Shown here: piece by piece, positions 1 through 64,000 of the stretch | Position numbering within the stretch: position 1 is the first letter of the stretch | Layout: each line of letters opens with the position of its first letter | Translations under genes and position numbers: made by a program | Notes under the pieces: generated by a model | Told to the model about the DNA's origin: nothing | The model's database searches: none | The model's input: only the letters and a program-made list of their open reading frames with translations | DNA from: Candidatus Omnitrophota bacterium | Lineage (GTDB): Bacteria; Ratteibacteria; UBA8468; B48-G9; JAFGKM01 | Reading direction: 5' to 3' | Assembly (NCBI GenBank): GCA_016928555.1 | Contig: JAFGKM010000047.1 | Location: 462 to 64,461 of the forward strand | DNA: 64,000 nucleotides

Positions 1-587
1 CGAAATCTAGCAACCGGATTTCTGGTAATTATATCCATCAACAGTAGGTATTTAACGGTTTTATCCGGTTTACTTTCAGTATGCCATTTCCAAATTGCCA
101 TAGGGAAAGCAGCTGCTCGGACAGGTAAATATGGAATATGGGCACCGAGAATACCCATGAAATTTTCGCTTAATGAAGAGTCTTGGCCAGTAGACACCTG
201 CTTTACATATCCGCAGGATATGGTAATAATGTCATTCCATTTGGCAGTATAAGTTTTGTTGCTTGAGTCAAGAAAAACAGTCAGCGTATCGGGAAGACAA
301 GCAATCTTTGTTATATTTAAAGCTTTAGGTATTTCTATCAGGCAGCTTTCGGGAACAATAAAACTACTGACGCCCATTCCTTTTAGCTTAGTTACCAATT
401 CTTCCGCTTTTTCTTTTGCAGTTCTGCGGCAAACAATTCCTTTTGTCTGTCCAGCCAGAAACAAGGCGTCTGCAAAAAGAATATCAAGAGTCGTTGCCAA
501 GGCATTGGCTAATTCTGGCACCTTTATGACCGGAGCCCACTCTTCCTGGATGACCGCAAATCCCTCCCGTTTTTCTTTGTCTTCCAT
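1..587 (-). CDS. hypothetical protein, 5' partial (N-terminal about 195 aa; gene continues beyond the window start)
   Basis: Uninterrupted minus-strand reading frame from ATG (revcomp of cat 585..587) to position 1: MEDKEKREGFAVIQEEWAPVIKV.... Absent from ORF track because it runs off the edge. The + strand ORF 256..633 is antisense to it. No recognisable domain by eye. Confidence 0.4.
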   Translation of the reverse strand, partial: MEDKEKREGFAVIQEEWAPVIKVPELANALATTLDILFADALFLAGQTKGIVCRRTAKEKAEELVTKLKGMGVSSFIVPESCLIEIPKALNITKIACLPDTLTVFLDSSNKTYTAKWNDIITISCGYVKQVSTGQDSSLSENFMGILGAHIPYLPVRAAAFPMAIWKWHTESKPDKTVKYLLLMDIITRNPVARF

Positions 588-791
588 TTTATTGGATTAT
601 ATCACTTTTACCAGCTATCCAAAATTTTACTGATCGACCGTTTTCATGCAAATTTAAATAGCAATCTAACAAAATAAATATCCAGATTTTTCAGCGAGAA
701 TTCATGCTGCACTCCTTAAAAAGGCAGCTGTAACATGTATCCCAGTCTTAAGTAGCTTATTGAGACAACAAGAGATGGAAAGAATTATTGT

Positions 792-1331
792 CTATTTTGG
801 AATCTGCCAAATCCATTTATAAATCGCCCAAATTGCTAACGCGATATAACCAGAAATGAAAAGCCCTGTAGTAAAGGAAGCAAAAGTTCGTGCCCGTATT
901 CCACCAAGACCTCCCCTAGATGCATCTGCTGAAGCTTTTCCTGATGTATATAGAGCAAGATTGCCGAGTTTGAGACGACTCTCATGCTCTCTCATTTTAG
1001 CGACATACATATTGTGATACTCCCATGCACGCCTTAGGGTTAAATGCCAAAGCAATGAATACAATACTCCGACAAAAGCTAAAGCTATAGTGAATAAGGG
1101 ATGCATTGCACTCCTGAAGTAACTGAGTACTGGAATGCCAGCACTATTCAATGCGATAAAAAGACTGGTTCTTGACCAAATCATCTGGCCCTCAGCAATT
1201 TTAATATTCGACACTACCTGATACGACGCTAATATTGAAGCTTCCTTTGTCTCGATATTGGAAGAATCTAATAATTTTCTGAGGTCAACGCTAATCTTTT
1301 CAAGCAAATCAAGAGTCCTATCATCAATCAT
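792..1331 (-). CDS. small membrane protein: about 50-aa N-terminal helical region plus 3 predicted TM helices; candidate effector partner of upstream ATPase
   Basis: ATG start with RBS AAGGGGGTG upstream. Hydrophobic segments about aa 51-72, 78-98, 150-172. Lies 34 bp downstream of the PHP-ATPase gene on the same strand. No catalytic motifs seen. Confidence 0.5.
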   Translation of the reverse strand: MIDDRTLDLLEKISVDLRKLLDSSNIETKEASILASYQVVSNIKIAEGQMIWSRTSLFIALNSAGIPVLSYFRSAMHPLFTIALAFVGVLYSLLWHLTLRRAWEYHNMYVAKMREHESRLKLGNLALYTSGKASADASRGGLGGIRARTFASFTTGLFISGYIALAIWAIYKWIWQIPK

Positions 1332-1365
1332 AGCACACCCCCTTATAAGTTAGAATTTTCAACTT

Positions 1366-4353
1366 TTATGACTTCCTGATATACTTTGTATCTCGTATTT
1401 CGAAAGCTGGCATTGTTCCTTCTAAAACATCAACAACTCTCTTATTTGTAGCTGGATTTTCAATGCTTCCAGCAGAATACCTGACTTGATTTAATTTTTT
1501 ATCCATCTGGGCATAAATAACCTGTTCGGCATCGCAAACTACTGCTAAATTGGGATTGTGTGTTACGGCGATAATTTGACGTTTCTGCTTAGCTTGTTTC
1601 ATATAGGGCACAAGCAAACTGTAAACAGACTCATTGTCTAGATTTTCCTCTGGCTGGTCAATTATAAGGGGTATATTGTCTCTATCAATCAGCAAATAAA
1701 AGATGAGTAACAAAGCACCTTTCTCGCCAGGAGACAATTCATTACTATTTAAATCTTTATTGTTGAACAGGACTTTGAATTTAACATCCAAATAGCCAAG
1801 CCCGAATAAGAAATCGTATAGTTTTATATTTTCTTCATCGCTTCCTCTGATTTGAGAGCGTAAGTCATTTTCCGTAGCTGGAGTTTTAGTTTTATCAAAA
1901 TTAAGATGCTCTATTAAATCATTGATAAAATTAATAATGGCCGTATCAGTTTTGAAATCGTATTTTGCTATTATACCGTCTAAAATATTTTGCCCATTCA
2001 CTATGTTTTGGAAACTCCCATCTCTATTACGATTGAGAAAGGTGAAAAAATCACTGGCAAAAGATTGCTTATCAAATGTAGTTCCAACGTCAAAACTTAA
2101 CATACTTCCGGATTTCTCCTGGGTCTTTTTTTCTTGCTTGATAAATTTAATTACTGGGCTGTATACTTCCTTATAAAAATCTATCTTTTTTATTAACTCT
2201 TGGTGTAGATTCTTCAATGCTTTAATACGTTCATTCTTTTCGGTTTCCAATTCCTTGGCAAGGTTTGATTTTATGTATTTAATTTCTTTCTCAATAGATT
2301 TGATGGTTTCCAATGAAGCATCGTCTTCTGCCCCTTCAATTTCTTTTTGCCTTGCTTTAAACTGGCAAACTTTTTCAATGTAGTCATCATATACTTTTTG
2401 TTCAGCAGTGAATGCCTTTGTTATTTCTTCTTTTTCGGTCTTGAGTTTTGCTTTCTTATTATAAAAACTAATCTTTGAGCTATTATCATCTTGTTCTAAT
2501 AAATAATCCAATCTCTTTTTTTCTTTTAATAATTCGTCTTCCTTTTGTGTGAGCATTGTATCATTTATCGTGAGCTTAATAAGTTCGGATAAATCGATGG
2601 AAAGCAAATCAGCATCCGTTTTCACCTTCTTCAACACTTCACTATGCTTGTCTTGTAATTGGCTTACTACACTTTTGATGTTGCCAAGTTTTGAAATCTT
2701 ATTATTTACATCTTTGAGGAACGTTTTTGCCTCCGAAATCTTCTTTTCAATATCTTCTAATTCTTTGGTTATTTTATCCAATTTTGCTTGATCTGATTCT
2801 GAAAGAGTGGATTTTGGTTTCTTCACTTCTTTCGGCTCGGTTAAAGCGTTTAGTTCTCGTCTTTTCTCATCTAGTTTATTAGTTAATCCGGCTAAATAGT
2901 CTTTCCTTTTCTTCTTTTCCATCATCACCATTTTCCTATTTATGGCGTTCAGTTCACTATGCAAGCAAGTTATCTTCTCCTCTACAGATTGAGTCTTAAT
3001 TTTGATTAATTCACTAAGTGTCAAAGCTCCAAGCCTACTTTCATCCGGAACATATGCAAAAATGACTTTTTCAATTTCTCGCTGAAATAAAGTGCTTACT
3101 CCAGTTTCATCACAAATTCTTTCAACAAACTTTTGTGGAAGGTATTTAACTTTTTCCACCTCGATGGCAGTATTAACCTCAGTGTTCAAATTAGCTTTTT
3201 CATTTGCTTGCCCATTTAACCATTTTAGGGTCGCTTCGTAATTTTCAGCCAAACCCCGCTTACGAAATTTACTTTTATTCAAAAAGGAATAGTCATTCGG
3301 ATCAATTTTGCTATTACCACAGCGACTAACTATGTCTGTAAAAGCACTCTTACCGCTGCCCTTACGACCAATCACAGCAATTAAACCATTATTTAATGGC
3401 AACTCATTATCAAACCATGAACCATTCTTGCCCTTGATTGAATTGACTTTGATTGAATCGATATATTTTGACCTATTTCCTTCAACCTCTAGAAGTTTAG
3501 GTGGCTTGAGTCCAATAAAAACTCTATCATGCGGTTCATTCTGCAATTGTTTAAGCCCCTCAAAAGTAGGATCAGCTTTTATCCAACAATACTTTTCGGC
3601 AGGATTGGATTTTTTATCTTTCAACTTCCCTACAGGATAGGTAGCTTCGTGAGAGTCACTACCTTTCATGCATGGTAATGGTTTCTCGAACCAATTCTTA
3701 TAGTCTTCTTCGTTGAATTTATTGTCTCTCCACAGAAAAAACTCGATTTGCTTTTCTGTAGAACTTCCAATGATGTCAGATTTCTTGATTAAACCCAATT
3801 TAAAAAAATTATCATTGGGATCTATATCGTCGATCCCACCATACTCGTCATAAGGCAACCAGATTAAAACCTCATTGCGGAGACCAAAAGTTTTCAAACT
3901 TTCTACAATCCCAAAAAAATCAACTGTGATTTTTTCTATATCTGGTTTGGGAATATTCCCGAGCTGGTCGTTATTACCTTGCGCATTATAGCAACTCAAG
4001 GAAGATAGCCAGATCTTTGCTCTTTTAAAAAAATCAGGATTGTTATTAAAAATCAGATGAAAGTTAATTTTTGCACCTTTCTGAATCGGTGTTCCTTTAC
4101 GGTTTGCCACAATATTATGCATACGAAGTTCTATAACGGGGAATAGAAACCTGTTTTTAATTCCACCCCTCTTTAAAATCTCTTCGTATCCTTCAAATGT
4201 ACAGTAGTCGTTAATACCCAAAACTTTCGCATCAGAAGCAGTCAATGTTTTTATAAGCTCGTCATAAGTTCCGATATAGCCAAATGAAGCTGGAGAATGA
4301 ATATGCAAATCCCACTTTTGCCACTCAGAACCTCGCGAAGACAAATTATTCAT
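1366..4353 (-). CDS. PHP-domain phosphoesterase fused to SMC/Rad50-like ABC ATPase with long coiled coil (995 aa); candidate anti-phage protein
   Basis: N-terminus WDLHIHSPAS...LGINDY (PHP family HxH motif). Walker A VIGRKGSGKSAFT at about aa 330. About 300 aa of K/E-rich heptad coiled coil. C-terminal ABC signature LSPGEKGALLL, Walker B LIIDQPEENLD, H-loop AVTHNP. Real ATG start. Confidence 0.7.
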   Translation of the reverse strand: MNNLSSRGSEWQKWDLHIHSPASFGYIGTYDELIKTLTASDAKVLGINDYCTFEGYEEILKRGGIKNRFLFPVIELRMHNIVANRKGTPIQKGAKINFHLIFNNNPDFFKRAKIWLSSLSCYNAQGNNDQLGNIPKPDIEKITVDFFGIVESLKTFGLRNEVLIWLPYDEYGGIDDIDPNDNFFKLGLIKKSDIIGSSTEKQIEFFLWRDNKFNEEDYKNWFEKPLPCMKGSDSHEATYPVGKLKDKKSNPAEKYCWIKADPTFEGLKQLQNEPHDRVFIGLKPPKLLEVEGNRSKYIDSIKVNSIKGKNGSWFDNELPLNNGLIAVIGRKGSGKSAFTDIVSRCGNSKIDPNDYSFLNKSKFRKRGLAENYEATLKWLNGQANEKANLNTEVNTAIEVEKVKYLPQKFVERICDETGVSTLFQREIEKVIFAYVPDESRLGALTLSELIKIKTQSVEEKITCLHSELNAINRKMVMMEKKKRKDYLAGLTNKLDEKRRELNALTEPKEVKKPKSTLSESDQAKLDKITKELEDIEKKISEAKTFLKDVNNKISKLGNIKSVVSQLQDKHSEVLKKVKTDADLLSIDLSELIKLTINDTMLTQKEDELLKEKKRLDYLLEQDDNSSKISFYNKKAKLKTEKEEITKAFTAEQKVYDDYIEKVCQFKARQKEIEGAEDDASLETIKSIEKEIKYIKSNLAKELETEKNERIKALKNLHQELIKKIDFYKEVYSPVIKFIKQEKKTQEKSGSMLSFDVGTTFDKQSFASDFFTFLNRNRDGSFQNIVNGQNILDGIIAKYDFKTDTAIINFINDLIEHLNFDKTKTPATENDLRSQIRGSDEENIKLYDFLFGLGYLDVKFKVLFNNKDLNSNELSPGEKGALLLIFYLLIDRDNIPLIIDQPEENLDNESVYSLLVPYMKQAKQKRQIIAVTHNPNLAVVCDAEQVIYAQMDKKLNQVRYSAGSIENPATNKRVVDVLEGTMPAFEIRDTKYIRKS

Positions 4354-4400
4354 AGCTATATTTTATCAAAATATCGTCATTTCAGCGATTTTTCTTGCGT

Positions 4401-6752
4401 TTAAAATTTTAAATCTTCCCAATCACTCCAATCGTTTCTCTCGCACTTAGCCCAGTTATATTTCTCTTTCTGGTTTATTTTCCATCTGCCGTTCTTTTCC
4501 AACACGATGCCGCCGAAAAAGTTCTTGCCTTGGTTGTTTTGCTCTTTAATATATTCTTGTAACTTTTCATTTTTCGCTTTCGTATATGTTTTGCCGTCAC
4601 GGTCCCCTGCTTCCTTCACCTCAAACACTCCTATCCGGCCGTCCGTTAATTGAACGAGATAATCGGGATAGAATGTATGTATAACTCCCTCCGGATATTC
4701 GTATTTAATTCCGAAATAATCTTTCTTGTTTTCGCCGTTTTTCCACCACCAGACAATTTTTCCGAAGTTTTCATTCAGAAATTTCTCAAACTGCTTTTCA
4801 GGAGTATACCTATCCACATTCAAATAGCATGGGTCATATACGTATTTCTTGCTATCAATTTTTTCATCAGCGTGTTTGTTATAAAAACTCTTCGGTGCAA
4901 TTTCGAATTCATACCATTGTTCGCTCTCTTCTATTTTTTTCTTGATTTCCTGTCCACGGATTGTTTTGTATTTTTCAATGGCATCCGCCAGAACCCTCTC
5001 AAACTGTCTTCTGTTTCCGTTATGTAAAAAAATCATCTGTACGAGAATAGCCTCTTCCGGCCAATCCTTTGCACCGAGATATTTCCTGAACCAGGAATAA
5101 ATTGCGGTCTTTACTTTCGGCACCGATCTTTTGATATTTTTGAACGAACCGAGATTGTTTTTGATGACCTGTTCAAATAGGGCCTGCAGGTCATTTCCCG
5201 CAATGGTCAGACGAGCAAAAGCATCGGCATCAATCTTACCCTCAATTTCATCAAAAACCTTTGCGTCAATCTTCGCATCAGTAATAATATCCTGTTGATA
5301 TTCCTTGATGTCAAGAATCATACCCGTCTGTTCCAGTTTCTCGATATTTTGACTGGGGAAAATATGATCGCCTTTCAGGCCGAAGTACTTACAGGATACT
5401 TCTTCGAATACCGGCGTAAAACTTGACGTAATATCGCCATAATCGGCACGTGACTTATAATAGGAAATAATGTTTGTCGGTTTGTATGCCGCAACGCGCT
5501 TGGCCGGTAGATGCTTAATTATGTTCGGATTGTATTCTTCTTTTTTAACAATAATGCTTTGAACATTCGTGTAAATATAGCCGATATTAAGGGGTTCGCT
5601 GGCATAATGCTTCTGTTCCGGCATTCTCAAAATACGCCCGACCGTCTGAATTTCAAAAGTTTCACTGTGAGACTCCCGGAATTTTACCAAAATATGGGCA
5701 CGCGGGCAGTCCCATCCGGTATCAATAGCCTGTTTGAAGATAAGAAATTCAATTTCATTATCCAAATCCTTGACCCATTCTTTCTTGGGACCCAAAGCGG
5801 CTGATTTTTCATCTGCTGTCCAAATTGCAAGTTTACGATTTTTCTCCGTTATGCCTTTGCGCGTCAAGAATTCTTTAACTGCTTTTATTTTATCCTCTCC
5901 CGCTTCCGCGGTCGGTATCTGAACAAGGGTAAGAGGATTTACAATAGATTTCTCGGCCTCAAAAAGTTTTTTCAGTTCTTTGCGCTTCTGATATGCCGCT
6001 TCCATGACTATTTCTTGGGAGTCAGTTTCGTTATTGCCGATTTCGTCTATTTTTTCGTTAATAATTAATTCTTTTTTAATCATCCCACTATTTATAACTT
6101 CTGCTGGTTCAATAAAAATAAATCCTGCCATACCTCGAGCCATATCACGCGGGTCAGGTTGAATCTTTGGCGTCGCACTCATCTCTAAAATAACGTCTGC
6201 ATTTATTTCCTCGCGCAGTTCGTTTGTACGTTCAGCTGTTGCTCCAATATGACTTTCGTCTATGATTAAAATGATTTTCCGTTGTTCTTTTGTTTTTACC
6301 AGAACATCGCGAAAATTCTTTCCATCACCGTCTTTCATCAAAACATTTTTCCAATCTCCGGTCCGACGATCCTTGCTTCGCAATTTTTCCCAATTTGCTA
6401 CCGCTATCTCGTTTTTTACAATCCGTTCGCGTCCGCCGGTAAATTCTTCTTCAACAAGCGATACTCTTGGCGCTCCTCCGAAAATTTCCTCCAGACAACG
6501 TTTACTCTGTAAATGTAAATCACCCTTACCTATACTTACCCATATGAAGCATAAATTTTCATAAACCAATTCTTTTATAATCTCTTCAATAAATTTTGCG
6601 GTCATTATAGTTTTTCCGCTACCGGTAGGGGCCTGAAAAACACATACTTTTTTCTGCCCTTCTTTTTCAAGCAGACCTTTTACAGTACTGACAAGTTCTT
6701 CAACGGCTTTTTCCTGATAGGGTTTCAGTTCAATATTCATAAATTTGCTCAT
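4401..6752 (-). CDS. res: Type III restriction enzyme Res subunit (SF2 helicase plus C-terminal PD-(D/E)xK nuclease)
   Basis: Motif I QAPTGSGKT, motif II LIIDESH (DEAH). C-terminal FYPDYLVQL...GVFEVKEAGD nuclease-like motif. Start overlaps mod stop by 23 nt (operon). Confidence 0.8.
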   Translation of the reverse strand: MSKFMNIELKPYQEKAVEELVSTVKGLLEKEGQKKVCVFQAPTGSGKTIMTAKFIEEIIKELVYENLCFIWVSIGKGDLHLQSKRCLEEIFGGAPRVSLVEEEFTGGRERIVKNEIAVANWEKLRSKDRRTGDWKNVLMKDGDGKNFRDVLVKTKEQRKIILIIDESHIGATAERTNELREEINADVILEMSATPKIQPDPRDMARGMAGFIFIEPAEVINSGMIKKELIINEKIDEIGNNETDSQEIVMEAAYQKRKELKKLFEAEKSIVNPLTLVQIPTAEAGEDKIKAVKEFLTRKGITEKNRKLAIWTADEKSAALGPKKEWVKDLDNEIEFLIFKQAIDTGWDCPRAHILVKFRESHSETFEIQTVGRILRMPEQKHYASEPLNIGYIYTNVQSIIVKKEEYNPNIIKHLPAKRVAAYKPTNIISYYKSRADYGDITSSFTPVFEEVSCKYFGLKGDHIFPSQNIEKLEQTGMILDIKEYQQDIITDAKIDAKVFDEIEGKIDADAFARLTIAGNDLQALFEQVIKNNLGSFKNIKRSVPKVKTAIYSWFRKYLGAKDWPEEAILVQMIFLHNGNRRQFERVLADAIEKYKTIRGQEIKKKIEESEQWYEFEIAPKSFYNKHADEKIDSKKYVYDPCYLNVDRYTPEKQFEKFLNENFGKIVWWWKNGENKKDYFGIKYEYPEGVIHTFYPDYLVQLTDGRIGVFEVKEAGDRDGKTYTKAKNEKLQEYIKEQNNQGKNFFGGIVLEKNGRWKINQKEKYNWAKCERNDWSDWEDLKF

Positions 6753-8430
6753 AAATGTCTAAAATTTTCTGAGGAATGGGTTCCAGTTTCACATTCTTCC
6801 AGTTGGCAAAATCCTCCTTATCCAACCCGAGGGGATCCAGAGTAAAACAGTAAAGCGTTTTCTCTCCAACCATGTTGTCTAAATTCCTTTTAAGTTCTGA
6901 AAGTCCTTCATGTTCTAAAGCATAGTATATTGCCATTATGTGTCCGTTCTGCTCAAAAATCCGGTAATCCTGCTCTTTTCTCTTTTCCTCAAAAATTCCC
7001 TCGCGTAAACAGAGCATTTCCGTACATTCCCTGGTAATTCTTATTTTTAAATCATCTCTGCTGATGGATTTTTTAACAAAAGATGTCTTGAAATATTTCA
7101 GATTTCCTCCAAGCCCTTCAATTCCTTCTCCTTTTGGTATTTTATAGCCCTTTATTGCTTTCTGTATGCGCGGATAACATGCATCAATGCAAATATTCTC
7201 TTCGTTGTTGGTACAAAGAATAAACTGGCGATTGCTACCGTCCTTTTGTTTGTTTAGTTTTAAAATAGCATGACCGGTTGTTCCTGATCCCGCGAAAAAA
7301 TCAAGGCATATAATAGACTTACTGCGTATCATTTCTATTATCATTTGTATTAAAGCTGTTGGCTTCGGGTTAGAAAAATTGATTCCCATTTCCTTCAACT
7401 CTTTAGTTCCACTACTGTTAATTACTTCGGTTATTAAGTTCTTAAACGGAGCTCCGCGTTCAATAGCATTCCCCTCGTTGTCAGCAAACATATAGTTTTT
7501 ATAGCAAACAGACCAGCCACTTGCCTTTGTTTTTGATTTTCTAAATTCTAAATAGCCATTTTCTTCTGCCCATTTAATTTTCTCTTTCCCCCACTTCCAT
7601 GTCCACCCATCATTTTTAAATTTTGTTCGACCATTCGGAAAGGTCATTTTTCCATTTGGAGTCTTGATTGCATAATTTAACGAATCACTATAACGAAGAC
7701 CACCACGATCAAGGTTGTCAATATAATAGGCACCCCGCTCCTTAAAAAACTCATCTTTGTATTTGTATCTTTCTATATTATATGAATCATAATTTTGCGA
7801 AAAAATATCTCTCCACCTTTCTACTAAATTATTTTTACAATAAACTAAAATATATTCAGTAATGGTCGCGATTCCTTTTGCGTCTGATGCTCCAGTTTTC
7901 CTTCGCCATATAATTGGACTTACAAAGTTTTGCTCTCCAAATATTTCATCGCAAAGCAGTTTTAACTGTGCAATTTCATTATCATCTATTGAGATAAATA
8001 TAACGCCGTCATCTTTCAATAAATTTTTTGCCAATCGCAAACGCTTACTCATAAACGAAAGCCATTTGCTATGGCGATATGCGTCTTCTTTATCCACATA
8101 ATCGTCGTTGTATTTAAAATCTTTATTTCCCGTGTTATACGGCGGATCAATGTAAATAACATCAATTTTGCGTTGGTGGGTGTAATTCAAGACAGATAGA
8201 GCGTGATAGTTGTCGCCTTCAATCAAAATGTTCGTCGGCTTTTTGATGTCGGTTTTGATTTCCTTGCCTTTGACTTCTCTCAAAACTGGCAAGGCGTTTT
8301 CTGATTCTTTTTCAAATTGCTCTTTAGTTTTTTCTTCATCCCAGACAATACCGTATTTCTTACGGGATTCCAATTTCTCAATAATTTTGAGAAGGTCGTT
8401 TTTTTCTATCTTTGAATAATCTTTAGCCAT
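6730..8430 (-). CDS. mod: Type III R-M Mod subunit, N6-adenine DNA methyltransferase
   Basis: Motif IV IYIDPPYNTG, SAM-binding FFAGSGTTGHA. Immediately upstream of and overlapping res. Confidence 0.8.
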   Translation of the reverse strand: MAKDYSKIEKNDLLKIIEKLESRKKYGIVWDEEKTKEQFEKESENALPVLREVKGKEIKTDIKKPTNILIEGDNYHALSVLNYTHQRKIDVIYIDPPYNTGNKDFKYNDDYVDKEDAYRHSKWLSFMSKRLRLAKNLLKDDGVIFISIDDNEIAQLKLLCDEIFGEQNFVSPIIWRRKTGASDAKGIATITEYILVYCKNNLVERWRDIFSQNYDSYNIERYKYKDEFFKERGAYYIDNLDRGGLRYSDSLNYAIKTPNGKMTFPNGRTKFKNDGWTWKWGKEKIKWAEENGYLEFRKSKTKASGWSVCYKNYMFADNEGNAIERGAPFKNLITEVINSSGTKELKEMGINFSNPKPTALIQMIIEMIRSKSIICLDFFAGSGTTGHAILKLNKQKDGSNRQFILCTNNEENICIDACYPRIQKAIKGYKIPKGEGIEGLGGNLKYFKTSFVKKSISRDDLKIRITRECTEMLCLREGIFEEKRKEQDYRIFEQNGHIMAIYYALEHEGLSELKRNLDNMVGEKTLYCFTLDPLGLDKEDFANWKNVKLEPIPQKILDIYEQIYEY

Positions 8431-8711
8431 TAGTTAATTAACTTGCAAGGTAATATTTATTATCCTTCTTCACAAAGCAAATTTGTTTTTCTGATTTTTC
8501 ATTATAGCACTTTACGAAACGAACCCCAAAACAGAAACAATCATTTTTTTTCGAATAAAAAGAGCCAATGCAAGAGATTGCCATTGGCTCGTAAAACGAT
8601 TCACTCGGAAACGATTTCTTCTTTCGGTTCTTTCAGTCTCTTCATGTACTCCTCAATCGCTCAGTTGAATATAATACTATAGTAAAGACCCTATATAGGA
8701 ATGGAAAAAAC

Positions 8712-9476
8712 TTATGTAATATTGATAATACCTTTGCATTGAGGGTATTTTGAGCATCCCCAGAATTTTTTGCCTGAATTCTGCCCTTTTTTAACTTCCC
8801 GCAAGACCATAGGACTTCCGCATCTCGGGCATAAATTGGCCGCCTTTTTCTCTTCGGCAATCTGACGGACGTGCTTTACATGTTCCCGCTCAGTCTTTAA
8901 GGATGGAGTTAATCTTCCCTCTTCAATCTTAGCTGTAATTTCAGAAACTTCAGATTCGGTAAATACCTGTTCGGTCTTGGACTTTATAAAACGGGCTAAC
9001 TCACCTCCGCCGCTGGTAACGTTTTCCGGCATATCTGTTTTAAATTCGCTTTCTCCGGCAAACGCAACCACTGAATATATCTGTTTATCATTTAGTCCGA
9101 GCAATGCCTGAAGGGTTTTAACGTGCTTGTAGTTCTGGTGCAGGGGATTCTGGAATTCGCCTGTATGGCTGTAAATTTTCTGGGTCCATGTTTTCTGGTC
9201 CGCGGAACCAAAAATCCAGCCTTTCATGTTTTTCGTTTCAACCACAAAGATTCCATATACCGAAAGAATTATATGGTCGATTTGAGTTGTCCCATTTTCG
9301 GTGGGCAGAGTGACATTGTTTATAATGCGGTACTTGTCTTTATCCAGCAGCATCTTGAAGGAGAGCCTTACTGTTCCTTCTCCAAATCGCCCTTTAAACC
9401 ATGGGGATTTAAGGAAAACTCCTAATGCAATGAAGGCACCCAAAATTAAATAAAGTTTTAAAATGGCACCGGTCAT
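8712..9476 (-). CDS. NERD domain protein with N-terminal TM helix and C-terminal topoisomerase-type C4 zinc ribbon
   Basis: N-terminal hydrophobic helix. NERD-like core GEGTV...DHIILSVYGIFVVETKNMKG. C-terminus CPRCGSPMVLREV...WGCSKYPQCKG (zf-C4 topoisomerase type). Confidence 0.65.
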   Translation of the reverse strand: MTGAILKLYLILGAFIALGVFLKSPWFKGRFGEGTVRLSFKMLLDKDKYRIINNVTLPTENGTTQIDHIILSVYGIFVVETKNMKGWIFGSADQKTWTQKIYSHTGEFQNPLHQNYKHVKTLQALLGLNDKQIYSVVAFAGESEFKTDMPENVTSGGGELARFIKSKTEQVFTESEVSEITAKIEEGRLTPSLKTEREHVKHVRQIAEEKKAANLCPRCGSPMVLREVKKGQNSGKKFWGCSKYPQCKGIINIT

Positions 9477-9671
9477 AATAGCTCCTCCTGTATAGGCTGC
9501 AGAATATATAATTGAAATATCTTAACTTATAAGCATACAAAGTCAAAATCAGTATTCTACTACCAACAGGAGTTGATGATCTCGGTGGAATCCGTACAGC
9601 AGTATATCTTAATGTTGTTAACATTTTTATAGTAAACGTTTTAAGTGAAATTATAAATTTTGCATGAAAAC

Positions 9672-9700
9672 TTGACAAATTGAAAAAGTGGTTGTATAAT
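9672..9700 (+). promoter_or_regulatory. consensus sigma70 promoter (TTGACA, 17 nt spacer, TATAAT) driving the xis-like/int operon
   Basis: TTGACA at 9672..9677 and TATAAT at 9695..9700 with exact 17-nt spacer. RBS GGGAGGTGA and ATG at 9721 follow. Confidence 0.55.
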
Positions 9701-9720
9701 GTTTGCGGGAGGTGAGAATC

Positions 9721-10656
9721 ATGGTTCTAAGAGAAAGAACGCGTATTGGTAAAAAGGAAGTGGCGCTCTGGCAGTATGCACTGAGGGTTTTCAGGGAGGA
9801 TATGTACTGGTCGCGCGAGCAGTTGGCACAGTACATTGGGGTTTCGACGAGAAGTATTGTTTATTGGGAAGAGGGGCAAGAACCTGGCTTAAGGGCCCAA
9901 GCAAAATTGGTTATGGCTTTACAGGAATTACCAGTGCAGATAGAAAGAATGTCTAAAAGGTTTTTTTCGCGTTTTTTTCCGGCAACAGCTATGCTTACCG
10001 GGGAAGAAATCATAAAAATTCTTGAAAGCAAAGGTCTCGATAAGAAGATAAAAAGTGTTTTGGCAGAAGAAATGCCCGAAATTGCAGACCTCCCCTTCCG
10101 TGAGGCACTGTATGTCTGTTCACAGAAAAAACCGGAGCTTGAGGACGGGTACATGCAGAACCGGGAAGCTGAGCAGTACGTAAAATTGCAGAAAGTTTAT
10201 ACCGCACTTAAGGGAAAAAAGAAAAATCCGGGAGTGTCTTTTGCAAGGCGGAAAGCGCCGGAAAGCAAGAAACCGGTGGCGGGAAAAGGAAGGGGCGGAC
10301 AAAGACGCAAGACAAAAGATCCTGGCGGGGGAGACGACGAAGGAGGCTCAGATTCAGATGGTGACTCTTCTGAAACAGGAGACGAGGATGTATGGCTTGA
10401 TATCGGGCAACTTGCACGGTATCTTAATATCAAGGAATCAACATTGTACTCGTGGGCAGAAAGCAAGTTTATACCAAGTTACAAATTAGGAAGGTTACGG
10501 CGATTTAATAAAGGGGAAATTGATTCATGGATAAAGCAACGCGGAAATCATGACGGAAATTCCCCGACGTTCATTGACAATTTGACAAGGGATTTGCGGA
10601 AAACCAGACCCGGCTACAGGGTCAACCACAAGGAGGTTGACAATGGCTCTTTTTAA
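9721..10656 (+). CDS. DNA-binding protein with N-terminal XRE-like HTH, low-complexity K/G/D/E linker, and C-terminal excisionase/AlpA-type HTH
   Basis: ORF track start 9703 is TTG; the first ATG with RBS is 9721. C-terminal WLDIGQLARYLNIKESTLYSWAESKFIPSYKLGRLRRF resembles excisionase/MerR-type HTH_17. Overlaps the integrase start. Confidence 0.6.
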   Translation: MVLRERTRIGKKEVALWQYALRVFREDMYWSREQLAQYIGVSTRSIVYWEEGQEPGLRAQAKLVMALQELPVQIERMSKRFFSRFFPATAMLTGEEIIKILESKGLDKKIKSVLAEEMPEIADLPFREALYVCSQKKPELEDGYMQNREAEQYVKLQKVYTALKGKKKNPGVSFARRKAPESKKPVAGKGRGGQRRKTKDPGGGDDEGGSDSDGDSSETGDEDVWLDIGQLARYLNIKESTLYSWAESKFIPSYKLGRLRRFNKGEIDSWIKQRGNHDGNSPTFIDNLTRDLRKTRPGYRVNHKEVDNGSF

Positions 10657-11716
10657 ACGAGGCCGGTTTTACTGGTTTTCCAAGAATATCGGAGGGAAGC
10701 ATTATCGGGAGTCTACCGGTTGCGCGGAACGCAATGAAGCAGAGGTGTTCTACGCTAAATGGTTGCTGAAGCATAACCATGTGCCTCCACAGACAGAGAA
10801 TTTATACCAGCGACCACAGGCGAGTTCTTTAACGCTTGAGCAATTGGTGGACAAGTGTTTCAAGCATCGTTCCTTCAGCAAGCTTGCTCTGCAATCTCAA
10901 AGAAGGTACAGAACTTCTGCAAAACTCTTCTTGGACAAGTTAGGCAATCTCCCGGCAGACGAGATTACTACCGATATGCTGGAGGATATTCAGAAAGACC
11001 GCCTAGCAGAAGGGATAAATACATCCACCATAGACAGAGATTTTGCTTTTTTACGCCATCTCTTTAACTGGGGGATTGACCATGAATATTGCAAAAAGAA
11101 CCCAGTTAAAAACTGGCTCTTTGAAAAGGCAAACAATGCTCGGACCAGGCGGCTTTCTGATGAAGAAGAGAATCTGATCCTTGCGGAAATGAAGAAAGAA
11201 AACCTTAACGGGTTTTTAACCATAACCGTTTTGGGACTATACACCAGGGGCAGGAGAGCGGAAATAACAAACCTGCGGCGCAAGAATATAGACCTTGAAG
11301 AGAGAACGATTACATACGAGGTGACGAAAAACAAGACGCCTCGGGTTGAGCCTCTCTGCCAAATTGCCTATATGACACTTGAAGCCTGGCTAAAGGACAA
11401 AAACTTCTCTCCTCAAGACTATATTTTCCCGGGCATCACACCTGACAGAGTAACCAGAATCTTCATCCGGATAACCAGGAAGCTGGGTATAAAAGATCTC
11501 CGGTTTCATGACACCGGAAAGACTTTTACGAACCGGCTTATAGAAGCTAAGGCAGATATCTACAGCGTGAGCAAGCTTTCTGGACATAAGAGCATTTCGG
11601 TTCTGGAGAAGTACTATCTTAATCCCAGAATACTGCCCTCTCTCAGTGAAGAAGTGGCAAAACTGGACAGGAATCTGTCACAATTTGTCACAATTTTGGA
11701 GTCCGGGAAGAAATGA
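10643..11716 (+). CDS. int: tyrosine site-specific integrase (phage integrase family)
   Basis: N-terminal RGRFYWFS...KHYRESTG arm-binding-like region. C-terminal catalytic LRFHDTGKTF (HxxR) and GHKSISVLEKYY (catalytic Tyr). RBS AAGGAGG 7 nt before ATG 10643 (track start 10637 is TTG). Adjacent to the tRNA-Thr 3' end. Confidence 0.85.
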   Translation: MALFKRGRFYWFSKNIGGKHYRESTGCAERNEAEVFYAKWLLKHNHVPPQTENLYQRPQASSLTLEQLVDKCFKHRSFSKLALQSQRRYRTSAKLFLDKLGNLPADEITTDMLEDIQKDRLAEGINTSTIDRDFAFLRHLFNWGIDHEYCKKNPVKNWLFEKANNARTRRLSDEEENLILAEMKKENLNGFLTITVLGLYTRGRRAEITNLRRKNIDLEERTITYEVTKNKTPRVEPLCQIAYMTLEAWLKDKNFSPQDYIFPGITPDRVTRIFIRITRKLGIKDLRFHDTGKTFTNRLIEAKADIYSVSKLSGHKSISVLEKYYLNPRILPSLSEEVAKLDRNLSQFVTILESGKK

Positions 11717-11765
11717 AAAAGGAAGGTTTTGCAGATGCAAATGCATGACGTACAACAACTTAATT

Positions 11766-11840
11766 TGGAGCCCATGGTCGGACTTGAACCGACGACCCGC
11801 GCATTACGAATGCGCTGCTCTGCCGCTGAGCTACACGGGC
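11766..11840 (-). tRNA. tRNA-Thr(CGU)
   Basis: Revcomp gives GCCCGTGTAGCTCAGCGGCAGAGCAGCGCATTCGTAATGCGCGGGTCGTCGGTTCAAGTCCGACCATGGGCTCCA. Cloverleaf with anticodon loop TTCGTAA (CGT), T-loop GGTTCAAGTCC, CCA encoded. Confidence 0.85.
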
Positions 11841-11900
11841 TAAGTGTTTTAGTGAGGGTTATATTATAAAACTTTTCAGGCAGGAGGGCAATTAAAATTA

Positions 11901-13043
11901 TCACGCATCATTAACAAAAATATCTGCGTATTTTTTATACACGTACGATTTATCATACGTTCTTTTCGGATCACGATCATGTAAAATGCCAAGACCAATA
12001 AAACGGTCAATAAGATTTTGCGCACCGGCACGCGTAAATCCGGTCCATTTCTGGATTCTCGCAACGTTCACAATGGGCATTCTGTAAAGTTGCGGAAGTA
12101 CCTTAATGGCACTTTCCGATGAACGTTTACTCAGGGATTGGATTTTCAGCATATCTTGTTCCCGCAATTTGGTGATATCAAGAACCGTATGAATTGCTTC
12201 ATTGGCAATTTCTTCAACCCCGTCAAGGAAAAATTCAATCCACTCTTCAACATCTCCATCGTGATATTTATCAAGACAATCATAATATACCTTCTGATGC
12301 TTCTTGAAATATGAAGACAAGAAAAGCATCGGTTTTTCAAGAAGCTTTTCTCTCCAGAGGTAAAACGTAATAAGCATCCGGCCTGTACGCCCGTTGCCAT
12401 CCAGAAAAGGATGAATTGTTTCAAATTGCGCGTGAAGAAGTCCTGCTTTTATCAAAGGCAAAACATCGTCTTTTGCATGAAGGAATTTTTCCAAATCATT
12501 CAGGGAACGCTCCATATCGGTAACCGGTGGCGGTACAAAATGAGCATTGCTCGGTCTTGTCCCGCCTACCCAATTCTGGCTGCTGCGAAATTCCCCGGGA
12601 TTTGCAAATTGAGTTGCCCGTGCACCTTTCATTAACTCCTTATGTAATTCCTTAAGAAAACGCAAACAGAAAGGGAATTTTTTCAATCGTTCCAAACCAT
12701 AGTTGAGGGCTTTAATGTAATGCAGAATATCATCCACGTCCGCAGGAATGTCTGAACTAACATTGGCTTCTGCTTCAATGGCGTTAATTATTGTCGCTTT
12801 CGTTCCTTCAATCTGGCTTGACGATGCCGCATCTTTTCTTATGTACATAAACAAGAAGAAATCCATGTCCGGCAAAAGCTGGGTGATGCCGTCCAATTTT
12901 CCAAGTAATCGGATAGCCGTATCATTCTTTCTCTCTATCGCGCGGGAAAAATGAAATCCGCCCTTAGGAGGAAAGAGATAAGGGATGAAAGCCTCGAACC
13001 CACTTTTCTGTCGTCGTAATTCGCCTATTAGTATTTTTTCCAT
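11901..13043 (-). CDS. fic: Fic family protein (AMPylator/Fic-DOC), class II with N-terminal inhibitory motif
   Basis: Fic motif HPFLDGNGRTGR. N-terminal SxxIEG (SSSQIEGT) inhibitory-helix motif. ATG start. Confidence 0.85.
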   Translation of the reverse strand: MEKILIGELRRQKSGFEAFIPYLFPPKGGFHFSRAIERKNDTAIRLLGKLDGITQLLPDMDFFLFMYIRKDAASSSQIEGTKATIINAIEAEANVSSDIPADVDDILHYIKALNYGLERLKKFPFCLRFLKELHKELMKGARATQFANPGEFRSSQNWVGGTRPSNAHFVPPPVTDMERSLNDLEKFLHAKDDVLPLIKAGLLHAQFETIHPFLDGNGRTGRMLITFYLWREKLLEKPMLFLSSYFKKHQKVYYDCLDKYHDGDVEEWIEFFLDGVEEIANEAIHTVLDITKLREQDMLKIQSLSKRSSESAIKVLPQLYRMPIVNVARIQKWTGFTRAGAQNLIDRFIGLGILHDRDPKRTYDKSYVYKKYADIFVNDA

Positions 13044-13045
13044 AG

Positions 13046-13120
13046 TTTGTTTACATCTTTATTAACTTGTAAAGAAAGTATATCTCTTTGTTTACATCTT
13101 GTCAAGATTGTAAAGAAAGT
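13046..13120. repeat. two tandem imperfect 34-bp repeats (TTTGTTTACATCTT...TTGTAAAGAAAGT) in the fic upstream region
   Basis: Unit 1 13046..13079 and unit 2 13087..13120 share TTTGTTTACATCTT at the 5' end and TTGTAAAGAAAGT at the 3' end. Located between the fic start and the IS3 left end. Confidence 0.5.
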
Positions 13121-13185
13121 GTGAGCTTTACCTGATTTTATAGACACGAAGGGTATAGTAAAATAAGAGAGAAAAGAGGCCCTTC

Positions 13186-13446
13186 GTGAAAAGATATGAT
13201 GAAGAGTTTCAGAAAGACGCGGTAGAGATGCTGATTAACGAAGACCGGTCTTTAAGGCAGCTTGCCAGAGAGTTGGGAGTAAGTCCCCAGACATTACGCA
13301 ACTGGAAAGACGTATATCTGGGCAAGAAAGCCCGTCAATCAGGCAAAGAGATAGCAGATGTGAAGCAGACGTATGAGGAATTGCGGAAGTTAAAGGTAGA
13401 GAACGCTACCTTAAAGCGGCAGCGGGACATCTTAAAAAAGCATTGA
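13186..13446 (+). CDS. IS3-family transposase OrfA (HTH)
   Basis: VKRYDEEFQKDAVEMLINEDRSLRQLARELGVSPQTLRNWK typical IS3/IS911 OrfA. Ends at slippery A6G (13434..13440) followed by TGA. Confidence 0.75.
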   Translation: MKRYDEEFQKDAVEMLINEDRSLRQLARELGVSPQTLRNWKDVYLGKKARQSGKEIADVKQTYEELRKLKVENATLKRQRDILKKH

Positions 13447-13480
13447 GCATACTCTCGGAACCGCCGGCAGGAGGTATGCG

Positions 13481-14369
13481 TTGATAGAGAAGCTGGCGGC
13501 AGAAGCAAGCATAGCAGAGTTATGCAGTCTGTTCAATGCAGCCCGCAGCGGATATTACGCATGGAAGAAACGCGGTCTGGGCAAACGGAGAAAGGAAAAC
13601 GCTCTCTTAAAGGAAGAAATACGAGGCATCCACAAAGAGAGTGACGAAAACTACGGTTCTCCGAGAATAACTCCGGAACTGAAGAATAAGGGTTATAGAT
13701 GCGGCCATAACAGAGTGGCAAGGCTGATAGGAGTTGGGGATAAAAGGTGCCTTAAAACGCAAATTCAGGCCCAGGACGACCGACAGCAGACATGCCTTAC
13801 CGGTAAGCCCTAATCTTCTCAAAGAAATTCCGGCAGTGACAGAACCGGACCGGGCATGGGTATCGGATATAACCTATATCAAGACAGATGAGGGATGGTT
13901 GTATCTGGCAGCGATAATGGACCTTTGGTCCCGCAGGATTGTAGGATGGCAGGCTTCCGAGAATCTGAAGTCTGAACTGGTAACGGATGCGTTACAGAAG
14001 GCAATTGATATGCGGCGTCCGAACAAGGGTCTGATTTATCATTCGGACAGGGGTGTACAGTATGCAAGCCAGGTATGCCGGAATATTCTTCAATCGGCAG
14101 ATATAGCCAGCAGCATGACGAAATCCGGCAATTGTTACGACAATGCCGCCATGGAATCGTTTTGGAGTACACTGAAGACAGAGATGGTATACCGCAGGAG
14201 ATTGGAGAGCCGCAGGGATGCGCGGCTTGCGTTGTTTAATTACATTGAGGTATTCTATAACAGAAAGCGGTTACATAGTGCGCTGGGATATCGTTCCCCG
14301 GAACAGTTTGAATCCCGGCATAAACGCTACAGTTTTACTGTACCACAGGTGTCTATAATTTCGGGGTAA
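13481..14369 (+). pseudogene. IS3-family transposase OrfB (HTH_21 plus DDE rve core) split over two frames; likely inactivated or carrying homopolymer indel(s)
   Basis: 13481..13813 (frame 2) carries an IS3 OrfB N-terminal-like region (IAELCSLFNAARSGYYAWKKRG...); its first codon is TTG, not ATG. 13734..14369 (frame 0) carries the rve core PDRAWVSDITYI...HSDRGVQYAS...NCYDNAAMESFW. Frame switch occurs at a G4 run about 13733..13737. The N-terminal segment is +1, not -1, relative to orfA. Confidence 0.6.
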
Positions 14370-14451
14370 TTCCTGTTCCAGTTCATCAAGGCCGTCGGGC
14401 TTGCCTAAAATCAGATATTTCAGCCATTCTATCAGTTCCTGCAGGGTCATT

Positions 14452-14712
14452 TTATTTTTTCTGTCCTGCCATGCAGCACAAAGCCCAAACGGAAATTGCA
14501 AGCCCTATCAACAAGAAAAGCCAAAGCACGGAGTCTTTATTCATAAGCGGCATTCTGTCGAGCAATATCCACATGCTCCTGAAAATAAAAACGCTCCCGA
14601 TTATTAAAACCATTTCCGCAAGGATCAGCTTTTTCGCTTTCATGTTTACTATGTTATACCTACTATGGCTGCAATTGCAACTATTACGGATGCTTGAAGT
14701 GATTTCTCTCAT
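14452..14712 (-). CDS. small hypothetical membrane protein (2 TM)
   Basis: 86-aa ORF with two hydrophobic helices. No homology recognisable by eye. Confidence 0.3.
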   Translation of the reverse strand: MREITSSIRNSCNCSHSRYNIVNMKAKKLILAEMVLIIGSVFIFRSMWILLDRMPLMNKDSVLWLFLLIGLAISVWALCCMAGQKK

Positions 14713-14747
14713 AAATTATTTCCGCCTTTAGCCGGGCGGGATAGAAA

Positions 14748-15344
14748 TCAGGTTCCATCAAGTCTCTGCCAGTATTCAATCCATGTATCGGAAGAATATC
14801 TTTTTACGGCGTTCAACCACCCTGCTGAGCCGTCGCTGTAACCGGCAACCACTCCATACCTGTGGGCGGTCATGCCTTCTTCAGGAAATTCAACATCGCT
14901 TATAAGAGCCTTCTTGCCTGCCGATTCATCTAATTCACCGGAACCTCTGACATAATAACTGCTTCTGCTTGTAAAACCGGGCTCTTCAAAATTCTGAAAG
15001 CCGAAATCGGGATTATCCCTTTTGTAATATCTCTGGCTCGGGCAATAAATAATTGCGGGGTTTTGCAGGTACTCCGGTATCAGCCTTCCAACTGATACCT
15101 TCTCGTCCAAATACCATATGTCGTTTGTCGTAACGCTTTCATGGAAAACTTTCCCGCCGTGATTCTGAGCGAACATATGCGCCGAAAAAAATATCTGCTT
15201 TATATTGTTTATACAGACCGTCCTTCGCGCCTGCTCCCTCGCCCTGTTTAAAGCAGGGAGAAGCAGTGCGGCAAGTACGGCTATAATGAAGATAACCACC
15301 AGCAGTTCGATTAGCGTAAATCCTTTATTTTTTTTCCGTTCCAT
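14748..15344 (-). CDS. prepilin-type N-terminal cleavage/methylation domain protein of the DUF1559 (H-X9-DG) family
   Basis: [45 protein letters not shown] is the canonical DUF1559 N-terminus. C-terminal AGYSDGSAG. Family is hugely expanded in Planctomycetes/PVC. Confidence 0.7.
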
Positions 15345-15419
15345 CTTTTTCTCATACCGCGGAAACTGCCTTTTTTGAAATGTTTATCAAGCCGGCCGTT
15401 TCCTGCCTTTTCCCTTGAA

Positions 15420-15740
15420 TCAAAATGTAACGACCCTATCGCTTTCCTTGACTATATCATACATATCCTTCATAGTACTTAGGGGACACATCTCGCTGCC
15501 CTCTTGGTTTCGCGTCTTGATGCAGGAACCGCAGGCTAAAATCTTTCCTCCCAATTCCATGAATTTTTCCACCTGTTCGACCGTATTGAATTTTTCAGCG
15601 CTTATCGTTTGATATTCAACGCCCTTACCCATGAAAAATATTTTTACTTCTTCTTTTTGTCCAAGGCAAAAGTTAGCATAGCGCAATGCGTTCCAGCATG
15701 TTTCCGGGTCATTACTCGAAATAATAACTCCTATCTTCAT
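15420..15740 (-). CDS. DsrE/DsrF-like family protein
   Basis: MKIGVIISSNDPETCWNALRYANF...ACGSCIKTRN...CPLSTMKDMYDIV. Start placed at internal ATG (MKIGVII); the longer ORF is an unsupported N-terminal extension. Confidence 0.5.
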   Translation of the reverse strand: MKIGVIISSNDPETCWNALRYANFCLGQKEEVKIFFMGKGVEYQTISAEKFNTVEQVEKFMELGGKILACGSCIKTRNQEGSEMCPLSTMKDMYDIVKESDRVVTF

Positions 15741-15868
15741 TTTCCATGCCTCCCTTGATAGTTTAAAACGGATGTGGGCTTTATAGTATTCTTCCCCGGG
15801 TGCATCTTCCGCGTTCACTTCCGAACCACAAAAAGAACAAGGTCAATTCTGATGATACAATCTTTTTG

Positions 15869-16606
15869 CTACAATATCCAATTCCGCCGGATATTTCTCA
15901 AACTCATCTGGAAAAGAATAGTACAGAAAGCTATCAGCATAAAAAAATTAAAAGCAAGCGGCATATGTCCCGCCCGCTGGAAAGAAAAATGCAAGATATC
16001 CGCTCCGTATGTAAGCGGCATAATGTAGGAAAGCGGCTTTAGAAAAACGGGCAGTTGTTCTATTGGAAAAAACAGTCCGCAAAGGAAAAGCATTGGGAAA
16101 CGTATGAAATTGGAAAAGGTCTGGGCTTCAAAAACTTCGCTTACAGACACTGCTACGAAAAGTCCGAGAAAAGTGGAACTTATCGCTATGAGAACTATTG
16201 CAGGTATAAGAGTTATCCAGTTAACGCCTGAAAGGTCTGTGAAGAAAGCAGCCATAATAACGGGGACAAAAGCATTGACTATGCCGAATATTATGGCGCC
16301 GGTAGTTTTGGCAAGCATAAGCAGTTCAAGTGAAATCGGCGCCAGAAGAAGACGCTCAAACGACCGTCCTTTCTTTTCAAAAGTTATGGTTACGGAGAGC
16401 AGGCTTGTCGTGCCGAATAAAACGGAAATGGCGACAACGCCGGGGAGAAGTCCGGGTATGCTGTCAAGACCCTGCCCCGACCTCATGAAAAACATTCCGG
16501 TCCATGCAAGAGGGAAAATAATTCCCCAGCTTATGTTGGGCGGTTTAAGATAATAGGACCGGGTATCTTTCAGCAGTATGCTCCAGAATGCCGTGTTTGA
16601 CTTCAT
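15869..16606 (-). CDS. ABC-2 type transporter permease
   Basis: 245 aa, 6 hydrophobic helices. Overlaps upstream ATPase gene by 4 nt. Confidence 0.7.
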   Translation of the reverse strand: MKSNTAFWSILLKDTRSYYLKPPNISWGIIFPLAWTGMFFMRSGQGLDSIPGLLPGVVAISVLFGTTSLLSVTITFEKKGRSFERLLLAPISLELLMLAKTTGAIIFGIVNAFVPVIMAAFFTDLSGVNWITLIPAIVLIAISSTFLGLFVAVSVSEVFEAQTFSNFIRFPMLFLCGLFFPIEQLPVFLKPLSYIMPLTYGADILHFSFQRAGHMPLAFNFFMLIAFCTILFQMSLRNIRRNWIL

Positions 16607-17589
16607 TTACTATTATCTCCCTTTTCCTTTTCTCCCTTCATCGCGTGGGCTTCAATACCCGTTATCTCAACAAACACGTCTTCAAGCGACGGCCTTATCT
16701 TGCGGGCTTCGGACACCTCTGCCCCGCGGTCTTCCATAAACTTTACAAAAGGCCCTATGAAAATGGGCTTTCCGGATTCAATTCTGACGGTAGCCCCAAT
16801 CAGCTCGCGGCATTTGATTCCAGGAAATTCTTTCTCCATGGCACTGGCAAGCCCTTCAATATCTTTTGAAAGAGCAAACTGGACGATGTGTCGTCCTTCC
16901 GTCAGGCGCATGAGGTTGTCGGTTGTGTCCGTGCGGACTATTTTTCCGGAAACTATAAAAGCGATCCGCCGGCAAAGCCTTTCCGCTTCTTCTATATAGT
17001 GCGTGGTTAAAAATATGGTTGTTCCGCCTGCATTCAAATCGTAAATCAACTGTCTTATCTGTCTGGCGCTGGCAACGTCTATCCCTGTTGTCGGCTCATC
17101 CAGAAACAGTATGGGCGGCGAGTGGACAATGCCCGCGGCAATGGTGAGTTTTCGCTTCATCCCCTTGGAATATCTGGCGAATTTTCGGTTTGCGGCGTCG
17201 GCAAGTCCAAACTGCTCCAGCAGTTGGCGGGCGCGGCTTTCCCTGCTTTGTCTTTTCATTCCGTAAAGGGCGCCGCAAAAAGCAAGATTTTCATAACCGG
17301 TAAGTTCGGGATAGAGGTTGCTTTCATCGGGGACGATTCCCATGAGATGCTGGGCGGCCTTCGGGTTTGCGGAACAGTCTATTCCCTGGATGCGTATGGA
17401 GCCTTTGTCCGGCCGTGCGAGTCCGGTAAGCATATTTATGGTTGTTGTTTTTCCCGCACCGTTCGGGCCCAGAAAACCGAATAACTCCCCTTCACAGATA
17501 CTGAAATCAACGCTGTCTACCGCCTGCACTTCTTCGAATTTCTTGCTCAACCCTTTTACTCTAATTATGCTTTTGGCGACTACATCCAT
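16603..17589 (-). CDS. ABC transporter ATP-binding protein
   Basis: Walker A GPNGAGKTT, signature YSKGMKRKL, Walker B ILFLDEPTTGID. Confidence 0.85.
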   Translation of the reverse strand: MDVVAKSIIRVKGLSKKFEEVQAVDSVDFSICEGELFGFLGPNGAGKTTTINMLTGLARPDKGSIRIQGIDCSANPKAAQHLMGIVPDESNLYPELTGYENLAFCGALYGMKRQSRESRARQLLEQFGLADAANRKFARYSKGMKRKLTIAAGIVHSPPILFLDEPTTGIDVASARQIRQLIYDLNAGGTTIFLTTHYIEEAERLCRRIAFIVSGKIVRTDTTDNLMRLTEGRHIVQFALSKDIEGLASAMEKEFPGIKCRELIGATVRIESGKPIFIGPFVKFMEDRGAEVSEARKIRPSLEDVFVEITGIEAHAMKGEKEKGDNSK

Positions 17590-17876
17590 TTATTTCCCAT
17601 CCTTATTTTTCTTGCTCACAGTAATGTTCCCTGGCATCCCCGCGGTATTCCTTTATCTGTTCAGGATTGCAGGTTTTAGGGTCTTTGCCATTTAAAAAAG
17701 TTTTAACAGACAGTTATGTTCTTTCTTTTCTTTCAACTTATCAATTTTGTTGAGAAACAAAAGACCTTTCCTGGATCCTTCCGGTGCAAGAGTGTAATGA
17801 ATCCAGTAGCCTTGTTTCACCCTGAAATATTATCCATTCTTCCCGAGCATTATAGAATTGCAATTTTATGGGGACA

Positions 17877-18266
17877 TCAGAAGCCTTCTCTTCTTTTCCG
17901 TTCTCTGACGATGGCGGCTTTCAATTCTTTTATGAGGGCCAGCCTGGGGGATTTATCGCCCGCCCAGTAAAAGGATGAGAGAACGCCGTCAAGAAGCTGT
18001 TTCGCGTCCAGATGCCTTTCCGGATACATGTCCGCCATCCTCTCTGCCAGCCACTCGAGGGAAGGAAGAAAAACCAGCCGCCCCGAGCGCCTGAGCTTGG
18101 ATATTGAGGGCATGTTGCCCGGTTCTATAAGAATAAATTCGTTTGTCAATTTATCAAAAATCTCGTCCTTGAGAACGGGAGACCATGATTCCTGTATCTC
18201 TGGGCATTCGCATTCGTCAACATATTCCTGTTTCTCGTTTCCCTGCACAATGTGCGGGTCTTCCAT
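17877..18266 (-). CDS. hypothetical protein
   Basis: 129-aa ORF with ATG start. No recognisable motifs. Confidence 0.35.
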   Translation of the reverse strand: MEDPHIVQGNEKQEYVDECECPEIQESWSPVLKDEIFDKLTNEFILIEPGNMPSISKLRRSGRLVFLPSLEWLAERMADMYPERHLDAKQLLDGVLSSFYWAGDKSPRLALIKELKAAIVRERKRREGF

Positions 18267-18306
18267 TTTAGCCTCTCCGCATCAAGAAAATGCAGCCATT
18301 GATGAT

Positions 18307-18618
18307 TTAACGCCACATTGACTTTTCCTGCGGTGCGATAACCCTGTGTGCCGTGCCTTTGCGCGGCTTTGCCATCATGTTTTCAGCCAGTTCGCGCCAC
18401 TTCAGATAATGCGGCGTTTTCTTATGGGCCGCAGAGGCCTCTTCCGTTTCATAAGCCTCGTAAAGGGTAAATCGGGAAGGGTCTTCAATGCTCTGCAATA
18501 CGTCAAACCTCAAGTTTCCCGGCTCTTTGACCGATTCCCGATGGTTATCAACGATTATCTTTATAAATTCGTCAATCTTGTCTTCCCTGACATGAATTTC
18601 CACTGTAGCAACTATCAT
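18307..18618 (-). CDS. antibiotic biosynthesis monooxygenase (ABM) domain protein
   Basis: About 100-aa ferredoxin-like ABM pattern (IVATVEIHV...FLEAYETEEA..H....H.KW). Confidence 0.5.
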   Translation of the reverse strand: MIVATVEIHVREDKIDEFIKIIVDNHRESVKEPGNLRFDVLQSIEDPSRFTLYEAYETEEASAAHKKTPHYLKWRELAENMMAKPRKGTAHRVIAPQEKSMWR

Positions 18619-18630
18619 TTTATCCCCCTG

Positions 18631-19446
18631 TTACTTAATCCCCTTAAGAATCTTTTGAAGGAAAGGAATGTCCTCTTTCAACTTGGTTTCGGACTCTCTT
18701 CCGTCAAGCGCTTCCAGAGACAGGTATCCTTTGTAGCCGATGCCGTCAAGCTGTTTTATTATCTCTTCCCAGTTCAAGTCTCCTTTTTCAAGAGTCCCGA
18801 ACTCCATGGGATATTTTCTGCCCGCAGGCACGCTTCCACCTTCCTGTACATAACGGGCTGATTTGACATGCACGTGGTTTATGTGCCCGCCCATAACGCT
18901 TAAGGCATACCCGGTCTTTGTGAACCCTTCAAACAGGCTGTTGCCCGGGTCGTATATAATGCCTATCCTCTCGGGGGGGAATTTAGCGACCATTTGCAGG
19001 CAGGCGTTGGGCGTACAGCATATCATGTTATGGTGTTGTTCAATGTTCAATTGAACGTCAAATTCCTCCGTCGCCGGCAAAACCTCTTTCTCCAGCCACC
19101 TTATCTGCCTTTCCATAAGCTCTGCGACAGAACTCTCTCCCGGGAAGGGATAGCTGTGACAGCGCACTTTCCCGGTATTCAATATCTTGGCTACATTGAA
19201 GATTTTTGCTATCTCGTCCCTTGTTTCATTGTACTTGAAATAGGGCGCTATGCCGGCCGTTTCCAACTGTGAGTCTTTCATTATTTTCGCAACATCCTCC
19301 GCTGACTTGGGAAGATTATTCACGTCTATATGCCCTTTTTCCCTGCACCACCACTCCACCCCGCCGCATCCGTATTTCTCGGCAAGTTTTATTACTTCCG
19401 CAGGGTTTTTATCCGCGCAGGACAGAGAATACACAGATATCTTCAT
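18631..19446 (-). CDS. sugar phosphate isomerase/epimerase (xylose isomerase-like TIM barrel)
   Basis: 271 aa. Typical AP-endonuclease-2 / TIM barrel family spacing of E/H/D metal-ligand residues. Confidence 0.6.
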   Translation of the reverse strand: MKISVYSLSCADKNPAEVIKLAEKYGCGGVEWWCREKGHIDVNNLPKSAEDVAKIMKDSQLETAGIAPYFKYNETRDEIAKIFNVAKILNTGKVRCHSYPFPGESSVAELMERQIRWLEKEVLPATEEFDVQLNIEQHHNMICCTPNACLQMVAKFPPERIGIIYDPGNSLFEGFTKTGYALSVMGGHINHVHVKSARYVQEGGSVPAGRKYPMEFGTLEKGDLNWEEIIKQLDGIGYKGYLSLEALDGRESETKLKEDIPFLQKILKGIK

Positions 19447-19571
19447 GTTTCCCTCCGTTTTGTTTTTGAAAGGTATTATATCATACCATTAAAAAACCTA
19501 TTCCGAAAAACGGGTTTGCCAGTCAATCCGGTTTATACTAAAATTAGCATGCAGATTTAAAGAGAGTTTTC

Positions 19572-20054
19572 ATGAAACATTTAAAGCATCCGCTGAAAAC
19601 CGGATTCAGCTTCGGGCTTACGTCGGGTATCATAACAACGCTTGGATTGATTGTGGGGCTGCATTCGGGGACGCAGTCAAAATCCATAATACTGGGCGGC
19701 ATTCTTACAATCGCTATTGCCGATGCCTTCTCCGACGCTCTGGGAATTCACATATCCGAGGAATCGGAGATAAAGCATTCCCCTGCAGAAATATGGACCG
19801 CGACTATTTCAACGTTTATTTTCAAGTTCGTTTTCTCTGCCTCTTTTCTCATCCCCGTTATTTTTCTTTCTCTTGACCTTGCGGTTGCGGCAAGCATTGC
19901 ATGGGGCACAGCCCTGATATTGTTATTCAGCTATCTGCTGGCGAGACAGCAGAAAGAAAAACCTCTGAAGGTCATAGCGGAACACCTGCTGATAGTTCTG
20001 GCAGTTATTGCAGCGACTCACTACACGGGAGAATGGATAGCCGGCAGGTTTTGA
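19572..20054 (+). CDS. small integral membrane protein, VIT1/CCC1-like
   Basis: GFSFGLTSGIITTLGLIVGL plus three further TM helices. Confidence 0.4.
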   Translation: MKHLKHPLKTGFSFGLTSGIITTLGLIVGLHSGTQSKSIILGGILTIAIADAFSDALGIHISEESEIKHSPAEIWTATISTFIFKFVFSASFLIPVIFLSLDLAVAASIAWGTALILLFSYLLARQQKEKPLKVIAEHLLIVLAVIAATHYTGEWIAGRF

Positions 20055-20061
20055 CGAACGT

Positions 20062-20814
20062 TCATCTCTGGAAATTGGGGAATATGTTTGAAATCCACAC
20101 TATATCTTTAGCCCAGCCCTCTCCGCCAGAGTCTTTATCCATGGCATAACTGCCGAGAATGAAAAATTCCCGGGTAGGCACGGTATTTGCAGAAATGCTG
20201 GCTATAAGAAAATCTCCGGGCGTACTCCTCGCCCAGACAAGAATATTATTCCCGGGAATAAGGTCTATCTCCTTTTCTATTATCTGGGGCCGCGGATTGT
20301 TCTTTAATTCCCACTCATATACCACAATTACGCCGTTTAAGGTGATATCGCAGGCGGTTATGCCGTAGTTCTCAATACGCAGTATGCCTTTCCCGGGGTT
20401 TGTTTCAAAAGAATCCGTGTAAGTGTCAGGCTGGCCGTAGGTTCTGGGAAGAGGAGGAGAGGTAAACAGAGTTGTGGGCGGAATCTGGTAGAAATAAGGA
20501 GAGCCCCACGGGTCAAAAGGAACTTCTCTGGTATAAGGCCCTCCCCACCCTTTTTCTTGCATGAGAGGCGGTTCGGCCGCTGTAAGATGGCTGAGGTAAA
20601 CGGGATAATAGCCCGTATCGTCCTTTATCTCTTCAAGAAGCAGGGACAGCTGTGCAATCTGGGCCTTGGCGCTTACCACCTTTGCCTTATTGGAAATGGT
20701 TCTTATAACCCCTATGCTTATCCCGACTATCACTACAAAAATCGCTATTACAACAAGAATCTCCATAATCACGGAACCGTAACTTTTAATCTTCCCGTCA
20801 CTTTCCATATTCAT
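20062..20814 (-). CDS. type II secretion / type IV pilus pseudopilin-like protein (GspG-like N-terminus) with C-terminal extension
   Basis: Prepilin cleavage motif G|SVIME (E at +5), hydrophobic helix, then AQIAQLSLLLEEIKDDTGYYP (GspG-like). Confidence 0.6.
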   Translation of the reverse strand: MNMESDGKIKSYGSVIMEILVVIAIFVVIVGISIGVIRTISNKAKVVSAKAQIAQLSLLLEEIKDDTGYYPVYLSHLTAAEPPLMQEKGWGGPYTREVPFDPWGSPYFYQIPPTTLFTSPPLPRTYGQPDTYTDSFETNPGKGILRIENYGITACDITLNGVIVVYEWELKNNPRPQIIEKEIDLIPGNNILVWARSTPGDFLIASISANTVPTREFFILGSYAMDKDSGGEGWAKDIVWISNIFPNFQR

Positions 20815-20869
20815 ATTATACCTTGATTATAAAAAAGAGCAATAGATTACATTATTAACAAAGAAAACT

Positions 20870-21448
20870 TTATTTCTTCCGATAGTATTTCAGAATATAA
20901 AGTTTTTTATCCCTGCCGGTGTTCATCCATCTTGACATTGATATGGGCACCACTATTTTTTCCTTGTCGAGGTTTATGACCGTCTTTGCCCTTGTTTGAA
21001 CGCCGAAGATGTTGTTATAGTACCTGAACCCGACCTCTATCTGGGGGAGGTCCACGTCGGGCCTGAAAGGCGTCGTATACATGAATACCGGGGTTTTGAT
21101 AAGAATAAAAACGAATGCGGCGGCCCCGAAAACAACAATGTAAAATTTAGTGTTTTTAAACAGTGCAAATAAGCCGGAACTCCTTTTCTTTCTCTCCCTG
21201 TAAGGATAATCCGGCTTATAGCGCTTCTGGGTCTTTTCTCTCTTCTCCTCCGGATTTTCAACAGAAGGAAGTTTCTTATATCCGATTCTGTCCTCTTCTT
21301 CATCTGAAAAGGAATCCCCTTTTATCTTTATATCAGGAGCGCTTTTTGAAAAAGCTTTCAGTTCTCTTTCCAGCCGTTTTATATTATCGTCAATATTTCC
21401 TTCTCCGCCAATCTTGAATTTTCCCTGTTTTCTTGACATCCTTCCCAT
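20870..21448 (-). CDS. hypothetical membrane protein with K/E-rich N-terminus
   Basis: 192 aa, one TM (FYIVVFGAAAFVFILI). Confidence 0.4.
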   Translation of the reverse strand: MGRMSRKQGKFKIGGEGNIDDNIKRLERELKAFSKSAPDIKIKGDSFSDEEEDRIGYKKLPSVENPEEKREKTQKRYKPDYPYRERKKRSSGLFALFKNTKFYIVVFGAAAFVFILIKTPVFMYTTPFRPDVDLPQIEVGFRYYNNIFGVQTRAKTVINLDKEKIVVPISMSRWMNTGRDKKLYILKYYRKK

Positions 21449-21486
21449 GTGTTTTCTCCCAAAAATTTCACTTTATATTTTACCCC

Positions 21487-22833
21487 TTAATTACGGTTTT
21501 GTTCAATATATGTTTCAGCATTGAATCTTGCCCTGATGCTTTTGCCGCCCATATATCTGACCGAGCCGAACACAGGCCTTTTGAACCACGGCCTATCATG
21601 AAGCCCCCCCACCGACCAGGCTATGCCGGCGTAACCGCTTGGGTCCCTGCCGTCAAGTTCATATCTGTCATTAAGGCGGACGGCAAAGGAAAAAGCCTCT
21701 TCCGGCGTCCTGCTCCACTCCAGAATCTTCTTTGCCCAGTACATCCTCATGTATCCGTGCATCTTTCCCCTGTTCACCATCTCTCTCTGCGCCGCATTCC
21801 ACAAATCGTCGTGGGTTTCGGCATTCTCAAATTGTTTTTCGGAATATATGTATTCCCTGATATCTTTCCTGCGGCTGTCCAGCGTTTTTCTCGCCCATCC
21901 GGGAATTCCCTCGAAAGAATCGCAACGTCCGTTATAAAAACAGAAGTTTTCGGCAAGCTCTCTTCGCACGATAAGTTCCTCAATGAAAGATTCGGTTGAT
22001 TCCACATCCTTCCCCGCCCGCTGAACCTCAAGGGCTATTCTTTGCGCCGAAATCTGCCCGAAATGAATGTAAGGGGAGAGATTTGACTGCCCGTCTTTCG
22101 CGGGATTGTTCCTGTCGGCGCCGTAGCCGTTAAGTTTTTTATTGATGAAATTCTTAAGAACTTTTACGGCTTCTTCCTCCCCGGGTTTCAGCCATGTTAT
22201 CCTCCCTGCGGATTTATCAGACTTAAGCGTTTTATACAGCATTTTAAAATCATTCCTTTCGGTTTTTACAGGCCACGGGAAGGGATGCCGCTTTACGGCA
22301 GGCACAGGGGTTAAAAACACGGGCAGAAGCCGGTGTATCTTAGGCCTGAGCGTCCGGGCGGAAAACTCCTGTTTTCCCGAAGCCAGGCGGCACGGGACTA
22401 TATTATGGCTGTCTATTTCTATAAAGGCAGTTCTTGTTCTGCCGGAAACTTTGTCCTTCCACTCCCTGTGTATCTTAAGCGGAGAAAAGTCGGTGACAAG
22501 AGCTCCCGCCTTGTGTTTTTTTATGAATTTCACTATTTCATCGGGTGGATTACCCGGGAGAATGAAGAACGGTATGCGGAGTTTTTCAAGGCGGCTTTCA
22601 ATTAAAGCAAGGCCTTCCAGCATAAATGAATACTGCCTTTCCGCCGCTCCGAGAAAGGAAGGGGCAAGAGTGAAAACAACGGCCAGCGGCTGTTTCATTC
22701 TTATTGCCGCATCCTGGGCATAAAGCAAAGCCCAGTTATCCCCTGCCCTCTGGTCCCTGCTCATCCAGTATATAACAGGACAGGGCTTTGCTGATATGCC
22801 GTTGAGGCTTGCGGCCCTTCTTTCATCTGCCAT
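21487..22833 (-). CDS. phr: deoxyribodipyrimidine photo-lyase (class II-like cryptochrome/photolyase family)
   Basis: N-terminal photolyase alpha/beta domain (YWMSRDQRAGDNWAL). C-terminal FAD-binding GIAWSVGGLHDRPWFKRPVFGSVRYM. Track start 22842 is GTG; ATG at 22833 used. Confidence 0.75.
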   Translation of the reverse strand: MADERRAASLNGISAKPCPVIYWMSRDQRAGDNWALLYAQDAAIRMKQPLAVVFTLAPSFLGAAERQYSFMLEGLALIESRLEKLRIPFFILPGNPPDEIVKFIKKHKAGALVTDFSPLKIHREWKDKVSGRTRTAFIEIDSHNIVPCRLASGKQEFSARTLRPKIHRLLPVFLTPVPAVKRHPFPWPVKTERNDFKMLYKTLKSDKSAGRITWLKPGEEEAVKVLKNFINKKLNGYGADRNNPAKDGQSNLSPYIHFGQISAQRIALEVQRAGKDVESTESFIEELIVRRELAENFCFYNGRCDSFEGIPGWARKTLDSRRKDIREYIYSEKQFENAETHDDLWNAAQREMVNRGKMHGYMRMYWAKKILEWSRTPEEAFSFAVRLNDRYELDGRDPSGYAGIAWSVGGLHDRPWFKRPVFGSVRYMGGKSIRARFNAETYIEQNRN

Positions 22834-22869
22834 AAAACGCACCCTCTTCCCGTTAAAACCTGCGTTTAA

Positions 22870-23139
22870 TTATAAAAACTTTTTAATTACAAGATACAGT
22901 ATGAATAAAACCGCAAGGAAGATGATGAGTTTTACAAAGGCTTTCACTCCGGAAGGCTTGGTCCGTTTTGCTTCAATCTCTTCGGCGCGCTGTGCAAAAA
23001 CGGAAAATGAATCAAGGCACTTCTGACTGCAAAAAATGCCACCTGCCCCCACAATGCGGCATTCGCCGCAAAGCGGCCTTCCGCACTGCTTGCACCGTGC
23101 TACGGCAGGCCTTCCCGTATGATAGAAACAGTCCGCCAT
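22870..23139 (-). CDS. zinc-ribbon (4-Cys) protein with C-terminal TM anchor
   Basis: MADCFYHTGRPAVARCKQCGRPLCGECR...FCSQKC then hydrophobic C-terminus. RBS AAGGAGG. A repeat-family copy lies in its 5' region. Confidence 0.45.
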   Translation of the reverse strand: MADCFYHTGRPAVARCKQCGRPLCGECRIVGAGGIFCSQKCLDSFSVFAQRAEEIEAKRTKPSGVKAFVKLIIFLAVLFILYLVIKKFL

Positions 23140-23245
23140 TTCACCCACCTCCTTTATCCCGAACCGACGTTTTTTGTTGTTGCGAGCCCCGTTTCTTTGG
23201 GACGCGGCAACCTCAACCTTTCGCCCTCTTTTGAGGGGTCTGGAT
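23140..23245. repeat. repeat family copy B (partial; upstream of zinc-ribbon gene 22870..23139)
   Basis: CCTCCTTTATCCCGAACCGACGTTTTTTGTTGTTGCGAGC...CGGCAACCTCAACCTTTCGCCCTCTTTTGAGGGG. Left arm plus internal hairpin CCTCAA...TTGAGG, which is a compensatory variant of ATCTCAA...TTGAGAT in copy D. Confidence 0.5.
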
Positions 23246-23420
23246 TTATCGCTTTTCACTTGATTAGCTTTCCAAGTGAGAAATTTATGATTTTGTTTCT
23301 ATTATATTTAAAAATAATAGCAGGTTTTACGGTTTTTTTCAAATAACCCTGCCGCAGTGAATTTGACAAGCTCGGAAGTTTCGTAATAACATTTTAAAAA
23401 ATTAAGGCGAGGAGGTAAAT

Positions 23421-24455
23421 ATGGCTGGCACATATCGTTTTTCTTTCGGTCCATGGAACATTCACGAAGGGGCGGACCCGTTCGGTCCGGCAGTGCGCAA
23501 CTCAATCGCTTTCGGGAAAAAGCTAAGCATGTACAGAAATCTCGGCTTCGGCGCGGTCCAGTTTCACGACGACGACGCTGTCCCGGACATGAATAATCTT
23601 AAACCCGAACAGATAATCAAAAAAGCGCGGGCAGTCGCAAAACTTTTGAAAAACGAAGGGCTGAAAGCCGAATTCGTCGCTCCGAGAATGTGGGAGGACC
23701 CGAGAACAATAGACGGGGGATACACATCCAATAATGCGGCCAACCGCAGGTATGCGCTGGAAAGAAGCCTGAGGACCATAGACATTGCAAACGAACTCGG
23801 GACAAAGCTCATAGTCCTCTGGCTTGCAAGGGAAGGCACGTATATACGCGAATCCAAGGACAGCAAGCTGGCAGTGGAAAGAACCGCGGAAGCCGTAAAC
23901 AAAATGCTGGAATACGACGGCAAAATACGGATTGCCGTAGAACCCAAGCCCAACGAGCCGATGGACCATACATACATCCCGACAACGGGGCATGCTGTTG
24001 CGCTCTCGCTTCTGACCTGCGACCCGGACCGGGTGGGCGTAAACATTGAAAGCGCGCATGCAATCCTTGCCGGCCTTGACCCGTCAGACGAAATGGGCTT
24101 TGCCCTCGCTTTCGGCAAACTCTGGACAGTACATCTCAACGACCAGAACGGCCTTAAGTTTGACCAGGATAAAACGTTCGGTTCCGTTGACCTGCGCCGC
24201 GCATTCAACCAGGTCAGGATCCTGGATAAATACGACTACGGGGAGAACGGCGAGTGGGTGGGCCTTGACGTAAAGGCGATGCGTACACAGAAGGCTCCGG
24301 CGGTCAAACACCTGACAAACAGCAGGGAGATATTCCTGCGTCTTTTGAAGGTGAGCAGAAGCCTGGACGATTCAAAGATGGACAAGATGATTAAGGAACG
24401 CGACTACGAAGAGCTTGACCGTTACATAATAGAAAGCCTGATGGGGGGAAAATGA
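23421..24455 (+). CDS. xylose isomerase-like protein (class I XylA-type TIM barrel sugar isomerase)
   Basis: N-terminal FSFGPWNIHEGADPFGPAVR matches the class I xylose isomerase FTFGLWTVGW..DPFG signature. RBS GGCGAGGAGG. Confidence 0.65.
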   Translation: MAGTYRFSFGPWNIHEGADPFGPAVRNSIAFGKKLSMYRNLGFGAVQFHDDDAVPDMNNLKPEQIIKKARAVAKLLKNEGLKAEFVAPRMWEDPRTIDGGYTSNNAANRRYALERSLRTIDIANELGTKLIVLWLAREGTYIRESKDSKLAVERTAEAVNKMLEYDGKIRIAVEPKPNEPMDHTYIPTTGHAVALSLLTCDPDRVGVNIESAHAILAGLDPSDEMGFALAFGKLWTVHLNDQNGLKFDQDKTFGSVDLRRAFNQVRILDKYDYGENGEWVGLDVKAMRTQKAPAVKHLTNSREIFLRLLKVSRSLDDSKMDKMIKERDYEELDRYIIESLMGGK

Positions 24456-25612
24456 AAAAATTCAGAGTTGCGGTTATCGGCACGGGTTTTATCGGGAATA
24501 TACACTGCGAACAGCTGATGAGGATTTCCAACGTTATGCTTGCAGGCATAGCGGACAAGAATCCTGCGCTTGCTTCCGAAGCGGCGGCTCGGTTCGGAGC
24601 GGAGAAGATATATAAGAACGCCGACGAGGTCTTGTCCGACGGGACGATTGACGTTATACACAACTGCACGCCGAACAACCTGCACTATGAAATTAACAAG
24701 CGGGCGCTGGAATCCGGAAAACAGGTCTTTTCTGAAAAGCCGCTTGCACTCACGGCAAAAGAGTCTTCTGAACTGGTGAAACTGGCAGAAAAAGAAAACG
24801 CCGTAACGGGGATAAACTTCTGCTACCGCTACTATCCGGTAGTGCAGGAAGCGGCAGTCCGAGTGGCAGGCGGAGAAATAGGCGCAGTTTATAATATTCA
24901 CGGCAACTATCTGCAGGACTGGCTGTTATATCCAACCGATTATTCATGGCGGCTTGACCCTTCAATGGCAGGCGCTTCAAATATAGTCGGAGACCTCGGA
25001 AGCCACTGGTGTGACCTTGCACAATTCGTTTCCGGGCTGAAAATCATTGAGGTAATGGCTGAATTGAAAACAATTTTGCCGGTAAGGAAGCGTCCGAAAA
25101 CCAAGGAAACGCTGACCTTTTCCAATGCCTCCGATATAGACTACGAGGACGTTAAAATCTCCCTTGACGAATACGGTGCACTGCTTCTGCGTTTTGACAA
25201 CGGCGCCTGCGGAACCTTCACCACCTCACAACTGGCGGCCGGACGCAAGTGCAACATAGACCTGCAGGTCTACGGCTCCAAGGGCTCTGTCGCATGGAAC
25301 CACGAGCGTTCCGCAGAACTCTGGTTCGGACACCGCAATGAACCTAACCGGATTTTCTTTGAATCCCCGAACATTCAGTCTCCGGAAACCAGACGCTTCG
25401 CCCGCCTTCCCTCCGGACATCCAATGGGATACATGGATGCGATTATGAACCTTTTCAATGATTTTTACCGGGCGATTGAACTGAAAAGAGCGAACAAAAC
25501 ACCTGATTTCCGGCATCCCGACTTTAAGGCCGGACACGAAGAGATGCTTATACTGGAAGCGGCAATCCGCTCCCGGAAAAGCGGCACATGGGCAAAGGTG
25601 GATACTGTCTGA
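24452..25612 (+). CDS. Gfo/Idh/MocA family NAD(P)-dependent oxidoreductase
   Basis: N-terminal Rossmann VAVIGTGFIGNIHCEQL. Overlaps upstream stop (ATGA). Confidence 0.8.
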   Translation: MKKFRVAVIGTGFIGNIHCEQLMRISNVMLAGIADKNPALASEAAARFGAEKIYKNADEVLSDGTIDVIHNCTPNNLHYEINKRALESGKQVFSEKPLALTAKESSELVKLAEKENAVTGINFCYRYYPVVQEAAVRVAGGEIGAVYNIHGNYLQDWLLYPTDYSWRLDPSMAGASNIVGDLGSHWCDLAQFVSGLKIIEVMAELKTILPVRKRPKTKETLTFSNASDIDYEDVKISLDEYGALLLRFDNGACGTFTTSQLAAGRKCNIDLQVYGSKGSVAWNHERSAELWFGHRNEPNRIFFESPNIQSPETRRFARLPSGHPMGYMDAIMNLFNDFYRAIELKRANKTPDFRHPDFKAGHEEMLILEAAIRSRKSGTWAKVDTV

Positions 25613-25704
25613 GAACAGGCGAGAAAAAACGAAATAAAATTTTCCGACAAAATTGACCTGAACGTACAACGTTTATTCTTGAGATAAAACTGTCATATTA
25701 TATT

Positions 25705-26790
25705 ATGAACAAGATATTCCTCCCGGTAACATTTGTTTTCCACCCAGAATGGTGGCATAAAAATTACGGGATAACTTTTGGAAGAGATTTTTTTTATAAT
25801 CCGGATTTGCGGGTGGAATCTGACTTTAAAATGCGCAATATATTGTATGAGCGCTTCGGCAGATTCGGCACGGATGAAAAACCGGTCAAACCAAGGCCCT
25901 GCATAGGAGCCACCTATCTGGCCGCTGGATATATAATCTCGGAAATGTTCGGTTGTAAAATTGAATATTATAAAGATGCGTCTCCGAGCGTCTTGCCTGA
26001 AATGTTATCTGACGAAAAAGCGGATAAAATAGAACCTGTTAACTTAAAAACAAATGCTGTTTTTAATCAGGTATCAGAACTCATGGATAAACTTAAGGAA
26101 AAATTCGGCTATGTTACCGGAGACATCAACTGGCAGGGAATTCTTAATGTAGCCTTAGATATCAGGGGGCAGGAAATTTTTGTCGACATGGCGGAAAAGC
26201 CCCAGAGAGCGAGGAGGATTTTTTCGTCTATAACTGAGACAATCATAGAATTTGTCAATTATATCCGCGGGGAAACAGGGACATCATCAATCTCGGTAAA
26301 TCGCGCAGTGGAATATGTCAATCCTGAAATTAATCTGCATTCCAATTGTTCAGTAGTGATGGTCTCACCAAAAACGTACAAAGATATTCTTTTAGAATAT
26401 GATATCAAACTATCCCGTGCGCTACAGCCATACGGAATTCATCATGACGGAAATAATCTGCATCTCCATGCGGATGGGTATGCTGAAGTTCCCAATGTTT
26501 GTTTTTTTGACGTAGGATGGGGCTCTGACATCTCCCTCTGCCGCAAAAAACTCTCAGGCGCCTTTTTAAATCTTCGCTATGACCCGGTAAAAATGCGCGC
26601 GGCTTCGTCAGAAGAATTGGAAGAAGATATCCTGAGAATGCTTAAAGAATCCGGCGACCCTGATAAGACCGGATTCTGCTGTATCAATATGGGCTGGGAT
26701 GTGCCTGATAAAAATATTGAAACTGTTTATTCAACCGTGGATAAATACCGGAAAAAGTTTTTATCCAAACCTGTCTTAAAAAACGGATAG
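25705..26790 (+). CDS. hypothetical protein, possibly uroporphyrinogen decarboxylase (UroD)-like fold
   Basis: 361 aa. Weak UroD-like segments (DVGWGSD...). Adjacent to a clear UroD-family paralog. Confidence 0.4.
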   Translation: MNKIFLPVTFVFHPEWWHKNYGITFGRDFFYNPDLRVESDFKMRNILYERFGRFGTDEKPVKPRPCIGATYLAAGYIISEMFGCKIEYYKDASPSVLPEMLSDEKADKIEPVNLKTNAVFNQVSELMDKLKEKFGYVTGDINWQGILNVALDIRGQEIFVDMAEKPQRARRIFSSITETIIEFVNYIRGETGTSSISVNRAVEYVNPEINLHSNCSVVMVSPKTYKDILLEYDIKLSRALQPYGIHHDGNNLHLHADGYAEVPNVCFFDVGWGSDISLCRKKLSGAFLNLRYDPVKMRAASSEELEEDILRMLKESGDPDKTGFCCINMGWDVPDKNIETVYSTVDKYRKKFLSKPVLKNG

Positions 26791-26905
26791 TGATACAAGG
26801 CACATTGAAGCGTATCCTTCGATTAAAGTGAGATAATAATTCACAAACATGCATATTGCTGAAGATAAGGCAATGTCAACTTTTAAATTTATTTAGAGGA
26901 GAGAA

Positions 26906-28147
26906 ATGAATTCAAAAGAGAGAGTTATACAAACGTTAGCTCATATAGAGCCGGACAGGGTTCCCTTCGGAGAATGGGGAATAGACCATGATATAGTTGA
27001 AAAGGTAATCGGGAGAGATACTTATTGGAGAAATAAAAAGAAAGTTATTTTAGCTTTATGGTCAGGCAAAAGGGATGAAGTAGTTGAGAGTTATAAAAAG
27101 GATTTGGTAGAATTAACGAAAAAACTTGATTACGATTTGGTACCGGTACATTTAGTGCCGCCCGCAGGACTTCCACCCCAAAAGATAGAACAGACAGATG
27201 AAAATACATGGAGAGATGGAAGGGGACAAACATGGAAATACTCACAAGGAAACGATGCTATACTGCTTGTAGACAGTCCGGTCAAGTCATTTAAATCTCG
27301 CGATGAATTAAGAGAATATTTTGAGTCAGAATTGGTAAAACGCTTTGGGTTCAAAATAAAAAACCGCACGGGAAACGGTTATGATATGAAATTAGATGAT
27401 GAATCCCGGCTGGATTTGGTGAGGCATGCAGTCAATCAATTAGGCAATGAAAAATTTATAATCGGACGCGGATTTGAGGAAGGCGTCGGGAATATTGATC
27501 CCCTCTACCTTTCCGAATTTGAAGTCGCCATGGTTTTTTTCGGCGGAAATTTGGAAAATTTTCTGCTTAACATTGCTATGAAACCGGAATTAGTCCAGGA
27601 GGCTTTTAATCTCTATACCGAGATTAATATTGCTGCAGCTAAAGCAATGATAGATGCAGGGGTTGATGCCGTCATGCCTGGAGGGGATTTTTCCGATTCT
27701 AACGGCCCTATGGTTTCCCCTGAAAGTATCAGAAGAATCTTTCTGCCGGGAATGAAGAAATTAAGCACATATTGCCATCAAAGAGGAGTAAGGGTAATGA
27801 GCCATAACTGCGGCAATAACTGGAAAATAATGGATATACTGATTGAAGCCGGTTATGAATCATGGCAATCTATTGCTTGCAAAACAGCAAGTATGGATCT
27901 CAAGAGATTAAAGGAGGAATATGGAGAAAAAATTTCCTTCTGGGGAGGAATAAATATTGAAACTCTTGTCGACGGAACTCCTGAAGAGAATGAGAATGAT
28001 GTGCTTTACGCCTTAAAATATGCCGCTCCCGGAGGAGGTTTTATCATGGGAACGAGCAACAGTGTTTGTTTCGGAAGCAAATACGAAAACTATATGTCTG
28101 CTTTGGAAACTCTTCATAAATACGGAGATTATCCAATTCAATTATAA
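26906..28147 (+). CDS. uroporphyrinogen decarboxylase (UroD) family protein, MtaA/MtbA-like methyltransferase type
   Basis: N-terminal ERVIQTLAHIEPDRVPFG. C-terminal MPGGDFSDSNGPMVSPE...FIMGTSNSV typical of UroD-like methylcobamide:CoM methyltransferase family. Confidence 0.6.
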   Translation: MNSKERVIQTLAHIEPDRVPFGEWGIDHDIVEKVIGRDTYWRNKKKVILALWSGKRDEVVESYKKDLVELTKKLDYDLVPVHLVPPAGLPPQKIEQTDENTWRDGRGQTWKYSQGNDAILLVDSPVKSFKSRDELREYFESELVKRFGFKIKNRTGNGYDMKLDDESRLDLVRHAVNQLGNEKFIIGRGFEEGVGNIDPLYLSEFEVAMVFFGGNLENFLLNIAMKPELVQEAFNLYTEINIAAAKAMIDAGVDAVMPGGDFSDSNGPMVSPESIRRIFLPGMKKLSTYCHQRGVRVMSHNCGNNWKIMDILIEAGYESWQSIACKTASMDLKRLKEEYGEKISFWGGINIETLVDGTPEENENDVLYALKYAAPGGGFIMGTSNSVCFGSKYENYMSALETLHKYGDYPIQL

Positions 28148-28349
28148 CTTAAAGAGGAAGATTAAAAAGATATTCCACTTCTGATATTGCTTTGCGTCAG
28201 AATTATAAATTCACCCGCAAATATGTCAATAATAAGAATAAGCAAGACGGCGTTTCATTTGCAAAAATCAAGCGTGATTGTAAAAATGACAAAACAAATT
28301 TCTAAGGAAGCTGTCCCTGGGATAAATTCATTGTTGGAATAACCGAGAT

Positions 28350-28712
28350 TTGGAGGCAAATAAAATGGCCAAGGCAGGACTGCGTACTGACCAAGACCTT
28401 CTGGTTAAGTATTTCGGGACAACCTATGACAATGTTTCAAAAATATTCCTGGCGGGAGCATTTGGTAACTTCATAGATGTTTCCAACGCTATGAAAATAG
28501 GCTTATATCCATCCATAAACAAAGATAAATTTATAAGGTTTGGGAATGGCGCGCTTGCAGGAGCAAGAGATATGCTTCTTTCAAGGAAAAGAAGAGCTGA
28601 TGCCGAGAAAATAGCAACTACCATACAGCACACAAAACCGAATGAAATGGAAGGCTCAGAATTCCAGTATATTGTAGCAGACAACATGTACTTTAGCAAA
28701 AGGGAAGAATGA
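28350..28712 (+). pseudogene. C-terminal fragment of an ASKHA-fold RACo-like (DUF4445) corrinoid-activation ATPase; gene remnant
   Basis: LAGAFGNFIDVSNAMKIGLYP matches the conserved C-terminal motif of DUF4445/RACo proteins, which are about 600 aa. Only 120 aa present, with no upstream body. Confidence 0.4.
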
Positions 28713-28786
28713 AACACACATTAAGCCGGGCTTTACGGCAAAAGCGAACCTGTTTCTTCCCGTTCTAACCTCAAAAAATATATAAG

Positions 28787-29118
28787 CTCCGGCGGTAGGA
28801 TTCGAACCTACAACCTTGCGGTTACAAGTACCCCCGAATTACTTCAGGGCTTGGACTATCTCTTCATCCTTTCCGAATTTTTTGGATTGGGATGTCGGGC
28901 GCTTCCCCGTTACCTGGAAAACAGGTACCGGGTACTCCATTTCTGGATAGTCTCTGCACCTTCCATTTTTTTGAAACAAATGGCTTGGCTCAGGATTGTC
29001 CGCCAGCTTTTCTTTTGTCTGATGGATTTCCCTGAATTCACCCGATTTTTCAACCACGATTTCTCGTGGAAGCTGCAACTGCTCACAGCCGCTTGCTCCA
29101 CCGTTGAGCTACGCCGGA
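28787..29118 (-). tRNA. tRNA-Asn(GUU) gene interrupted by a 260-nt group I intron between anticodon positions 35 and 36; exons 29118..29085 and 28824..28787
   Basis: 5' exon TCCGGCGTAGCTCAACGGTGGAGCAAGCGGCTGT and 3' exon TAACCGCAAGGTTGTAGGTTCGAATCCTACCGCCGGAG. Spliced product is a 72-nt cloverleaf with U1-A72, G73 and anticodon loop CUGUUAA as in E. coli tRNA-Asn. CCA is not encoded. Confidence 0.75.
28825..29084 (-). ncRNA. group I intron (IC3-like, tRNA-Leu(UAA)/tRNA-Ile intron family core), no ORF
   Basis: Intron RNA GAGCAGUUGCAGCUUCCACGAGAAAUCGUGG...CAGGGAAAUCCAUCAGACAAAAG...GACAAUCCUGAGCCAAGCCA...GGAAGGUGCAGAGACUAUCC...GAAGAGAUAGUCCAAGCCC...GUACUUG. It carries P7 halves GACUA and UAGUC, a P1 pairing GGCUGU with GCAGCU (U.G at 5' splice site), a P2 hairpin CCACGA-GAAA-UCGUGG, and a terminal G. 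Confidence 0.75.
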
Positions 29119-29169
29119 ATTATCAAATTGTCAATTGAACTTTAAGCGGCCTCTGAAAAAGTCGTTAAA

Positions 29170-29290
29170 CCCTTGTTTTGTCATTGCGAGCGCAACAAGC
29201 CGAAGCCACGAGCGAAGCTTGGCGGGAAGCAATCTAAGTAGATTGCCGCAGTTGCAAAAAACGCTCCTTCGCAATGACAAGTTGGGAAGT
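29170..29290. repeat. palindrome-flanked intergenic repeat family, copy A (between fmdB-like gene and tRNA-Asn)
   Basis: Terminal inverted repeats TTGTCATTGCGAG (29178..29190) and CTTCGCAATGACAA (29267..29280). Internal hairpin GCAATCTA-ag-TAGATTGC. Shares arms and flank with copies at 23140, 45082, 46674 and 48174. Confidence 0.6.
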
Positions 29291-29338
29291 TTTTCAGAAA
29301 CCCCATTAAGTATACCTGATTTGCACGTCAAAATCAAT

Positions 29339-29632
29339 TTATTTCTTGCAGGTTGAACAGCTTGAAGACGAACATGAAGAGCAGGATGATGGCGAGGAGC
29401 TTCCTGCAGCTACCCCGCTTTTTTCTTCCTTTGCCTTCTTCTTGTAATCCTCACTTCTGTACTCGGTGGTATAAAACCCGGGGCCCTTAAATATGACTCC
29501 GCCTCCCAGGCCGATAATCCTTGACACTTTTCCTTCGCACTCAGGGCATTTTGAAACAGGCGCATCGGTCATTTTCTGGAATTTTTCAAACCTGTGTCCG
29601 CATTTTTTACATTCGTATTCGTAAGTAGGCAT
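29339..29632 (-). CDS. FmdB family zinc-ribbon protein with Ser/Cys-rich tail
   Basis: MPTYEYECKKCGHRFEKFQ...CPECEG matches the FmdB putative regulatory zinc ribbon signature. Confidence 0.7.
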   Translation of the reverse strand: MPTYEYECKKCGHRFEKFQKMTDAPVSKCPECEGKVSRIIGLGGGVIFKGPGFYTTEYRSEDYKKKAKEEKSGVAAGSSSPSSCSSCSSSSCSTCKK

Positions 29633-29691
29633 GATAATACCTCCTCAAATAGTATAAAAATATACCTTAAAACAGAAAAAAGTCAAGGGAT

Positions 29692-30954
29692 TCAGAACGG
29701 AAGGGGATTTTCGTCTATTCTCTTCCTGTCTTCCTTTTTGCCTGCGGCATCCTTGTTTAGATTTTCCAAGTACAAGGACATCGTCGGGAAAGCGATTGAG
29801 AGCCCCATTTCCTTCAGTTTCCGCATGATTGCAAGGTTGATTTTTTCTTTCACTTCAAGATGCTCGTCAAAAGCGACCTCTTTACTAAAGTACAATATGC
29901 TTATGTCAAGGCTGGAGCTTCCGAAATCCGAGAATCTAACAACCATGAATTCCTGGTCGACGCGTTTCTCATTCATCAATATTTCTTTTATTGCGGATAC
30001 CGCCCGTTCCATCTGCCCGGCAGTCGTTTCATATGTAACCCCGATTGTCTGGGAAACCCTTCTTTTCGGCATTTTTGACAGGTTGTCTATTGTCGCATTG
30101 GCGACAGTTTTGTTGGGAATGGTTACAAGGGTTTTGGGCCATGTTCTTATACGCGTTGAACGAAACCCCACCTCTTCAACGATGCCTTCCACGTCGCCTG
30201 TTTTGACCCAGTCTCCTATAATGAAAGGCCTGTCAAGAAATATAAACACCGAGCCGAAAAAATTTGAAAGGGTATCCTGCAGTGCAAGGGCCACGGCAAG
30301 GCCTCCTATTCCAAGCCCCGCAAGGAGGCTGGAAATATTGTAGCCCAGCAGTTGCATTATCCATAAAAAACTGATGGCTCCAACGGTTACCTTGATTGCC
30401 TTGCTTACAAGCGGAACAAGCTGTTCATCGAGCTTTGATTCGGTTCGTTCGGCAAGGCGTGTAAGATATTTTACGGCTATATCAACTATTCTGAACAGAA
30501 ACCAGAGGAAATCCAGGGCAACGAGAATTTTAACGGCCCCGAAAACAAAACCGTTGATATCCGGAGTTTCGGGAAACGGCAATACCGCCATGGCTCCCGC
30601 CAACCCGCCCAGCAATAACAAGAACCCTACCGGTTTGCTCAGGGCTTCCAGAAAAAGATTGTCAAGGTCAATCCGCGTTTTCTTAAAAAGCGGGATGAGC
30701 TTTTTTTCAAAGATGTAATCCGATATTTTCTTCAGTACCAGCCCAAGAAGGATAAACGCAAATGCGGCGATAAACTGCCATACGGCGACATTCATTATTG
30801 CCCTGCGCATCCACACAGGAAAATGTGCCGATAAATCAATCTTCGGCAAAGGAGCGATTTTCGTCTCTCCACCAGTCTGCGCGGAAAGGATCTGCATTAA
30901 AAATAAAAACATCCCAGCCGAATACACATATTGTTTTCTGGAAAGAAACTTCAT
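29692..30954 (-). CDS. mechanosensitive ion channel family protein (MscS-like)
   Basis: TM region then conserved MscS beta domain FFGSVFIFLDRPFIIGDWVKTGDVEGIVEEVGFRSTRIRTWPKTLVTIPN. Track start 30990 is TTG; ATG at 30954 gives a signal-peptide-like N-terminus. Confidence 0.8.
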   Translation of the reverse strand: MKFLSRKQYVYSAGMFLFLMQILSAQTGGETKIAPLPKIDLSAHFPVWMRRAIMNVAVWQFIAAFAFILLGLVLKKISDYIFEKKLIPLFKKTRIDLDNLFLEALSKPVGFLLLLGGLAGAMAVLPFPETPDINGFVFGAVKILVALDFLWFLFRIVDIAVKYLTRLAERTESKLDEQLVPLVSKAIKVTVGAISFLWIMQLLGYNISSLLAGLGIGGLAVALALQDTLSNFFGSVFIFLDRPFIIGDWVKTGDVEGIVEEVGFRSTRIRTWPKTLVTIPNKTVANATIDNLSKMPKRRVSQTIGVTYETTAGQMERAVSAIKEILMNEKRVDQEFMVVRFSDFGSSSLDISILYFSKEVAFDEHLEVKEKINLAIMRKLKEMGLSIAFPTMSLYLENLNKDAAGKKEDRKRIDENPLPF

Positions 30955-30993
30955 GGTTTTCAGTATACCAGATATGCGGAATTTGTGCAAGAT

Positions 30994-31770
30994 TCACAGA
31001 AGCGTTTCGGCAAAGAAACCGACCGTCTCGCCGATAGCTTCCTGTTCGGAAAATTCAGTCGCAAGAGTATGGCCGCCCTCGTCAAGAACGAGGATGCGCG
31101 GGAAAAGAGCGTTCTTGTGGAAGGATTTAAAATAAGACAGGGAATGTTTCAAGGGCACGCTTACATCATCTTTCGCATGAACCAGCAGGACATTCCCTCT
31201 GTATGATTCGGCAGATTCCAGAGGTTTCACCTTCTCTGTTGATTTTATAAACTTCTTACCGAGATAGTTTCCGAAACCCGGCGGATACACCCTTCCCTTT
31301 TTAAACAAAATCTTTTCAAGTTTTTTCGGCAGCTTTTTTCGCATTATCTCCGGATAAGCGACCGGAGACCACAAAACAAGCGACCTTGTTTTATATTCCA
31401 ACGCAACGGATACGGCAGTTACCGCTCCCATTGAAAGGCCGAGAACACCGAGCCGGTTCTTGTCAAACGTTTTGTCTTTCATAATAAATTCCACCGCTTT
31501 CTTTCCGTCTTTTATTTCCGTGAGAAGGCTCATATTCTCAAATTTACCTTCGCTGTCACCCGAGCCCATGAAGTCAAACCTTAACACCGCCATACCCTTT
31601 GCGGCAAGGCGCCGGGCCGTCTTTGTGAATATAAAGTGGCTTCCGGATTTGCTGCCTGTAAAACCGTGGAACATAACTACGGCGGGATAAGGTCCCTTAC
31701 CCCGCGAAGGGATGTGCAGAATCCCGGCAAGGCTGTATCTTCCGCTTTTAAAACTGAAGCTCTTCTCCAT
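30994..31770 (-). CDS. alpha/beta hydrolase fold protein
   Basis: HGFTGSK oxyanion region, nucleophile elbow GLSMGA, C-terminal His. Track start 31797 is GTG; ATG at 31770 with RBS AAAGGAG. Confidence 0.7.
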
Positions 31771-31851
31771 ATTGCTCCTTTGCAAACATTTTACCACATA
31801 ACCCGTTATTTGACTTTATTCGGGTTAATTCCTAAAATGATAGAACTAATT

Positions 31852-33543
31852 ATGGACACTGGAGAGAACAAAAAAAACGATTTTATCAGGGAAATAATAC
31901 GAGAAGATCTGAAGACGGAGAAATACGGAAAGAAGGTGCATACCCGCTTTCCTCCGGAGCCCAACGGATATCTCCATATAGGCCATGCAAAATCCATATG
32001 CCTTAATTTCAGCATAGCCGAAGAATTCGGGGGCAGATGCAATCTGCGCTTTGACGACACCAATCCGGAAAAGGAAGAAGAAGAATACGTAAATTCCATT
32101 AAAGAAGACATTAAATGGCTCGGATTTGACTGGGAAGACAGGGAATATTACGCTTCCGATTATTTTGAACAACTGTATGATTTCGCGGTAGTACTGATAA
32201 AAAAAGGCAAAGCGTTTGTATGCGACCTTACGGCCGAAGAGATAAGCGAATACAGGGGAACTCTCACGGCTCCCGGCAAAGAGAGCCCTTACAGAAACCG
32301 CACGGCGGAGGAAAACCTCAGGCTGTTTGCGGAAATGCGCGAAGGTAAATACCCCAACGGAGCAAAGGTCCTCCGTGCAAAAATAGATATGGTTTCCCCC
32401 AACCTGAATATGCGCGACCCTGTAATTTACCGTATTCTTCACAGCAGCCACCACAGAACCGGCAATAAATGGTGCATATATCCCACTTACGACTGGGCGC
32501 ACGGACAGTCCGACTCCATAGAAGGGATTACGCATTCCATATGCACGCTGGAATTTGAAGTCCACAGGCCGCTTTACGACTGGTTTATTGAACAGCTTGG
32601 GATACACCACCCGAGGCAGATAGAATTTGCAAGGCTCAACCTTACATATACCGTAATGAGCAAGAGGCGCCTGCTTGAACTGGTGGAGGAGAAGCATGTA
32701 AGCGGATGGGACGACCCGCGGATGCCGACCATCTCGGGGATGCGGCGCAGAGGCTATCCGTCCGAAGCGATACGCAATTTCTGTTCAAGAATAGGCGTGG
32801 CAAAAACCGAAAGCACCGCAGACATGGCCCTGTTGGAACACTTCGTCCGCGACATCCTGAATAAAAGCGCCTCGAGGGTTATGGGAGTGATGAGGCCATT
32901 AAAAGTGGTCATAGACAATTATCCGGAAGGGAAAACAGAAGAGCTTTCTGCCGTAAACAACCCCGAGGACCCTTCGGCCGGAACAAGGAAAATACTGTTT
33001 TCCAAGGTCATTTATATAGAAAAAGACGATTTCATGGAGGAACCTCCGAAAAAGTTTTACAGGCTGGCGCCCGGAAGAGAGGTGCGCCTGCGTTATGCCT
33101 ATTTTATAAAATGCATTTCTGCGGCCAAGGATAGCGAGGGCAGAGTGACGGAACTGCACTGCACCTACGACCCCGCCACCAAGGGAGGGGATGCGCCTGA
33201 CGGAAGAAAGGTGAAAGCAACTCTGCACTGGGTATCCGCTACGCATTGCATAACGGCCGAAGCTCGTCTGTACAACTCCCTGTTTGTTAAAGAAAACCCT
33301 CTTGATATCCCCGAAGGAGGGAATTTCAAGGAAACGCTGAATCCCGAATCTCTGGAAACACTGCCGGAATGCAGGGTTGAACCTTCACTTACGGGGGCAA
33401 AATCCGGGACAGTATACCAGTTTGAACGGCTCGGCTACTTCTGCGTAGACGCTGACGCTTCGGATAAAAAACTGGTTTTTAACCGTACTGTGACGTTGAA
33501 AGACGACTGGGCCAAGATAAAAAACTCCGGAGGATTAAAATGA
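31852..33543 (+). CDS. glnS: glutaminyl-tRNA synthetase
   Basis: [12 protein letters not shown]...[19 protein letters not shown] (HIGH) and VMSKR (KMSKS). Track N-terminal extension overlaps the divergent hydrolase gene. Start could also be ATG 31837. Confidence 0.8.
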
Positions 33544-34853
33544 ACAGCATCCGCTACGCCAAAAAAATACCGGTCAAATATAACGTTGATATTTTTGTTG
33601 CCGGAGGAGGCCCGGCAGGAGCCGCTGCGGCAATCATGGCTTCCAGACAGGGAAGCAAGGTGTATCTTGCCGAAGCGCATACATGCTGCGGAGGCATGGG
33701 AACGGCAGGGCTGGTCCCTCTCTTCATGACATTTACAGACGGTGTTAATTTTCTTGCCGGCGGCATCGGAAAGGAAATCCTTGAACGGCTGAGGAAAGCC
33801 GGAGGAACACTCACCGAAGGCAGAGCCATTATAAGAGCAGAGGTTCTGAAACGGCTTTACGAAGAAATGCTCATGGAATCGGGCGTACAATTTACTTATT
33901 ACACTAAACTTGTTGACGTCGTAGTAAAAAACGGTATGGTCAGCGAAGCAATCTGCGATGGAAAATCAGGACTTTTTGCCGTGAAAGCAAAGGTGTTTAT
34001 AGACGGGACCGGCGACGGCGACCTTGCCGTCTCTGCAGGGGCGAAGTATGAAAAAGGCGATGACAAAGGGTTGATGATGGCAGGGACGCTGTGCAGTCTG
34101 TGGTCGGGCATTGACTGGGATAAAGTTGCAAAGAGCGGGCTGGCGCAGGCATCCATGCTTGAAAAGGCGTTTAAAGACGGGGTCTTTACCGTAAAGGACA
34201 GGCATCTTCCCGGCATGATGCAGTTGGGGGAAACGCTCGGAGGCGCAAACATAGGACATACCTTCGGAGTCGACGGGACAAATGAGCAATCGCTCACAAA
34301 GGCGTATCTGCAAGGAAGAAAATACGTTCCTGAATATGAAAGGTACTACAAAAAATATTTTAAAGGATACGAAAAGATGGAGCTTGCGGCAACGGGCTCT
34401 CTGCTTGGCATAAGAGAAACACGCCGCATAATCGGAGATTATATTTTGAACGTTGATGATTTCAAAAAATGCGCCGTATTTGAAGACGAGATAGGCCGGT
34501 ATTCATACCGGATTGACATACACGCTTCAAATCCGGACAAAAAATCATTCGCGAAGTTCAAGAAGGAATTTTCCTTCCTGTACCTGAACAAAGGAGAAAG
34601 TTACGGCATCCCTTACAGGATACTGGTACCGTCAAAACTGAAAAACGTGCTGGTTGCCGGCAGGTGTGTCAGCACCGACCGCTACATGCAGTCATCCATA
34701 AGAGTCATGCCCGGCTGTTATATAACCGGACAGGCGGCGGGTATGGCGGCGGCAATAATGGCCGAAGATAAAAAAGACTCCCGCTCCATAGACGTACGCA
34801 AATTGCAGAAAAAACTGAAGAAGGCGGGCGCATACCTTCCCAACCTTAAATAA
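33540..34853 (+). CDS. FAD-dependent oxidoreductase (PF12831-like)
   Basis: [29 protein letters not shown] dinucleotide-binding motif. Confidence 0.7.
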
Positions 34854-34856
34854 ACG

Positions 34857-36020
34857 ATGAGGTATATAAGAGAATTAGAACGCAAAATACCTGTTTGCGC
34901 CGAATATGATGCGGCGGTTGTCGGCGGCGGCATAGCCGGGATTGCGGCGGCTGCAGCCGCTGCGAGAAACGGCGTTAAGGCATGCATTATTGAAAAACAG
35001 TTTGCCCTTGGCGGACTCGCCACGCTGGGCAATGTGGCAATATATCTGCCTATTTGCGACGGATGCGGCAATCAGATAGTGAAAGGGCTCGGAGAGGAAC
35101 TTCTGCGCCTTTCCGTAAGCGACGGATACAGCAAGATACCTGCCTGCTGGGAAAAGGGCGGGAATGGGCGGAATAGAAGCAGAAAACGCTTTACGGTTAC
35201 ATTTAACCCGCCTTCATTTATGCTCGCCCTTGAACCGTTAGTGCTTGACAGCGGCGCTGACATCATGTATGACACGCGGTTCTGCGGAGTCAAAAAAAGG
35301 GGAAGTGCTATCACTCATTTAATAATAGAAAACAAGGATGGACGCTCGGCTGTCGCCTGCAAAACTGTCGTTGATGCTTCAGGAGACGCGGACGTATGCG
35401 CGGCGGCAGAAGAAGAAACCGTTTCATTGAATACCAACGTTGCATCAGGATGGTTTTTCAGTCTTGATAATAAGAAACCAACTCTGCACGTGATGTCCGA
35501 AAGTTACGACCCGAGCGGAAAAACCGTTCCCGGAGGAAAACGCGGATTTTCAGGCGTAAATGCAAAAGATGTTACGGAGCAGGTGCTTGCCGCCCGCCGC
35601 ATGTTCAGAGAACGGGTTCATACGCTTCCGTTGAATATTCCCGCAATCCCGGGTTTGAGGATGACGCGCAGGTTAAAAGGACTGACAGAACTCCAGGAAA
35701 AAGACGAAGGAAGGATATTTCGGAATTCGGTAGGTATGACAGGCGATTGGCGCAAAGCAGGGCCGGTATACTGCATACCGTTAACCGCCCTTGCCGCAGT
35801 GAGAACGCCAAACCTCGTTACTGCGGGCAGGTGCATTTCTTCGGACAGCGCATGGGACATAACCCGCGCCATACCTGCCTGCGCGGTTACGGGAGAAGCG
35901 GCAGGAACCGCAGCCGCCCTTCTCTGCCTCTCGGGCAACAAAAGTTTTGCTTCTTTGGACATAAAACTGCTGCAAGCCATGTTGAAAAAGCAGAATGTTC
36001 CGGTTGACAAAAAATTATAA
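34857..36020 (+). CDS. FAD-dependent oxidoreductase (paralog of upstream gene)
   Basis: DAAVVGGGIAGIAAAAAAARNGVKACIIE. Confidence 0.7.
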   Translation: MRYIRELERKIPVCAEYDAAVVGGGIAGIAAAAAAARNGVKACIIEKQFALGGLATLGNVAIYLPICDGCGNQIVKGLGEELLRLSVSDGYSKIPACWEKGGNGRNRSRKRFTVTFNPPSFMLALEPLVLDSGADIMYDTRFCGVKKRGSAITHLIIENKDGRSAVACKTVVDASGDADVCAAAEEETVSLNTNVASGWFFSLDNKKPTLHVMSESYDPSGKTVPGGKRGFSGVNAKDVTEQVLAARRMFRERVHTLPLNIPAIPGLRMTRRLKGLTELQEKDEGRIFRNSVGMTGDWRKAGPVYCIPLTALAAVRTPNLVTAGRCISSDSAWDITRAIPACAVTGEAAGTAAALLCLSGNKSFASLDIKLLQAMLKKQNVPVDKKL

Positions 36021-37355
36021 AAACAGCAGAGCTATTGAGAAGAAGATAAACAATCCCGAAGTATCCATTATCGTTGAGATAAGCGGACTGCTCACTATGG
36101 CCGGGTCAAGACGCAGTTTTCTCAAAATTATGGGCAGTAAACTGCCAAGCAGGTTGGCCCACAGCGTAATACCCATAACCGAAAGGCCTATTACGAAACT
36201 TACCAAAGGTTCTCCCTTCCATGCGTAACTCCACATATAAAGAATACATCCCAGGGAAAATCCGAGGAAAAAACCTACCAGCAGTTCTTTTTTAACAACA
36301 TTAAACCACTTTTTAGGCGTAAGGTCCCCGGTTACCAGCGCTCGGATGATAAGAGTGGCGGACTGTGTGCCTGTATTGCCGCCTGCGCCGAGAAGAACAG
36401 GTATAAAAAAAGCCAGGATGATAACCTTTCCCAGCGTTTCTTCAAATGCGGCGATAACGTTGCCCGACACAAATCCGGCCATGGCAAGAATAGAAAGCCA
36501 TATAATCCTCTTTCTGAACAGAGAAAATACCGGGGCGGTTGTATAGTTTACCTCAAAAGGTATGACACTGGCGCCTTTGTGTATATCTTCCGTAACCTCG
36601 TCCTCGTATACGTCAATTACGTCATCAACGGTCACAACTCCGAGAAGGACTTTCTTGGAATCCACGACCGGCAGAACGATGAGATTGTATTTTTTCATCA
36701 TCTCCACCGCCTGCTCCTGGTCCACGGCGGCAGGGATTGAATGGAACTCGCGGTCCATCAGATTCTCCACCTTTTCCGCGGGGTCGGCAAGTATCAATTT
36801 TCTCAGTGTTATATCGTCGATAAGGTGCCATTGTTCGTCAATTACAAAAACTATGTTGACCGTCTCTGCATCTTTTCCGAATTTCCTGATGTGTTCAAGC
36901 GACTGTGCAACCGTCCATGAAGGACGTATCGCCACAAAATCGGTGGTCATCAGCCTGCCGACGCTGTCTTCCGGATAGCCGAGAAGCTGCATCGCTTCTT
37001 TGCGCTCTTCCTGCGGCAGAAGGCTAAGGAGCCTTTTGGTGACTTTTGCCGGCAGTTCTTCGAAAACATCGGTCCTGTCGTCCGGCGTGAGCTCCAGAAA
37101 TATCTCTTTTATGTGCTCGTTGCTCATCTGCTTCAAAAGAGCTTTCTGTTCTCCCGATTTAAGTTCGCTGAAGACTTCTGCGGCAAGGTCGCGGGGCAGG
37201 ATTCGGAACAGTACCACCTTGTCCGGCTCCTCAACGCTGTCAAGCAGGTCAACTATATCCTGGGGAGCCCATTCCGATAAGATTTCCTTGAGAATGCGCC
37301 AGTCTTTTGACATAAGAAGCTCTTTTATCTCGGGAGTCAGCAGTTCCTTAAGCAT
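36015..37355 (-). CDS. mgtE: magnesium transporter MgtE
   Basis: MgtE N-domain, tandem CBS, C-terminal 5-TM MgtE domain (PVLLGAGGNTGTQSATL). Confidence 0.85.
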   Translation of the reverse strand: MLKELLTPEIKELLMSKDWRILKEILSEWAPQDIVDLLDSVEEPDKVVLFRILPRDLAAEVFSELKSGEQKALLKQMSNEHIKEIFLELTPDDRTDVFEELPAKVTKRLLSLLPQEERKEAMQLLGYPEDSVGRLMTTDFVAIRPSWTVAQSLEHIRKFGKDAETVNIVFVIDEQWHLIDDITLRKLILADPAEKVENLMDREFHSIPAAVDQEQAVEMMKKYNLIVLPVVDSKKVLLGVVTVDDVIDVYEDEVTEDIHKGASVIPFEVNYTTAPVFSLFRKRIIWLSILAMAGFVSGNVIAAFEETLGKVIILAFFIPVLLGAGGNTGTQSATLIIRALVTGDLTPKKWFNVVKKELLVGFFLGFSLGCILYMWSYAWKGEPLVSFVIGLSVMGITLWANLLGSLLPIILRKLRLDPAIVSSPLISTIMDTSGLFIFFSIALLFL

Positions 37356-37436
37356 AGTGGAGAGATTTTAACATTCAAAAGACTAAAAATCAACGGCAAT
37401 TTGACCGCGAAAAAGTTATCTGTTAATATACGAAAT

Positions 37437-39578
37437 ATGGAAAAACATGTTTTCAGCAATTACGGGGGAAGCTACCAGCTTGATATAAAAACTCCCGGAG
37501 ACCTTGCAAAAATTCTTGACATGGACGAGGCGTTATGGGCGGCTGCAAGCATACCCCTAAACATACTCAACATCGACAGGAAATTTCTCGAATATCTTGA
37601 TTCCGATAAAAACGGACGCATAAGAACGGATGAAATAAAATCCGCAATAAGCTGGCTTTTATGCGTTTTAAAGGATTACTCCCATATTTCGGGCGCAAGC
37701 GATGCACTGTCCATAGAAAGCATAAACGGGGATATTCCCGAAGGTAAAATACTCGTAAGGACCGCAAAAAGAATACTCTCAAACCTCAAAGCTTCGGATA
37801 ATTCCGATAAAATAACTCTTTCACAGGTAAGAAACCTGCAGGGCATAATGGCAAGTTCGGCAACCAACGGGGACGGCGTCATTACGCCTGACGATACGTC
37901 CGAGGAGGAAATTTCCGCTCTTATAAAATTGATTATTGAAATTACCGGGGGGACAGCCGACGCAAGCGGAAAACAGGGGATTAGCATTCGGCAGGCTGAC
38001 GATTTTTTCACTAATGCCTCCCTTTTTCTCGAATGGTCCGCAAAAGGGAAAATCCCTCCCGGGCAGGAAAAAACAGAGATAATGGTATGGGGAGCCGGAA
38101 CACCCGCCGCCTATGAATGTCTTAAAAAAATAGAGCCCAAAATGAACGAGTTTTTCACCCAATGTGCGATAGCGGGGTTTGACGGAAGGGTTAAAAACTC
38201 TCTTAAGCTCACGCAGAAGGAACTTGAAGAAACGGACTTTACCGACACGAAACTTGTACTCAAACGGCTTGCCAAAGCTCCTCTTGCAGAAATAGACGAT
38301 GAAGGGACGTTGCGGCTCAACGGTTATATAAACCCTGTATTTGCGGACGCCGTTAATTCTTTACGCAGAAACGTCATTGAAAAAGCGCTCGGGAAGAATA
38401 CTGACAGACTGACACAGAAGCAATGGGAAACGGTTAAAAGCATATTTGCCGTGTACGGGACCTACCTTGACGGGAAAAAAGGAGGCGCGGTTGAAAGCGT
38501 TGGAGAAGAAATTTTGAGAAAATACACGGAAGGAGCCTTAAGGGATAAGATAAACGCCCTTATTGAAAAGGACATTGCCGCCGCAAAACAGATACAGCAC
38601 ATACAGGATGTTGAAAAACTTATACTTTTCCAGAAGTACATGCTGGAATTTGCAAACAACTCCGCCAGTTTTGCAAACGTATATAACCCCGGTATACGCT
38701 CCATATTCGAAGCGGGCACCCTTGTAATAGACGGCAGGAAAATAACGTTCACTCTTCTGGTTTCCGACAGGAACATACATAAAAATACCGCCAGGGACAG
38801 CAACGTCTACCTTATGTACCTTGACATAACCGGCAGGCACAACGGGGAATCAAAATTCGGGATAGCCGCGGCGGTAACGTCAGGGGATTCCGGAACCCTG
38901 CGGATAGGGAAAAGAGGGGTATTTTTCACACGGGACGGAAGGGAATGGGATGCGGAGGTAACCGATATAGTAATAAATCCGATAGGGCTTCTCGAATCCG
39001 TAAAAACGCCTTTTATCAAGCTTTCCGACGCGATAAGAAACCAGGTGGAAAAATTTGCGAAGACGAGGGAGGCAAGGATACAAACGACCCTTGTTGCCCC
39101 CTCTGGAGCAAGTATGGCGAGGGACCTGCTTGTGGGAGGCGGAGTCGCAATAGCGGCGCTCGGCTCTTCCTTTGCCTACGTTACAAAAGCGGTTTCTCAG
39201 GTAAAGCCGGTTCATTTTTTCATAACGATAGGACTTATACTTTCCATTGTTCTTTTGCCCAGCCTGGTTATGGGAATAATAAAACTAAGGCGGAGAAATC
39301 TGAGCATACTTTTTGAGGCTTCCGGGTGTGCGATAAACGTAAAGATGCGGCTTACGGTATGGCTGGGCAGGCTTTTCACCTATATCCCTCCATATCCCGC
39401 CGGTTCCCGTAAAAAGAAAATTGACATTGTGGCGCAGCTCGCCGCCGGTGCGGGGGGGAAAACAAGGGGACAAATTTTCAGGCGCATGGTAAAGATAGCC
39501 CTGGCTACAATAATAATCTGCATAATTGCCGCGGCTCTTCTCTTCCTCCGCCTGCGCTATTCTGGAAGGCTGTTTTGA
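37437..39578 (+). CDS. hypothetical large protein with N-terminal EF-hand-like Ca-binding loop and C-terminal TM helices
   Basis: [12 protein letters not shown] fits the 12-residue EF-hand loop. Track start 37401 is TTG; ATG 37437 is preceded by TTGACC-17nt-TAATAT (possibly leaderless). C-terminus has 3-4 hydrophobic helices. Confidence 0.45.
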
Positions 39579-40303
39579 TAGAATATGCCGAGGGGCAGTT
39601 TTTCGGATTCCAGCGCCCGTGTGAATGCAGACGCCCTGTCATGAGGCGAATATCCGTATTCAAGATAATAGGTGTTTTCCCTGAACCACTGGTAAGTGTT
39701 CAGCTTGTTGAACGTGACGCACGGCTGTAAAATATCAACTACCGAGAAACCCCTGTGCCCTATCGCCGCCTTTATTATCTCCTTAGTTTTTTCCGCATCG
39801 CCGGCAAATGCCCGGGCAACAAAAGAAGCGTTCAGAGCGACGGCAACGGCGAGAGGGTTGAACGGCTCAAGGACAACGCCGTCAATCTGCAGAGGAGTTT
39901 TAAAACCTTTCATGCTGGTCGGCGAAGCCTGTCCCTTGGTCAGCCCGTAAACCATATTATCGTGAACTATTGCGGTAATATCCGTATTTCTTCTTATTGC
40001 ATGCATGAAATGGTTGCCGCCCTCCCCGTACATACAGCCGTCGCCGCTTTCAACTATTACGGTAAGGGCGGGATTTGCCGTTTTTATCCCCACCGCTGCC
40101 GGAAGCGCCCTTCCGTGCAGGCCGTTGAAATAATGCACGTCAAGATACTGCGGCGCCTTTGCCGCCTGTCCAATACCTGAAACAAATACGAGGTTTTTCC
40201 CATCAAGATTCATTTCATCTATTACTTTTTTCATGGTATTCAGGATTGCAAAGTTGCCGCAGCCCGGACACCATGCTATATCATGCCTTTTCATCTCTTC
40301 CAT
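39557..40303 (-). CDS. 2-oxoacid:ferredoxin oxidoreductase beta subunit (TPP-binding)
   Basis: WCPGCGNF N-terminus, TPP motif [17 protein letters not shown]. Confidence 0.8.
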
Positions 40304-40306
40304 TAT

Positions 40307-41989
40307 TCAGCCTCCACGGAAAAAACGGGTAAGTTTTTCCGCAACATCCTCAACGTAAAAAGGCAGGCCGTCATACTTGCCTATCTTTCCTGCCTCGTAT
40401 CCGGTTTCAAGTTTTATTAGATCGGCAAACTGTCCAGAATAGTTGTTTTCGATGACCGCAGCTTTCTTTACCCTTCCGAGATATTTCTTTATTTCACTGC
40501 CGAGCGGATAAACCTGCCTGAAATGCAGGAAACCTGTTTTTTTATCCCCCATAGTATCCAAAGCTTCTTTTATAACGTGGTATGTTGAACCCCAGCCGAT
40601 AACGAGATTCTCAAAATCCGCTTCGCCGTGATACTCCGGAGTTAAAACTTCTTTTTCAATTAAAGGGAGCTTCTTCCACCGTTTTTCAACCATCTTTTTT
40701 CTTATGCCCATATCCTCGGTTATAAAACCGTCTTCATCGTGCTCATCGCTGTCAACCCTTACCAAACCGCCGCCATAGCCGGGTATGCCGCGCGGAGATA
40801 TCCCCGTTTCGGTAAATTTATACCTTTTGTATACGTTGCCTGTCTCAGTTATATATTTTCCGTTTTCTGTTTTCAAGCCGGTAAAATCGGGAAGGTTGTA
40901 ATATGAATCCAGGAAATACTGGTCTGTCAGAATAAAAACGGGTATCTGGTATTTATCGGCGAGGTTAAACGCTTTCTGCGTGAGTGAAAACGCGTCTTCT
41001 ATCTTTCCGGGCGCAAATATTATTCTCGGAAACTCACCGTGTCCCGCATAAAGAGCAAGGTTAAGGTCGGCCTGTTCCATGCGCGTGGGCAGTCCCGTTG
41101 CGGGAGCAGGCCTCTGCCCGAGGTGGATAACGATAGGAGTTTCCGTCATCCCTGCAAGGCTGACGCCTTCCTCCATAAGGGCAAAACCTCCTCCGGATGT
41201 CGTAACCATCCCCCTTGCGCCTGCATACCACGCCCCCAGCACCATATTCACCGCTGATATCTCGTCTTCCGCCTGTTCAACAATTATGCCGTGTTCCTTC
41301 TGTTTGCCCGCAAGGAAAGTCAGCACCCCTGTTGAAGGGGACATCGGATATGAAGCGACAAAATTGCATCCTCCGGCAATGGCTCCGAGCCCGACCGCCT
41401 CGGTGCCGTTTATGAACAATTCTTTATCTTGTTTGCCCGACGGCCGGACTACGGGAACGGAATTACTTTTCAGTATCCGCTCTCCGTTCTCGTATCCTTT
41501 CTCAAGAGCCTTTATGTTTTGCCCGACAATCTCCTCGCCTTTGCGTCCGAAAGCCTTTTTCAAATACTCTTCAGGCATCTCTCTCTTAATGCCCAGCAGT
41601 GAAAGAATAATCCCTGATGCAATAACATTGGCAAAGACCGGATTGCCAATCTCTTTTGCCAATGCCGTCAAACCGACTCTTTCGTTTTTGCCGGCCGTAC
41701 CTTCCGAAAATTCGCCTATAACAAGTGTATCTTTCTTTATCCTTACGGATATTCTGTTAACGGAACCTTCGTCAAGAACAAGCAGTATATCTATCCTGCC
41801 GGTACATGCCCTCACCCTTTCGCCGGAAATCCTAATCTGTGTGGAATTTGCCCCGCCCCGCACCCTGCTCATGTATTCCTTTGTGGCAAAAACGTTGTAT
41901 CCCGCGGCGCCGAGCATGCCGGCAAGCATTTTTTCCACAGTCTGAATGCCCTGCCCCGCCTGACCAGTTATCAAAATAGATATATCCAT
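40307..41989 (-). CDS. 2-oxoacid:ferredoxin oxidoreductase fused gamma-alpha subunit
   Basis: N-terminal gamma-like [14 protein letters not shown]. Alpha domain [20 protein letters not shown]. Start chosen at ATG 41989 forming TGATG coupling with the upstream gene (alternative ATG 42010). Confidence 0.75.
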
Positions 41990-42492
41990 CAGATATTCAT
42001 CCAGTTCCATACCTTGCTTTCTTCCTGCTCAAGCCAGTCTTCTGTGCCTGAAAGATAAGAATAAACGTTGGCAATCGCTTCAAGGTGTTTTTTTTCTTCG
42101 TTTAACAGAAATTCCAGCAGCTGCCTCTCTTTATCTTCTTTTGACTCCCTGTAAAACCCTTCATATGCCCTGTAGCCCTCTTTTTCCAGTTCCATCGCCG
42201 TCTTGTAACCGTCAATGTTCTTTTCCGCCGGCATTTCCGTCTCTTTAATCTTCTGAAAGAAAGTTTTTATTTCTTCTTCAATGCGTTCAATGTTTTTATA
42301 AATCACTGCAGGCAGTTCCTTTCCTGAAGCGGTATAAAATGCATCTATTCTCTTCGCATGTTCTATCTCCTGCTGTGCAAGAGTATAGAACAGGTTTTTG
42401 CTCAGGGAGTTTTTCGCTTTTGAGGCAAGTTCAAGATAAAGCAAGGTCCCTCTCTTTTCAAAATCCAGCGCAAATTCGGCTATTTTGTTCAT
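41989..42492 (-). CDS. rubrerythrin/ferritin-like diiron protein
   Basis: Four-helix-bundle ExxH-type motifs (EIEHAKR, EEKKHLE). RBS GGGAGGAG. Confidence 0.55.
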
Positions 42493-42602
42493 ATTCTCCT
42501 CCCATGTTTCTCATGCAGGCACAATATTGGATATCATCCAGCATTGTTGTCAGCCATGTAAAAACATTGGCCGGAAAGGCGAGTAAAACAGGATTCAATC
42601 CT

Positions 42603-43526
42603 TTAATGTTCTCTATCATTTATGAAATAAAGGTATTCCGAAGCCGCAATTGCCGCCTTTGCGCCCTCGCCGCATGCGATTATAATCTGTTTTTTGTATA
42701 CATTTGTTACGTCCCCCGCGGCAAACAGGCCGGGAACAGAGGTCTTAACGGAACAATCCACTATTATTTCTCCCCATTCATTCTTTGCGGCGCCGGCCGC
42801 AATGCCGGAATTGGGAACCGAGCCTATTTCAACCATAACCCCTTCCGCGGCAATTTCTCTTTCCGTTCCGCCGGAATTTTTTATTCTGATTCCGTTTACA
42901 AATTTATCGCCGTATATTTCCGTTATTGCGGCGCCGGTAATTACCTCGGCATTCCCGTATTCCGCAAACTTATCGGTCAGTATCCTGTCTGCGGAAATAT
43001 AAGCCAGTTTTTCTATGAGATAAACCCTGTCTGCAATCCTTGCCATCTGGAGAGCTGCTTCCAATCCGGCATTCCCCCCTCCTATAACCGCCACTTTCTT
43101 GCCGGCAAACAAGGGGCCGTCGCACGTTGCACAGTAAGTAACGCCCCTGTTCTTAAATTCCTTCTCTCCTGGAACGGAAAGCTCCTTCGGCTTTCTGCCC
43201 GTGCATACAATAACCGTTTTGGCGGTGTACTCCTTTTTTTCCGAAGATACGGTAAAAACATCGCCGGATTTAATTATACCCGCAACCTTTTCGCCTTCGT
43301 TTAACTCTATATTGAATTCTCTAAGGTGGGCGGCAAATTTTTCGGCAAGTTCGGGGCCTGTAATATACTGGTGCCCTACATAATTTTCAACGTCGCCTGT
43401 CCAGAGAGTCTGCCCTCCCACGTCCATTGTCAACATGGCAAAACTTACCTTCTTTCTTGCCAGATAAATCCCTGCGGTTATCCCCGCAGGCCCTCCGCCG
43501 ACTATTATGGATTCGTAAACCGTCAT
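42603..43526 (-). CDS. trxB: thioredoxin-disulfide reductase
   Basis: GGGPAG FAD motif, redox-active CATCDG, NAD(P) motif GGGNAG. Confidence 0.85.
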   Translation of the reverse strand: MTVYESIIVGGGPAGITAGIYLARKKVSFAMLTMDVGGQTLWTGDVENYVGHQYITGPELAEKFAAHLREFNIELNEGEKVAGIIKSGDVFTVSSEKKEYTAKTVIVCTGRKPKELSVPGEKEFKNRGVTYCATCDGPLFAGKKVAVIGGGNAGLEAALQMARIADRVYLIEKLAYISADRILTDKFAEYGNAEVITGAAITEIYGDKFVNGIRIKNSGGTEREIAAEGVMVEIGSVPNSGIAAGAAKNEWGEIIVDCSVKTSVPGLFAAGDVTNVYKKQIIIACGEGAKAAIAASEYLYFINDREH

Positions 43527-43759
43527 ATTCCGAGTTCTTCTTTTATCGCTTCCCTGTCGAAACCTATTATTATCCTGCCGCCTATATCGGTTACCGGAAC
43601 GCCCATCTGCTCGGACTTGTTCATCATTTCTTCCCTTTTTGCGGCATCAGTGCCAACGTCAAAAGATTCATAGGAGATGCTGTTGGCATCGAGAAAATCC
43701 TTTAACATTCTGCAGTAAGGACAGCTTGAAGTTGAATAAACCTTGACTTTTTTCTGCAT
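43523..43759 (-). CDS. glutaredoxin-like protein (NrdH/Grx family)
   Basis: MQKKVKVYSTSSCPYCRMLKDFL with CPYC active site. The longer track ORF lacks support. Confidence 0.7.
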   Translation of the reverse strand: MQKKVKVYSTSSCPYCRMLKDFLDANSISYESFDVGTDAAKREEMMNKSEQMGVPVTDIGGRIIIGFDREAIKEELGI

Positions 43760-43761
43760 TT

Positions 43762-44376
43762 TTATTTTCCTTTCAGTTTTTTTGATATCACAGTTATCCG
43801 CCTTCCGAGTTCTTCCGCTATCTTCAGGTCGGTTGAATTCGGCGGAACGGAAGCATCGGTGCCGACGACTGCAGACGGCCCGTAAGGCGTCCCGCCCGAT
43901 TTTGACTCCATAAGCTCTTTTACCGAATAGGGGACGCCTACAATCACAGCCCCGTGATGCATCAATGTAAACATCATTGATATAAGAGTGGTCTCCTGTC
44001 CCCCGTGCATGGTAGCCGTACAGCAGAAAAAGCCCGCCGGTTTGTTCACCAGCGAACCCTTCGTCCACAGGTTTCCGGTCGCATCAAAAAAATTTCTCAA
44101 CTGCGAGCACATGTTCCCGAACCTTGTGGGACTCCCCACTATAATCCCGTCTATTTCTTCAAGCTCTTCCAATTTTGCTACAGGCACATCCTTCTGCAGT
44201 TTTTTCGCTTTCTTTATTCTGTCATCCCCTTCAATTACGCCGGCCGGCAAAAGCTCCTGCACGGTGCGCAGGACCGGCGCTCCACCTTCTTTTTCAATGC
44301 CCGAAACTACAGCCTGCGCCATACTGTATGTATTGCCTAACATGCTGTAATAAAGGACCATTACCCTTGTTTTCAT
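43762..44376 (-). CDS. wrbA: NAD(P)H:quinone oxidoreductase WrbA (flavodoxin-like)
   Basis: MKTRVMVLYYSMLGNTYSMAQAV...GSPTRFGNM is the WrbA signature. RBS GGAGGG. Confidence 0.7.
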   Translation of the reverse strand: MKTRVMVLYYSMLGNTYSMAQAVVSGIEKEGGAPVLRTVQELLPAGVIEGDDRIKKAKKLQKDVPVAKLEELEEIDGIIVGSPTRFGNMCSQLRNFFDATGNLWTKGSLVNKPAGFFCCTATMHGGQETTLISMMFTLMHHGAVIVGVPYSVKELMESKSGGTPYGPSAVVGTDASVPPNSTDLKIAEELGRRITVISKKLKGK

Positions 44377-44954
44377 GTTTTCCCTCCGGCAATAAGCATG
44401 CCTATTTCTTCAGCCCTTTTAAGACAATCCGCGTGATTGTTTACCGCACCTTTTTCATCCGTAAGGGAACAGAAAAGTTCGTGTTTATAGGAAGCGCCGG
44501 CCGTTGCAAAAAAGTTCTTAATTATTGCCTTTGAATTATCAAAGAAATCCTTCCTGTCCGTTCCGGCGACGCACAAAAAAACTCCGCTTTTCCTTTTCAC
44601 TATTTTATATGTCTTGTAAAAGTATAAGCCGAGCCACTGGCACTGAAACCTGTCAATCATCATTTTTGTCTGGGCGGACAGACTTCCGAAAAAGACGGGA
44701 GAGGCAACAACGACGGCATCCGCCTGTTCGAGCGCGGGATAAATCTTCTGCATATCGTCTTTAATTTTGCACATGCCGTCCTTTGTAATTTCCGCACATT
44801 CCTGGCACGGTACGAACTTCATGGAATTAAGGACAAATTTTTCGGTTTCCGCACCGTTTTTTTGCGCGGAACCAAGGCACAGGTCCAGCAGAATCTCGCT
44901 GTTTCCTCCTCTCCTCGGACTGCCCAGAATCCCGAGCACTTTTATCTTGGACAT
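44373..44954 (-). CDS. NADPH-dependent FMN reductase family flavoprotein (iron-sulfur flavoprotein-like)
   Basis: MSKIKVLGILGSPRRGGNSEIL, Cys cluster CQECAEITKDGMC. Confidence 0.6.
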   Translation of the reverse strand: MSKIKVLGILGSPRRGGNSEILLDLCLGSAQKNGAETEKFVLNSMKFVPCQECAEITKDGMCKIKDDMQKIYPALEQADAVVVASPVFFGSLSAQTKMMIDRFQCQWLGLYFYKTYKIVKRKSGVFLCVAGTDRKDFFDNSKAIIKNFFATAGASYKHELFCSLTDEKGAVNNHADCLKRAEEIGMLIAGGKT

Positions 44955-44955
44955 A

Positions 44956-45081
44956 TCATCTCTGTTCTTTCATCATCTCGCCGCAGCAGTACTTGGGCTC
45001 ATTCCCCGTTTTCCCGCATTTTTTACACTCATAGACTTTCCCTTCGTCCTTTTTCTTGCTTCCGCAGCAGCATTTGCACAT
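44956..45081 (-). CDS. small cysteine-rich protein (41 aa, 9 Cys), not in ORF track
   Basis: MCKCCCGSKKKDEGKVYECKKCGKTGNEPKYCCGEMMKEQR. RBS GGTAAAGGAG. Preceded by repeat copy E; first gene of the flavoprotein-grx-trxB unit. Confidence 0.5.
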   Translation of the reverse strand: MCKCCCGSKKKDEGKVYECKKCGKTGNEPKYCCGEMMKEQR

Positions 45082-45190
45082 TTGTGTCACTCTCCTTTAC
45101 CCCGTACCGGCGCATTTTGTCGTTACGCGCATTCCGCAGGAATCTCACTCCTCGCAAAAACAGGCAGTAAGGGGTTATTATTTATATCTT
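45082..45190. repeat. repeat family copy E (diverged; immediately upstream of small Cys-rich gene)
   Basis: CTCCTTTACCCCGTACCGGCGCATTTTGTCGTTACGCGC...GGAATCTCACTCCTCGCAAAAACAGG...AAGGGGTTATTATTT. Confidence 0.5.
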
Positions 45191-45241
45191 TCCATGCATT
45201 TAATGCTCACTCCAATTTACCAAGATTTATTGCCGCAACCC

Positions 45242-45724
45242 TTATTCCTGCATGTCGTCAAGCAGATTCATAAGGTCATCTTCGTGTTCAATTTCATCCT
45301 TGAGAATCTCCATAACCATGTAAAAGGATATTGAATCTTTATCCTTCAGGGATTCGCTCAGCTTTTTATATACGGTTATGGCGCATTGTTCACCCTTTAT
45401 GTTTTGTTTCACTACAGGTTTAACAGCCGGATCTTCAGGAGCGTCATAACCGCAGTTTGTAAGCTTATACCAATCCTCGGGTTTAAGCACAGGCGTTCCG
45501 CCAAGCTGTAAAATCCTGTCCGTAATCATCCCCGCATGCCTGAGCTCATCTCCCGCGTGTTCCGTCAACTCGGCCACTACCTGCCCTCTCATCTGTCCCG
45601 CTACAACCTTGGAGCCAATCCAGTACTGGTAGTAAGCAAGCCACTCGTCCGACAATGCTTTGTTAAGCATCTCAATAATCTGCTTAACATCGCCCTTAAT
45701 CAATTCTCTTCCTTTTCTTTCCAT
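45242..45724 (-). CDS. ferritin-like / Dps family protein
   Basis: ELTEHAGDELRHAGMITDRILQLGGTP resembles the Dps iron-site helix. RBS AAGGAGGGG. Confidence 0.55.
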   Translation of the reverse strand: MERKGRELIKGDVKQIIEMLNKALSDEWLAYYQYWIGSKVVAGQMRGQVVAELTEHAGDELRHAGMITDRILQLGGTPVLKPEDWYKLTNCGYDAPEDPAVKPVVKQNIKGEQCAITVYKKLSESLKDKDSISFYMVMEILKDEIEHEDDLMNLLDDMQE

Positions 45725-45737
45725 TTACCCCTCCTTT

Positions 45738-46112
45738 TCAAATTTTTAATTCCCCCTCCCATAAACCGTGTACGTTGCAGTAGGAAGCCGCGTATAAAGT
45801 TCCGCTTTTTCCGGTTTTAAAGGTTAATACGGCTTCAGGCAGGGAATAAACCGTGCTTGTATCGGCGCCTTCCGTCGAAGCGCCGTGGGACGTAAACTCA
45901 ACCTTGCCTGTCTGATAAGGGAATTTTCCCCCTTCGGGAAGAAAATAAAGCTCTATCCATGCGATATGATGCGCAGTCGTGTTGGGATGAGGTATCTCTT
46001 TCCCGACAGATACTTTTACCTTAACTCCTTTCTCCCCGTCTCTCTCAAGCACCTCCATTAGGGGTACGTGCTTCTCCTTTGCCCAGTCTCCGCTCTGAAA
46101 CAGTCCTTTCAT
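45738..46112 (-). CDS. sor: superoxide reductase (1Fe neelaredoxin/desulfoferrodoxin family)
   Basis: AKEKHVPLMEV (EKHVP hallmark), C-terminal YCNVHGLWEG (Cys ligand). Track start 46121 is GTG; ATG 46112 with RBS AAAGGAGGTG. Confidence 0.75.
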   Translation of the reverse strand: MKGLFQSGDWAKEKHVPLMEVLERDGEKGVKVKVSVGKEIPHPNTTAHHIAWIELYFLPEGGKFPYQTGKVEFTSHGASTEGADTSTVYSLPEAVLTFKTGKSGTLYAASYCNVHGLWEGELKI

Positions 46113-46193
46113 TGTATCCACCTCCTTTGCCCGGAATCACGCATTGTTTCCCTTTCAAATCAATGGAATCCGATAGGGCCTTTTTATAATCTT

Positions 46194-46673
46194 TTATTCT
46201 TTCGCAAATCTTTCTTTCATCTTGGAAAGCCTCACAAAATGGCTTCTTTCTTCATCAATTATCTTATCCATTATTTTGTGCTGTGTTTCGGGAACGATAT
46301 CCTTCGTCTCAAGGTAATACATTATGGAATCGAGCTCCCGCCTGATTCCGAAATCCAGGGCTTTTACGACTCCTCCCGCCGTTTCCAGCTCTCTTTCTAT
46401 CTCCGGAGGGAAAACGAGCGTATCTGCGTACGATTTAAGGTACTGGAAATACTCGCCCGGATAGGTTTCGGAAGGCTCGTAATTTGCTATCCTGCCCACC
46501 ATATCCTCAAAAATCTTTTTGTGTCTTGCTTCTTCATCGGCAAGAAACGTAAAAAGGTCATTCACTTCCTTTTCAGAACTCTTTTCGGCAACTTTCCTGT
46601 AAAAACTTTCCCCGTTCTCCTCAATCCTTATGGCAAACTGGAATATCTCGCTTACATCAAAGAATACGGCCAT
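46194..46673 (-). CDS. rubrerythrin family diiron protein
   Basis: EEARH and EERSH ExxH motifs. Start at ATG 46673 with RBS AGGAGG; the track ORF is extended through repeat copy C. Confidence 0.65.
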   Translation of the reverse strand: MAVFFDVSEIFQFAIRIEENGESFYRKVAEKSSEKEVNDLFTFLADEEARHKKIFEDMVGRIANYEPSETYPGEYFQYLKSYADTLVFPPEIERELETAGGVVKALDFGIRRELDSIMYYLETKDIVPETQHKIMDKIIDEERSHFVRLSKMKERFAKE

Positions 46674-46800
46674 CTCTCCTCCTTTACCCCGAACCGAAGC
46701 ATTTTGTCGTTGCGAGCGCCTTGTGCGCGTCAATCTCAACCTTATTTTGAAATTGCTTCGTCGTTCCACTTCTGCAATAACAAGCAATTAGGGGTTTAGA
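46674..46800. repeat. repeat family copy C (immediately upstream of rubrerythrin-like gene 46194..46673)
   Basis: CTCCTTTACCCCGAACCGAAGCATTTTGTCGTTGCGAGCGCCTTGTGCGCGTCAATCTCAACCTTATTTTGAAATTGCTTCG...TCTGCAATAACAAGCAATTAGGGGTTTAGATTTT. About 90% identical to copy D. Confidence 0.6.
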
Positions 46801-46802
46801 TT

Positions 46803-47987
46803 TTATTTTAACAGATTAAGCTGTTTGTGTTTTTCCGCTATTGTTTCAGCCAGATTTTCAAGCTTATTGAAATCGGATTCTAAAGGATACCCGTTAACCA
46901 CGACCGGTTCTAAAATTTCAATATTGCGCGAAGGCATCATCTCCGTAATTGATTTTACCATACTGCCGCCCCATCCGAAAGAGCCGATGATAGAAACAAA
47001 CCTCGTTTTAGGCCTGAGGATTTTGAAAAGATAGGCGGCATAAACCGCCGAAGGATGGGGACCGGACAGTACTGTAGGAGTACCGAGAACCATGGTAGCG
47101 GCGTCCACAAGAGCGATTGCCAGTTCTCCAATATCGGCGCCCGTAAGGTTATAAGGTTTCACCGCAATGCCTTTTTTTATCAGAGAATCCGCAAAAAAAT
47201 CAACCATTTTTGCGACACTGCCGTGCATTGAGACGTAAGGGAGTACCACTTCGTTTTTAACTCTGTCCGAAGTCCAGTCTTCATAAGCTTCCATTATAAA
47301 ACCCGGTTTGTCGTACACCGGCCCGTGACTCGGAGCGATAATTTCAATATCCAGTTTTTTTAAAACCTCCAGGTGTTTTTTTATGTTTGAGCGGAAAGGC
47401 ATCATAATCTCCGCATAATAGCGTTTTGCGGATTCGTGAATTTTTTCATTGCATGAACTGTAAAATTCGCTTGCCGCAAGATGGGAGCCGAAAAGGTCGC
47501 ACGGGAAAAGCATCTTATCCTCAATATCGTAAGTGACGATAGTTTCCGGCCAGTGAACCCAAGGCATATGGAAAAATTTCAGCTTTCTGCCGCCTATTGA
47601 TACAATTTCTTCATTTTCCACTTTAACACACCTGGTTTCGGGAACGAGAAGAAGTTTTTTCAGAAAATCGGCGCCTTTTTCGCTTGCCATAACCTTTGAA
47701 CCCGGGTATTGTTCAAGAACCATAGGTATGCTTCCGGAATGGTCCTGTTCCGAATGATTTGAAACCACGTAGTCAATTTTCTCTATCCCCAGAGACTTAA
47801 GCGCGGAAAGAAATTTATCCGCCTTTACCGGGTCGGAGGTATCAATCAGTACATTCTTTTCATCCTTTATAAAATAGGCGTTATATGTCGTGCCGTCCGG
47901 CAAAGGTATAAGCTCGTCAAAAAGCCTCCTGCTCCAGTCGTTCATTATTATTCCGTAAACGCCCTTTTTAATTTCCCTGATAATCAT
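46803..47987 (-). CDS. flavodiiron protein (rubredoxin:oxygen/NO oxidoreductase; metallo-beta-lactamase plus flavodoxin domains)
   Basis: HSEQDHSG diiron motif, C-terminal flavodoxin-like domain. RBS GGGAGG. Confidence 0.8.
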   Translation of the reverse strand: MIIREIKKGVYGIIMNDWSRRLFDELIPLPDGTTYNAYFIKDEKNVLIDTSDPVKADKFLSALKSLGIEKIDYVVSNHSEQDHSGSIPMVLEQYPGSKVMASEKGADFLKKLLLVPETRCVKVENEEIVSIGGRKLKFFHMPWVHWPETIVTYDIEDKMLFPCDLFGSHLAASEFYSSCNEKIHESAKRYYAEIMMPFRSNIKKHLEVLKKLDIEIIAPSHGPVYDKPGFIMEAYEDWTSDRVKNEVVLPYVSMHGSVAKMVDFFADSLIKKGIAVKPYNLTGADIGELAIALVDAATMVLGTPTVLSGPHPSAVYAAYLFKILRPKTRFVSIIGSFGWGGSMVKSITEMMPSRNIEILEPVVVNGYPLESDFNKLENLAETIAEKHKQLNLLK

Positions 47988-48002
47988 CCGGCCTCCCGTA
48001 TT

Positions 48003-48173
48003 TCAGAACTTCCCGTTTTCTTTTTCAAACTGGTCTTTGCCCGCCCCGCATTCGGGGCAAACCCAGTCTTCCGGCAAATTTTCAAAGCTTGTACCCGGAG
48101 CAATGCCGTTATCAGGGTCTCCCTTCGCAGGGTCGTATATGTATCCACATACCGTACAAATATATCTGCTCAT
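48003..48173 (-). CDS. rd: rubredoxin
   Basis: [15 protein letters not shown]...[13 protein letters not shown], two CxxCG knuckles. Strong RBS AAAGGAGG. Confidence 0.85.
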
Positions 48174-48303
48174 AAAATCCTCCTTTACCACGAACTTTCG
48201 CATTTTGTTATTGCGAGCGCCTTGTGCGCGGCAATCTCAACCTTATTTTGAGATGGCTTCGTCTTCGCCTCGCAATGACAAACAATTAGGGGTTTTGATT
48301 TTG
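48174..48303. repeat. repeat family copy D (immediately upstream of rubredoxin gene 48003..48173)
   Basis: Arms TTGTTATTGCGAG (48204..48216) and CTCGCAATGACAA (48268..48280) form a perfect 13-bp inverted repeat with one G.U position. Internal hairpin ATCTCAA-ccttatt-TTGAGAT. Flank ACAATTAGGGGTTTTGATTTT. Confidence 0.6.
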
Positions 48304-48337
48304 CTTTAAATATTTTCCGCGTAAACACTTTCCTTTT

Positions 48338-48748
48338 TCAGTTCTTCCTGCAGTTTTTGCACAGTCCTTTAAGGTAAAGATGGTGTTCATCGACAGAATG
48401 CCCGTCAATTTCCTTCTCGTCCAGCAGACTGCATTTGTGGAAGATATCATAAAGCTCTCCGCATTTTTTGCATTTGAAATGGAGATGAGCGCCTTCCGAA
48501 AAATCGTACCTGACTTCCTTTTCCTCTACGGTAACTTGAGAAATGATTTTCTTATCGACAAAAACCTTTAACGTATTGTAAATCGTCGTTTTTGAAAGAG
48601 TCGGGATTCTGGAAGAAAGATATCTATAAATATCCTCCACAGTGGGATGAGTCCTGTTCTTCACGAGATACTCAAAAATTTTCATCCTCTGATATGACGC
48701 CTGAATGCCGTTATCCTCCAATGTCTTCATAATATCTGCCTGTTTCAT
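48338..48748 (-). CDS. Fur family transcriptional regulator, PerR-like
   Basis: Fur-family winged helix N-terminus. C-terminal HLHFKCKKCG...CKNCRKN (2x CxxC structural Zn). Sits at the head of the oxidative-stress cluster. Confidence 0.75.
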   Translation of the reverse strand: MKQADIMKTLEDNGIQASYQRMKIFEYLVKNRTHPTVEDIYRYLSSRIPTLSKTTIYNTLKVFVDKKIISQVTVEEKEVRYDFSEGAHLHFKCKKCGELYDIFHKCSLLDEKEIDGHSVDEHHLYLKGLCKNCRKN

Positions 48749-49380
48749 TTGAAAACCTCCTTATTGAAAAAATACCAGAAAACAAAATCCAGATGCGGCA
48801 TCGGTATTTTTATTTCTCCGGCAAACTTTTTCATGAATTCTTCCGTCATAATGTATTGTGAGGCCGTCATCGCATTTGGTATCTTTTTTATAACCCCCGC
48901 CATAAAAAGCCCTCTCAGTATATGCCTGTCAAGAATTGCAAGCTCTCCGCCTTTGCCAATATTGCGCAGGAAATGGCTTGCTTCCTTGTATCCCATTCCT
49001 TTTACGTTATCCGCAATATGTTTCCTTAAAACCTTTTCATCTTTTTCTTCTGAAAGCATATCAAGAAAGGAGCTCTTGCCGTTGAAGAATTTACTGCGCG
49101 CTTCAACGATATATCCTGCCTTGTTATTCCTGAACCTAACTCCGCAGAAATTTTCTGAAATCTGTTTCTCTGTCCCTTCATGCAAAATTCCGTTTGCGGA
49201 AAGGCGCTCTACATTGTCCCAGCAAACCCGCGCTTTGCACTGGGGAGTGAGCAGGCAGAAAAAAAATTCTTTTTCTATCTTATCCTTCGTATCGTTCTTT
49301 TTAAACTGCCTCAGCCTTTCATCTACCTGCGGTTTTATGTTTTTGTGCACTCTTTTCAAACTTGTAATAATTCCACTCAT
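48745..49380 (-). CDS. N-glycosylase/DNA lyase, Ogg2-type 8-oxoguanine DNA glycosylase
   Basis: About 210 aa. HhH-GPD region GMGYKEASHFLRNIG...LAILDRHIL. Confidence 0.55.
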   Translation of the reverse strand: MSGIITSLKRVHKNIKPQVDERLRQFKKNDTKDKIEKEFFFCLLTPQCKARVCWDNVERLSANGILHEGTEKQISENFCGVRFRNNKAGYIVEARSKFFNGKSSFLDMLSEEKDEKVLRKHIADNVKGMGYKEASHFLRNIGKGGELAILDRHILRGLFMAGVIKKIPNAMTASQYIMTEEFMKKFAGEIKIPMPHLDFVFWYFFNKEVFK

Positions 49381-49435
49381 AGATAAAGTATACCTTAAAA
49401 TAAAAATAGAGCAAGTTTTACGCTAAAATCAAAAC

Positions 49436-50461
49436 ATGAAAAAAATTGCGGCAGATTCCGAATTAATATATAATAGGAATTCAAAAGAAATGATTATTTT
49501 CGTCCTGATAATTCTCGCCGCCCTATATATGGGCTGGTCCATGGGGGCAAACGATGCGGCAAACTGCGTCGGGGCCGACATAGGCTCCGGAATAATGCCG
49601 CTCAAGTTCGGCATAGCAATCACCTGCTTTTTCAGCCTTATCGGGGCACTGCTCCTCGGAGGCAATGTAATAAAAACCATAGGCAGGGGGGTGGTTGCGT
49701 TAAACGAAATGCCCAATTCCGATGCCGGTATTCTGGCTCTTGCCGCCCTGTTCAGCGCCGCACTCTGGGTAACGCTTGCAACCTATAAAAAATTTCCGGT
49801 TTCCACTTCCCATTCCATAGTGGGCGCCGTTGCAGGAGGAGGACTTGCGTTAAATACGGCGGTCCAGTGGGAAAAGATAGGACAGATTTTTATTTGCTGG
49901 GCGCTTACCCCTGTGGGTTCATGCATCCTTGCAATACTGCTTTATCCCGCTTTTAAACTCTTTTTCGGAATTTCTGTTATTAAAAAACGGGAACGCTTAA
50001 TTCTGCACGTTCTCATATATGTTACAAGCGCGTATCTCGCCTTTACATGGGGGGCAAACGACGTTGCGAACGCAACGGGGATACTTTTCGGAACGCAAAA
50101 ATTCACTCCGCACTCCGCAGCCCTTCTGGGAGCGCTGGCGATAACCGTTGGGGTTGTCACGTGGGGTTACAGGGTGATTGAGACGGTGGGATTCAAAATA
50201 GCGCATATAACGCCTCTAATGACTGTCTCAATTGAGGTGGCAACCGCGCTTAACGTCCACATCTATACCCATTACGGCATCCCCGTTTCCACATCGCATT
50301 CAATCGTCGGAGCCGTATGGGGAGCGGGAATAGTGCAGGGCATAAAAACAATGAACCTGAAGCTTGTGAGGGAAATAATCCTTACATGGGCGCTTACGCC
50401 TTTAATTTCAGGTATAATTACCTATGTATTGATAACCGTATTTTTATTTCTGGTTAAATAA
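49436..50461 (+). CDS. inorganic phosphate transporter, PiT family
   Basis: Duplicated GANDAANCVG / GANDVANATG motifs (PHO4). Confidence 0.85.
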   Translation: MKKIAADSELIYNRNSKEMIIFVLIILAALYMGWSMGANDAANCVGADIGSGIMPLKFGIAITCFFSLIGALLLGGNVIKTIGRGVVALNEMPNSDAGILALAALFSAALWVTLATYKKFPVSTSHSIVGAVAGGGLALNTAVQWEKIGQIFICWALTPVGSCILAILLYPAFKLFFGISVIKKRERLILHVLIYVTSAYLAFTWGANDVANATGILFGTQKFTPHSAALLGALAITVGVVTWGYRVIETVGFKIAHITPLMTVSIEVATALNVHIYTHYGIPVSTSHSIVGAVWGAGIVQGIKTMNLKLVREIILTWALTPLISGIITYVLITVFLFLVK

Positions 50462-50474
50462 CGGGAGGATAAAA

Positions 50475-51143
50475 ATGGAACGAACGAGAAACATATTTGC
50501 ATGGCTGGGAGAAAAAGAAGAACAGGAGGTATTAGCTCTTGCCTTAAAACACGTTGAAAAATCCTTTGAATGCGTCTTGGAAATGAAAAGCGGCATTGAA
50601 TCCCTTGTAAACAATGACATTGAAAGTAAAAAGCGTCATATAGTCCTTGCAAAAAACGCCGAGCACGACGGGGATGAAATCAAGAAAGTTATAATGAACG
50701 AACTGTCAAAAGGCATGTTCCTTCCTCCTGACAGGGAAGATTTGATTCTGCTGAATGAAAACCTGAACGACATAGCCGACAGCGCAAAGGGGGTTGTGCG
50801 TTTGCTTGAATTCTTTGAGAAAGAACCCTCTGCCGAACTTGACAGGCTTCTGCTTGAAAACAGCACGCTTGCCGTGAAAGCGGGGGAGAAGCTGAAAGCG
50901 GCAATCAACTACCTTGTAAAAAGCGACATTCAGAAGGTGATGGAGGAATGCGCCCAGATTGAAACACTGGAGGAAGAAGGAGACGATAAGAGGCGGGACC
51001 TTATAAAGGCACTGATAAAAACCGAGTTAACCCCCCAGCTGACCATTCTTGTTTACGAGATGATAGACAACCTTGAAAACGTTATTGACTGCGTCAAAAA
51101 GGCCGGCGACATGGTGAGAATTCTTGCAATCAAGGCGAGGTAA
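50475..51143 (+). CDS. PhoU-like / DUF47 phosphate transport regulator
   Basis: 222-aa all-helical protein immediately downstream of pit. RBS GGGAGGA. Confidence 0.65.
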   Translation: MERTRNIFAWLGEKEEQEVLALALKHVEKSFECVLEMKSGIESLVNNDIESKKRHIVLAKNAEHDGDEIKKVIMNELSKGMFLPPDREDLILLNENLNDIADSAKGVVRLLEFFEKEPSAELDRLLLENSTLAVKAGEKLKAAINYLVKSDIQKVMEECAQIETLEEEGDDKRRDLIKALIKTELTPQLTILVYEMIDNLENVIDCVKKAGDMVRILAIKAR

Positions 51144-51144
51144 A

Positions 51145-52431
51145 TTATATCCTTACCTGTTTTTCGTAATAGGGCGAGACATCAAATATGCCGCCGTTTT
51201 TCCCGTAAAAATCCGCATCAAGGCTGAATATGCCGTTGACAGGGCTTGTCCAGCCAGCCTCAGGGAAAGGGTGGCGCGATATAAGCTTGTCCCAGTCGCG
51301 GTAGTGCTGATGGCCGTTTGACTCAACCACCGGTATTTTCAAGCCGGGCAGAGGCTTAAGGCGGCAGGCAACATTTTTATTCCACTCAAGCAGCGGAGGC
51401 GTAACGGTAAGGTCCGCGCAAAAATAGTCCATGCCTCTTTTTTCAGCCTCACTCAATATCTTCAACGTCATGCTTAGTGTTTTTGCTATAGGTTTAAGGG
51501 CTACTCCCCTGTATCCCATCTGGCTTCTTTTAAGCGTATCTTCCTGCGTGTGGGCGCTCTCATCAGCCACAATCCTTACGGGAAAATCGCTGACATCCGC
51601 CTCAAGTTCTTCGGGAAACGGCTCTTCCATTATTATCACCCTGTCAAGGGCGCCTATCTTGTCTATGAAGTCTATCAGCCGCATCAATCGCTCTTTGCTG
51701 TCATACCTGCCGTTTGCATCAAAATAGTACGGAAGTTTCCCGTTTTCCGTATATTCCGTCGGGATCTCTCCGAATCTGCCGTGGATGCTTTTAATCCTTT
51801 CCATGTCCCACTTGAGCATTTTTTCCCGGTCTCCGTCCTTATCCGGGTCGGAGCCGATTTTTATCTTGAGGGTAAAAAAACCGTCGTTTATCGCCTTGCC
51901 TATATCCTCCATAGGCACTGCGTAAGACATGAGAGGGATACATGCGACAAGCGGATGTTTGTACTTCAAGGGTTCCCTGTACTCCACTGGAATCATGCCG
52001 TAAAAATCCTTCTTCCCCGTTTCTTTCGCATAAAGCACCCATAATGCATTGTCAAGAGCCACCAGAGCATTAAGGGTGAAGGTCTTTCTCAGGTTATTCC
52101 TTCCGGTTATTTTTTGCGCGTAAAAATGCACTTCATCAAGGATTGATTCCTGGGCGCTTATGGGATTATCAATCTCCCTGCCCTGCAGAAGCTTTGCGGC
52201 ATATTCAGTTACGGCGAACATAATGGAGTTGCCGCCCGCCTCGCTGTGAGATGTAAAAACCCCGGCATCCGACCATAAGACGCTCTGCGTCCCCATCCCT
52301 ATTGCGTAGTTTGATTCGGTCTCAACGCATACAATGGACTGCCACGCTCCGCTAAGGTATCCGCCCTTAAAACCCAGCGGCATCTTGAACGGCTCTATGT
52401 CGAAATTCAAATTGGCTTTTTTTATTTTCAT
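51145..52431 (-). CDS. enolase superfamily protein (mandelate racemase / muconate lactonizing enzyme-like)
   Basis: KxK (LKIKIG), DxN (FDANGRYD), EEP and DES acid residues with the spacing of the MR/MLE barrel. Confidence 0.45.
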   Translation of the reverse strand: MKIKKANLNFDIEPFKMPLGFKGGYLSGAWQSIVCVETESNYAIGMGTQSVLWSDAGVFTSHSEAGGNSIMFAVTEYAAKLLQGREIDNPISAQESILDEVHFYAQKITGRNNLRKTFTLNALVALDNALWVLYAKETGKKDFYGMIPVEYREPLKYKHPLVACIPLMSYAVPMEDIGKAINDGFFTLKIKIGSDPDKDGDREKMLKWDMERIKSIHGRFGEIPTEYTENGKLPYYFDANGRYDSKERLMRLIDFIDKIGALDRVIIMEEPFPEELEADVSDFPVRIVADESAHTQEDTLKRSQMGYRGVALKPIAKTLSMTLKILSEAEKRGMDYFCADLTVTPPLLEWNKNVACRLKPLPGLKIPVVESNGHQHYRDWDKLISRHPFPEAGWTSPVNGIFSLDADFYGKNGGIFDVSPYYEKQVRI

Positions 52432-52500
52432 TGCTTTTCTCCTTGCATAAAACCTTTGAAATTAGGATTTATACGGCTAAAGTTATATAATACATCATAA

Positions 52501-53196
52501 ATGGAAACAACTCAAAACTCCACCTTGCTGTTAAGTTTCGCGGCGGGCTTATTGTCTTTCGCCAGCCCGTGCATACTTCCTTTGATTCCAGCATATCTTT
52601 CATACATTACTGGCGCTTCCATTGAAAATCTTAAGGCAGGCGGGCTGTATAAAAAGAATATTTTGCTTTCGCTTGTCTTCGTGCTTGGATTTACCGCGGT
52701 ATTCACAATACTCGGAGCCTCGGCTACATGGCTGGGCAGGCACATGCTGATGAAGCAGGAGATTATAAGAAAAACCGGGGCAGTCATAATTGTACTGTTC
52801 GGCCTGCATCTTGCGGGAATCCTGAAAATTAAGCCGTTATACAGACAGAAAAGAATCAGCTCCGGAAAGACCGCCGGAAACTATGCCGGCGCATTTGTCA
52901 TAGGCATGGTTTTCGCCTTCGGCTGGACACCGTGCGTCGGGCCGGTGCTGGCCTCAATATTGATTATGGCTTCTGCGGAGGAATCCCTGTCAAGAGGAAT
53001 ATTACTGCTCTTTTTCTATTCAATGGGCATAGGCCTGCCTTTTATAATCACGGCATTGTTTTTGAATAAAGCCCTTTCCGTTTTTACAGGCATAAAAAGA
53101 CACTACAGAAAAATAGAAACAGCCACAGGCATTCTTCTTATCGCTTTAGGCATCCTGATGTTTTTCAACAAGTTCCGTGTTTTTACCGGCCTTTAA
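52501..53196 (+). CDS. ccdA: cytochrome c-type biogenesis protein CcdA (DsbD-like thiol:disulfide transfer membrane protein)
   Basis: FAAGLLSFASPCILPLIPAYLSYI and second Cys motif GWTPCVGPVL. Confidence 0.8.
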   Translation: METTQNSTLLLSFAAGLLSFASPCILPLIPAYLSYITGASIENLKAGGLYKKNILLSLVFVLGFTAVFTILGASATWLGRHMLMKQEIIRKTGAVIIVLFGLHLAGILKIKPLYRQKRISSGKTAGNYAGAFVIGMVFAFGWTPCVGPVLASILIMASAEESLSRGILLLFFYSMGIGLPFIITALFLNKALSVFTGIKRHYRKIETATGILLIALGILMFFNKFRVFTGL

Positions 53197-53200
53197 ATTC

Positions 53201-54412
53201 TTATTTCCTTAATACGGGATATTTTTTTAAAAACCCGACATCAGGAAGTTTCCCCACAAGAGGCTTTGCGTAATTTATAAAATCTGCCGTAACGCCGTTG
53301 CCCGCCCTGTTTATAAATGCTGGCGGCATGCTCCTCGTATTTTTAGCTACTTTATTAAGGTTCACCACCTCAAAATATGCGCCGTATTTTTTCCCTGCTT
53401 TTCTCTTGATTGAAACGGAACCGTCTATGTTGCCCGATACGGCATACCTTACGGCGAGCTTGCCTGCCTCATAGGCCTCTTTGGCGTCAACTTCTGAAGA
53501 GATGCCTGGGAAAGACCTCTGCAGGTATCCGAATGTGTCGGCTCTCACGCGGCTGACCTTTAACTCCTGTCTTATCATATCGGCGAGCAAATCGCCGAGA
53601 ACTCCGGTTCCGCTTAACTGTACGTTTCCATGGGTATCCACCTCTTTTGTAAACTTTGAAGCTATGGCTTCCCCTTTTTCATCCGAAATTCCTTCGGAAA
53701 CTGCGATAAGGCACCTGCCGTATTTTGAGTAGGTTTTTTCAACATCTTTGAGGAATTGCTCTTTTGTGAAAGGCCTCTCCGGGAAATATATAAGATGCGG
53801 ACCGTCGCTTGCGTTTACCCTTGCGAGGGCTGATGCGGCGACGAGAAACCCTGCATGCCTTCCCATAACTACGTCTATCTTAACGCCCGGAAGAGACATG
53901 TTATCCTGATTGTCGCCCATAACAGCCATAGCCACGAATTTCGCCGCGCTGCCATAGCCCGGGGTATGGTCGTTTTCCAGAAGGTCGTTGTCAATAGTCT
54001 TGGGAATATGAAAACACCTGAATTCATAATTTACTTTTTTGGCGCTTTCATTGAGGATATTTGCGGTTTCGGCCGAATCGTTTCCGCCGATGTAGAAAAA
54101 ATACCTTATATCGTACTTCTGAAGCATCCTGAAAATAATCTCGCAGTCCTGCTCATTGGGCTTCTTTCTTACACTGCCCAAGGCCGAACAGGGGGTAGCC
54201 GCCACCTTGCCGAGGTTTGCGGATGTTTCCTTCCTTAAATCTACAAACCTCCCATCCATGACGCCCTTTATCCCGTTGAGCGAACCGTAAACGCCTTTTA
54301 TCTGATTATGCCTCTTAGCTTCAATCACCGCTCCGACAAGACTCTGGTTTATGACAACCGTGGGTCCGCCGCTCTGCGCAATCATCATGTTGCCTTTCAA
54401 TTTTTCACTCAT
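53201..54412 (-). CDS. pfk: 6-phosphofructokinase (likely PPi-dependent type)
   Basis: SGGPTVVINQS, IGGNDS, PKTIDNDL, MGRHAGFLV. Strong RBS AAAGGAGG. Confidence 0.8.
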   Translation of the reverse strand: MSEKLKGNMMIAQSGGPTVVINQSLVGAVIEAKRHNQIKGVYGSLNGIKGVMDGRFVDLRKETSANLGKVAATPCSALGSVRKKPNEQDCEIIFRMLQKYDIRYFFYIGGNDSAETANILNESAKKVNYEFRCFHIPKTIDNDLLENDHTPGYGSAAKFVAMAVMGDNQDNMSLPGVKIDVVMGRHAGFLVAASALARVNASDGPHLIYFPERPFTKEQFLKDVEKTYSKYGRCLIAVSEGISDEKGEAIASKFTKEVDTHGNVQLSGTGVLGDLLADMIRQELKVSRVRADTFGYLQRSFPGISSEVDAKEAYEAGKLAVRYAVSGNIDGSVSIKRKAGKKYGAYFEVVNLNKVAKNTRSMPPAFINRAGNGVTADFINYAKPLVGKLPDVGFLKKYPVLRK

Positions 54413-54587
54413 TTCATCCTCCTTTACTCCGAACTCCCCAACTTTATTGCTTACAAAGTGAGGAGCTTGGATTTTATCTTCCGCAGTTAAAAATTTAACT
54501 TTTTATTATAAATCAAACATCCTTTAAAATCCATTTTATTTCTGTTATTCCAAATTCCGACATAAGTAATTTGTTTATATGGTAGCC

Positions 54588-54760
54588 GCAGGTCCCGCCT
54601 ATGCTAAAAAAGCTTCGGCGGGTAAACTTCAGCCTGCAAACCATAAAATCTACGCTCTCATTACAGCGCAACCTGAAGAGTTGCGGCTACCGGCGCTCAA
54701 CCGCTCTATGCCGGAATTTAAGGCAATATTTTTTATCTTGCGTTTTTTTTCTTCATGTGC
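54588..54760 (+). promoter_or_regulatory. candidate structured RNA leader (multi-stem, closed by a 10-bp helix) followed by a U8 tract, upstream of the B12 radical SAM gene
   Basis: GGUAGCCGCA (54591..54600) pairs with UGCGGCUACC (54692..54701). Nested hairpins CCCGCC/GGCGGG, CUUCAG/CUGAAG, CCGGC/GCCGG, then GCAA..UUGC plus UUUUUUUU (54751..54760). Class not identified. Confidence 0.3.
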
Positions 54761-54856
54761 TATTATTTTTTCCATTCAAACTAAAGTCTTTTTCTTGATT
54801 TGTTTTTAATAAATGTTTCAAATAAGGCGTCGAGCCACAACCTGAAGGAATTAATT

Positions 54857-56173
54857 ATGCGGGTAAATCTTATTTCACCCAGATCGCCGGTAACGGTTGT
54901 CACAAGAAGAGAGAAGGCAATCCAATTTTCACGATTGAGCCTGATGACCGTTGCGGCATTATTTCCTGCGGATACGAATATAAGGTTAATAAACGACAGT
55001 CTGGAAGGCATAGATTTTGATGAAAAAGTTGATATGGTGGGCATAACCACCTTAACATCAACTGCCCCGCGCGCATATGAAATTGCCGACAGATACAGGG
55101 AAAGAGGCATTCCCGTTATTCTCGGAGGCATCCATCCGTCAGCATTGCCTGAAGAAGCATCTCTACACGCCGATGCGGTAGTCATCGGAGAAGCGGAAGG
55201 GTTAATGGAGCGATTGCTCAGCGATTTCAGAGGCGGGAAACTGCAGAAAATTTACAAGTCCGACGAAAGACCAAACCTTGCAAACCTTCCCCTGCCGAGA
55301 AAAGACCTTTTGTCCGGGAATAAATTTTACAGGGAGATGGATTTAGTTCAAACAACACGAGGATGCCCCTTCGGCTGCGATTTTTGCAGTGTCTCGGATT
55401 TCTTCGGGCGGACTTACCGAACAAGGCCTGTTGAGGACGTAATAAGAGAAGTGAAATTATTGAAAAACCGCAGAATAATATTTTTTGTGGACGATAATAT
55501 CGCAGGTCGCCCGGATTATGCCAAACAGCTTTTCAAGGCATTGATTCCACTGAAGGTGCATTGGTTCGGACAGGCTTCCATAATTATCGCCAAAAACAGG
55601 GAATTGCTCCGGCTTGCCGCGAAAAGCGGATGCATAGGGCTCTTTATAGGTTTTGAGTCCCTTTCCCCCGAAGGGTTAAAACAGGTGCATAAAACTGTTA
55701 ACCGCGTTAATGATTATGACGAAGGGATAAGGAAAATACATGACAGCGGAATTGGGATTATAGGCGCTTTTATTTTCGGTTTTGATTCTGATAACGAAGG
55801 GGTTTTTGAAAATACGGTTGATTTTATTGAAAGGAACAGGATTGAACTGGCAAGTTTTTCCATCCTAACCCCCCTGCCTGGAACGCGTTTATACAAACAG
55901 TTTGACGAACAGGGAAGAATATTTGAAAGAGACTGGGCAAAATATACCTGCGGAGAGGTTGTTTTTAAACCTGCCATTCTGAGTATCGACCAGTTGCAGG
56001 ACGGCTATTACTGGGCAAGAAAACAGATATCATCATACGGCTCAATTTTCAGAAGGACAGCCCGCCTCAACAAAATAGCGCTTTTATCACTCCCCGTAAA
56101 TTTAGTAATGCGAAAGGCAAGCAGGGCCTCTTTAAAGGACATAAAAACCTCTATGTTCGATAAAACAACCTAA
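54857..56173 (+). CDS. B12-binding domain radical SAM protein
   Basis: N-terminal B12-binding fold, radical SAM RGCPFGCDFCS. RBS AAGGAA; track start 54800 is an unsupported extension. Confidence 0.8.
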   Translation: MRVNLISPRSPVTVVTRREKAIQFSRLSLMTVAALFPADTNIRLINDSLEGIDFDEKVDMVGITTLTSTAPRAYEIADRYRERGIPVILGGIHPSALPEEASLHADAVVIGEAEGLMERLLSDFRGGKLQKIYKSDERPNLANLPLPRKDLLSGNKFYREMDLVQTTRGCPFGCDFCSVSDFFGRTYRTRPVEDVIREVKLLKNRRIIFFVDDNIAGRPDYAKQLFKALIPLKVHWFGQASIIIAKNRELLRLAAKSGCIGLFIGFESLSPEGLKQVHKTVNRVNDYDEGIRKIHDSGIGIIGAFIFGFDSDNEGVFENTVDFIERNRIELASFSILTPLPGTRLYKQFDEQGRIFERDWAKYTCGEVVFKPAILSIDQLQDGYYWARKQISSYGSIFRRTARLNKIALLSLPVNLVMRKASRASLKDIKTSMFDKTT

Positions 56174-56201
56174 CCTGCTTTTTTTATTTTTGAAATTTAA
56201 T

Positions 56202-56642
56202 TCAAGGTTCCATCAGTTCAAAACCGGATTTTTCATCCCTCACCCTGTGCCCGGATGTTTTTATTTCCAGAAGTATAACTTCTCCGACCTGCCAGATTTG
56301 TATACCCGGACGGATACATCCGGTAAGACTTTTGTCCTTCCTGCCCATGGAAGCATGCATATGAAGCTTAGGTTTTCCTTCGCTGTCAGGGAAAATAGTT
56401 CCTACCCCGATTATTTCATGAACCCCTTCCAGATGCAGAAATATCGGATTTACAGGCATTTGCTCGCCTGACACCGGACCTGAAACAATCTTACCGCCCG
56501 AACGCACACCTCCAGCGAGTATGCACATGCCGCCCGCAATCCCGTTCTCTTCGGCAAATCTTTCCAGCGTGGAAGGAAGAGCATCCCCGTCCTCCAGCCT
56601 TACAACAAAAATACGCCCTATCTCCCCTTGCGAGTATTTCAT
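56202..56642 (-). CDS. PPC (DUF296) domain protein
   Basis: GEIGRIFVVRLEDGDALPSTLERFAEENGIAGGMCILAGGV is typical of the PPC/DUF296 fold. Strong RBS AGAAGGAGG before ATG 56642. Confidence 0.55.
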   Translation of the reverse strand: MKYSQGEIGRIFVVRLEDGDALPSTLERFAEENGIAGGMCILAGGVRSGGKIVSGPVSGEQMPVNPIFLHLEGVHEIIGVGTIFPDSEGKPKLHMHASMGRKDKSLTGCIRPGIQIWQVGEVILLEIKTSGHRVRDEKSGFELMEP

Positions 56643-57044
56643 TTTGAAAACCTCCTTCTCTGATTTTCTAATTTTATCATATAAAACGGAAAAGGAGGAA
56701 CATAAAATCACCGGTCGGAATATTCGTTGAAAATCTCTGAAAAGACATTGTTGATTTTTATAAACGCCCGCATAACGTCCGGGTGCGGTAAAACCCAGAA
56801 GTATGATTTTACCCGTAAAAAACAATTCCGAATATTTTCCTGCGACAATATTCGACATTGAAACACATGGAAACGTTGAAGGGGCACCGTAATAGTTTAT
56901 CAGAGCATTATCTGCCTGGAAAACCTCTTTAATGTATTATACCTTCATTCTCCCTCATTTGGTCAATACGCCCTTGTATTTGCATTTGACATTTATAAAA
57001 TGGCGGGAGTAAAATAGAACTGAGAGAAAAGGGAGGGAAGAATT

Positions 57045-57221
57045 ATGGCAAAATTTACTGGGCATTGCATGAAGTGCAGGGAGAAGAAGGAATTTGAAGG
57101 TGAGGAAGTAATAAAAGACACGAAGAAAGGCCAGGTAAAATTCGTAACGGGACCATGTCCCGACTGCAAGGGGGCAATCTGGAAGATAGTCGGAAGAATC
57201 GTTAAGAAACAGGATCAGTAA
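57045..57221 (+). CDS. small zinc-ribbon protein (58 aa), not in ORF track
   Basis: MAKFTGHCMKCREKKEFEGEEVIKDTKKGQVKFVTGPCPDCKGAIWKIVGRIVKKQDQ with CxxC...CxxC. Strong RBS AAGGGAGGGAAG. Confidence 0.45.
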   Translation: MAKFTGHCMKCREKKEFEGEEVIKDTKKGQVKFVTGPCPDCKGAIWKIVGRIVKKQDQ

Positions 57222-58690
57222 CCTTCCTTCTTTTTAAACAGCGCCTGCTGTATCTGGGGGATGTCTTCCTTTTTTGCCAGCACGAGAATGGCATCTCCTC
57301 CCTGAAGTATTGTCCGCCCGCCCGGTATAAGGAAACGGTCCTCTCTCGCTATTACGACAATCAGAGAAGATTCGGGTATATCCAGCTCAATTACGGGACG
57401 CCCCACAGCGACTGAATGGTACGGTATGACTATCTCTTCGAGAATCGCGTCAAAACTGTCCGAAGGAGCCAGTTCTATGGGATACCGTTTCTTTCTTTCC
57501 ATAGTACTTGTCAGTTTTAGAGCGCGGGATACAGACGGAATAAGAGTGCCCTGGATAAGCAGGGAGGTTATGACTATGAAAAAAACAACGTTGAAAATTG
57601 TGTCCGAACTGCCGATGCCTGCGGCGAATGGAAAAGTGGCCAGTATGATTGGCACCGCTCCTCTAAGCCCCACAAAAGATACCAGCGTTTTTTCCCTGAT
57701 TCCGGCGGTTTTCGAAAAAAGCAGGGTAACAAATACGCTTAAAGGTCGGGCTAAAAGCATCAGTATGACAGATATGAGAAGGCCCGGCCAGAATATTGCA
57801 GCGATGCGCGAAGGAGTAGCCAGCAAACCCAGAAGCAAAAACATCGCTATCTGCATAACCCATGCTATGTAATCATGCAATGTCGCTATAACATATTTTT
57901 TGACAACCTTGCGGTTTCCCACGACAATTCCGGCAATATATACCGCAAGAAAACCGTTTCCTCCCGCGAATTTTGCAAGCAGATAGGTCATGGGAACGAG
58001 AGAAATGTCAATTACCGGCCTCAATCCTTCCTGCTCCAGCCTGATGTGGTTGAAGATAAAAACTATAACCCTGCCCATCAGATATCCTGCAACGCCGCCG
58101 AAAACCATCTCTCTCAAAAAAGACGGTACCATGCGCCACGCAGAACCCTCTCCTGCCATCAAGGAAATACATCCGATGGTGAGAAAAACCGCCATGGGGT
58201 CGTTACTGCCGGATTCAAGCTCAAGAAGATTCTGCACCTTATTTTCTATTTTTAATCTTCTGGAGCGGAGGAGGGCAAAAACCGAGGCGGCATCCGTAGA
58301 AGATACAATCGCTCCCAGCAGAAAGCCCTCCCGGATAGATAACCTGAGTATCCATACCGCGAAACAGCCCGTGATTACGGCCGTAATCAAAACGCCTATT
58401 GTAGCGAGGGATACGCCGGGAAGGAAAAGAGGCTTGACTTCCTTCCATTCAGTATTGAGCCCTCCGTCAAATATGATGAAGGAAAGAGCTATGATGCCGA
58501 AGAACCTTACCGCCTGATAGTTTTCAAAAAATATGCCCCCCGGCCCTTCTGAACCGGCCAGCATACCTACAAGTATGAACATTAACAGCGACGGAACGCC
58601 AAGCCTGTCCGAAATTTTGCTGGAAAGCACCCCTACAAGGAGCATCAACGTGGCGGCGAGAAGCAAGTAATGAAAAGAATCTATAGTCAT
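57215..58690 (-). CDS. K+/H+ (cation:proton) antiporter, NhaP2/CPA1 family, with C-terminal TrkA-C domain
   Basis: About 12 TM helices plus a C-terminal regulatory RCK_C-like domain (ILQGGDAILVLAKKEDI). Confidence 0.8.
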   Translation of the reverse strand: MTIDSFHYLLLAATLMLLVGVLSSKISDRLGVPSLLMFILVGMLAGSEGPGGIFFENYQAVRFFGIIALSFIIFDGGLNTEWKEVKPLFLPGVSLATIGVLITAVITGCFAVWILRLSIREGFLLGAIVSSTDAASVFALLRSRRLKIENKVQNLLELESGSNDPMAVFLTIGCISLMAGEGSAWRMVPSFLREMVFGGVAGYLMGRVIVFIFNHIRLEQEGLRPVIDISLVPMTYLLAKFAGGNGFLAVYIAGIVVGNRKVVKKYVIATLHDYIAWVMQIAMFLLLGLLATPSRIAAIFWPGLLISVILMLLARPLSVFVTLLFSKTAGIREKTLVSFVGLRGAVPIILATFPFAAGIGSSDTIFNVVFFIVITSLLIQGTLIPSVSRALKLTSTMERKKRYPIELAPSDSFDAILEEIVIPYHSVAVGRPVIELDIPESSLIVVIAREDRFLIPGGRTILQGGDAILVLAKKEDIPQIQQALFKKKEGY

Positions 58691-58776
58691 TTTAATTCTT
58701 TTCGGCTGACCTGAAATTTATATTTTTAATTGTATAATACATGTACTGCAAATACAAGGAAAACTATCTGAATTTT

Positions 58777-58805
58777 TTGACATAAGCGACTTTTGATTGT
58801 ATAAT
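58777..58805 (+). promoter_or_regulatory. consensus sigma70 promoter (TTGACA, 17 nt spacer, TATAAT with upstream TG) for the PilZ-response regulator unit
   Basis: TTGACA 58777..58782 and TATAAT 58800..58805. A second TTGTATAAT copy lies about 66 bp upstream (58730..58738) without a good -35. Confidence 0.5.
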
Positions 58806-58909
58806 ACGCATGGAGGCAGGAGAATGGAAAAGAGCATTCTGTCTCCTGCCGGTGTCCTGAATGATTTCTTGCGGGATATAAACGACAACGCCCAAAGGAG
58901 CCGTCCCGA

Positions 58910-59521
58910 ATGGATACGGCGAATCTCTTCAGAAAAATAGCCCTGCTTAAGAACGAACGCCTGCTTATAGACTGCCATATCATAAAAGGCAAGATAACAG
59001 ATATCTATAAAACGGGCGAAATAATTTACATACTCGAACCTGATTCGGTATTCCACACCTCCGGCATGGAACAGCACGGCACGCTCTTTTTCGACGCAAT
59101 GGGAGAAAGCTGTTTTGTGTTTGGCAAGATATTCTTTCAGCCGCCTGAAAAAATAGTGCTGATTCCCAAGGGACCGACGGGCATCAATAAAAGGGGCGAA
59201 ACACGCATCGAGACGCCTGCCCTTCCTGCGGAGATATCCGCCCATCACGGACTCATGAATTTCAAAACCAGAGGCACTATACTGAATCTATCCCTGAAAG
59301 GAGCGGCGGTGCTGACTCCCAAGGAGCTTAAAGGCTCAGTTGTTTATCTTCTTAAGACCTTTTTCCCTTTTCATGACCAATCTCTGCGGTTTACGTGCCC
59401 TTTTGTAAAACAGCACTGTACGGGCAAACAGAATATGTTTCTTGCCGGAATCTCATTTATAGATATGGAGGAGCCGTCAGGGAACAACCTTGTTAAATAT
59501 CTCAAGAGAAAAAACGCCTGA
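58910..59521 (+). CDS. PilZ domain protein (c-di-GMP binding)
   Basis: RGETR (RxxxR) followed 25 aa later by NLSLKG (D/NxSxxG). RBS AAAGGAG. Confidence 0.55.
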   Translation: MDTANLFRKIALLKNERLLIDCHIIKGKITDIYKTGEIIYILEPDSVFHTSGMEQHGTLFFDAMGESCFVFGKIFFQPPEKIVLIPKGPTGINKRGETRIETPALPAEISAHHGLMNFKTRGTILNLSLKGAAVLTPKELKGSVVYLLKTFFPFHDQSLRFTCPFVKQHCTGKQNMFLAGISFIDMEEPSGNNLVKYLKRKNA

Positions 59522-59585
59522 CTTTTTTCAAAACAGGATAAAAAAAGTTGATTTTATAATATCCAAAGGTTAAAATGTAAAAACT

Positions 59586-59963
59586 ATGGAAAAAAAACAC
59601 AAAAGGATTCTTGTGATTGACGATGAACCGGATTCGCTTATGACGCTTTCCATGGCTCTGAAATCACTGGGATATGTGGTTCTCGGAGCCCTGAACGGCA
59701 AAGAAGGGCTGAAGATTTTCAGAGAGGAAAAGCCCGACCTTGTGATACTTGATATTGTCATGCCTCTTATGGACGGATGGGAAGTGCTGAAAAGAATAAA
59801 AGCCGGGTTTAAGAGCAAACGCGTTCCAGTAATACTTATAACAGGCAAAAGCGAGGAAGAGAGCAAAGAGAAAAGTTACAGATACAAAGCCGATTTCTAT
59901 GTGACCAAGCCTTATGATTTAAAACACCTTATACTGACCATAGAGGATATGCTGTCGGAATAG
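59586..59963 (+). CDS. response regulator receiver domain protein (CheY-like, single domain)
   Basis: ILVIDDEPD, phospho-acceptor D in LVILDIVMP, conserved T and K (ILITGKS). Confidence 0.8.
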   Translation: MEKKHKRILVIDDEPDSLMTLSMALKSLGYVVLGALNGKEGLKIFREEKPDLVILDIVMPLMDGWEVLKRIKAGFKSKRVPVILITGKSEEESKEKSYRYKADFYVTKPYDLKHLILTIEDMLSE

Positions 59964-60081
59964 CACATACAAACTTTTACGCCAGTCATCTTTCGAATGT
60001 AAAACTGAAGTCTTATTGCATTTGATAACTGTGTTGATAAAATAATTCAATAAGGACCTGCACATTTTGTGCTAATGCTTG

Positions 60082-60099
60082 AAAAAAAAGGGGGGGGGG
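60082..60099 (+). repeat. homopolymeric tract A8 followed by G10 immediately preceding the ATG of the surface beta-helix protein
   Basis: gAAAAAAAAGGGGGGGGGG then ATG at 60100. The G-tract occupies the SD/spacer position. Confidence 0.9.
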
Positions 60100-62904
60100 A
60101 TGGACAAGTGCTTGAGAAAGAAAGGCATTGTTGCGGCATTTTTTGCTTTTCTGATGACGTTTTTTCTCGGAATTTGCCCGGCATCTTCAGCGGCAACATT
60201 GACGGTTGACGACAGCGGCGGAGCGGATTATACAACCATTCAGGACGCAATAGACAATGCGGGAGACAGCGATACAATTCTCGTATCTCCGGGGACATAC
60301 AACGAACAATTGATGATTGACGTGGACGAATTAACCATTCAGTCCACGGACGGGGCGGCTACCACCATTATAAATTGTCCCACGACAGTTGCTCCCGGCG
60401 GGATAACATTTGATACCAGCGGAACAACTTTTGACGGCTTTACGGTACAGGATTTCTCCGATACATCCAGCGAAAGCAAAATTTTCAGGGTGGGTTTGCC
60501 TCCGAATACCGCAGACCAGAACCTAATCAAGAACTGCGTCATACAGGGCAACCTAAATCAAGGAGGAGTGACATACCAGACCGACTACGGAATTCTCGTC
60601 TACGGTTCCGACAACCAGATAACAGACAATGAAATTTTTGACATGGGGTATATGGGCATTAACGTTGTCGGCACGCCGCACTCTGAAGCCGCAAACAATA
60701 TTATCAGCGGCAACAATATCCACAACATAGGCATCTATGCCATAGGAGTTGACAGGAGTCCAAACAACAATGTCATTATAACCGAAAACCAGATTTCCAA
60801 TCTCGTCGGCGGCGACTTATGGGGCTATTATTACGACCCCAACCTTTACTGCTACGCCATCGTTGCATGGGGCGCATCTGCCGAAGGCACGGTTATAAGC
60901 GGACATAATCTTTCGGGAATTCCCAACGGCATAGTTCTTTCATCTGCCTGCGGCGTTTATGTCCTGGAGAATACCATAACCGCTGACAACGTCGGATTAA
61001 GAATAAGCTGGACATCATGGGTGGGCGATATCCCCGACAACAATGTTATTGCTGGAAACACCATTACGGGATGCGGCACGGGAGTAGTTATCAGCCCCGG
61101 GGCGGGAAGCATCGGAACAGATAACTTCCTCGGTTTCAACAATATCTACGGCAACACGATTGGAGCGGATAACCTCGGAACGGAAATCTTCACAGCGGAA
61201 AAGAACTGGTGGGGAGATGCAAGCGGGCCTTATCATTCCGATACCAATCCCGGAGGACTGGGGAACGAGGTAAGCGACTACATTGACTATGAGCCATGGT
61301 TCGGAGCGGAGATAACCGACCTTATAATTATTGATTCTGAAAACCCTTATGAAGAAAACGGCGATGCAGGCATAGCCGTTGACGTCGCTTTTGACGGAGG
61401 TACCGAAGGCATTGTTATCGTAGCAGCCTTCGGTGAGAACAATCCAACGGAAGATGATGATTTTGAGGGAAATTTCTTTGATGTTTTCATACCCGAACTC
61501 AGCGATATAGAAGAAGTAATTGTGAGGTTGTATTACAACGAGCTTTCCGCAAAAACGGCTTACTGGCACAACGTGGATGAATGGATAGTCTGTTCTGACC
61601 AGGAAGTCGTTGAAGGAACCGTTGTACTTGAAGGGGTTATTTATGACGGCTATGTCGAGGTAACCATAAACGACGGGACGTCTCCTTCTCTGGCAGACTT
61701 AACGGGAACGATAATGGCTCTCAGGGATACCCCTCTATACGATGACGTATCCGGACAGAGCAAGTGTTTCATAGCAACTGCGGCTTTCGGCTCCCCTTTT
61801 GAACGCCACGTCCAGGTTCTCAGGGAATTCAGGGATAAGTATCTTTTGACCAACCCTGCCGGACAGGCCTTTGTCAGGTGGTACTACAGCCACAGTCCGA
61901 AGTATGCCGCAGTTATAGCGCAAAATCCTGTGCTGAAAACTGCGGTAAGAGTTGCGCTGATGCCGTTTTTCGCAGCCGCCTTCCTTGCAGTAAAGGGCTT
62001 CCTTCCGTATCTACTTCTTGGCGCAGGGCTCTTCCTGCTGTCTTTGATTGGAAGAGCAAGAAAAGCCGCATTGACAATACTTGCAGCAGGACTGCTTTTC
62101 GGTTTTTCAGCAGGTTCCTATGCCGCCGACGGAAACCACTTTGACGTCTCCCCTGGTGAAAACTACTCTGTGACGGTTCCGACAACCCATACAATAGGCC
62201 ACTTCAACTGGGAAATGGATATCTTCTACTCCTACGCAAACAAAGCGCTTGAGGCGGAACTGGCGGGAACAGAGATGGACCTTGTAAAAAACCAGCATTT
62301 GCTCCAGGCCACGTTGACCTTCGGAATCTGCAATTTACAGCAGATATCGCTCGTTGTACCTTATATTGCCGACCAGCTTTCCGAGGTGGGCGGCACAGGG
62401 AAAAGCGGGATGGGAGACCTTTCTCTCATTTACAAATTCCGGTTTCCGACGCAGAATGAAAACGGATTCAAAGTAGCCGTTGCGCCGTATCTTCAGCTTG
62501 ATACCGGTAAAGACGGTATCTACATGAATGCAGGCGACTACGCTGTGGGAATTCGCGGAATAGTGGATAAACGACTTAACGAAAATCTGCTCTGGACGGG
62601 AAATATAGGTTACGCCTACCAGCCAAAAGAAGAACTGGGAAACAACATTGAGATAGAACATACACTGCTTTTCGGCATGGGCATGGTTTTCAATATACCA
62701 AAAACCTGTTCTTACATTTCCGCTGAGCTTTTCGGCAGAAGCGAAGATATGTTTGATACGGAGAACACGCCTGTTGAAGGCATCATCTCATACGGATTCG
62801 CAAAGGAACATACAACCTTCACAATCGGCGCAGGTCTTGGAGTGGTGGACGGTTACGGAGCGCCTGACTGGCGGTTATTTACAGGATTGCGTTTCGGGAT
62901 ATAA
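60100..62904 (+). CDS. secreted/surface protein: signal peptide, right-handed parallel beta-helix repeats, CFIATAAFGS-containing segment, hydrophobic helices, C-terminal outer-membrane beta-barrel-like domain
   Basis: Signal peptide MDKCLRKKGIVAAFFAFLMTFFLGICPASSAA. Repeated NxxIxGN beta-helix rungs. CFIATAAFGSPFERHVQVLREFRDKYLL. C-terminal about 270 aa with alternating amphipathic strands ending LRFGI. Track start 60079 is TTG inside the homopolymer. Confidence 0.7.
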   Translation: MDKCLRKKGIVAAFFAFLMTFFLGICPASSAATLTVDDSGGADYTTIQDAIDNAGDSDTILVSPGTYNEQLMIDVDELTIQSTDGAATTIINCPTTVAPGGITFDTSGTTFDGFTVQDFSDTSSESKIFRVGLPPNTADQNLIKNCVIQGNLNQGGVTYQTDYGILVYGSDNQITDNEIFDMGYMGINVVGTPHSEAANNIISGNNIHNIGIYAIGVDRSPNNNVIITENQISNLVGGDLWGYYYDPNLYCYAIVAWGASAEGTVISGHNLSGIPNGIVLSSACGVYVLENTITADNVGLRISWTSWVGDIPDNNVIAGNTITGCGTGVVISPGAGSIGTDNFLGFNNIYGNTIGADNLGTEIFTAEKNWWGDASGPYHSDTNPGGLGNEVSDYIDYEPWFGAEITDLIIIDSENPYEENGDAGIAVDVAFDGGTEGIVIVAAFGENNPTEDDDFEGNFFDVFIPELSDIEEVIVRLYYNELSAKTAYWHNVDEWIVCSDQEVVEGTVVLEGVIYDGYVEVTINDGTSPSLADLTGTIMALRDTPLYDDVSGQSKCFIATAAFGSPFERHVQVLREFRDKYLLTNPAGQAFVRWYYSHSPKYAAVIAQNPVLKTAVRVALMPFFAAAFLAVKGFLPYLLLGAGLFLLSLIGRARKAALTILAAGLLFGFSAGSYAADGNHFDVSPGENYSVTVPTTHTIGHFNWEMDIFYSYANKALEAELAGTEMDLVKNQHLLQATLTFGICNLQQISLVVPYIADQLSEVGGTGKSGMGDLSLIYKFRFPTQNENGFKVAVAPYLQLDTGKDGIYMNAGDYAVGIRGIVDKRLNENLLWTGNIGYAYQPKEELGNNIEIEHTLLFGMGMVFNIPKTCSYISAELFGRSEDMFDTENTPVEGIISYGFAKEHTTFTIGAGLGVVDGYGAPDWRLFTGLRFGI

Positions 62905-62956
62905 CATTATTGACCGCCGTTAATAAAAAGATAAAATTGCACAGTGAGGAACTGGC

Positions 62957-64000
62957 ATGATTATCGGTGTGCCGAAAGAAAGAAAAGTTGAAGAATACAG
63001 GGTTGGTATGCTTCCGGAAACGGTATCAGTTCTGGCCCGAAGAGGGCATAAAGTTCTGGTGGAAAGCAATGCGGGACTGGGTATCAATATAGAAAATAAG
63101 GAATTTGCCCGCGCCGGAGCCCGTATATGCCGTAATTCCGCGGATATATGGAAAAAGAGCGGATTGATTGTCAAGGTAAAGGAACCCCTGCCTGAAGAAT
63201 ATGAATTTTTAAGAGCCGGTCAGATAATATTCACTTTCTTCCATTTTGCAAGCAATATAGAGATGACAAAACATTTATTAACTAAAAAAACGGAATGTTT
63301 TTCTTATGAGCTTGTGGAAAAAAACGGGTGCCTTCCGGTTCTTGCCCCCATGAGCGAGGTTGCCGGAAAGCTTGCGGCACAGGAAGGCGCAAAGTACCTT
63401 GAAAAAGAGTATGGAGGGAAAGGGATATGCCTTAGCGGCGCGAAAGGAGTTAAAAAAGGAAAGGTTGTGATTATCGGCGGAGGCGTTGTCGGGACAAATG
63501 CCGCAAGGATAGCGCACGGAATGGGAGCTGAAGTCGTTATTATGGATAAATCCTATCCGAAAGTCTGCTCTTTGAAAAAGTGCATGAAAGCGGGATACAG
63601 AATTGTGCAGTCTGACAGGAAAAAGATAAGGAAGGAAATCAGGGATGCCGATGTCGTCATAGGCGCCGTACTGGTATCCGGGGCAAAAGCGCCAAAAGTA
63701 TTAAAAAAAGAAGACCTCAAAATCATGGAGGCGGGAACGGTCCTCGTGGATGTTGCAATCGACCAGGGCGGATGTTTTGAGACAAGCCGCCCCACTACCC
63801 ATGAAAACCCCGTGTATGAAAAAGAAGGCATTATACACTACTGCGTTGCCAACATGCCCGGGATTGTCCCAAGAACATCCACATATGCTCTGGTTGCGGC
63901 CACCGCGCCGTATATTGTTCTTCTGGCAGAAAACGGCATTTCTGCAGGAAAAAACAACAAACCCCTGTCCAGAAGCCATGCATTGTCCGGAGGCAAGATA
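62957..64000 (+). CDS. ald: alanine dehydrogenase, 3' partial (continues beyond window)
   Basis: MIIGVPKERKVEEYRVGMLPETV...GHKVLVESNAGLG, NAD motif VVIIGGGVVGTNAA. RBS GAGGA. Absent from track because it runs off the end. Confidence 0.8.
   Translation, partial: MIIGVPKERKVEEYRVGMLPETVSVLARRGHKVLVESNAGLGINIENKEFARAGARICRNSADIWKKSGLIVKVKEPLPEEYEFLRAGQIIFTFFHFASNIEMTKHLLTKKTECFSYELVEKNGCLPVLAPMSEVAGKLAAQEGAKYLEKEYGGKGICLSGAKGVKKGKVVIIGGGVVGTNAARIAHGMGAEVVIMDKSYPKVCSLKKCMKAGYRIVQSDRKKIRKEIRDADVVIGAVLVSGAKAPKVLKKEDLKIMEAGTVLVDVAIDQGGCFETSRPTTHENPVYEKEGIIHYCVANMPGIVPRTSTYALVAATAPYIVLLAENGISAGKNNKPLSRSHALSGGKI

Follow-up and report, generated by a model that had tools for sequence, protein, structure and literature searches.

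Mobile elements that integrate at tRNA genes and carry restriction and other likely anti-phage genes are already well known. In the tRNA-integrated islands of the lambda/P4 type, the integrase gene lies at the 3′ end of the tRNA with an excisionase-type HTH gene upstream, a variable defence cargo of foreign composition stands behind a conserved recombination module, and other contigs carry the same tRNA without the element beside it. One protein family concerned here, TrlF, is known from the temperature-restriction locus of Photorhabdus laumondii, trlR-trlF-trlG, where the large TrlF is annotated as a histidinol phosphatase; none of the temperature-tolerance mutations fell in trlF, which was given no function, and in Yersinia ruckeri pYR3, Type I methyltransferase genes are intermingled with the trl locus (PMC7554251). 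Ppl, for its part, is a single-gene anti-phage PHP exonuclease/NTPase of E. coli (PMC12904381).

Here, we analysed a window of 64,000 nucleotides from a Candidatus Omnitrophica MAG, which leaves at most 1.6 kb of the 65,632-bp source contig outside. Positions 1..11765, with the stretch leftward of them, very probably belong to a genomic island of at least 12 kb that has integrated at the 3′ end of tRNA-Thr(CGU), and form its tRNA-proximal part. This locus shares all the properties of tRNA-integrated islands listed above. It differs from them in its very rare integrase lineage, in an unusually long, 311-aa fusion of Cro/CI-type and excisionase-type HTH domains, in a non-canonical Arg-II position, and in that one end only is present in the sequence, the second att site lying beyond the contig. 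The features are the following.

587..<1, minus strand: edge gene, 282 aa in full, with its N-terminal 195 codons in the window (translation; full gene on Logan contig L001, 7568-8416)
792..1331, minus strand: 8xMP-family membrane protein, 179 aa (PF24838, 38.7 bits for a cutoff of 30; 133/136 profile positions)
1366..4353, minus strand: TrlF-family protein, 995 aa (NF045780, 597.9 bits for a cutoff of 350)
4401..6752, minus strand: Res-like SF2 helicase, 783 aa (ResIII, 8.9e-21)
6730..8430, minus strand: Mod, Type III beta-class N6_N4 DNA methyltransferase, 566 aa (N6_N4_Mtase, 2.8e-40; PADLOC MTase_III, 3.4e-91)
8712..9476, minus strand: NERD nuclease-related protein with a C-terminal Zn_ribbon_Top1, 254 aa (NERD, 2.3e-33; Zn_ribbon_Top1, 3.3e-10)
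9672..9700, plus strand: sigma-70 consensus promoter TTGACA-17-TATAAT (12/12 match), driving the HTH-integrase operon
9721..10656, plus strand: dual-HTH protein, 311 aa (HTH_17, 8.5e-15; HTH_3, 2e-7; TIGR01764 excise, 2.4e-13)
10643..11716, plus strand: tyrosine integrase, 357 aa (Phage_integrase, 6e-20; Int_N; PHROG phrog_1, 2.5e-50)
11763..11767, no strand: island-chromosome junction, the attL boundary (blastn against the sister element L082 and flank alignment with contigs L085-L089)
11766..11840, minus strand: tRNA-Thr(CGU), the integration target (ARAGORN; Rfam, 65.8 bits)

The original prediction, of a tRNA-integrated island with stacked defence genes, is upheld by the GC content, the sister element, the island-free contigs and the mapping of the junction, and all the genes that it listed were found, with small corrections. 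The island is composed of two parts, a recombination/control module (9658..11762) and a low-GC cargo whose genes are all on the opposite strand: the NERD/Zn-ribbon gene, the Type III-like Mod-Res pair, TrlF, 8xMP and at least two further genes without an assigned role. The GC content of the cargo (1..9657) is 0.371 versus 0.459 for the remaining ~50 kb (14401..64000), where even the lowest 9.7-kb window, at 0.443, is still above the cargo. The integrase module beside the tRNA is host-like (0.448).

How precisely can the junction be placed? Similarity to the sister element stops at 11762, and identity to unoccupied tRNA loci begins at 11768; these two comparisons thus locate the junction within 5 nt, at the tRNA 3′ end. 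The unoccupied loci belong to five JGI contigs carrying tRNA-Thr(CGU) (L085-L089). The window tRNA is identical to those of L087-L089 over 73 nt, shows one difference with that of L086, while the L085 copy is a T-stem variant. The CCA end is genomically encoded in the window's tRNA-Thr only, on the island side, the tRNAs of the relatives being 73 nt long without an encoded CCA. None of the five contigs has an integrase on the tRNA 3′ side, and neither integrase nor island is found there in L086-L089, which carry the same tRNA with at most one mismatch; L087/L088 and L089 have in common a TupA-like ATP-grasp gene at this flank. The comparison with relatives lacking the island had been proposed as a check; it shows this tRNA without the island in contigs that are not syntenic with the window at either tRNA flank. 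These contigs, whose relatedness is known through the tRNA only, are analogues rather than proven empty sites of the same lineage. In L085, part of the tRNA 3′ end is repeated over 33 nt, 130 nt downstream of the full gene, showing that integration scars occur at this tRNA within the clade.

A Logan contig of the same run breaks off at 11796, within the tRNA, so that the join between island and chromosome is seen in the MAG contig only. This stop of a short-read contig, the identical tRNAs on several distinct contigs and the unequal GC of the two sides are what would be expected from an assembly chimera, joining an island and a chromosome that come from different members of the metagenome with a common tRNA-Thr sequence. 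We consider a chimera extremely unlikely, as the NCBI contig spans the tRNA and the integrase module next to it has the GC content of the host. In that case too, a tRNA-Thr of a related organism would remain the anchor of the island.

Integration of an island at this tRNA, our preferred reading, is further supported by the sister element. In blastn, the 2.1-kb promoter-HTH-integrase module (9658..11762) is 77% identical in DNA to one other contig, L082, which matches the window nowhere else. The L082 cargo is wholly different, with a Type I R-M system, a STAND NTPase and unassigned genes; the recombination module has thus been conserved while the cargo was swapped between the two copies. Between these copies, dN/dS is 0.14 for the dual-HTH gene, whose product is 77% identical to its counterpart, and 0.22 for the integrase gene, both being under purifying selection. 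The sister module adjoins non-tRNA sequence, indicating that this integrase lineage is not strictly tRNA-Thr specific. A related geometry is found in L083, where a 32%-identical integrase, in the same excisionase-to-integrase order, is convergent with a tRNA-Gly located 71 nt away.

The excisionase-type HTH gene had been predicted to follow a perfect -35/-10 promoter, and both the family and the 12/12 hexamers were confirmed. Such promoter matches are not rare in themselves (8 found across the region versus 6.4 expected); both hexamers, their spacing and the GGAGG ribosome-binding site are, however, conserved base for base in L082. A TTG start at 9703 was set aside for the HTH gene, the ATG at 9721, behind the GGAGG, being likelier. 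The protein associates an N-terminal Cro/CI-type HTH_3, a charged Gly/Asp-rich linker and a C-terminal excisionase-type HTH_17, and is a putative regulator and recombination directionality factor. Its gene overlaps the integrase start by 14 nt.

The integrase gene, convergent with the tRNA, was found where predicted, its stop at 11716 being 49 nt from the tRNA 3′ end (11766) rather than 50 bp. Among 5.8 billion proteins, a single homologue (68% identical) exceeds 32% identity. In the alignment of the integrases, R204, K229, H289 and H315 are invariant, and KYYL contains a tyrosine. Gly292 occupies the canonical Arg-II column, and the next residue is Lys293 here and an Arg in the sister, so that this copy of the integrase may be weakened. 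We sought a second copy of the tRNA 3′ end throughout the window and leftward to -283 and detected none, and matches in -283..9700 were not above chance. The leftward extension that had been recommended was thus carried out as far as -283 without revealing a repeat; no left boundary is visible, and the far end and the direct repeat are indeed, as had been stated, outside the window.

The Gly292, the Lys found where the 68%-identical homologue has an Arg, and the lack of an att repeat in the available 12 kb could also mean that the island is an immobilised remnant, acquired by integration but no longer able to excise in this copy, with an impaired integrase and perhaps a lost far att site. We hold this to be rather unlikely: the integrase and HTH reading frames are intact, with the low dN/dS values given above, the promoter and ribosome-binding site are perfectly conserved, and the end of the contig simply explains the absent att. 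Likewise, the integrase and HTH proteins match phage families (phrog_1 and phrog_66), as does the NERD protein (phrog_21557, over its full length, 2.9e-39), and an excisionase followed by an integrase beside attL is a lambda-like layout. The locus could accordingly be viewed as part of a prophage or phage satellite, namely its end next to the integrase, with the defence genes as accessory 'moron' genes. This is improbable, since structural, replication or packaging genes are absent from the 12 kb as well as from the 10 kb of L082, all R-M and STAND genes, and the closest IMG/VR integrases are at most 31% identical.

Returning to the cargo of the proposed island, the Type III R-M pair is its sole recognised defence system. 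In the defence-tool check that had been suggested, run with PADLOC and NCBIfam, NERD, TrlF and HTH gave sub-threshold or domain-level defence matches only, and the 8xMP and 282-aa genes gave no defence match with either resource. Mod matches the Mod proteins of EcoP15I (3e-42) and Helicobacter (7e-49) and contains a DPPY motif, and its stop overlaps the start of Res by 23 nt. Of the complete mod-res pair with overlapping stop and start announced by the original prediction, Mod and the overlap are confirmed. The helicase core of Res is clear, but its match to Type III Res models is weak (PADLOC REase_III, 5e-16, on part of the protein only) and its similarity to the EcoP15I Res (2e-5) is confined to the surroundings of helicase motif VI. 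This core aligns with a TrlF-adjacent Res in L002, which has PF19778. No Pfam nuclease domain matched Res; a putative C-terminal PD-(D/E)xK motif, FYPDY...FEVK, was read by eye from the sequence only. Compared with EcoP15I-type systems, the homologous Mod, the mod-then-res order, the overlapping genes and the SF2 helicase core are shared, whereas Res is shorter (783 versus 970 aa) and its nuclease motif putative. The NERD and topoisomerase zinc-finger gene was confirmed as such, and its membrane-anchored product has an N-terminal hydrophobic segment (1-24).

The 995-aa protein, foreseen as a PHP/SMC-like ATPase, is indeed of this type, although the "module" amounts, strictly speaking, to one stand-alone TrlF gene. 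The NF045780 match spans residues 7-991 and profile positions 1-943 of 944. The protein begins with a PHP phosphoesterase domain and continues with an SMC/Rad50-like ABC ATPase head, which is interrupted by ~300 aa of coiled coil. In 24 homologues, the PHP residues D15, H17 and H19 are invariant, as are the ATPase motifs (Walker A G329-S336, signature S874-G876-E877, and D899-Q900-P901). The Pfam PHP match is marginal (E 0.2); with the AF2 model (pLDDT 84), Foldseek retrieves the heads of SMC, MukB, JetC, LmuB and Rad50 and, for the N-terminal domain, PHP domains from RNase AM (7ug9, with a TM-score of 0.62 by target length), PolC and PolIII. The model and the invariant residues together support a PHP fold with a metal-binding HxH motif. 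Like Ppl, TrlF unites a PHP nuclease domain and an ABC/SMC-type NTPase in one polypeptide, resides in a defence island and has a similar C-terminal ATPase lobe in sequence (PADLOC Ppl, 5.7e-17). It belongs, however, to another family with a long coiled-coil insertion, and the relation is distant: identity as Ppl was rejected, NF042955 giving 84.3 bits for a cutoff of 1000, over residues 829-987 only.

The Photorhabdus TrlF falls in the same NCBIfam equivalog, NF045780, and the R-M linkage of pYR3 is echoed by the R-M genes here. In contrast with the Photorhabdus operon, there is no adjoining TrlG: a TrlG-type AlbA_2/HATPase_c_4 gene is absent from window positions 1..13000, and such domains occur in only 2-3 of 120 immediate TrlF neighbours; TrlR-TrlG is a feature of the Photorhabdus operon and not a requirement of the family. 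R-M-like genes lie within 6 kb of TrlF in 23/80 genomes, with neighbours varying from Type I, II or III R-M to CBASS, Fic or nothing, and no conserved partner gene was found among these 80 other genomes. The three closest relatives that we looked up are a few kb from large serine recombinases, which, like the R-M neighbours, speaks for TrlF as a cargo of mobile defence islands.

Could NERD-Mod-Res-TrlF-8xMP constitute one composite BREX- or MADS-type system instead of an independent stack? These genes all have the same orientation and either overlap or lie 34-281 nt apart, TrlF is often beside R-M genes, and domain-level MADS matches are seen (HTH to MAD1, NERD to MAD6, TrlF to mad3/mad8). The domain types are also those of MADS/BREX, namely an excisionase-like HTH, NERD, a methyltransferase, an SMC-like ATPase and a helicase. 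Nevertheless, all MADS/BREX scores are far below the curated cutoffs (MAD1, 58.2 versus 80; MAD6, 33.1 versus 460), the mad3/mad8 matches are partial, and no kinase, PglZ or BrxC-type component is present. Moreover, this gene set is not maintained next to other TrlF genes, whose neighbours vary widely between genomes; in the 80 genomes, no 8xMP or 282-aa homologue and a single weak NERD match were found near TrlF. A composite system thus seems to us to have little probability, and we retain the independent stack.

Downstream of TrlF, at 34 nt, the gene announced as a 3-TM protein does encode a membrane protein, of the 8xMP family, with two strong hydrophobic segments (75-99 and 152-170) and one weaker (near 52-72). 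A word-based search retrieved no homologue besides the protein itself. The further gene running off the window edge is confirmed and complete on L001, where its stop overlaps the start of the next gene (ATGA). Its product has no Pfam, PHROG, PADLOC or PDB match, and its family is a rare one, with 39 representatives at E<=1e-3. Its distant relatives sit in housekeeping, core-like contexts, which makes its cargo status uncertain; the left boundary could lie nearer than assumed.

In the mechanism that we propose, the predicted recombination activity of the integrase would have joined an attP carrying a tRNA 3′ segment with the chromosomal tRNA gene, leaving the integrase beside a rebuilt, intact tRNA. 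The HTH protein would control expression and probably also the direction of recombination. The cargo, whose every defence function is likewise predicted, would protect the host: Mod would methylate host DNA, and Res would translocate on and cut unmodified DNA. TrlF would probably be Ppl- or SbcCD-like, with an SMC-type sensor that is gated by ATP and detects foreign DNA or DNA ends, and a PHP exonuclease fused to it in cis. A wider proposal, which we regard as quite doubtful, draws on the analogy with PrrC and RloC, which stand beside Type I systems: the TrlF-family PHP-SMC proteins might be widespread restriction-linked second-line nucleases, sensing the failure of neighbouring R-M systems or foreign DNA ends and degrading DNA, and the 8xMP protein, with the orphan 282-aa operon downstream, might here add a new membrane-acting effector module.

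The left part of the window is supported as an integrated island at tRNA-Thr(CGU), as the original prediction had proposed, and four independent lines of evidence agree on this: base composition, a sister element, loci carrying the same tRNA without the island, and the junction. This tRNA is the only one that ARAGORN and Rfam find in the window. The features are laid out as follows.

587..<1, minus strand: 282-aa gene, running off the window edge
792..1331, minus strand: membrane protein, 179 aa, Pfam 8xMP
1366..4353, minus strand: TrlF, 995 aa
4401..6752, minus strand: Res, overlapping Mod by 23 nt
6730..8430, minus strand: Mod
8712..9476, minus strand: NERD and Zn_ribbon_Top1 protein
9672..9700, plus strand: promoter TTGACA-17-TATAAT, a perfect match
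9721 (likely ATG), plus strand: dual-HTH protein, 311 aa, upstream of the integrase and overlapping its start
10643..11716, plus strand: tyrosine integrase
11766..11840, minus strand: tRNA-Thr(CGU)
11901..13043, minus strand: Fic-domain gene, directly upstream of the tRNA (PADLOC SoFic, full length, 1.2e-108)

Everything that had been listed from the sequence proved real. The integrase, said to end 50 bp from the tRNA 3′ end, stops 49 nt from it, and the gene described as an excisionase behind a perfect -35/-10 promoter encodes an N-terminal HTH_3 domain of Cro/CI type followed by a C-terminal HTH_17 domain of excisionase type, with a GGAGG ribosome-binding site before the likely start codon. 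The NERD gene with its topoisomerase zinc finger, the membrane protein gene and the gene cut by the window edge are likewise present; a Logan contig of the same sequencing run (L001), which extends past that edge, completes the last of these at 282 aa and shows another gene coupled to it via an ATGA overlap.

The island stands out from the chromosome by its composition, with a GC content of 37.1% over 1..9657 against 45.9% over the 50 kb of chromosome rightward, where the lowest value for any 9.7-kb segment is 44.3%. The remaining window resembles ordinary chromosome of the Planctomycetes-Verrucomicrobia-Chlamydiae (PVC) group, with DUF1559 prepilin-like proteins, ABC transporters, photolyase and sugar-phosphate isomerases. 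A further small stretch of acquired DNA may lie at 26001..28000, where, across a 413-aa ORF (26906..28147), the GC content falls locally to 0.397 in surroundings of about 0.46.

The comparison with island-free genomes, suggested at the outset, was made on contigs that share the tRNA. Five JGI metagenome contigs with tRNA-Thr(CGU) (L085-L089) were retrieved by a 28-mer from the tRNA 3′ end, the full 75-nt tRNA having given zero matches in the JGI metagenomes, and in none of the five does any integrase or window cargo gene lie 3′ of the tRNA. The tRNA of the window is identical over 73 nt to that of L087-L089, with one difference in L086 and a T-stem variant in L085, and a convergent TupA-like ATP-grasp gene 3′ of the tRNA is common to L087/L088 and L089. 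Since no flanking synteny was found between the window and these island-free loci, they are analogues of an empty site and not proof of one. Between them and the window, identity starts two bases inward of the mature 3′ end, at 11768, and similarity to the sister element stops at 11762; the island-chromosome junction, as assembled in the source contig, is thus bracketed to 11763..11767. A genomically encoded CCA end is found in the window only, on island-side DNA. Short-read contigs from the same run stop 31 nt into the tRNA, which would be explained by an att duplication, by polymorphism between occupied and empty sites, or by other genomes sharing the tRNA.

Among 5.8 billion proteins the integrase has one close homologue, 68% identical, in the sister element (metagenome contig L082), where a 310-aa dual-HTH gene likewise precedes it. 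The two DNAs are alike (77% identity) only over 9658..11762 of the window, a stretch that begins shortly before the promoter. Promoter hexamers, spacing and ribosome-binding site are kept, and both genes of the module are under purifying selection (dN/dS 0.14 for the HTH gene and 0.22 for the integrase). The leftward cargo of L082 is wholly unlike that of the window, and consists of a complete Type I restriction-modification (R-M) system, an NB-ARC/TPR STAND NTPase and two unknown genes. The L082 element then adjoins non-tRNA sequence, so target choice varies inside this small integrase lineage. A 32%-identical integrase (contig L083) shows the same excisionase-integrase order and is convergent with a tRNA-Gly; no close relative was found in IMG/VR, where the best matches are at most 31% identical. 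R204, K229, H289, H315 and a tyrosine are present in the integrase alignment. The position of the canonical second arginine is occupied by Gly292, the adjacent residue being Lys here and Arg in the sister, which leaves the activity of the window's copy, as judged from its residues, uncertain.

The two HTH domains are separated by a long, charged low-complexity linker (KKPVAGKGRGGQRRKTKDPGGGDDEGGSDSDGDSSETGDED; 10230..10420, residues ~170-225), unusual for an excisionase, whose character is kept in the sister element. An 11/12 promoter match on the minus strand (9650..9678) lies back-to-back with the HTH promoter, sharing its -35 region, and the NERD gene and the cargo could be transcribed from it. 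Since L082 has not kept its -10 hexamer, it was rejected as a conserved part of the module.

Towards the far end, leftward extension of the contig yielded 284 nt, and within this reach the expected direct repeat was not found. No copy of the tRNA 3′ end (TGGAGCCCATGGTCGGACTTGAACC...) rose above shuffled controls in -283..11765 (negative positions being the leftward extension), when the window and the Logan extension were searched for exact matches, for matches with up to 3 mismatches and with a sliding 45-mer. L001 stops 22 nt beyond the 282-aa gene and shows no att there, and of the source contig (65,632 bp) at most 1.6 kb lies beyond the window. A second att is not seen because the contig ends too soon.

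The same tRNA-Thr also has another excisionase-integrase pair, lying upstream of it and co-directional with it in L085 and L087. In both, about 10 nt separate the integrase stop codon from the 5′ end of the tRNA, and L088 gives a tblastx match to the C-terminus of this integrase only. The integrase pair and tRNA copies are located as follows.

L085: 138..176, 306..378 and 387..1749
L087: 1261..1905
L088: 335..514

Part of the tRNA 3′ end is repeated in L085, where a 33-nt copy with the alternative T-stem sequence lies 130 nt downstream of the full tRNA; such partial copies are typical integration scars. At least two integrase lineages use this tRNA-Thr, and they differ in geometry. The 5′ side of the tRNA too holds accessory or defence DNA, since the Fic gene of the window is absent from the other contigs carrying this tRNA. 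That gene scores under the NCBIfam SoFic cutoff (145 vs 550 bits), and Fic genes also recur beside TrlF in other genomes. At 13122..14369 lies a seemingly interrupted IS3-family element containing a short ORF that resembles orfA and an rve ORF of 211 aa, and its stretch 13122..13515 (395 nt) is 89% identical to part of L087.

The complete Type III mod-res pair that had been announced was upheld for its overlap and for Mod, a solid Type III methyltransferase (PADLOC MTase_III, 3e-91; EcoP15I Mod, 3e-42), and less so for Res, which has a clear SF2 helicase core but a weak likeness to Type III Res proteins. A putative PD-(D/E)xK motif, FYPDY...FEVK, was read in Res from sequence alone. At its N-terminus the NERD/Zn-ribbon protein carries a membrane anchor, and a phage protein family of unknown function matches it over its full length. 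A composite MADS/BREX system was rejected, the HTH, NERD and TrlF domain matches being all sub-threshold. The homologue search with the 8xMP protein returned only the query itself, and nothing relevant was found in the literature on 8xMP or an octameric membrane protein.

The family of the 282-aa protein is rare, with 39 representatives found in 1.8 billion at E<=1e-3, and its alignment is too divergent for a locus scan; the protein has no Pfam or PDB match. Its gene has an intermediate GC content (0.416) and may not be defence cargo, since distant members adjoin rho or bipA. Relatives at 21-27% identity stand in housekeeping-looking settings, after rho, beside bipA and before a DUF3592 gene, and seem to form a conserved but unannotated family with members of 250-300 aa. 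They are found at:

L172: 3953..4720
L171: 8001..8804
L173: 914..1762

The predicted 995-aa PHP/SMC-like ATPase proved to be TrlF, passing the NCBIfam equivalog (598 bits; cutoff 350). D15/H17/H19, Walker A, the signature and Walker B are invariant across 24 homologues. An AlphaFold model (pLDDT 84) suggests heads with a coiled coil like those of SMC, MukB, JetC, LmuB and Rad50, and the N-terminal part of the model is matched by PHP domains from RNase AM and PolC/PolIII. The name comes from the Photorhabdus temperature restriction locus, where trlF stands alongside TrlR and TrlG, with no mutation mapped in it and no function assigned (PMC7554251). Among characterised proteins the closest analogue is Ppl, a defence protein encoded by a single gene that joins a PHP exonuclease to an NTPase (PMC12904381), but the match is limited to the C-terminal ATPase lobe of TrlF, with 84 bits against a cutoff of 1000. 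In the collection of species-representative genomes, at least 475 stretches contain relatives of TrlF.

When TrlF neighbours were examined by clustering and Pfam counts across 80 genomes from many phyla, no conserved neighbour was found, nor any 8xMP or 282-aa homologue near TrlF in the 80 loci; the small ORFs downstream of its closest relatives are unrelated to 8xMP. Parts of Type I and Type III R-M systems are enriched immediately beside TrlF, as are Fic, YhcG, Schlafen/HATPase_c_4 (TrlG-like) and HEPN domains, and an R-M-like gene lies within 6 kb in 23 of the 80 loci. The closest relatives looked up (56-57% identity) have large serine recombinases within a few kb, in settings with CBASS, Bub, and Type II or Type III-like R-M genes. 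Given these variable neighbours, frequent R-M genes and nearby recombinases, TrlF is a stand-alone mobile defence-island cargo, often accompanying restriction systems. Around one 57%-identical TrlF (contig L174, 1..8500 and 12483..18101) lies a dense defence island with a ThiF/Multi_ubiq/BubE ubiquitin-like system, SMODS and SLATT (CBASS-like), an NYN nuclease, a large serine recombinase and a XamI/Eco57I-type R-M pair.

In the mechanism that we propose, the integrase would recombine an attP carrying the tRNA 3′ segment with the chromosomal tRNA-Thr gene, and the dual-HTH protein would act as regulator and probably also as recombination directionality factor. The first line of defence would come from Type III methylation and restriction, TrlF would be an ATP-gated DNA sensor of the SMC type with a PHP exonuclease fused in cis, and the NERD protein would be a nuclease tethered to the membrane.

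The element is of an ordinary type, a mobile defence island of a well-known kind. Together with its sister, it offers a clean natural exchange of cargo behind a conserved promoter-HTH-integrase module, in the poorly studied, uncultured Omnitrophica. The NERD/Zn-ribbon protein, the 8xMP protein and the orphan family, in their defence context, are possible screening candidates. The island also gives a new context for TrlF, a large and widespread PHP-SMC fusion family without assigned function, for which an anti-phage role becomes testable because it recurs next to R-M systems and recombinases. The interest of the element, which is modest, rests mainly on this widespread uncharacterised protein and on the cargo swap with the sister.

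Follow-up and report, generated by a model that had tools for sequence, protein, structure and literature searches.

A TrlF-family, Ppl-like PHP-ATPase beside a Type III restriction-modification pair in a Candidatus Omnitrophica genomic island

The 64,000-nt stretch of DNA analysed here (the window) carries a gene for a 995-aa protein in which a PHP phosphoesterase is joined to an SMC/Rad50-like ABC ATPase, and two further genes follow it on the same strand. The initial annotation likened the protein to Ppl, which Gao et al. reportedly described in 2020 as a single-gene anti-phage protein, and raised the question whether the two following genes are added components of a defence module. We put the probability at roughly 70% that the 995-aa protein is a self-contained, Ppl-like nuclease-ATPase of the TrlF family and that the two downstream genes are independent passengers of the island, perhaps co-transcribed with it, and not parts of its system. 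The features of the region are:

3..587, minus strand: third gene, co-oriented, with its ATG at 587, family unassigned (282 aa where complete, in locus L090)
792..1331, minus strand: 179-aa membrane protein of Pfam family 8xMP (PF24838), some members of which are named "RipA family octameric membrane protein"
1366..4353, minus strand: 995-aa TrlF-family (Ppl-like) protein, PHP phosphoesterase plus SMC/Rad50-like ABC ATPase (NF045780, AF2, Foldseek)
3499..4332, minus strand: its PHP domain, about aa 8-285 (54-homolog alignment columns, N-terminal profile against PDB, Foldseek)
3019..3462, minus strand: N-terminal half of its ATPase head, about aa 298-445, with Walker A at 329-336 and Q-loop residue Q407 (Pfam AAA_23)
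2110..3018, minus strand: its helical coiled-coil insertion, about aa 446-748, lacking a CxxC zinc hook (AF2 secondary structure, cysteine positions, Foldseek)
1381..2109, minus strand: C-terminal half of its ATPase head, about aa 749-991, with LSPGEK, Walker B, D-loop and H-loop (Pfam AAA_21, SMC_N)
4401..6752, minus strand: Type III restriction subunit Res, ending 47 nt upstream of the TrlF gene (Pfam ResIII, PADLOC REase_III)
6730..8430, minus strand: Type III methyltransferase Mod, overlapping Res by 23 nt (PADLOC MTase_III, 304.5 bits; Pfam N6_N4_Mtase)
10637..11716, plus strand: tyrosine integrase at the island boundary (Pfam Phage_integrase)
11766..11840, minus strand: tRNA-Thr at the island boundary (ARAGORN)

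Architecture and family of the 995-aa protein

The domain order read in the initial annotation, an N-terminal PHP domain and then an ATPase head interrupted by a coiled coil some 300 aa long, was confirmed, and every motif quoted there was found: WDLHIHSP at aa 14-21, Walker A GRKGSGKS at 329-336, LSPGEK at 873-878, Walker B LIIDQPEE at 896-903 and the H-loop THNP at 931-934. These motifs are invariant or nearly so in an alignment of 54 homologs, in which the ATPase residues G329, K335, S336 and Q407 and the PHP residues H17, H19, E75 and D233 are invariant, H99 and H235 are kept in at least 90% and D49 is conserved. Five motifs and a long coiled coil between the head halves mark the protein as an SMC/Rad50-type ABC ATPase; the coiled coil (aa 446-748) contains only two cysteines, C463 and C663, and no zinc-hook CxxC.

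The Pfam assignments proposed at the outset held for AAA_23 and SMC_N but not for the PHP model PF02811, which on this protein alone gave a marginal match below threshold (12.4 bits, gathering 26.4, E 0.2) and which matches two of 15 full-length homologs (top E 1.2e-8). The PHP fold was instead recognized by profile and structure comparison. A profile of the N-terminal domain aligned to RNase AM in the PDB (1.9e-5, with the DLHxH motif aligned) and also to EndoQ, YcdX and the PolC PHP domain. Foldseek with the AF2 model (pLDDT 86.3) returned 9etk, 3o0f and PolC/PolIII PHP domains on the PHP side, and the SMC, Rad50, MukB, LmuB, JetC and RecN heads for the ATPase and coiled coil (best E 7e-10, 5xei). 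The N-terminal HxH, the C-terminal DxH and the PHP (distorted TIM-barrel) fold together place the domain in the PHP superfamily.

Against the NCBIfam model NF045780 ("TrlF family AAA-like ATPase") the protein scores 597.9 bits (cutoff 350), with aa 7-991 covering positions 1-943 of 944. The Ppl equivalog model NF042955 gives 84.3 bits, far below its cutoff of 1000, and aligns to aa 829-987 only. A genuine plasmid-borne E. coli Ppl scores 1330 bits on the Ppl model and also 477 bits, full-length, on NF045780, so that Ppl itself falls within the broader TrlF family. BLASTP gave a collinear alignment of the two at the HxH motif, the region from GSDxH to Walker A and the C-terminal ATPase lobe, with 26-34% identity over three local segments (34% in the C-terminal lobe). 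The resemblance to Ppl noticed in the initial annotation is thus true homology, and sequence comparison identifies the 995-aa protein as a distant full-length homolog of Ppl and not its ortholog. It counts as an ordinary representative of an already catalogued family, not as a piece of a new three-gene system.

Within the TrlF family, protection against phage and an NTP-inhibited ssDNA 3'-5' exonuclease activity are known only for E. coli Ppl (PMC12904381, a review), which is reported to act as one gene on its own (PMC12904381, PMC11482910). The two proteins share a plan of N-terminal PHP domain and split ABC ATPase with helical insertion, along with the HxH, GSDxH, Walker A and C-terminal ATPase motifs, and both genes stand alone in mobile or defence settings. 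Both combine PHP and NTPase in one polypeptide, and for the TrlF protein, whose relatives occur alone on plasmids, single-gene action is probable. The differences are of length (891 aa for Ppl, about 100 aa fewer than in the TrlF protein), of model match (the PADLOC Ppl model scores best on the C-terminal lobe alone) and of context, the present gene lying within a Type III restriction-modification (R-M) operon-like block of a Candidatus Omnitrophica MAG. At such low identity, substrate and trigger could differ between the two. The protein shows no structural difference from the TrlF family NF045780 (sister family Spaf_1101, NF045781), a name that NCBI already gives to its relatives in genomes and on plasmids; a literature search under TrlF turned up no paper on the origin of the name or with a functional test.

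The membrane protein and the third gene downstream

The 179-aa protein had been suspected of being a SLATT-like 2TM effector. No SLATT model matched it even at E up to 10, nor did any PADLOC model, and it belongs instead to Pfam 8xMP (38.7 bits, gathering 30; aa 36-170 on model positions 3-135 of 136) and matches family members found in 8xMP loci. Its AF2 monomer (pLDDT 83.5) is built of four long helices, of which three contain hydrophobic stretches; in being small, helical and membrane-bound, with a soluble helix at the N-terminus, the protein resembles the family. Neither sequence-profile and Foldseek searches of the PDB nor Foldseek against BFVD gave a significant match, and tblastn against plasmids and phages gave none. 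A word-indexed homolog search recovered only the protein itself, and an exhaustive search found 96 relatives. Francisella RipA is a 3-TM protein of about 178 aa; literature searches on 8xMP, octameric membrane protein and RipA returned nothing relevant. The window holds no cyclase or SMODS gene between the TrlF gene and the island edge, and the CBASS and SLATT 2TM effectors are an analogy only.

The third gene had no match in Pfam, NCBIfam or PADLOC. It follows the 8xMP gene after a 204-nt gap that holds a -10-like TGATATAAT element of its own. The 8xMP gene begins 34 nt after the TrlF gene, co-oriented and behind an AAGGGGG Shine-Dalgarno sequence, and no terminator is predicted between the two, so the pair may be co-transcribed. 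Its GC and GC3 are not separable from those of the TrlF gene. Promoter-like matches (39, against 28 +/- 5.4 in shuffled sequence) are barely above expectation, and for this reason no conclusion about operon structure was drawn from them.

This spacing, the strong ribosome-binding site and the missing terminator are what one would expect if TrlF, the 3-TM protein and the third gene formed one defence system in which the ATPase licenses a membrane-disrupting effector. Two other observations point the same way: 8xMP genes sit in defence or mobile islands in L086 and L088, and in a close relative (L083) a different 3-TM protein lies 71 nt downstream of TrlF and matches the PADLOC CBASS "2TM effector" model (E 7.5e-5). 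The L083 protein was considered as an 8xMP homolog and rejected, at an hmmsearch E of 0.03 in a small database and an hhalign probability of 16%.

Co-conservation, which a shared system would predict, was not seen. Relatives of the 8xMP protein or of the third gene were found near none of 80 diverse TrlF loci and none of the six closest relatives (86 other TrlF loci in all, with crude gene calling in the fetched loci), and TrlF was found near none of 84 other 8xMP loci, retrieved with a tight subfamily alignment. No fixed genomic partner of 8xMP genes emerged across the 8xMP loci, and third-gene relatives were absent from every TrlF or 8xMP locus examined. Among individual loci, L174 has no ORF of at least 60 aa downstream of TrlF, and in L176 TrlF is followed by another gene, and a leftover piece of the res 3' end sets the limits of the insertion around TrlF only; no such remnant was found downstream of TrlF, the 8xMP gene or the third gene in the window and L090. 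Small multi-TM proteins are encoded by at least one of 48 co-oriented genes downstream of TrlF, a lower bound that was given no weight, since the simple Kyte-Doolittle scan used was strict enough to detect only one of the helices predicted in the window's 8xMP protein. With the stand-alone occurrence of TrlF and Ppl on plasmids and the separate position of the third gene added, a three-gene system is very improbable, and the idea that the two downstream genes are additional components is not supported. If TrlF is self-contained, the three-gene grouping would be an accident of island neighbourhood.

Island setting, family spread and linkage to restriction-modification

The location is defence-like, as the initial annotation had argued from the adjacent Type III R-M pair: the island also holds a NERD protein and SoFic, is edged by the integrase and tRNA-Thr, and has a GC content of 35-42% against 46% beyond it. 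TrlF homologs number at least 2206, with 574 confirmed loci in species-representative genomes of many phyla, in a patchy distribution. Plasmids carry 44 full-length copies, with many divergent copies on enterobacterial conjugative plasmids, and there the genes stand alone among unrelated genes.

Clustered R-M genes occur within 5 kb in 18 of 71 TrlF loci and in one of 40 control loci (p = 0.0014), and they are immediately adjacent and co-oriented in 12 of the 71. In L175, L176, L001 and L058 TrlF is immediately preceded by res; in L055, L029 and L075 it stands between hsdS and hsdR, and L024 has it between hsdM and hsdR. L176 keeps the whole Mod-Res-TrlF block, at 67%, 69% and 55% identity and with the Res ortholog in the same position, and the gaps between res and TrlF measure 4-47 nt in the window, L175 and L176.

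TrlF could on these grounds be taken for an accessory subunit of the neighbouring Type III system, one that processes or extends its cuts, for instance, and has no independent activity. The conserved block, the short gaps and the significant family-wide association are in line with this, but the partner alternates between Type I and Type III systems, plasmid copies stand alone, and the homolog Ppl is reported to act by itself; moreover, about three quarters of TrlF loci have no clustered R-M gene nearby, so the coupling cannot be obligatory. We regard such a subordinate role as unlikely.

A housekeeping repair function, with TrlF as an SbcCD/Mre11-Rad50 analogue whose fused PHP domain replaces the Mre11/SbcD nuclease, would fit the structural matches, the best of which are SMC, Rad50 and RecN heads, and the occurrence of PHP domains as proofreading exonucleases in PolX and PolIII. 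Yet the family is patchily distributed, frequent on conjugative plasmids, linked to R-M genes and homologous to the validated defence protein Ppl, and the present gene occupies a low-GC island with an integrase and a tRNA alongside. This alternative is the least probable of those considered, with odds slightly longer even than those of the three-gene system.

Proposed function and related systems

For a self-contained TrlF protein, we infer that the likeliest role is that of a Ppl-like exonuclease that senses DNA ends, alone or beside the R-M system. By homology to Ppl, the ATPase heads would bind nucleotide and serve as DNA sensor and clamp, and the PHP domain would then degrade foreign DNA from free 3' ends. 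The gene is third in a tight, co-oriented Mod-Res-TrlF block of a low-GC island integrated at tRNA-Thr, and because the association conserved in the family is with R-M systems, ends made by restriction are a plausible substrate.

PrrC and RloC (a Rad50-like anticodon nuclease) are examples of stand-alone defence genes tied to R-M systems by insertion in hsd or res loci. TrlF resembles them in coupling a nuclease to an ABC/Rad50-like sensor domain in or beside R-M operons, in its position between hsdS and hsdR in several loci and in the cassette-insertion scar of L176; it differs in its effector, a PHP phosphoesterase in place of an anticodon nuclease, and in its coiled coil without the zinc-hook CxxC. 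Lamassu LmuB, Wadjet JetC, PARIS AriA and SbcC/Rad50 share the ABC head and coiled coil (Foldseek E 1e-7 to 1e-5), and the TrlF protein has weak HMM matches to AriA and LmuB. Those systems use separate nuclease or partner subunits, whereas in TrlF the nuclease is fused and no partner is conserved.

TrlF/Ppl-like genes are abundant, reach clinical E. coli and Klebsiella conjugative plasmids, and show a significant association with R-M operons of Types I and III, in some cases having inserted as cassettes at the 3' end of res. This suggests, in testable form, that cutting by restriction enzymes and an exonuclease that needs DNA ends may act in synergy. A more speculative extension, which we hold to be unlikely, is that TrlF represents a very widespread Ppl-like branch that works in partnership with R-M systems, with restriction-made ends as trigger or substrate, and that in the window's clade the slot just downstream swaps small accessory or effector proteins that modulate the outcome. 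The slot is occupied by 8xMP in the window, by the CBASS-type 2TM protein in L083 and by a PD-Lambda-3_A-like protein, directly downstream of TrlF, in L081; if the idea were true, these proteins could switch the outcome, for example from degrading DNA to abortive infection by way of the membrane.

These findings leave the present classification of defence systems as it is; they assign a protein encoded in a Candidatus Omnitrophica MAG to a named family with a validated defence protein among its members. The GenBank record of the 995-aa protein reads "hypothetical protein".

TrlF and its relation to Ppl

The open reading frames of the initial annotation, the 34-nt spacing between the first two, the co-oriented third gene and all motifs of the ATPase protein (WDLHIHSP, GRKGSGKS, LSPGEK, LIIDQPEE and THNP) were confirmed in the sequence. 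The genes concerned are as follows.

3..587, minus strand: gene 3, with an ATG at 587, continuing past the window edge and co-oriented with the TrlF and 8xMP genes
792..1331, minus strand: 8xMP ORF, 179 aa, 34 nt downstream of the TrlF ORF and preceded by AAGGGGG
1366..4353, minus strand: TrlF ORF, 995 aa
8712..9476, minus strand: protein with NERD and topoisomerase-type C4 zinc ribbon domains, 254 aa, located upstream of the Type III mod gene at a distance of 281 nt
9703..11840 region: protein of 317 aa carrying two HTH domains, an HTH_3 and an excisionase-like HTH_17, and overlapping the start of a tyrosine integrase
11901..13043, minus strand: SoFic, a Fic-domain protein matching the PADLOC SoFic model over nearly its full length (361.8 bits)

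The NCBIfam model NF045780 ("TrlF family AAA-like ATPase") covers the 995-aa protein end to end (597.9 bits, cutoff 350), and the protein is a member of this already catalogued family; the database entry that matches it exactly, from a Candidatus Omnitrophica MAG, is labelled "hypothetical protein". Across 54 aligned homologs its catalytic residues show no or almost no variation. In the HMM checks proposed earlier, Pfam matched the ATPase parts only (AAA_21, AAA_23, SMC_N), with a marginal direct PHP match (E 0.2). The assignment of a PHP domain to the N-terminus, which holds, was made from this marginal match together with clear PHP matches in 2 of 15 full-length homologs (best 1.2e-8), a sequence profile built from the first 280 residues, which picked out PHP enzymes of solved structure and aligned the DLHxH motif (RNase AM at 1.9e-5, followed by EndoQ, YcdX, TM0559 and the PolC PHP domain), and a confident AlphaFold model (pLDDT 86.3, pTM 0.71) in which the N-terminal domain is structurally similar to RNase AM, BAD_1165 and PolC/PolIII PHP domains. 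The rest of the model resembles the heads and coiled coils of SMC, Rad50, MukB, RecN, Lamassu LmuB and Wadjet JetC (best E 7e-10), with a helical insertion at about aa 446-748, bearing out the proposed split SMC/Rad50-like ATPase with coiled coil; no CxxC hook was found in this insertion.

The resemblance to the single-gene anti-phage protein Ppl, pointed out in the initial annotation, stands as distant homology within the TrlF family and not as a match to the Ppl equivalog model, on which the window protein reaches 84 bits (cutoff 1000) and is covered at aa 829-987 only; the best-scoring stretch on the PADLOC Ppl model is likewise the C-terminal lobe. For comparison, a genuine annotated ppl carried by an E. 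coli IncF plasmid was used. Its product scores 1330 bits on the Ppl model and 477 bits, full-length, on the TrlF model, and since it passes both, Ppl is a subfamily within the broader TrlF family. BLASTP aligned the window TrlF with Ppl in three collinear blocks: the GS-W-x-(W/F)-D-(L/F)-H-x-H start, the region from GSD(S/A)H to Walker A, and the lobe from signature to H-loop (34% identity). The dual model match and the collinear blocks thus raise the analogy to homology that, by sequence comparison, is real, distant and full-length. In Ppl, bound NTPs inhibit the PHP and NTPase domains, and the protein reacts to nucleotide depletion and to 3'-OH ends (PMC12904381; see also PMC11482910).

A tRNA-integrated defence island

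The minus-strand series comprises gene 3, 8xMP, TrlF, Res, Mod and the NERD/zinc-ribbon gene, followed by the HTH_17/HTH_3 protein, the tyrosine integrase and tRNA-Thr. The G+C content is 35-42% across the island vs 46% in the remainder of the window. The locus is a tRNA-integrated defence island, and a defence role for its TrlF is likely. The integrase ends 50 nt from tRNA-Thr(CGT), and the 9703..11840 region is likely the right-hand boundary of the low-GC integrated island, the left end lying outside the window. The SoFic gene is located just beyond tRNA-Thr, so the integration site is flanked by defence genes on both sides.

The NERD/zinc-ribbon protein weakly matches PglW and MAD6 in their N-terminal NERD portions. 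Between the NERD and HTH genes, at 9650..9700, are two near-consensus sigma-70 promoters placed back to back (12/12 matches on the plus strand and 11/12 on the minus strand), which resemble a divergent control region of the island.

Genes downstream of TrlF

The 179-aa protein scores above the Pfam 8xMP gathering score (38.7 bits vs 30), and some members of this family are named "RipA family octameric membrane protein" by NCBI and UniRef. Exhaustive searching with HMMER gave 96 relatives, of which the closest is 43% identical. The monomer was modelled with confidence (pLDDT 83.5): helices are predicted at aa 4-22, 26-72, 78-119 and 142-176, and hydrophobic stretches lie near aa 53-72, 78-98 and 150-172. 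No match to the protein was found in the PDB or BFVD. Gene 3, complete in a second assembly of the locus (L090, 7568..8416), encodes a soluble protein of 282 aa that hits no Pfam, NCBIfam or PADLOC model and has no relatives in any of the loci retrieved (L numbers).

It had been proposed that the membrane protein and gene 3 form one multi-gene module with TrlF, including a membrane effector. The spacing, the ribosome binding site and the lack of a predicted terminator would permit co-transcription of TrlF and 8xMP, but BLASTP, phmmer and family-profile hmmsearch found no relative of 8xMP or gene 3 in the best 80 of 574 TrlF loci, and 8xMP is absent from all six of the closest TrlF relatives (55-66% identity), whose downstream regions differ as follows.

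Regions downstream of TrlF in the six loci with the closest relatives
L174: no ORF of at least 60 aa across 519 nt
L175: 56-aa soluble ORF, then contig end
L176: unrelated 205-aa soluble protein
L081: PD-Lambda-3_A-like protein
L083: different 3-TM protein, 145 aa, 9045..9482
L084: Z1/Mod/DUF3800/ResIII set

From the 8xMP side, 84 other loci contain no TrlF relative, no gene-3 relative and no conserved partner. The neighbourhood check therefore showed no co-conservation: in the loci sampled, homologs of the ATPase never occur with this membrane protein gene, the outcome set in advance as counting against the module. In L083, where TrlF is 57% identical, this position is occupied by a 3-TM protein of similar topology, which matches the PADLOC CBASS "2TM effector" model (E 7.5e-5), so a small membrane protein directly follows TrlF in two of seven clade members, the window included. 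The L083 protein is not significantly related to 8xMP, and no cyclase gene was found near it. We regard the recurrence as an effect of the defence-island neighbourhood, although it is also the basis of a more novel, improbable reading in which the position after TrlF would be a swap site for small accessory or effector proteins. The evidence does not support a multi-gene module with a membrane effector, and its probability is low.

Of the 84 8xMP loci, 7-10 carry a 133-aa gene without family assignment and a MEDS/KaiC-like gene encoding 189 aa, upstream of one 8xMP subfamily (L139, L140, L144, L148, L157, L158 and L160); these genes give the sole indication of a possible 8xMP partner.

Restriction-modification linkage and distribution

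The Mod-Res-TrlF block is kept in L176 (67%, 69% and 55% identity, respectively), the same order is found in L001 and L058, and in L175 (TrlF 65% identical) the gene 4 nt upstream carries a Type III Res endonuclease domain; the conserved partner of TrlF thus lies on its upstream side. A 45-aa pseudogene remnant of the 3' end of res (6105..6239) is present in L176, about 150-284 nt past the TrlF stop, with 51% identity to the C-terminus of the Res of that locus (E 2e-12) and a 34-nt DNA match at 91%. It brackets TrlF alone as an inserted cassette and looks like a scar of that insertion at the end of res.

A word-indexed search (E <= 1e-10) found at least 2206 TrlF homologs, and a scan of one genome per species confirmed 574 loci. 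The best 80 of these come from Patescibacteria, Bacteroidota, Actinomycetota, Proteobacteria, Firmicutes, Verrucomicrobiota and others, and their neighbours are highly variable, the sole recurrent families being HsdM, HsdS, HsdR, Type III Mod and Res, YhcG PDDEXK, Schlafen/AlbA_2, integrases and recombinases. Counting only R-M genes clustered with one another, and with genes called by a crude longest-ORF rule, R-M genes lie within 5 kb of TrlF in 18/71 loci vs 1/40 control loci drawn from shorter metagenome contigs (Fisher p = 0.0014). They directly adjoin TrlF in the same orientation in 12/71 loci; TrlF is located between hsdS and hsdR in L055, L029 and L075, and between hsdM and hsdR in L024. 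This family-level linkage is the most useful lead.

The L081 locus (1..5200) is a dense defence island: the neighbours of its TrlF relative are a SMODS/AGS_C cyclase with a SLATT_4 effector, and a ThiF/Multi_ubiq pair accompanied by an S24 peptidase regulator.

Essentially no TrlF was found in phage genomes. Full-length relatives occur on 44 plasmid records. In a plasmid collection, the conjugative plasmids of E. coli and Klebsiella with more divergent TrlF/Ppl genes number in the hundreds; examples are pM107_FII and pECAZ159_1, where the gene adjoins colicin genes. Plasmid-borne TrlF is solitary with unrelated neighbours, and clinical plasmids commonly carry the family.

What the first reader, a model, noticed from the sequence alone, without database searches (positions are those of the whole stretch)
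28787..29118. tRNA-Asn(GUU) split inside the anticodon by a 260-nt group I intron of the tRNA-Leu/tRNA-Ile IC3 type
Seen in sequence. Two tRNA halves lie on the minus strand 260 nt apart, at 29118..29085 and 28824..28787. Joined, they give a canonical 72-nt tRNA with acceptor stem UCCGGCG/CGCCGGA, D-arm GCUC-AACGGUG-GAGC, anticodon stem-loop AGCGG-CUGUUAA-CCGCA and T-arm GUAGG-UUCGAAU-CCUAC. G73 and the GUU anticodon are the Asn identity set.

The intervening RNA has group I hallmarks. The 5' exon U pairs with G in a P1 (GGCUGU with GCAGCU), and a P2 hairpin CCACGA-GAAA-UCGUGG follows. It contains CAAUCCUGAGCCAAGCC and GGAAGGUGCAGAGACUA, both nearly identical to the P4/P7 core of the cyanobacterial tRNA-Leu(UAA) and Azoarcus tRNA-Ile introns as I recall them. 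The 3' P7 half AGAUAGUC is present and the intron ends in G.

The bacterial tRNA hosts of group I introns I know of are Leu(UAA), fMet, Ile(CAU) and Arg(CCU). An Asn(GUU) host with insertion between anticodon nt 35 and 36 would be a new host and site in this organism group. The 3' half alone also explains the spurious ORFs in the track over this region.
Basis: partly seen in the sequence, partly recalled or inferred. Interest (0 to 1): 0.85.

Follow-up and report, generated by a model that had tools for sequence, protein, structure and literature searches.

The report
Group I intron splitting tRNA-Asn
A real group I (self-splicing type) intron interrupts the anticodon of an asparagine tRNA gene in an uncultured Omnitrophica bacterium, but this intron class was already published and shown to splice in vitro, so this is one more member.

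Summary
On the minus strand, 29118..29085 and 28824..28787 join into a 72-nt tRNA-Asn(GUU). The 260 nt between them score 96.5 bits on Rfam Intron_gpI (cut-off 50). A syntenic locus from a related bacterium carries the same tRNA-Asn without the intron, 69/72 identical, and it matches the predicted junction GGCTGT|TAACCGC.

The novelty claim fails. tRNA-Asn(GUU) introns at 35/36 were catalogued as "Asn.4Ug" (Williams 2020). Nakagawa et al. (2026) described them and showed in vitro self-splicing of a Patescibacteria tRNA-Asn intron at this site; their Table S5 lists close relatives of this intron.

One pattern scan of GTDB species genomes hit its 120-locus limit. 109 loci resolved, all as tRNA-Asn(GUU) split at 35/36, under labels from more than 15 phyla including Omnitrophota. 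35 carry an HNH-like endonuclease ORF in the P1 loop.

The "IC3 type" label is only half right. The P4/P6/J6-7 strings are verbatim those of cyanobacterial tRNA-Leu IC3 introns. However, the intron has P7.1 and P7.2 joined by G-U-A, a subgroup IA hallmark, and its published relatives are labelled IA1.

Verdict: a genuine, structurally intact, endonuclease-free member of a known family, in an Omnitrophica genome. Interest is low.

The parts
29085..29118 (-). tRNA-Asn(GUU) 5' exon, nt 1-35, ending in anticodon G34 U35. The last six nt, GGCUGU (29090..29085), form the 5' strand of P1.
   Evidence: ARAGORN tRNA-Asn i(35,260); aligns base for base with the intron-less ortholog in L125.
28825..29084 (-). 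Group I intron, 260 nt, with no ORF. Its last nt (28825) is the terminal guanosine, omega-G.
   Evidence: RF00028 96.5 bits, E 1.2e-23; all consensus helices form in this copy.
28787..28824 (-). tRNA-Asn 3' exon, U36 to discriminator G73. CCA is not encoded.
29071..29076 (-). Internal guide sequence GCAGCU, the 3' strand of P1. Its first G pairs with U35 as the U·G wobble at the 5' splice site.
   Evidence: columns 7-10/37-40 are invariant in 52/52 sequences, including the U·G. for coordinates.
29054..29069 (-). P2 hairpin CCACGA-GAAA-UCGUGG.
   Evidence: helix 3 has 6 of 7 pairs with compensatory changes.
29039..29046 (-). P3 5' strand (UCGGGUG). It pairs with 28902..28895.
   Evidence: helix 4, 99.2% of cells paired, 4 pairs with changes on both sides.
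28990..29038 (-). J3/4, P4 (UCAGGG/UCCUGA) and the P5 hairpin (29026..28999).
   Evidence: helices 5 and 6, 100% paired.
28958..28989 (-). P6/P6a hairpin. With the flanking P4 3' strand it contains CAAUCCUGAGCCAAGCC, shared verbatim with tRNA-Leu IC3 introns.
   Evidence: helices 7 and 8, 6/6 P6a pairs compensatory. for the IC3 comparison.
28948..28957 (-). J6/7 and the P7 5' strand (GCAGA-GACUA).
   Evidence: helix 9 (GACUA/UAGUC) is invariant in 52/52.
28936..28947 (-). P7.1 hairpin UCCA-GAAA-UGGA.
   Evidence: a 4-bp stem that changes compensatorily across 29 members (UCCA/UGGA, GAGC/GCUC, UCCC/GGGA, UCUC/GAGA, UUCC/GGAA).
28906..28935 (-). G-U-A linker (28935..28933) followed by the P7.2 hairpin (CCCG-G-UACCUG-UUUUC-CAGGUA-A-CGGG).
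   Evidence: the hairpin is kept in all 29 two-hairpin (variant A) members despite different sequences. P7.1-GUA-P7.2 is cited as the subgroup IA2 criterion.
28895..28902 (-). P3 3' strand (CGCCCGA within GCGCCCGA).
   Evidence: helix 4.
28865..28894 (-). P8 hairpin (CAUCC...GGAUG).
   Evidence: helix 10, 4 of 5 pairs compensatory.
28854..28864 (-). J8/7 and the P7 3' strand (AAGAGA-UAGUC).
   Evidence: invariant.
28825..28853 (-). J7/9 with the P9.0 5' strand AAG (28851..28849), the P9 hairpin (28849..28832), and the tail GUACUUG. The tail's CUU (28829..28827) pairs with AAG, and omega-G (28825) follows.
   Evidence: helices 11 (P9.0, all 3 pairs covary) and 12 (P9, 6/6 covary).

Best explanation
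The locus is a functional tRNA-Asn(GUU) gene of an uncultured Omnitrophica bacterium, interrupted between U35 and U36 by a 260-nt group I intron that carries no endonuclease gene.

The inferred mechanism is standard self-splicing. The pre-tRNA folds so that the anticodon-loop end of the 5' exon (GGCUGU) pairs with the intron's guide sequence GCAGCU. This puts the U35·G wobble at the 5' splice site. An external guanosine bound in P7 attacks after U35. The intron's last G then takes the guanosine site, positioned by the P9.0 pairing AAG/CUU. The freed 3' OH of U35 attacks after that G and ligates U35 to U36, which restores the anticodon GUU.

The intron belongs to the already described family of tRNA-Asn 35/36 introns ("Asn.4Ug"). 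In many genomes that family carries an HNH-like homing endonuclease gene in the P1 loop. This copy is most simply a descendant of such a mobile intron that has lost the endonuclease gene.

Shown here: the sequence anatomy, the family membership, the conserved structure and the exact junction. Inferred: actual splicing of this copy and how it was acquired.
For: 1. RF00028 scores 96.5 bits, E 1.2e-23, over the full model length.
2. ARAGORN calls tRNA-Asn(gtt) on the joined exons, and i(35,260) on the genomic sequence.
3. An intron-less ortholog exists. L125 and L126 show the same gene order (GlnRS, glycosyltransferase-9, hydrolase, MscS, FmdB zinc ribbon, tRNA-Asn). Their uninterrupted tRNA-Asn is 69/72 identical and reads GGCTGT-TAACCGC across the predicted junction.
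4. The family is large. The pattern scan returned 120 or more loci. 109 were resolvable and all 109 are tRNA-Asn(gtt) split after U35.
5. The structure is conserved. On 52 aligned members, 61 pairs in P1-P9, P9.0 and the exon anticodon stem are 97.1% paired, against 31-42% when partners are slid. The covariation score is 0.522 against at most 0.096, and 0 of 500 shuffles reach it. In the window copy every consensus pair is canonical except the exonic A27/A43 pair. It also carries all 72 invariant columns.
6. An Omnitrophota MAG (L038) has exons 71/72 identical and an intron core 80.6% identical.
7. Another tRNA-Asn intron at the same 35/36 site, from a Patescibacteria genome (I did not compare its sequence with this one), self-spliced precisely in vitro. 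Mutating its terminal G to C blocked exon ligation (PMC13011429).
8. 35 of the 109 members carry an ORF with the CxxC...HH...CANCHREVH motif in the P1 loop. It matches Pfam HNH weakly at 20.2 bits against a gathering cut-off of 21.4.
Against: There is no expression or splicing data for this copy. Only 64 kb of the genome is visible, so I cannot tell whether this is the sole tRNA-Asn gene. P10 is at most 3 bp (AAC/GUU), and covariation cannot test it because the 3' exon is nearly invariant. No convincing promoter sits directly upstream and no intrinsic terminator was found, so the transcription unit is unknown. The gene may be co-transcribed with the FmdB-like gene upstream. The HNH assignment of the relatives' ORF falls just under Pfam's threshold.
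Confidence: 0.88

Rival explanations
1. The intron is a true IC3 intron. On this view it is a derivative of the tRNA-Leu/tRNA-Ile type that moved into tRNA-Asn.
For: CAATCCTGAGCCAAGCC and GGAAGGTGCAGAGACT are verbatim identical to cyanobacterial tRNA-Leu(UAA) introns labelled IC3. It has a P2 and a short P5 like IC3 introns. Some IC3-labelled tRNA-Arg(CCU) introns also carry an insertion after P7, so an insertion alone does not exclude IC3.
Against: The P7.1-GUA-P7.2 module is present and covaries, and the literature uses it to assign introns to subgroup IA. The Asn 35/36 relatives that I compared by eye with this intron are labelled IA1 in Table S5 of PMC13011429. That paper classes 25 of 28 introns at 35/36 as IA.
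Confidence: 0.12
2. This is a decayed copy. The intron no longer splices, the locus is a tRNA pseudogene, and a functional tRNA-Asn lies elsewhere in the genome.
For: The endonuclease gene is absent (the P1 loop is 8 nt). The A27/A43 mismatch weakens the anticodon stem. The rest of the genome is not visible.
Against: All 72 family-invariant positions and all intron helices are intact. The exons are 69/72 and 71/72 identical to those of related bacteria. About two thirds of the family's members also lack the ORF. L038 has the same nucleotides at positions 27 and 43, and the intron-less L125 gene has a G/A mismatch there, so that pair is unpaired in this lineage regardless.
Confidence: 0.07
3. 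The boundaries are shifted by two nucleotides and the host is tRNA-Thr(UGU) with an intron at 33/34. PMC13011429 documents this miscall for the class by ARAGORN and tFind.
For: ARAGORN made exactly this call for two relatives in my set, L015 and L059. The paper reports the same ambiguity.
Against: With that shift the intron would end in U instead of G (sequence). ARAGORN calls this copy Asn i(35,260). The intron-less ortholog is a tRNA-Asn(GTT) that is 69/72 identical.
Confidence: 0.01

Closest known systems
tRNA-Asn(GUU) position-35/36 group I introns: class "Asn.4Ug" (Williams 2020, bioRxiv 10.1101/2020.01.27.920355) and Nakagawa et al. 2026, mSystems (PMC13011429)
   Same: Same host tRNA, same insertion site, U-1 and a terminal G. 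P1-P2-P3-P4 is near-identical (tgcagcttccac.ggaaac.gtggttgaaaaatcgggtgaattcaggga), as are P3', J8/7 and P7'. The HNH-type endonuclease ORF of some members sits in the same P1 loop.
   Different: The host phylum differs. That paper's complete-genome survey lists 35/36 introns in Patescibacteria, Cyanobacteriota, Nitrospirota, Bacillota_A, Bipolaricaulota and Pseudomonadota, but not Omnitrophota. This copy belongs to the two-hairpin (P7.1/P7.2) sub-variant. The Nitrospirota and Bipolaricaulota examples have a single hairpin with a CCAAUAA loop. This copy has no endonuclease ORF.
[quoted passage not shown]
   Same: It is also a tRNA anticodon-loop intron. The P4 3' strand with the start of P6 (CAAUCCUGAGCCAAGCC), and the end of P6 with J6/7 and P7 (GGAAGGUGCAGAGACU), are identical strings. 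Both have a P2 with a GAAA-type loop and are of similar size.
   Different: The host tRNA and site differ. In tRNA-Leu introns P7 is followed directly by P3', whereas here P7.1-GUA-P7.2 intervenes. Subgroup labels differ, IC3 against IA1 for the Asn family.
Azoarcus tRNA-Ile(CAU) and Agrobacterium tRNA-Arg(CCU) IC3 introns (position 36/37)
   Same: They are small, ORF-less self-splicing introns in bacterial tRNA anticodon loops, and P1 is built from the anticodon stem-loop (my own knowledge).
   Different: The site is 36/37 and the hosts differ. They have no P7.1/P7.2. I did not align them here.
Subgroup IA2 phage introns (for example the Pf-WMP3 DNA polymerase intron, and T4 td from my own knowledge)
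   Same: P7.1 and P7.2 are linked by G-U-A, and they carry HNH-family homing endonucleases.
   Different: Those sit in protein-coding genes, often lack P2, and carry the ORF in P6a. In this family the ORF, when present, is in the P1 loop.

Membership tests
Group I intron (Rfam RF00028) | Covariance-model score at or above the gathering threshold | tested here: met
   96.5 bits against 50, E 1.2e-23, model positions 1-253 of 253.
Group I intron (Rfam RF00028) | [quoted passage not shown] | tested here: met
   U35 pairs with the first G of GCAGCU. Columns 10/37 are U·G in 52/52 members.
Group I intron (Rfam RF00028) | A terminal guanosine (omega-G) before the 3' splice site | tested here: met
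   Base 28825 is G. The column is invariant in the alignment.
Group I intron (Rfam RF00028) | A conserved P3-P9 core with the P3/P7 pseudoknot | tested here: met
   P3, P4, P5, P6, P8, P9 and P9.0 show compensatory changes, and P7 is invariant. Overall 97.1% of cells are paired, against at most 42% in the slid controls.
Group I intron (Rfam RF00028) | Guanosine-dependent self-splicing | not testable with these tools
   Shown in vitro only for a Patescibacteria tRNA-Asn intron at the same site (PMC13011429).
tRNA-Asn(GUU) 35/36 intron class (Asn.4Ug) | The host is tRNA-Asn with anticodon GUU | tested here: met
   ARAGORN on the joined exons. 69/72 identity to an intron-less syntenic tRNA-Asn. 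G73 is present.
tRNA-Asn(GUU) 35/36 intron class (Asn.4Ug) | Insertion between anticodon nucleotides 35 and 36 | tested here: met
   i(35,260). The junction matches the intron-less ortholog exactly.
tRNA-Asn(GUU) 35/36 intron class (Asn.4Ug) | Intron sequence homologous to other members | tested here: met
   It aligns with 51 members over its full length and shares 72 invariant columns. The core is 80.6% identical to L038. The P1-P4 segment is the same as in the Table S5 entries.
Subgroup IC3 | P7 followed directly by P3', with no P7.1/P7.2 module, as in tRNA-Leu and Azoarcus introns | tested here: not met
   45 nt (28947..28903) lie between P7 and P3'. They form two hairpins joined by GUA.
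Subgroup IC3 | IC3-type core sequence in P4/P6/J6-7 | tested here: met
   Verbatim 17-nt and 16-nt matches to IC3-labelled tRNA-Leu introns.
Subgroup IC3 | Best score from the subgroup-specific covariance models | not tested
   The models are not available here. Published relatives are labelled IA1.
Subgroup IA | P7.1 and P7.2 helices linked by G-U-A | tested here: met
   UCCA-GAAA-UGGA, then GUA, then the P7.2 hairpin. The module is conserved with compensatory changes in 29 members. Criterion as stated in PMC3428280.
Mobile (homing) group I intron | An intron-encoded homing endonuclease | tested here: not met
   The P1 loop is 8 nt and the 260-nt intron holds no ORF on its own strand. The only ORF over it is antisense (28851..29138, +) and has no Pfam match. 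35 of 109 relatives do carry an HNH-like ORF.

The most novel reading that the evidence does not exclude
The most novel reading still open has three parts.

1. This would be the first explicitly described tRNA-Asn 35/36 intron in Omnitrophota. Among related bacteria from the same kind of locus, the intron is present in the window and in L038 but absent in L125 and L126. That pattern implies gain or loss within the lineage.

2. The family as a whole is a structural mosaic. It combines IC3-like P4-P6 and J6/7 sequence with an IA-type P7.1-GUA-P7.2 module.

3. Copies with an HNH-like endonuclease ORF occur under many taxon labels outside Patescibacteria. This goes beyond the published complete-genome survey, which found such copies only in Patescibacteria and judged horizontal transfer infrequent.
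Probability: 0.5. Interest if true: 0.35.

Novelty: new member of a known kind. Interest (0 to 1): 0.2.

Why it matters
**For annotation.** Default tRNA finders and Rfam's tRNA model miss this gene. A genome like this would be scored as lacking tRNA-Asn and judged less complete than it is. PMC13011429 makes the same point.

**For intron biology.** The window adds one data point to a family that my single scan shows to be much wider than the published complete-genome survey suggests. It returned 120 or more species-level genomes under labels from more than 15 phyla, and about a third of the resolvable copies carry an HNH-like endonuclease ORF. The intron-less ortholog next door (L125) gives a clean "empty site" for studying gain or loss. 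None of this changes what is known about how such introns work.

Tried and rejected
- **Default detectors.** Default ARAGORN and the Rfam tRNA model find no tRNA at the locus. ARAGORN finds it only when introns are allowed.
- **Source contig.** Exact-protein look-ups for the MscS-like protein, the MtaA-like protein and the 100%-identical GlnRS entry P0001 found nothing. The FmdB-like protein gave only a 3.5-kb Logan contig that ends inside the intron. The organism label therefore rests on the NCBI name of the 100%-identical GlnRS, "Candidatus Omnitrophica bacterium".
- **Other syntenic loci.** L122-L124 and L128 (GlnRS 80-81% identical) lack the FmdB/tRNA-Asn neighbourhood, so they say nothing about the intron.
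- **Alternative boundary.** The tRNA-Thr(UGU) 33/34 reading was considered and rejected (see rivals).
- **Genomic island test.** No second copy of the tRNA 3' end exists in the window, so there is no sign of an island integrated at this tRNA.
- **Promoter and terminator scan.** No terminator was found. The only promoter-like site near the gene is at 29337..29309, upstream of a palindromic repeat element, so it is not informative.
- **Viral contigs.** The family pattern gave 0 hits in IMG/VR, so there is no sign of a phage carrier at that stringency.
- **P10.** Only AAC/GUU (3 bp) can be drawn, and the 3' exon is too invariant to test it by covariation.
- **Subgroup models.** I did not build my own covariance models to decide IA against IC3. 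The only IA1-labelled sequences at hand are the Asn introns themselves, so the test would be circular.

Full report
**1. What is in the sequence**

Read on the minus strand, 29118..29085 is UCCGGCGUAGCUCAACGGUGGAGCAAGCGGCUGU. The stretch 28824..28787 is UAACCGCAAGGUUGUAGGUUCGAAUCCUACCGCCGGAG. Exactly 260 nt lie between them, and the last is G.

- ARAGORN calls the joined 72-mer tRNA-Asn(gtt). With introns allowed, it calls the genomic sequence tRNA-Asn i(35,260).
- In default mode neither ARAGORN nor the Rfam tRNA model sees the gene.
- Rfam Intron_gpI (RF00028) matches 29094..28832 on the minus strand over the whole model. It scores 96.5 bits against a gathering score of 50, E = 1.2e-23.

**2. 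Independent proof of the exon junction**

The GlnRS gene 2.7 kb away is 100% identical to an NCBI protein labelled "MAG: Candidatus Omnitrophica bacterium" on a 65.6-kb contig. A GlnRS that is 79% identical led to two JGI metagenome contigs, L125 and L126.

- They share the window's gene order: GlnRS, glycosyltransferase-9, alpha/beta hydrolase, MscS, FmdB-type zinc ribbon, then tRNA-Asn.
- There the tRNA-Asn is uninterrupted.
- It is 69/72 identical to the window's in-silico spliced tRNA.
- It reads ...GGCTGT TAACCGC... exactly across the predicted junction.

This rules out the two-base-shifted tRNA-Thr(UGU) reading that is a known miscall for this class. That reading would also leave the intron ending in U.

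**3. It is a member of a large, already described family**

A full-text search found two sources.

- Williams 2020 (bioRxiv 10.1101/2020.01.27.920355) raised the number of intron-interrupted bacterial tRNA classes from four to 21. PMC13011429 cites its class "Asn.4Ug".
- Nakagawa et al. [quoted passage not shown] They show precise in vitro self-splicing and a splicing-dead mutant of the terminal G. They survey 4,934 complete genomes.

Their Table S5 lists Asn 35/36 introns from Nitrospirota, Bipolaricaulota and Patescibacteria. In these, P1-P2-P3-P4 and P3'-P8-P7'-P9 are visibly the same as here.

I searched one representative genome per GTDB species with TGCAGN{15,30}GAAANANNNNGTGAATTCNGGGAA.

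- 109 loci could be resolved, and all 109 give tRNA-Asn(gtt) split after U35. The other 11 include at least nine cut by a locus end.
- Record titles span more than 15 phylum-level labels. Nitrospirota, Patescibacteria, Desulfobacterota/Deltaproteobacteria, Acidobacteriota/Aminicenantes, Elusimicrobia, Firmicutes, Binatia, Planctomycetes and Bacteroidota are all represented.
- Two are Omnitrophota MAGs, L038 and L103.
- L038 is the nearest relative, with exons 71/72 identical and an intron core 80.6% identical.

**4. Structure**

A 52-sequence alignment (A1) with RNAalifold recovers P1, P2, P3, P4, P5, P6/P6a, P8, P9 and the exon anticodon stem. I added P7 and P9.0 by hand and counted pairs.

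| Measure | Structure as given | Controls |
|---|---|---|
| Pairs counted | 61 | |
| Cells forming a standard pair | 97.1% | 31-42% (partners slid by 1-3 columns) |
| Pairs with changes on both sides | 38 | |
| Covariation score | 0.522 | at most 0.096 (slid) |
| Shuffles reaching the observed values | | 0 of 500 |

- P7 (GACUA/UAGUC) and the core of P1, including the U·G wobble, are invariant.
- P9.0 (AAG/CUU just before the terminal G) covaries.
- The window copy has a canonical pair at every consensus position except the exonic A27/A43.
- It carries all 72 invariant columns.

It therefore looks like an intact ribozyme.

**5. Subgroup: IC3 or IA?**

CAATCCTGAGCCAAGCC and GGAAGGTGCAGAGACT are verbatim in cyanobacterial tRNA-Leu(UAA) introns labelled IC3.

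The architecture differs between P7 and P3'. In those IC3 introns P7 runs straight into P3'. Here the two are separated by 45 nt.

- First comes a 4-bp hairpin, UCCA-GAAA-UGGA.
- Then comes the trinucleotide GUA.
- Then comes a longer hairpin.

The same module is kept in 28 other members with fully compensatory stem changes (GAGC/GCUC, UCCC/GGGA, UCUC/GAGA and others). PMC3428280 states that P7.1 and P7.2 linked by G-U-A assign an intron to subgroup IA2. PMC13011429 labels the Asn 35/36 relatives IA1 by covariance models, and classes 25 of 28 introns at 35/36 as IA.

I could not run those subgroup models. On the evidence available, "IC3 type" is not supported. "IA-type architecture with an IC3-like P4-P6 sequence" is the fair description.

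A second sub-variant of the family, mainly in Nitrospirota and Binatia, replaces the two hairpins with a single hairpin that has a conserved CCAAUAA loop. It also has GAGCGAAGC instead of GAGCCAAGC in P6.

**6. Mobility**

Intron lengths in the family are bimodal. 74 introns are 218-394 nt and 35 are 462-655 nt.

- The long introns carry an ORF of about 110-130 aa in the P1 loop, ending just before the guide sequence.
- The ORF has the motif CxxCGY...EFHH...CANCHREVH.
- Pfam HNH matches at 17.5-20.2 bits, just below its 21.4 cut-off.
- PMC13011429 reports HNH endonucleases in four Patescibacteria Asn introns.
- In my set the ORF-bearing copies carry many non-Patescibacteria labels.

The window's P1 loop is 8 nt, so this copy has no endonuclease. 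Together with the empty site in L125, the simplest history is homing into an Omnitrophota tRNA-Asn followed by loss of the endonuclease gene. Vertical inheritance with loss of the intron in the L125 lineage is not excluded. No hit was found in viral contigs.

**7. Mechanism**

Inferred from the anatomy and from the published experiment on another tRNA-Asn 35/36 intron:

- P1 forms between GGCUGU (nt 30-35 of the tRNA) and GCAGCU.
- An external guanosine attacks after U35.
- The terminal G, positioned by P9.0, enters the P7 site.
- U35 is ligated to U36, which restores anticodon GUU. G73 is also present.

Splicing of this particular copy, its transcription unit and its uniqueness in the genome remain untested.

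**8. Verdict**

The finding is real and correctly delimited. It is one more member, in an Omnitrophica genome, of a tRNA-Asn intron class that is already published and experimentally validated. The IC3 label should be replaced by IA-like, and the novelty claim dropped. Interest is low. Its practical value is as a reminder that such tRNA genes are missed by default annotation.

Noticed in passing
Loci L006, L009, L010, L014, L016, L017, L020, L021, L025, L027, L028, L037, L039, L041, L042 and others (35 of the 109 resolved family members): Relatives of this intron carry an ORF of about 110-130 aa with an HNH-like motif (...CANCHREVH) in the P1 loop. They occur under many labels, including Nitrospirota, Deltaproteobacteria, Acidobacteriota, Bacteroidota, Elusimicrobia, Gammaproteobacteria, Chloroflexota and Firmicutes. 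The published complete-genome survey found endonuclease-bearing 35/36 introns only in Patescibacteria.
   Followed up: partly
L125 2287-2305 (also L126), about 130 nt downstream of the intron-less tRNA-Asn at 2418-2490: There is a second copy of the tRNA 3' end (gaatcctaccgccggagct). It looks like the direct repeat left by an element that integrated into, or excised from, the tRNA-Asn gene. The window has no such duplicate.
   Followed up: partly
window 29178-29280; also 48205-48281 and 46704-46718: A palindromic element of about 100 nt lies between the FmdB-like gene and the tRNA. It has terminal inverted repeats TTGTCATTGCGAGCG and folds at -41 kcal/mol (z = -2.7). It recurs elsewhere in the window and is absent from the short spacer of the syntenic L125 locus. 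It looks like a small MITE- or REP-like repeat.
   Followed up: partly
window 28350-28712 (+), with short ORFs at 28020-28342: A 120-aa ORF matches only the C-terminal part (profile positions 141-246 of 261) of the RACo ASKHA domain, the reductive activator of corrinoid proteins. It lies next to two MtaA/CmuA-like methyltransferase genes (25705-26790 and 26906-28147). It is probably a truncated or frameshifted RACo gene that ends 75 nt from the tRNA.
   Followed up: no
Alignment A1, region between P7 and P3' and in P6 (for example L034, L036, L029, L069, L114): A second structural sub-variant of the Asn intron family has one hairpin with a conserved CCAAUAA loop instead of P7.1/P7.2. It also has GAGCGAAGC...GAA..AGUAGGC..AACGUGCAGAGA in P6. 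These changes occur together, which suggests a different tertiary contact.
   Followed up: partly
L031 (contig CAMBFS010000088.1, labelled Klebsiella pneumoniae MAG) compared with L106 (Deltaproteobacteria MAG): The two introns are almost identical in the alignment. The Klebsiella label on L031 is probably a binning or labelling error.
   Followed up: no
window 31867-33543 (+), GlnRS: Apart from the identical Omnitrophica entry, many of the best GlnRS hits (74-77% identity) carry Actinobacteria or Humimicrobiaceae labels. This points to mislabelled MAGs or to horizontal transfer of GlnRS.
   Followed up: no
window 28851-29138 (+): A 95-aa ORF runs antisense across the intron and 5' exon.
   Followed up: yes

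Follow-up and report, generated by a model that had tools for sequence, protein, structure and literature searches.

A candidate structured translation-initiation leader placed before unrelated genes in a Candidatus Omnitrophica clade

Analysis of a 64,000-nucleotide (nt) stretch of DNA from a Candidatus Omnitrophica bacterium (the window) revealed a family of sequence modules that lie directly ahead of start codons, and we interpret them, with somewhat better than even confidence, as a co-transcribed, structured translation-initiation leader that is specific to one clade of this lineage and carries a selfish palindrome as cargo. Each module is a mosaic: a head rich in A (ACAAAATCATAAACCCCTCAC) and a tail that hardly varies (GTTCGGGGTAAAGGAG) enclose an interior of variable content, and the start codon follows the tail after 3–10 nt. 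The head ends in CCCC-UCAC and the tail, GUUCGGGG-UAAAGGAG, in a strong Shine–Dalgarno (SD) sequence. All bona fide copies are in gene sense, and the tail precedes an open reading frame (ORF) start at this distance in 31 of 31 cases. The interiors hold zero, one, two or three REP units or other hairpins, and mini leaders that lack the palindrome are common.

Six leaders are present in the window, all on the minus strand, including the three copies (D, C and E) from which an earlier note on this DNA had set out and which were confirmed at the positions it gave. Leader D (48174..48303) lies between the perR-like gene and the rubredoxin gene (ATG at 48173) and comprises the head AACCCCTAA (48286-48294), a REP-like doublet (48205-48281; arms at 48269-48281 and 48205-48217, inner hairpin at 48248-48254/48234-48240) and the tail GTTCGTGGTAAAGGAG (48180-48195; SD at 48179-48186). 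Leader C (46674..46800), between fprA and a rubrerythrin-like gene (ATG at 46673), contains a head (46788-46796), a REP-like doublet (46704-46783) with a degenerate 5′ arm (TTGTTATTGCAGA) and the tail GTTCGGGGTAAAGGAG (46679-46694). Leader E (45082..45190), ahead of a 41-aa Cys-rich ORF, has the head AACCCCTTA (45168-45176) and the tail GTACGGGGTAAAGGAG (45092-45107), with decayed REP remnants between them at ~45112-45160. The 13-bp arms and internal hairpin previously ascribed to every module are present in D, whereas C has a degenerate 5′ arm and E only remnants of the palindrome. The identity of D and C, given before as about 90%, was measured at 88% and 87% in two stretches of 86 and 38 nt, respectively, and at 81% over the whole module including gaps; the spacer after GGAG varies from 5 to 10 nt rather than being fixed at 5; and the supposedly conserved flank AAACCCCTAATTG shows no enrichment by itself (2 matches versus 2.9 expected) and belongs to the broader head motif.

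The three remaining leaders extend the family beyond the copies first described. A mini leader without the palindrome precedes the superoxide reductase (SOR) gene inside the same ROS cluster (46113..46190; head-like AAAAAGGCCCTATC at 46171-46185, tail ATTCCGGGCAAAGGAG at 46122-46137), and a second one precedes a PPi-phosphofructokinase (PFK) gene (54413..54470; head AAGCTCCTCAC with its core at 54462-54465, tail GTTCGGAGTAAAGGAG at 54419-54434). The last leader (23140..23295), which heads a B-box zinc-finger ORF together with a DNA photolyase gene, has an outer head, ATCATAAATTTCTCAC (23276-23291), located directly after a TATAAT box, a single REP-like unit and the tail GTTCGGGATAAAGGAG (23149-23164). 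A stand-alone REP-like doublet (TTGTCATTGCGAA ... CTCGCAATGACAA; 29173..29285, minus strand), upstream of an intron-containing tRNA-like gene, has no SD tail, so the palindrome can exist independently of the leader. With up to three mismatches, CTCGCAAYRACAAAATGC gave 5 matches against 0.26 expected and GGTTCGGGGTAAAGGAGG gave 7 against 0.02, which excludes chance as the origin of the copies.

The leader is not confined to the window. An exact-pattern scan of species-representative genomes located the tail in five related uncultured metagenome-assembled genomes (MAGs), four of them with matches on several contigs and one with matches confined to a single contig. In these five Candidatus Omnitrophica MAGs and in metagenome contigs, the leader also stands ahead of rpoA, the L7/L12 gene (rplL), frr, hpf, enolase (eno), fhs, secG, fabD, gdh and other genes; Pfam assigned the products encoded behind the full module to RpoA, L7/L12, RRF, HPF, enolase, FTHFS, GDH, IMPDH-like, FabD, SecG, XseB, LemA, Band 7, PTS-EIIA2, FGGY kinase and further families. 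Copies from different genomes are 81–89% alike, the same range as within one genome. In orthologous ptsN leaders, ~55 nt of the tail region differ at 2 positions (~96% identity) and the interior is scrambled, whereas the adjacent coding sequence carries many more differences (roughly mid-80s % identity, judged by eye rather than computed); this conservation beyond the neighbouring codons points to selection on the tail.

RNAalifold pairs the head with the tail. In a pseudo-alignment of heads and tails (A3), built by hand with heads assigned from flank similarity, the CCCC of the head and the GGGG of the tail covary, with 25 distinct head/tail pairs, 92.8% of cells paired and double changes at four of the five pairs, and none of 500 shuffles reached the observed covariation score, although the leaders are homologous copies and such statistics overstate their independence. 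Twelve cells of the helix are G-U pairs; on the antisense strand they would turn into A-C mismatches. Compensation is lacking in four to five variant tails, and the head of the PFK leader has an alternative inner pairing partner. Across 32 leaders, the mean predicted unpaired probability of the SD was 0.82, compared with 0.60 for shuffled upstream sequence, a difference whose significance is likewise inflated by homology; in D and C the predicted accessibility (0.46 and 0.42) was no better than in shuffled controls, because there the head can also pair with GGAGG. Single-sequence folds of the sense strand were not significantly more stable than shuffles (z of -1.65 for D, -0.38 for C and -1.86 for E). 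Compensatory changes are absent from the palindrome arms. Conserved GUUC and UCAC motifs adjoin the helix. Searches with Rfam 15 returned only a group I intron and tRNA for the whole window at the gathering score, only chance-level snoRNA and thermometer matches for 44900-48400 at E ≤ 5, and nothing relevant for ten related loci. The modules thus combine sense orientation, a fixed start-codon position and a helix that covaries in the hand-built pseudo-alignment, as a structured 5′ leader should.

We infer that the leader would be co-transcribed with the gene behind it, whether a promoter close upstream drives it or it forms a spacer between cistrons of an operon. In promoter-proximal copies, -10-like boxes lie upstream of the head at variable distances. 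Pairing of CCCC in the head with GGGG in the tail would close the interior into a self-contained folded domain and leave the SD single-stranded beside it. Such an arrangement could provide strong, context-independent translation initiation and might protect the downstream mRNA much as a 5′ stabiliser or insulator does, and the interior would tolerate cargo such as the REP-like doublet of D and C.

The history of the gene cluster around D, C and E is consistent with later acquisition of the leaders. The cluster (42603..49380, minus strand) comprises ogg, fur/perR-like, rd, fprA, rbr-like, sor, dps/ferritin, the Cys-rich ORF, FMN_red, FMN_red/WrbA-like, grx and trxR; Pfam agrees with the gene content given before for the three units and with the Fur-family assignment, and the best NCBIfam match of the regulator is a PerR model (98.5 bits, under the model cut-off of 180). 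The cluster is syntenic across Omnitrophica, with its genes mostly tightly packed, and the only promoter conserved at its head is the sigma-70-like one before ogg-perR (49385..49415, minus strand; TTGCTC-N17-TATACT, 6 nt, ATG), which is conserved in relatives. In seven relatives (L141, L143, L148, L149, L150, L151 and L153) fur and rd overlap or abut, which identifies leader D as a derived insertion. At the fprA|rbr junction of L147, L151/L153 and L141, head and tail are present and the palindrome is missing, which marks the palindrome of C as cargo acquired secondarily. Occupied and empty versions of the junctions have diverged too far for the insertion ends to be placed. Ancestrally, the cluster may have been a single operon (ogg-perR-rd-fprA-...) under the conserved ogg promoter, with leaders joining later at some cistron junctions and bearing no special relation to PerR.

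The cargo has a wider range than the leader. The 13-bp arms and the ATCTCAA/TTGAGAT hairpin form a REP/BIME-like doublet; in D and C, two copies of a REP-like unit of ~35 nt (GTCATTGCGAG-hairpin-GCAATCTC) are joined in inverted orientation. Inverted doublets with a short spacer, the arrangement that defines REPINs, were found in D, C, 29173-29285 and 11 type-A leaders, and the unit is, like REP, BIME and REPIN sequences, a short imperfect palindrome in many, mostly intergenic copies. The repeat family is very widespread. It occurs in Omnitrophica and, without head or tail, in an Aminicenantes relative and in at least 120 viral contigs; among metagenome sequences at least 120 loci carry it, most of them lacking the tail and many in arrays, including tandem ones. 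We counted 578 REP units in ~2 Mb of fetched loci, a density biased by the choice of these loci for their matches. D folds better on the antisense strand (z of -4.0 versus -1.65 in sense). The searchable literature yielded no description of this palindrome family, which is probably a selfish repeat spread across phyla and phage contigs.

These properties raise the question of whether the whole mosaic is a selfish, non-autonomous MITE or REPIN/BIME-type element, one that carries an SD incidentally, persists only where it is harmless and brings the host no advantage. The presence/absence polymorphism of orthologous junctions, the equal similarity of copies between and within genomes, the inverted-doublet architecture that fits the REPIN definition (PMC3116915, PMC3337134) and the occurrence of the palindrome across phyla and in viral contigs all agree with this explanation. 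We nevertheless regard it as unlikely, since orientation and start-codon distance are strictly uniform, palindrome-free mini leaders are common, the tail is more conserved than the adjoining codons at orthologous sites, and the head–tail covariation includes G-U pairs specific to the sense strand. Moreover, no direct repeat or target-site duplication is visible beside the TIR-like 13-nt arms in D or C, and inspection by eye of the ORFs that lie between REP pairs in ~2 Mb of fetched loci revealed phage or housekeeping proteins and none that looked like Y1/RAYT. Of the options in the earlier note, a structured 5′ UTR rather than random MITE scatter is supported by the uniform gene-sense position and the covarying helix, detached from the oxidative-stress and PerR component.

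Alternatively, the tail GUUCGGGGUAAAGGAG and its closing helix could be the site of a putative lineage-specific trans-acting factor, such as an RNA-binding protein, a small RNA or an extended 16S 3′ end, through which many highly expressed genes would be co-regulated post-transcriptionally as one large regulon. More than 30 unrelated genes in at least five species are preceded by a near-identical 16-nt tail, which is conserved beyond the needs of an SD alone, and the GUUC and UCAC beside the helix are conserved as well; however, homogenisation among copies could explain the identity of the tail equally well, and we give this proposal little weight. The sequences analysed contain no 16S gene.

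Slightly less probable still is that each A-rich head contains its own promoter (-10 = AATCAT or TAAAAT), which would make D, C, the SOR leader and E the starts of separate transcription units within the cluster. In many copies, -10-like hexamers end 0–7 nt ahead of CCCC, such that a transcript starting at CCCC would begin in the helix; in D, TTTACG-N16-CAAAAT scores 8/12. Against this, 35 aligned upstream regions showed no -35 information and no conserved last T of the -10, and thus no conserved -35/-10 inside the element; a sigma-70 scan found no site in D, C or E, whereas the window's bona fide promoters follow the canonical pattern TTGnnn-N17-TATAnT.

Fur/PerR boxes are AT-rich inverted repeats of 7-1-7 or 19-bp type that overlap a promoter, exemplified by the Bacillus subtilis PerR box TTATAATNATTATAA; the arms here are 13 nt long, contain G+C and lie ~50 nt apart, D, C and E have no sigma-70-like site for an operator to overlap, and no site resembling the B. 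subtilis box occurs (≤3 mismatches, 42-49.5 kb). The module resembles Fur/PerR operators only in its neighbourhood, a Fur-family gene and ROS-detoxification genes, and lacks their AT-rich repeat, promoter overlap and regulon specificity. That it is an operator or redox-responsive cis-element for the adjacent PerR-like regulator is highly improbable, even though four of the six window leaders sit in the ROS cluster beside that gene and relatives too have leaders at some cluster junctions, because the same element precedes rpoA, ribosomal protein genes including rplL, frr, eno, fhs, secG and, within the window, PFK and the B-box/photolyase pair, D is missing at the fur|rd junction of seven relatives that retain the regulator, and other phyla and phages have the palindrome as well. 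The concentration of four of six leaders in the ROS cluster fits high expression, yet a regulon-specific reading would locally predict the same.

Among known systems, 5′ stabiliser leaders such as the B. subtilis aprE leader, the cryIIIA STAB-SD and the Escherichia coli ompA 5′ UTR are similar in having a stem-loop at or near the 5′ end, a strong accessible SD and a link to highly expressed genes, but these are single-gene leaders without mobile palindromes, not a family repeated over dozens of genes. BIME/REP sequences of Enterobacteria and REPINs share with the present repeat a ~35-nt imperfect palindromic unit, inverted doublets with a short spacer, a mosaic structure with conserved linker motifs, intergenic and intra-operonic sites, high copy number and hairpins that are likely co-transcribed. 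The unit described here is unrelated in sequence, spans at least two phyla and viral contigs, and lies within a larger SD-supplying leader that always faces the downstream gene; REPINs are REP doublets mobilised by RAYT transposases (PMC3116915, PMC3337134), an association not found here among ORFs between REP pairs inspected by eye. Correia elements of Neisseria (CREE/NEMIS; PMC2649163) are likewise ~100–150 bp long, have inverted repeats, adjoin many unrelated genes and differ in presence between strains; they are co-transcribed and alter expression of the adjacent gene, as we infer for the leader. They differ from it in their TA target duplication, promoters at their ends, and IHF and RNase III binding (PMC2649163). 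Unlike the leader, they provide no ribosome-binding site and have no fixed orientation or start-codon distance.

More tentatively, and short of an even chance, the leader may be a portable initiation cassette placed before about one gene in ten, including rpoA, ribosomal protein genes and enolase, that spreads to new junctions, as where it splits the overlapping fur/rd, and on which a phage-borne palindrome known from several phyla can land; the invariance of the tail would then imply a putative lineage-specific partner, either a protein or an rRNA with an extended 3′ end, that recognises GUUCGGGGUAAAGGAG. For annotation, the case illustrates that intergenic similarity beside a regulator gene does not amount to evidence for a regulon, as it would here have produced a false PerR operator. 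It is unusual in bacteria for one conserved leader to serve dozens of unrelated genes, which are probably highly expressed. Such a leader would give access to gene expression in an uncultured phylum, for example as a strong 5′ UTR with ribosome-binding site that is ready for use and as a marker of highly expressed genes. It may also represent a natural modular, insulating 5′ UTR that tolerates cargo, and its copies would allow the gain of intercistronic spacers by operons to be traced.

Reading of 44900-48800 placed module copies D (48174..48303), C (46674..46800) and E (45082..45190) on the minus strand, before the rubredoxin gene, the rubrerythrin-like gene and a Cys-rich open reading frame (ORF), respectively, and three-way alignment confirmed the close relation of D and C and the divergence of E. 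The similarity is real and significant: with up to 3 mismatches allowed, CTCGCAAYRACAAAATGC matched 5 times in the window against 0.26 expected and GGTTCGGGGTAAAGGAGG 7 times against 0.02 expected, far beyond chance. Some details of the earlier note required correction. Identity between D and C is 81-88%, depending on the span, rather than about 90%; C has a degenerate 5' arm; and the distance from the Shine-Dalgarno sequence (SD) to the ATG ranges from 5 to 10 nt instead of being fixed at five.

Comparison of copies separated the module, hereafter the leader, into a mosaic of three parts: a head, which in the information profile is an A-rich run ending CCCC-T-CAC; a variable interior of several forms; and a nearly invariant, SD-bearing tail, GTTCGGGGTAAAGGAG. 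Mini leaders of 45-60 nt lack any palindrome and precede the phosphofructokinase (PFK) and superoxide reductase (SOR) genes of the window, rubredoxin in L146 (L numbers denote fetched loci of relatives, metagenomes or viral contigs), secG, xseB and hpf, as well as rubrerythrin (rbr) in L151/L153 and L141. Other interiors carry a palindrome of approximately 35 nt, the REP-like unit, present once in the 23-kb copy, L023, L018 and L017, as two inverted units in D, C and eleven others (alignment A2), and three times in one leader. An inverted doublet of the unit forms two helices, and these are precisely the 13-bp arms and the ATCTCAA/TTGAGAT hairpin listed in the earlier note. Rfam searches at gathering and permissive thresholds returned nothing for the module, mini leaders or REP arrays, and resemblances to K-turn, T-loop, attC and sigma-54 motifs were dropped because, reasoning from sequence, the motifs do not fit.

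The tail is present before six window genes, namely those headed by D, C and E, superoxide reductase (46113-46190), a B-box zinc-finger ORF followed by a DNA photolyase gene (23140-23295) and PPi-phosphofructokinase (54413-54470). A palindrome-only relative without an SD tail (29173-29285) lies upstream of an apparent tRNA gene (28790-29115, minus strand) that holds a group I intron (Rfam RF00028, 96.5 bits, 28832-29094) and has a T-arm, GGTTCGAATCC, near 28800-28812; ARAGORN made no call for this intron-containing gene, and just upstream of it the REP-like doublet is accompanied by a promoter-like site, TTGATT-N17-TATACT.

A degenerate tail pattern scanned over species-representative genomes yielded 19 loci, 16 of them on many different contigs of five related uncultured metagenome-assembled genomes (MAGs), where the whole module recurs as AAAATCATAAACCCCTCAC..CTTGTCATTGCGAGG..GCAATCTCA-loop-TGAGATTGCCGCG-hairpin-CTCGCAACGACAAAAAGCGTCGGTTCGGGGTAAAGGAG-N-ATG; a looser tail search yielded additional leaders. 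In 31/31 bona fide tails an ORF starts 3-10 nt 3' of the tail in the same orientation. The downstream genes encode, by Pfam, RpoA, L7/L12, ribosome recycling factor and hibernation factor; enolase, formate-tetrahydrofolate ligase, glutamate dehydrogenase and an IMPDH-like protein; FabD, SecG, XseB, LemA, Band 7 and PTS-EIIA2; and FGGY kinase, a TIM-barrel isomerase and DUF2961; and, by eye, S13, L32, glutamine synthetase and a 31-aa basic peptide. Because these genes are unrelated, a PerR- or stress-specific element is ruled out, and the reading of the module as part of an oxidative-stress regulon, as the earlier note had proposed, is wrong. The 31-aa highly basic ORF, MPCGKKRKR.KIKTHKRKKRLA.LRHKKRKR, is leader-preceded in two species (L002 6964-7056 and L016 7686-7778, both minus strand), has no Pfam match and could be a small ribosomal-type protein. 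Leaders also occur in tandem (L039/L068 about 6700-6800; L034 about 11255-11300), a tail-like GGGGTAAA(A/G)CAGAGAG running directly into the next head, (A)TAAAATCATCAACCCCTCAC.

Pfam confirmed the reactive-oxygen (ROS) gene content and the Fur-family regulator, the order being ogg, the regulator, rubredoxin, FprA-type flavodiiron protein, rubrerythrin-like, superoxide reductase, Dps/ferritin-like, 41-aa Cys-rich ORF, two FMN reductases, glutaredoxin and thioredoxin reductase, followed by a second rubrerythrin-like gene and a 2-oxoacid:ferredoxin oxidoreductase. The best NCBIfam match of the regulator is a PerR model, although its score is under the model cut-off; no B. subtilis-type PerR box was found near the cluster. 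The window FprA protein exactly matches one named by NCBI as from a Candidatus Omnitrophica MAG, and the ogg-fur-rd-fprA cluster is conserved across Omnitrophica. The Cys-rich ORF (44956-45081, minus strand; MCKCCCGSKKKDEGKVYECKKCGK..YCCGEMMKEQR) is conserved immediately 5' of an FMN reductase gene in L141, L145, L146 and L149 and has no Pfam or NCBIfam match.

Promoter-proximal leaders have -10-like boxes 5' of the head, at variable distances; a conserved promoter within the head was rejected, since 35 copies carry no information at -35 or -10. A sigma-70 scan of 42-49.5 kb found no site within D, C or E, and sigma-70 and terminator counts in that interval were not above shuffles. The sole conserved promoter at the cluster head is a canonical TTGnnn-N17-TATAnT (49381-49415, minus strand) shared with L141, L143, L145 and L150. 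Only 6 nt separate its -10 box from the ogg ATG in every relative examined, which suggests that the ogg-perR transcript is leaderless; no conserved inverted repeat was evident by eye in this promoter in five relatives.

The alternative of a structured 5' UTR proved essentially right, given the gene-sense position of every tail and covariation between head and tail. RNAalifold of thirteen two-unit leaders paired head ACCCC with tail GGGGU and formed two palindrome helices, with compensatory changes in 0/31 pairs because these copies are too similar. Variant-head leaders were more informative, pairing CUCC with GGAG (PFK), CUUU with AGAG (L141 rbr) and UUUC with GGGA (23-kb copy). In a hand-made pseudo-alignment of 25 distinct head/tail pairs from related copies, with heads assigned by flank similarity only, 92.8% of cells pair and 4 of the 5 pairs in the helix show double-sided changes; the observed covariation score was reached by 0/500 shuffles of these related copies, and slid registers gave at most 58% paired. 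Twelve paired cells are G-U and would be A-C on the other strand, which favours a helix on the mRNA-sense strand. The PFK leader has an alternative inner partner, and four to five variant tails are uncompensated.

Covariation extends to the head-tail helix and not to the palindrome, whose arms were rejected as a selected RNA helix: they show no compensatory pairs, and D folds much better antisense (z -4.0 versus -1.65 sense). Both observations fit a DNA-level or selfish origin of the palindrome. A scan with the palindrome alone, SD left out, matched at least 120 metagenome loci (L021-L140); among the matches listed, most are doublets or tandem arrays, GTCATTGCGAG-[variable hairpin]-GCAATCTC plus complement, without head or tail, and only about 1/10 carry the Omnitrophica tail. 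One abundant carrier is an Aminicenantes relative, judged by its GAPDH, which shares about 90% identity with proteins under that name. In IMG/VR, at least 120 viral contigs (L154-L273) carry the unit, between phage structural genes; two pattern scans of viral contigs for the leader gave 0 matches. The unit is extremely widespread, often in tandem arrays between genes. The sequence GCGAAGC, known to form a very stable DNA mini-hairpin, is present in many 5' units. By architecture, the closest known systems are REP/BIME elements and REPIN doublets (PMC3116915, PMC3337134), of which RAYT association is a defining trait; L044 genes and, by eye, ORFs between REP pairs are housekeeping or phage only. 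The unit matches no Rfam family, full-text searches with arm sequences returned unrelated primer matches only, a search on Omnitrophota intergenic repeats returned nothing relevant, and the literature open to searching yielded no account of the unit.

Cluster junctions indicate gain and loss. At fur|rd, D is a derived insertion, since the genes overlap or lie 0-2 nt apart in L141, L143, L148, L149, L150, L151 and L153. In L146 this site also holds a leader; its head and tail are those of D, but the hairpins between them are others and its boundary with the fur stop codon differs. L147 is the closest relative, with 84% identity in FprA, and its spacer at this site is unrelated. At fprA|rbr, L147, L151/L153 and L141 have head and tail without palindrome, so that the palindrome of C is later cargo within an older leader; in L146, L143, L149 and L150 the leader is absent and the spacer measures 13-53 nt. 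No leaders were found in the fetched DNA of the more distant L143 and L148-L150. L148 carries another repeat family of about 200 nt, ccattccgtcttttgtagttag..ttgcgag..tttatccctc, at three ROS-cluster junctions (11170-11375, 13085-13445 and 15940-17000); such junctions seem to be repeat hot spots.

Evidence for selection on the leader itself is twofold. Between two species, the approximately 55 nt ending at the ATG of orthologous ptsN contain just 2 differences (about 96% identity), against many more in the adjacent coding sequence (roughly mid-80s %, by eye, not computed), while the leader interior is rearranged. Across 32 leaders, the predicted SD unpaired probability averages 0.82 versus 0.60 with the upstream part shuffled (Wilcoxon p about 1e-6, inflated by copy relatedness), and therefore the upstream sequence pairs internally and the SD stays exposed. 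D and C, at 0.46 and 0.42, depart from this trend because GGAGG is a second possible partner of the head; a switch between two head pairings is conceivable in these copies but unsupported. A look for a 16S gene, whose 3' end might complement the tail, found none in the fetched sequence.

From SD accessibility, the strength of the SD itself (AAAGGAGG) and the types of gene that the leader precedes, we infer, as the best-supported reading, that the leader is co-transcribed and would insulate and stabilise by forming a closed structured domain beside an exposed SD, and it could do so at promoter-proximal genes and intercistronic junctions alike. That 4/6 window leaders fall in the ROS cluster is probably due to these proteins being highly expressed in an anaerobe rather than jointly regulated. 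The element is a lineage-specific generic leader, two cluster copies of which bear a cross-phylum REP-like doublet, and it takes its place among mosaic intergenic repeats and 5' stabiliser leaders.
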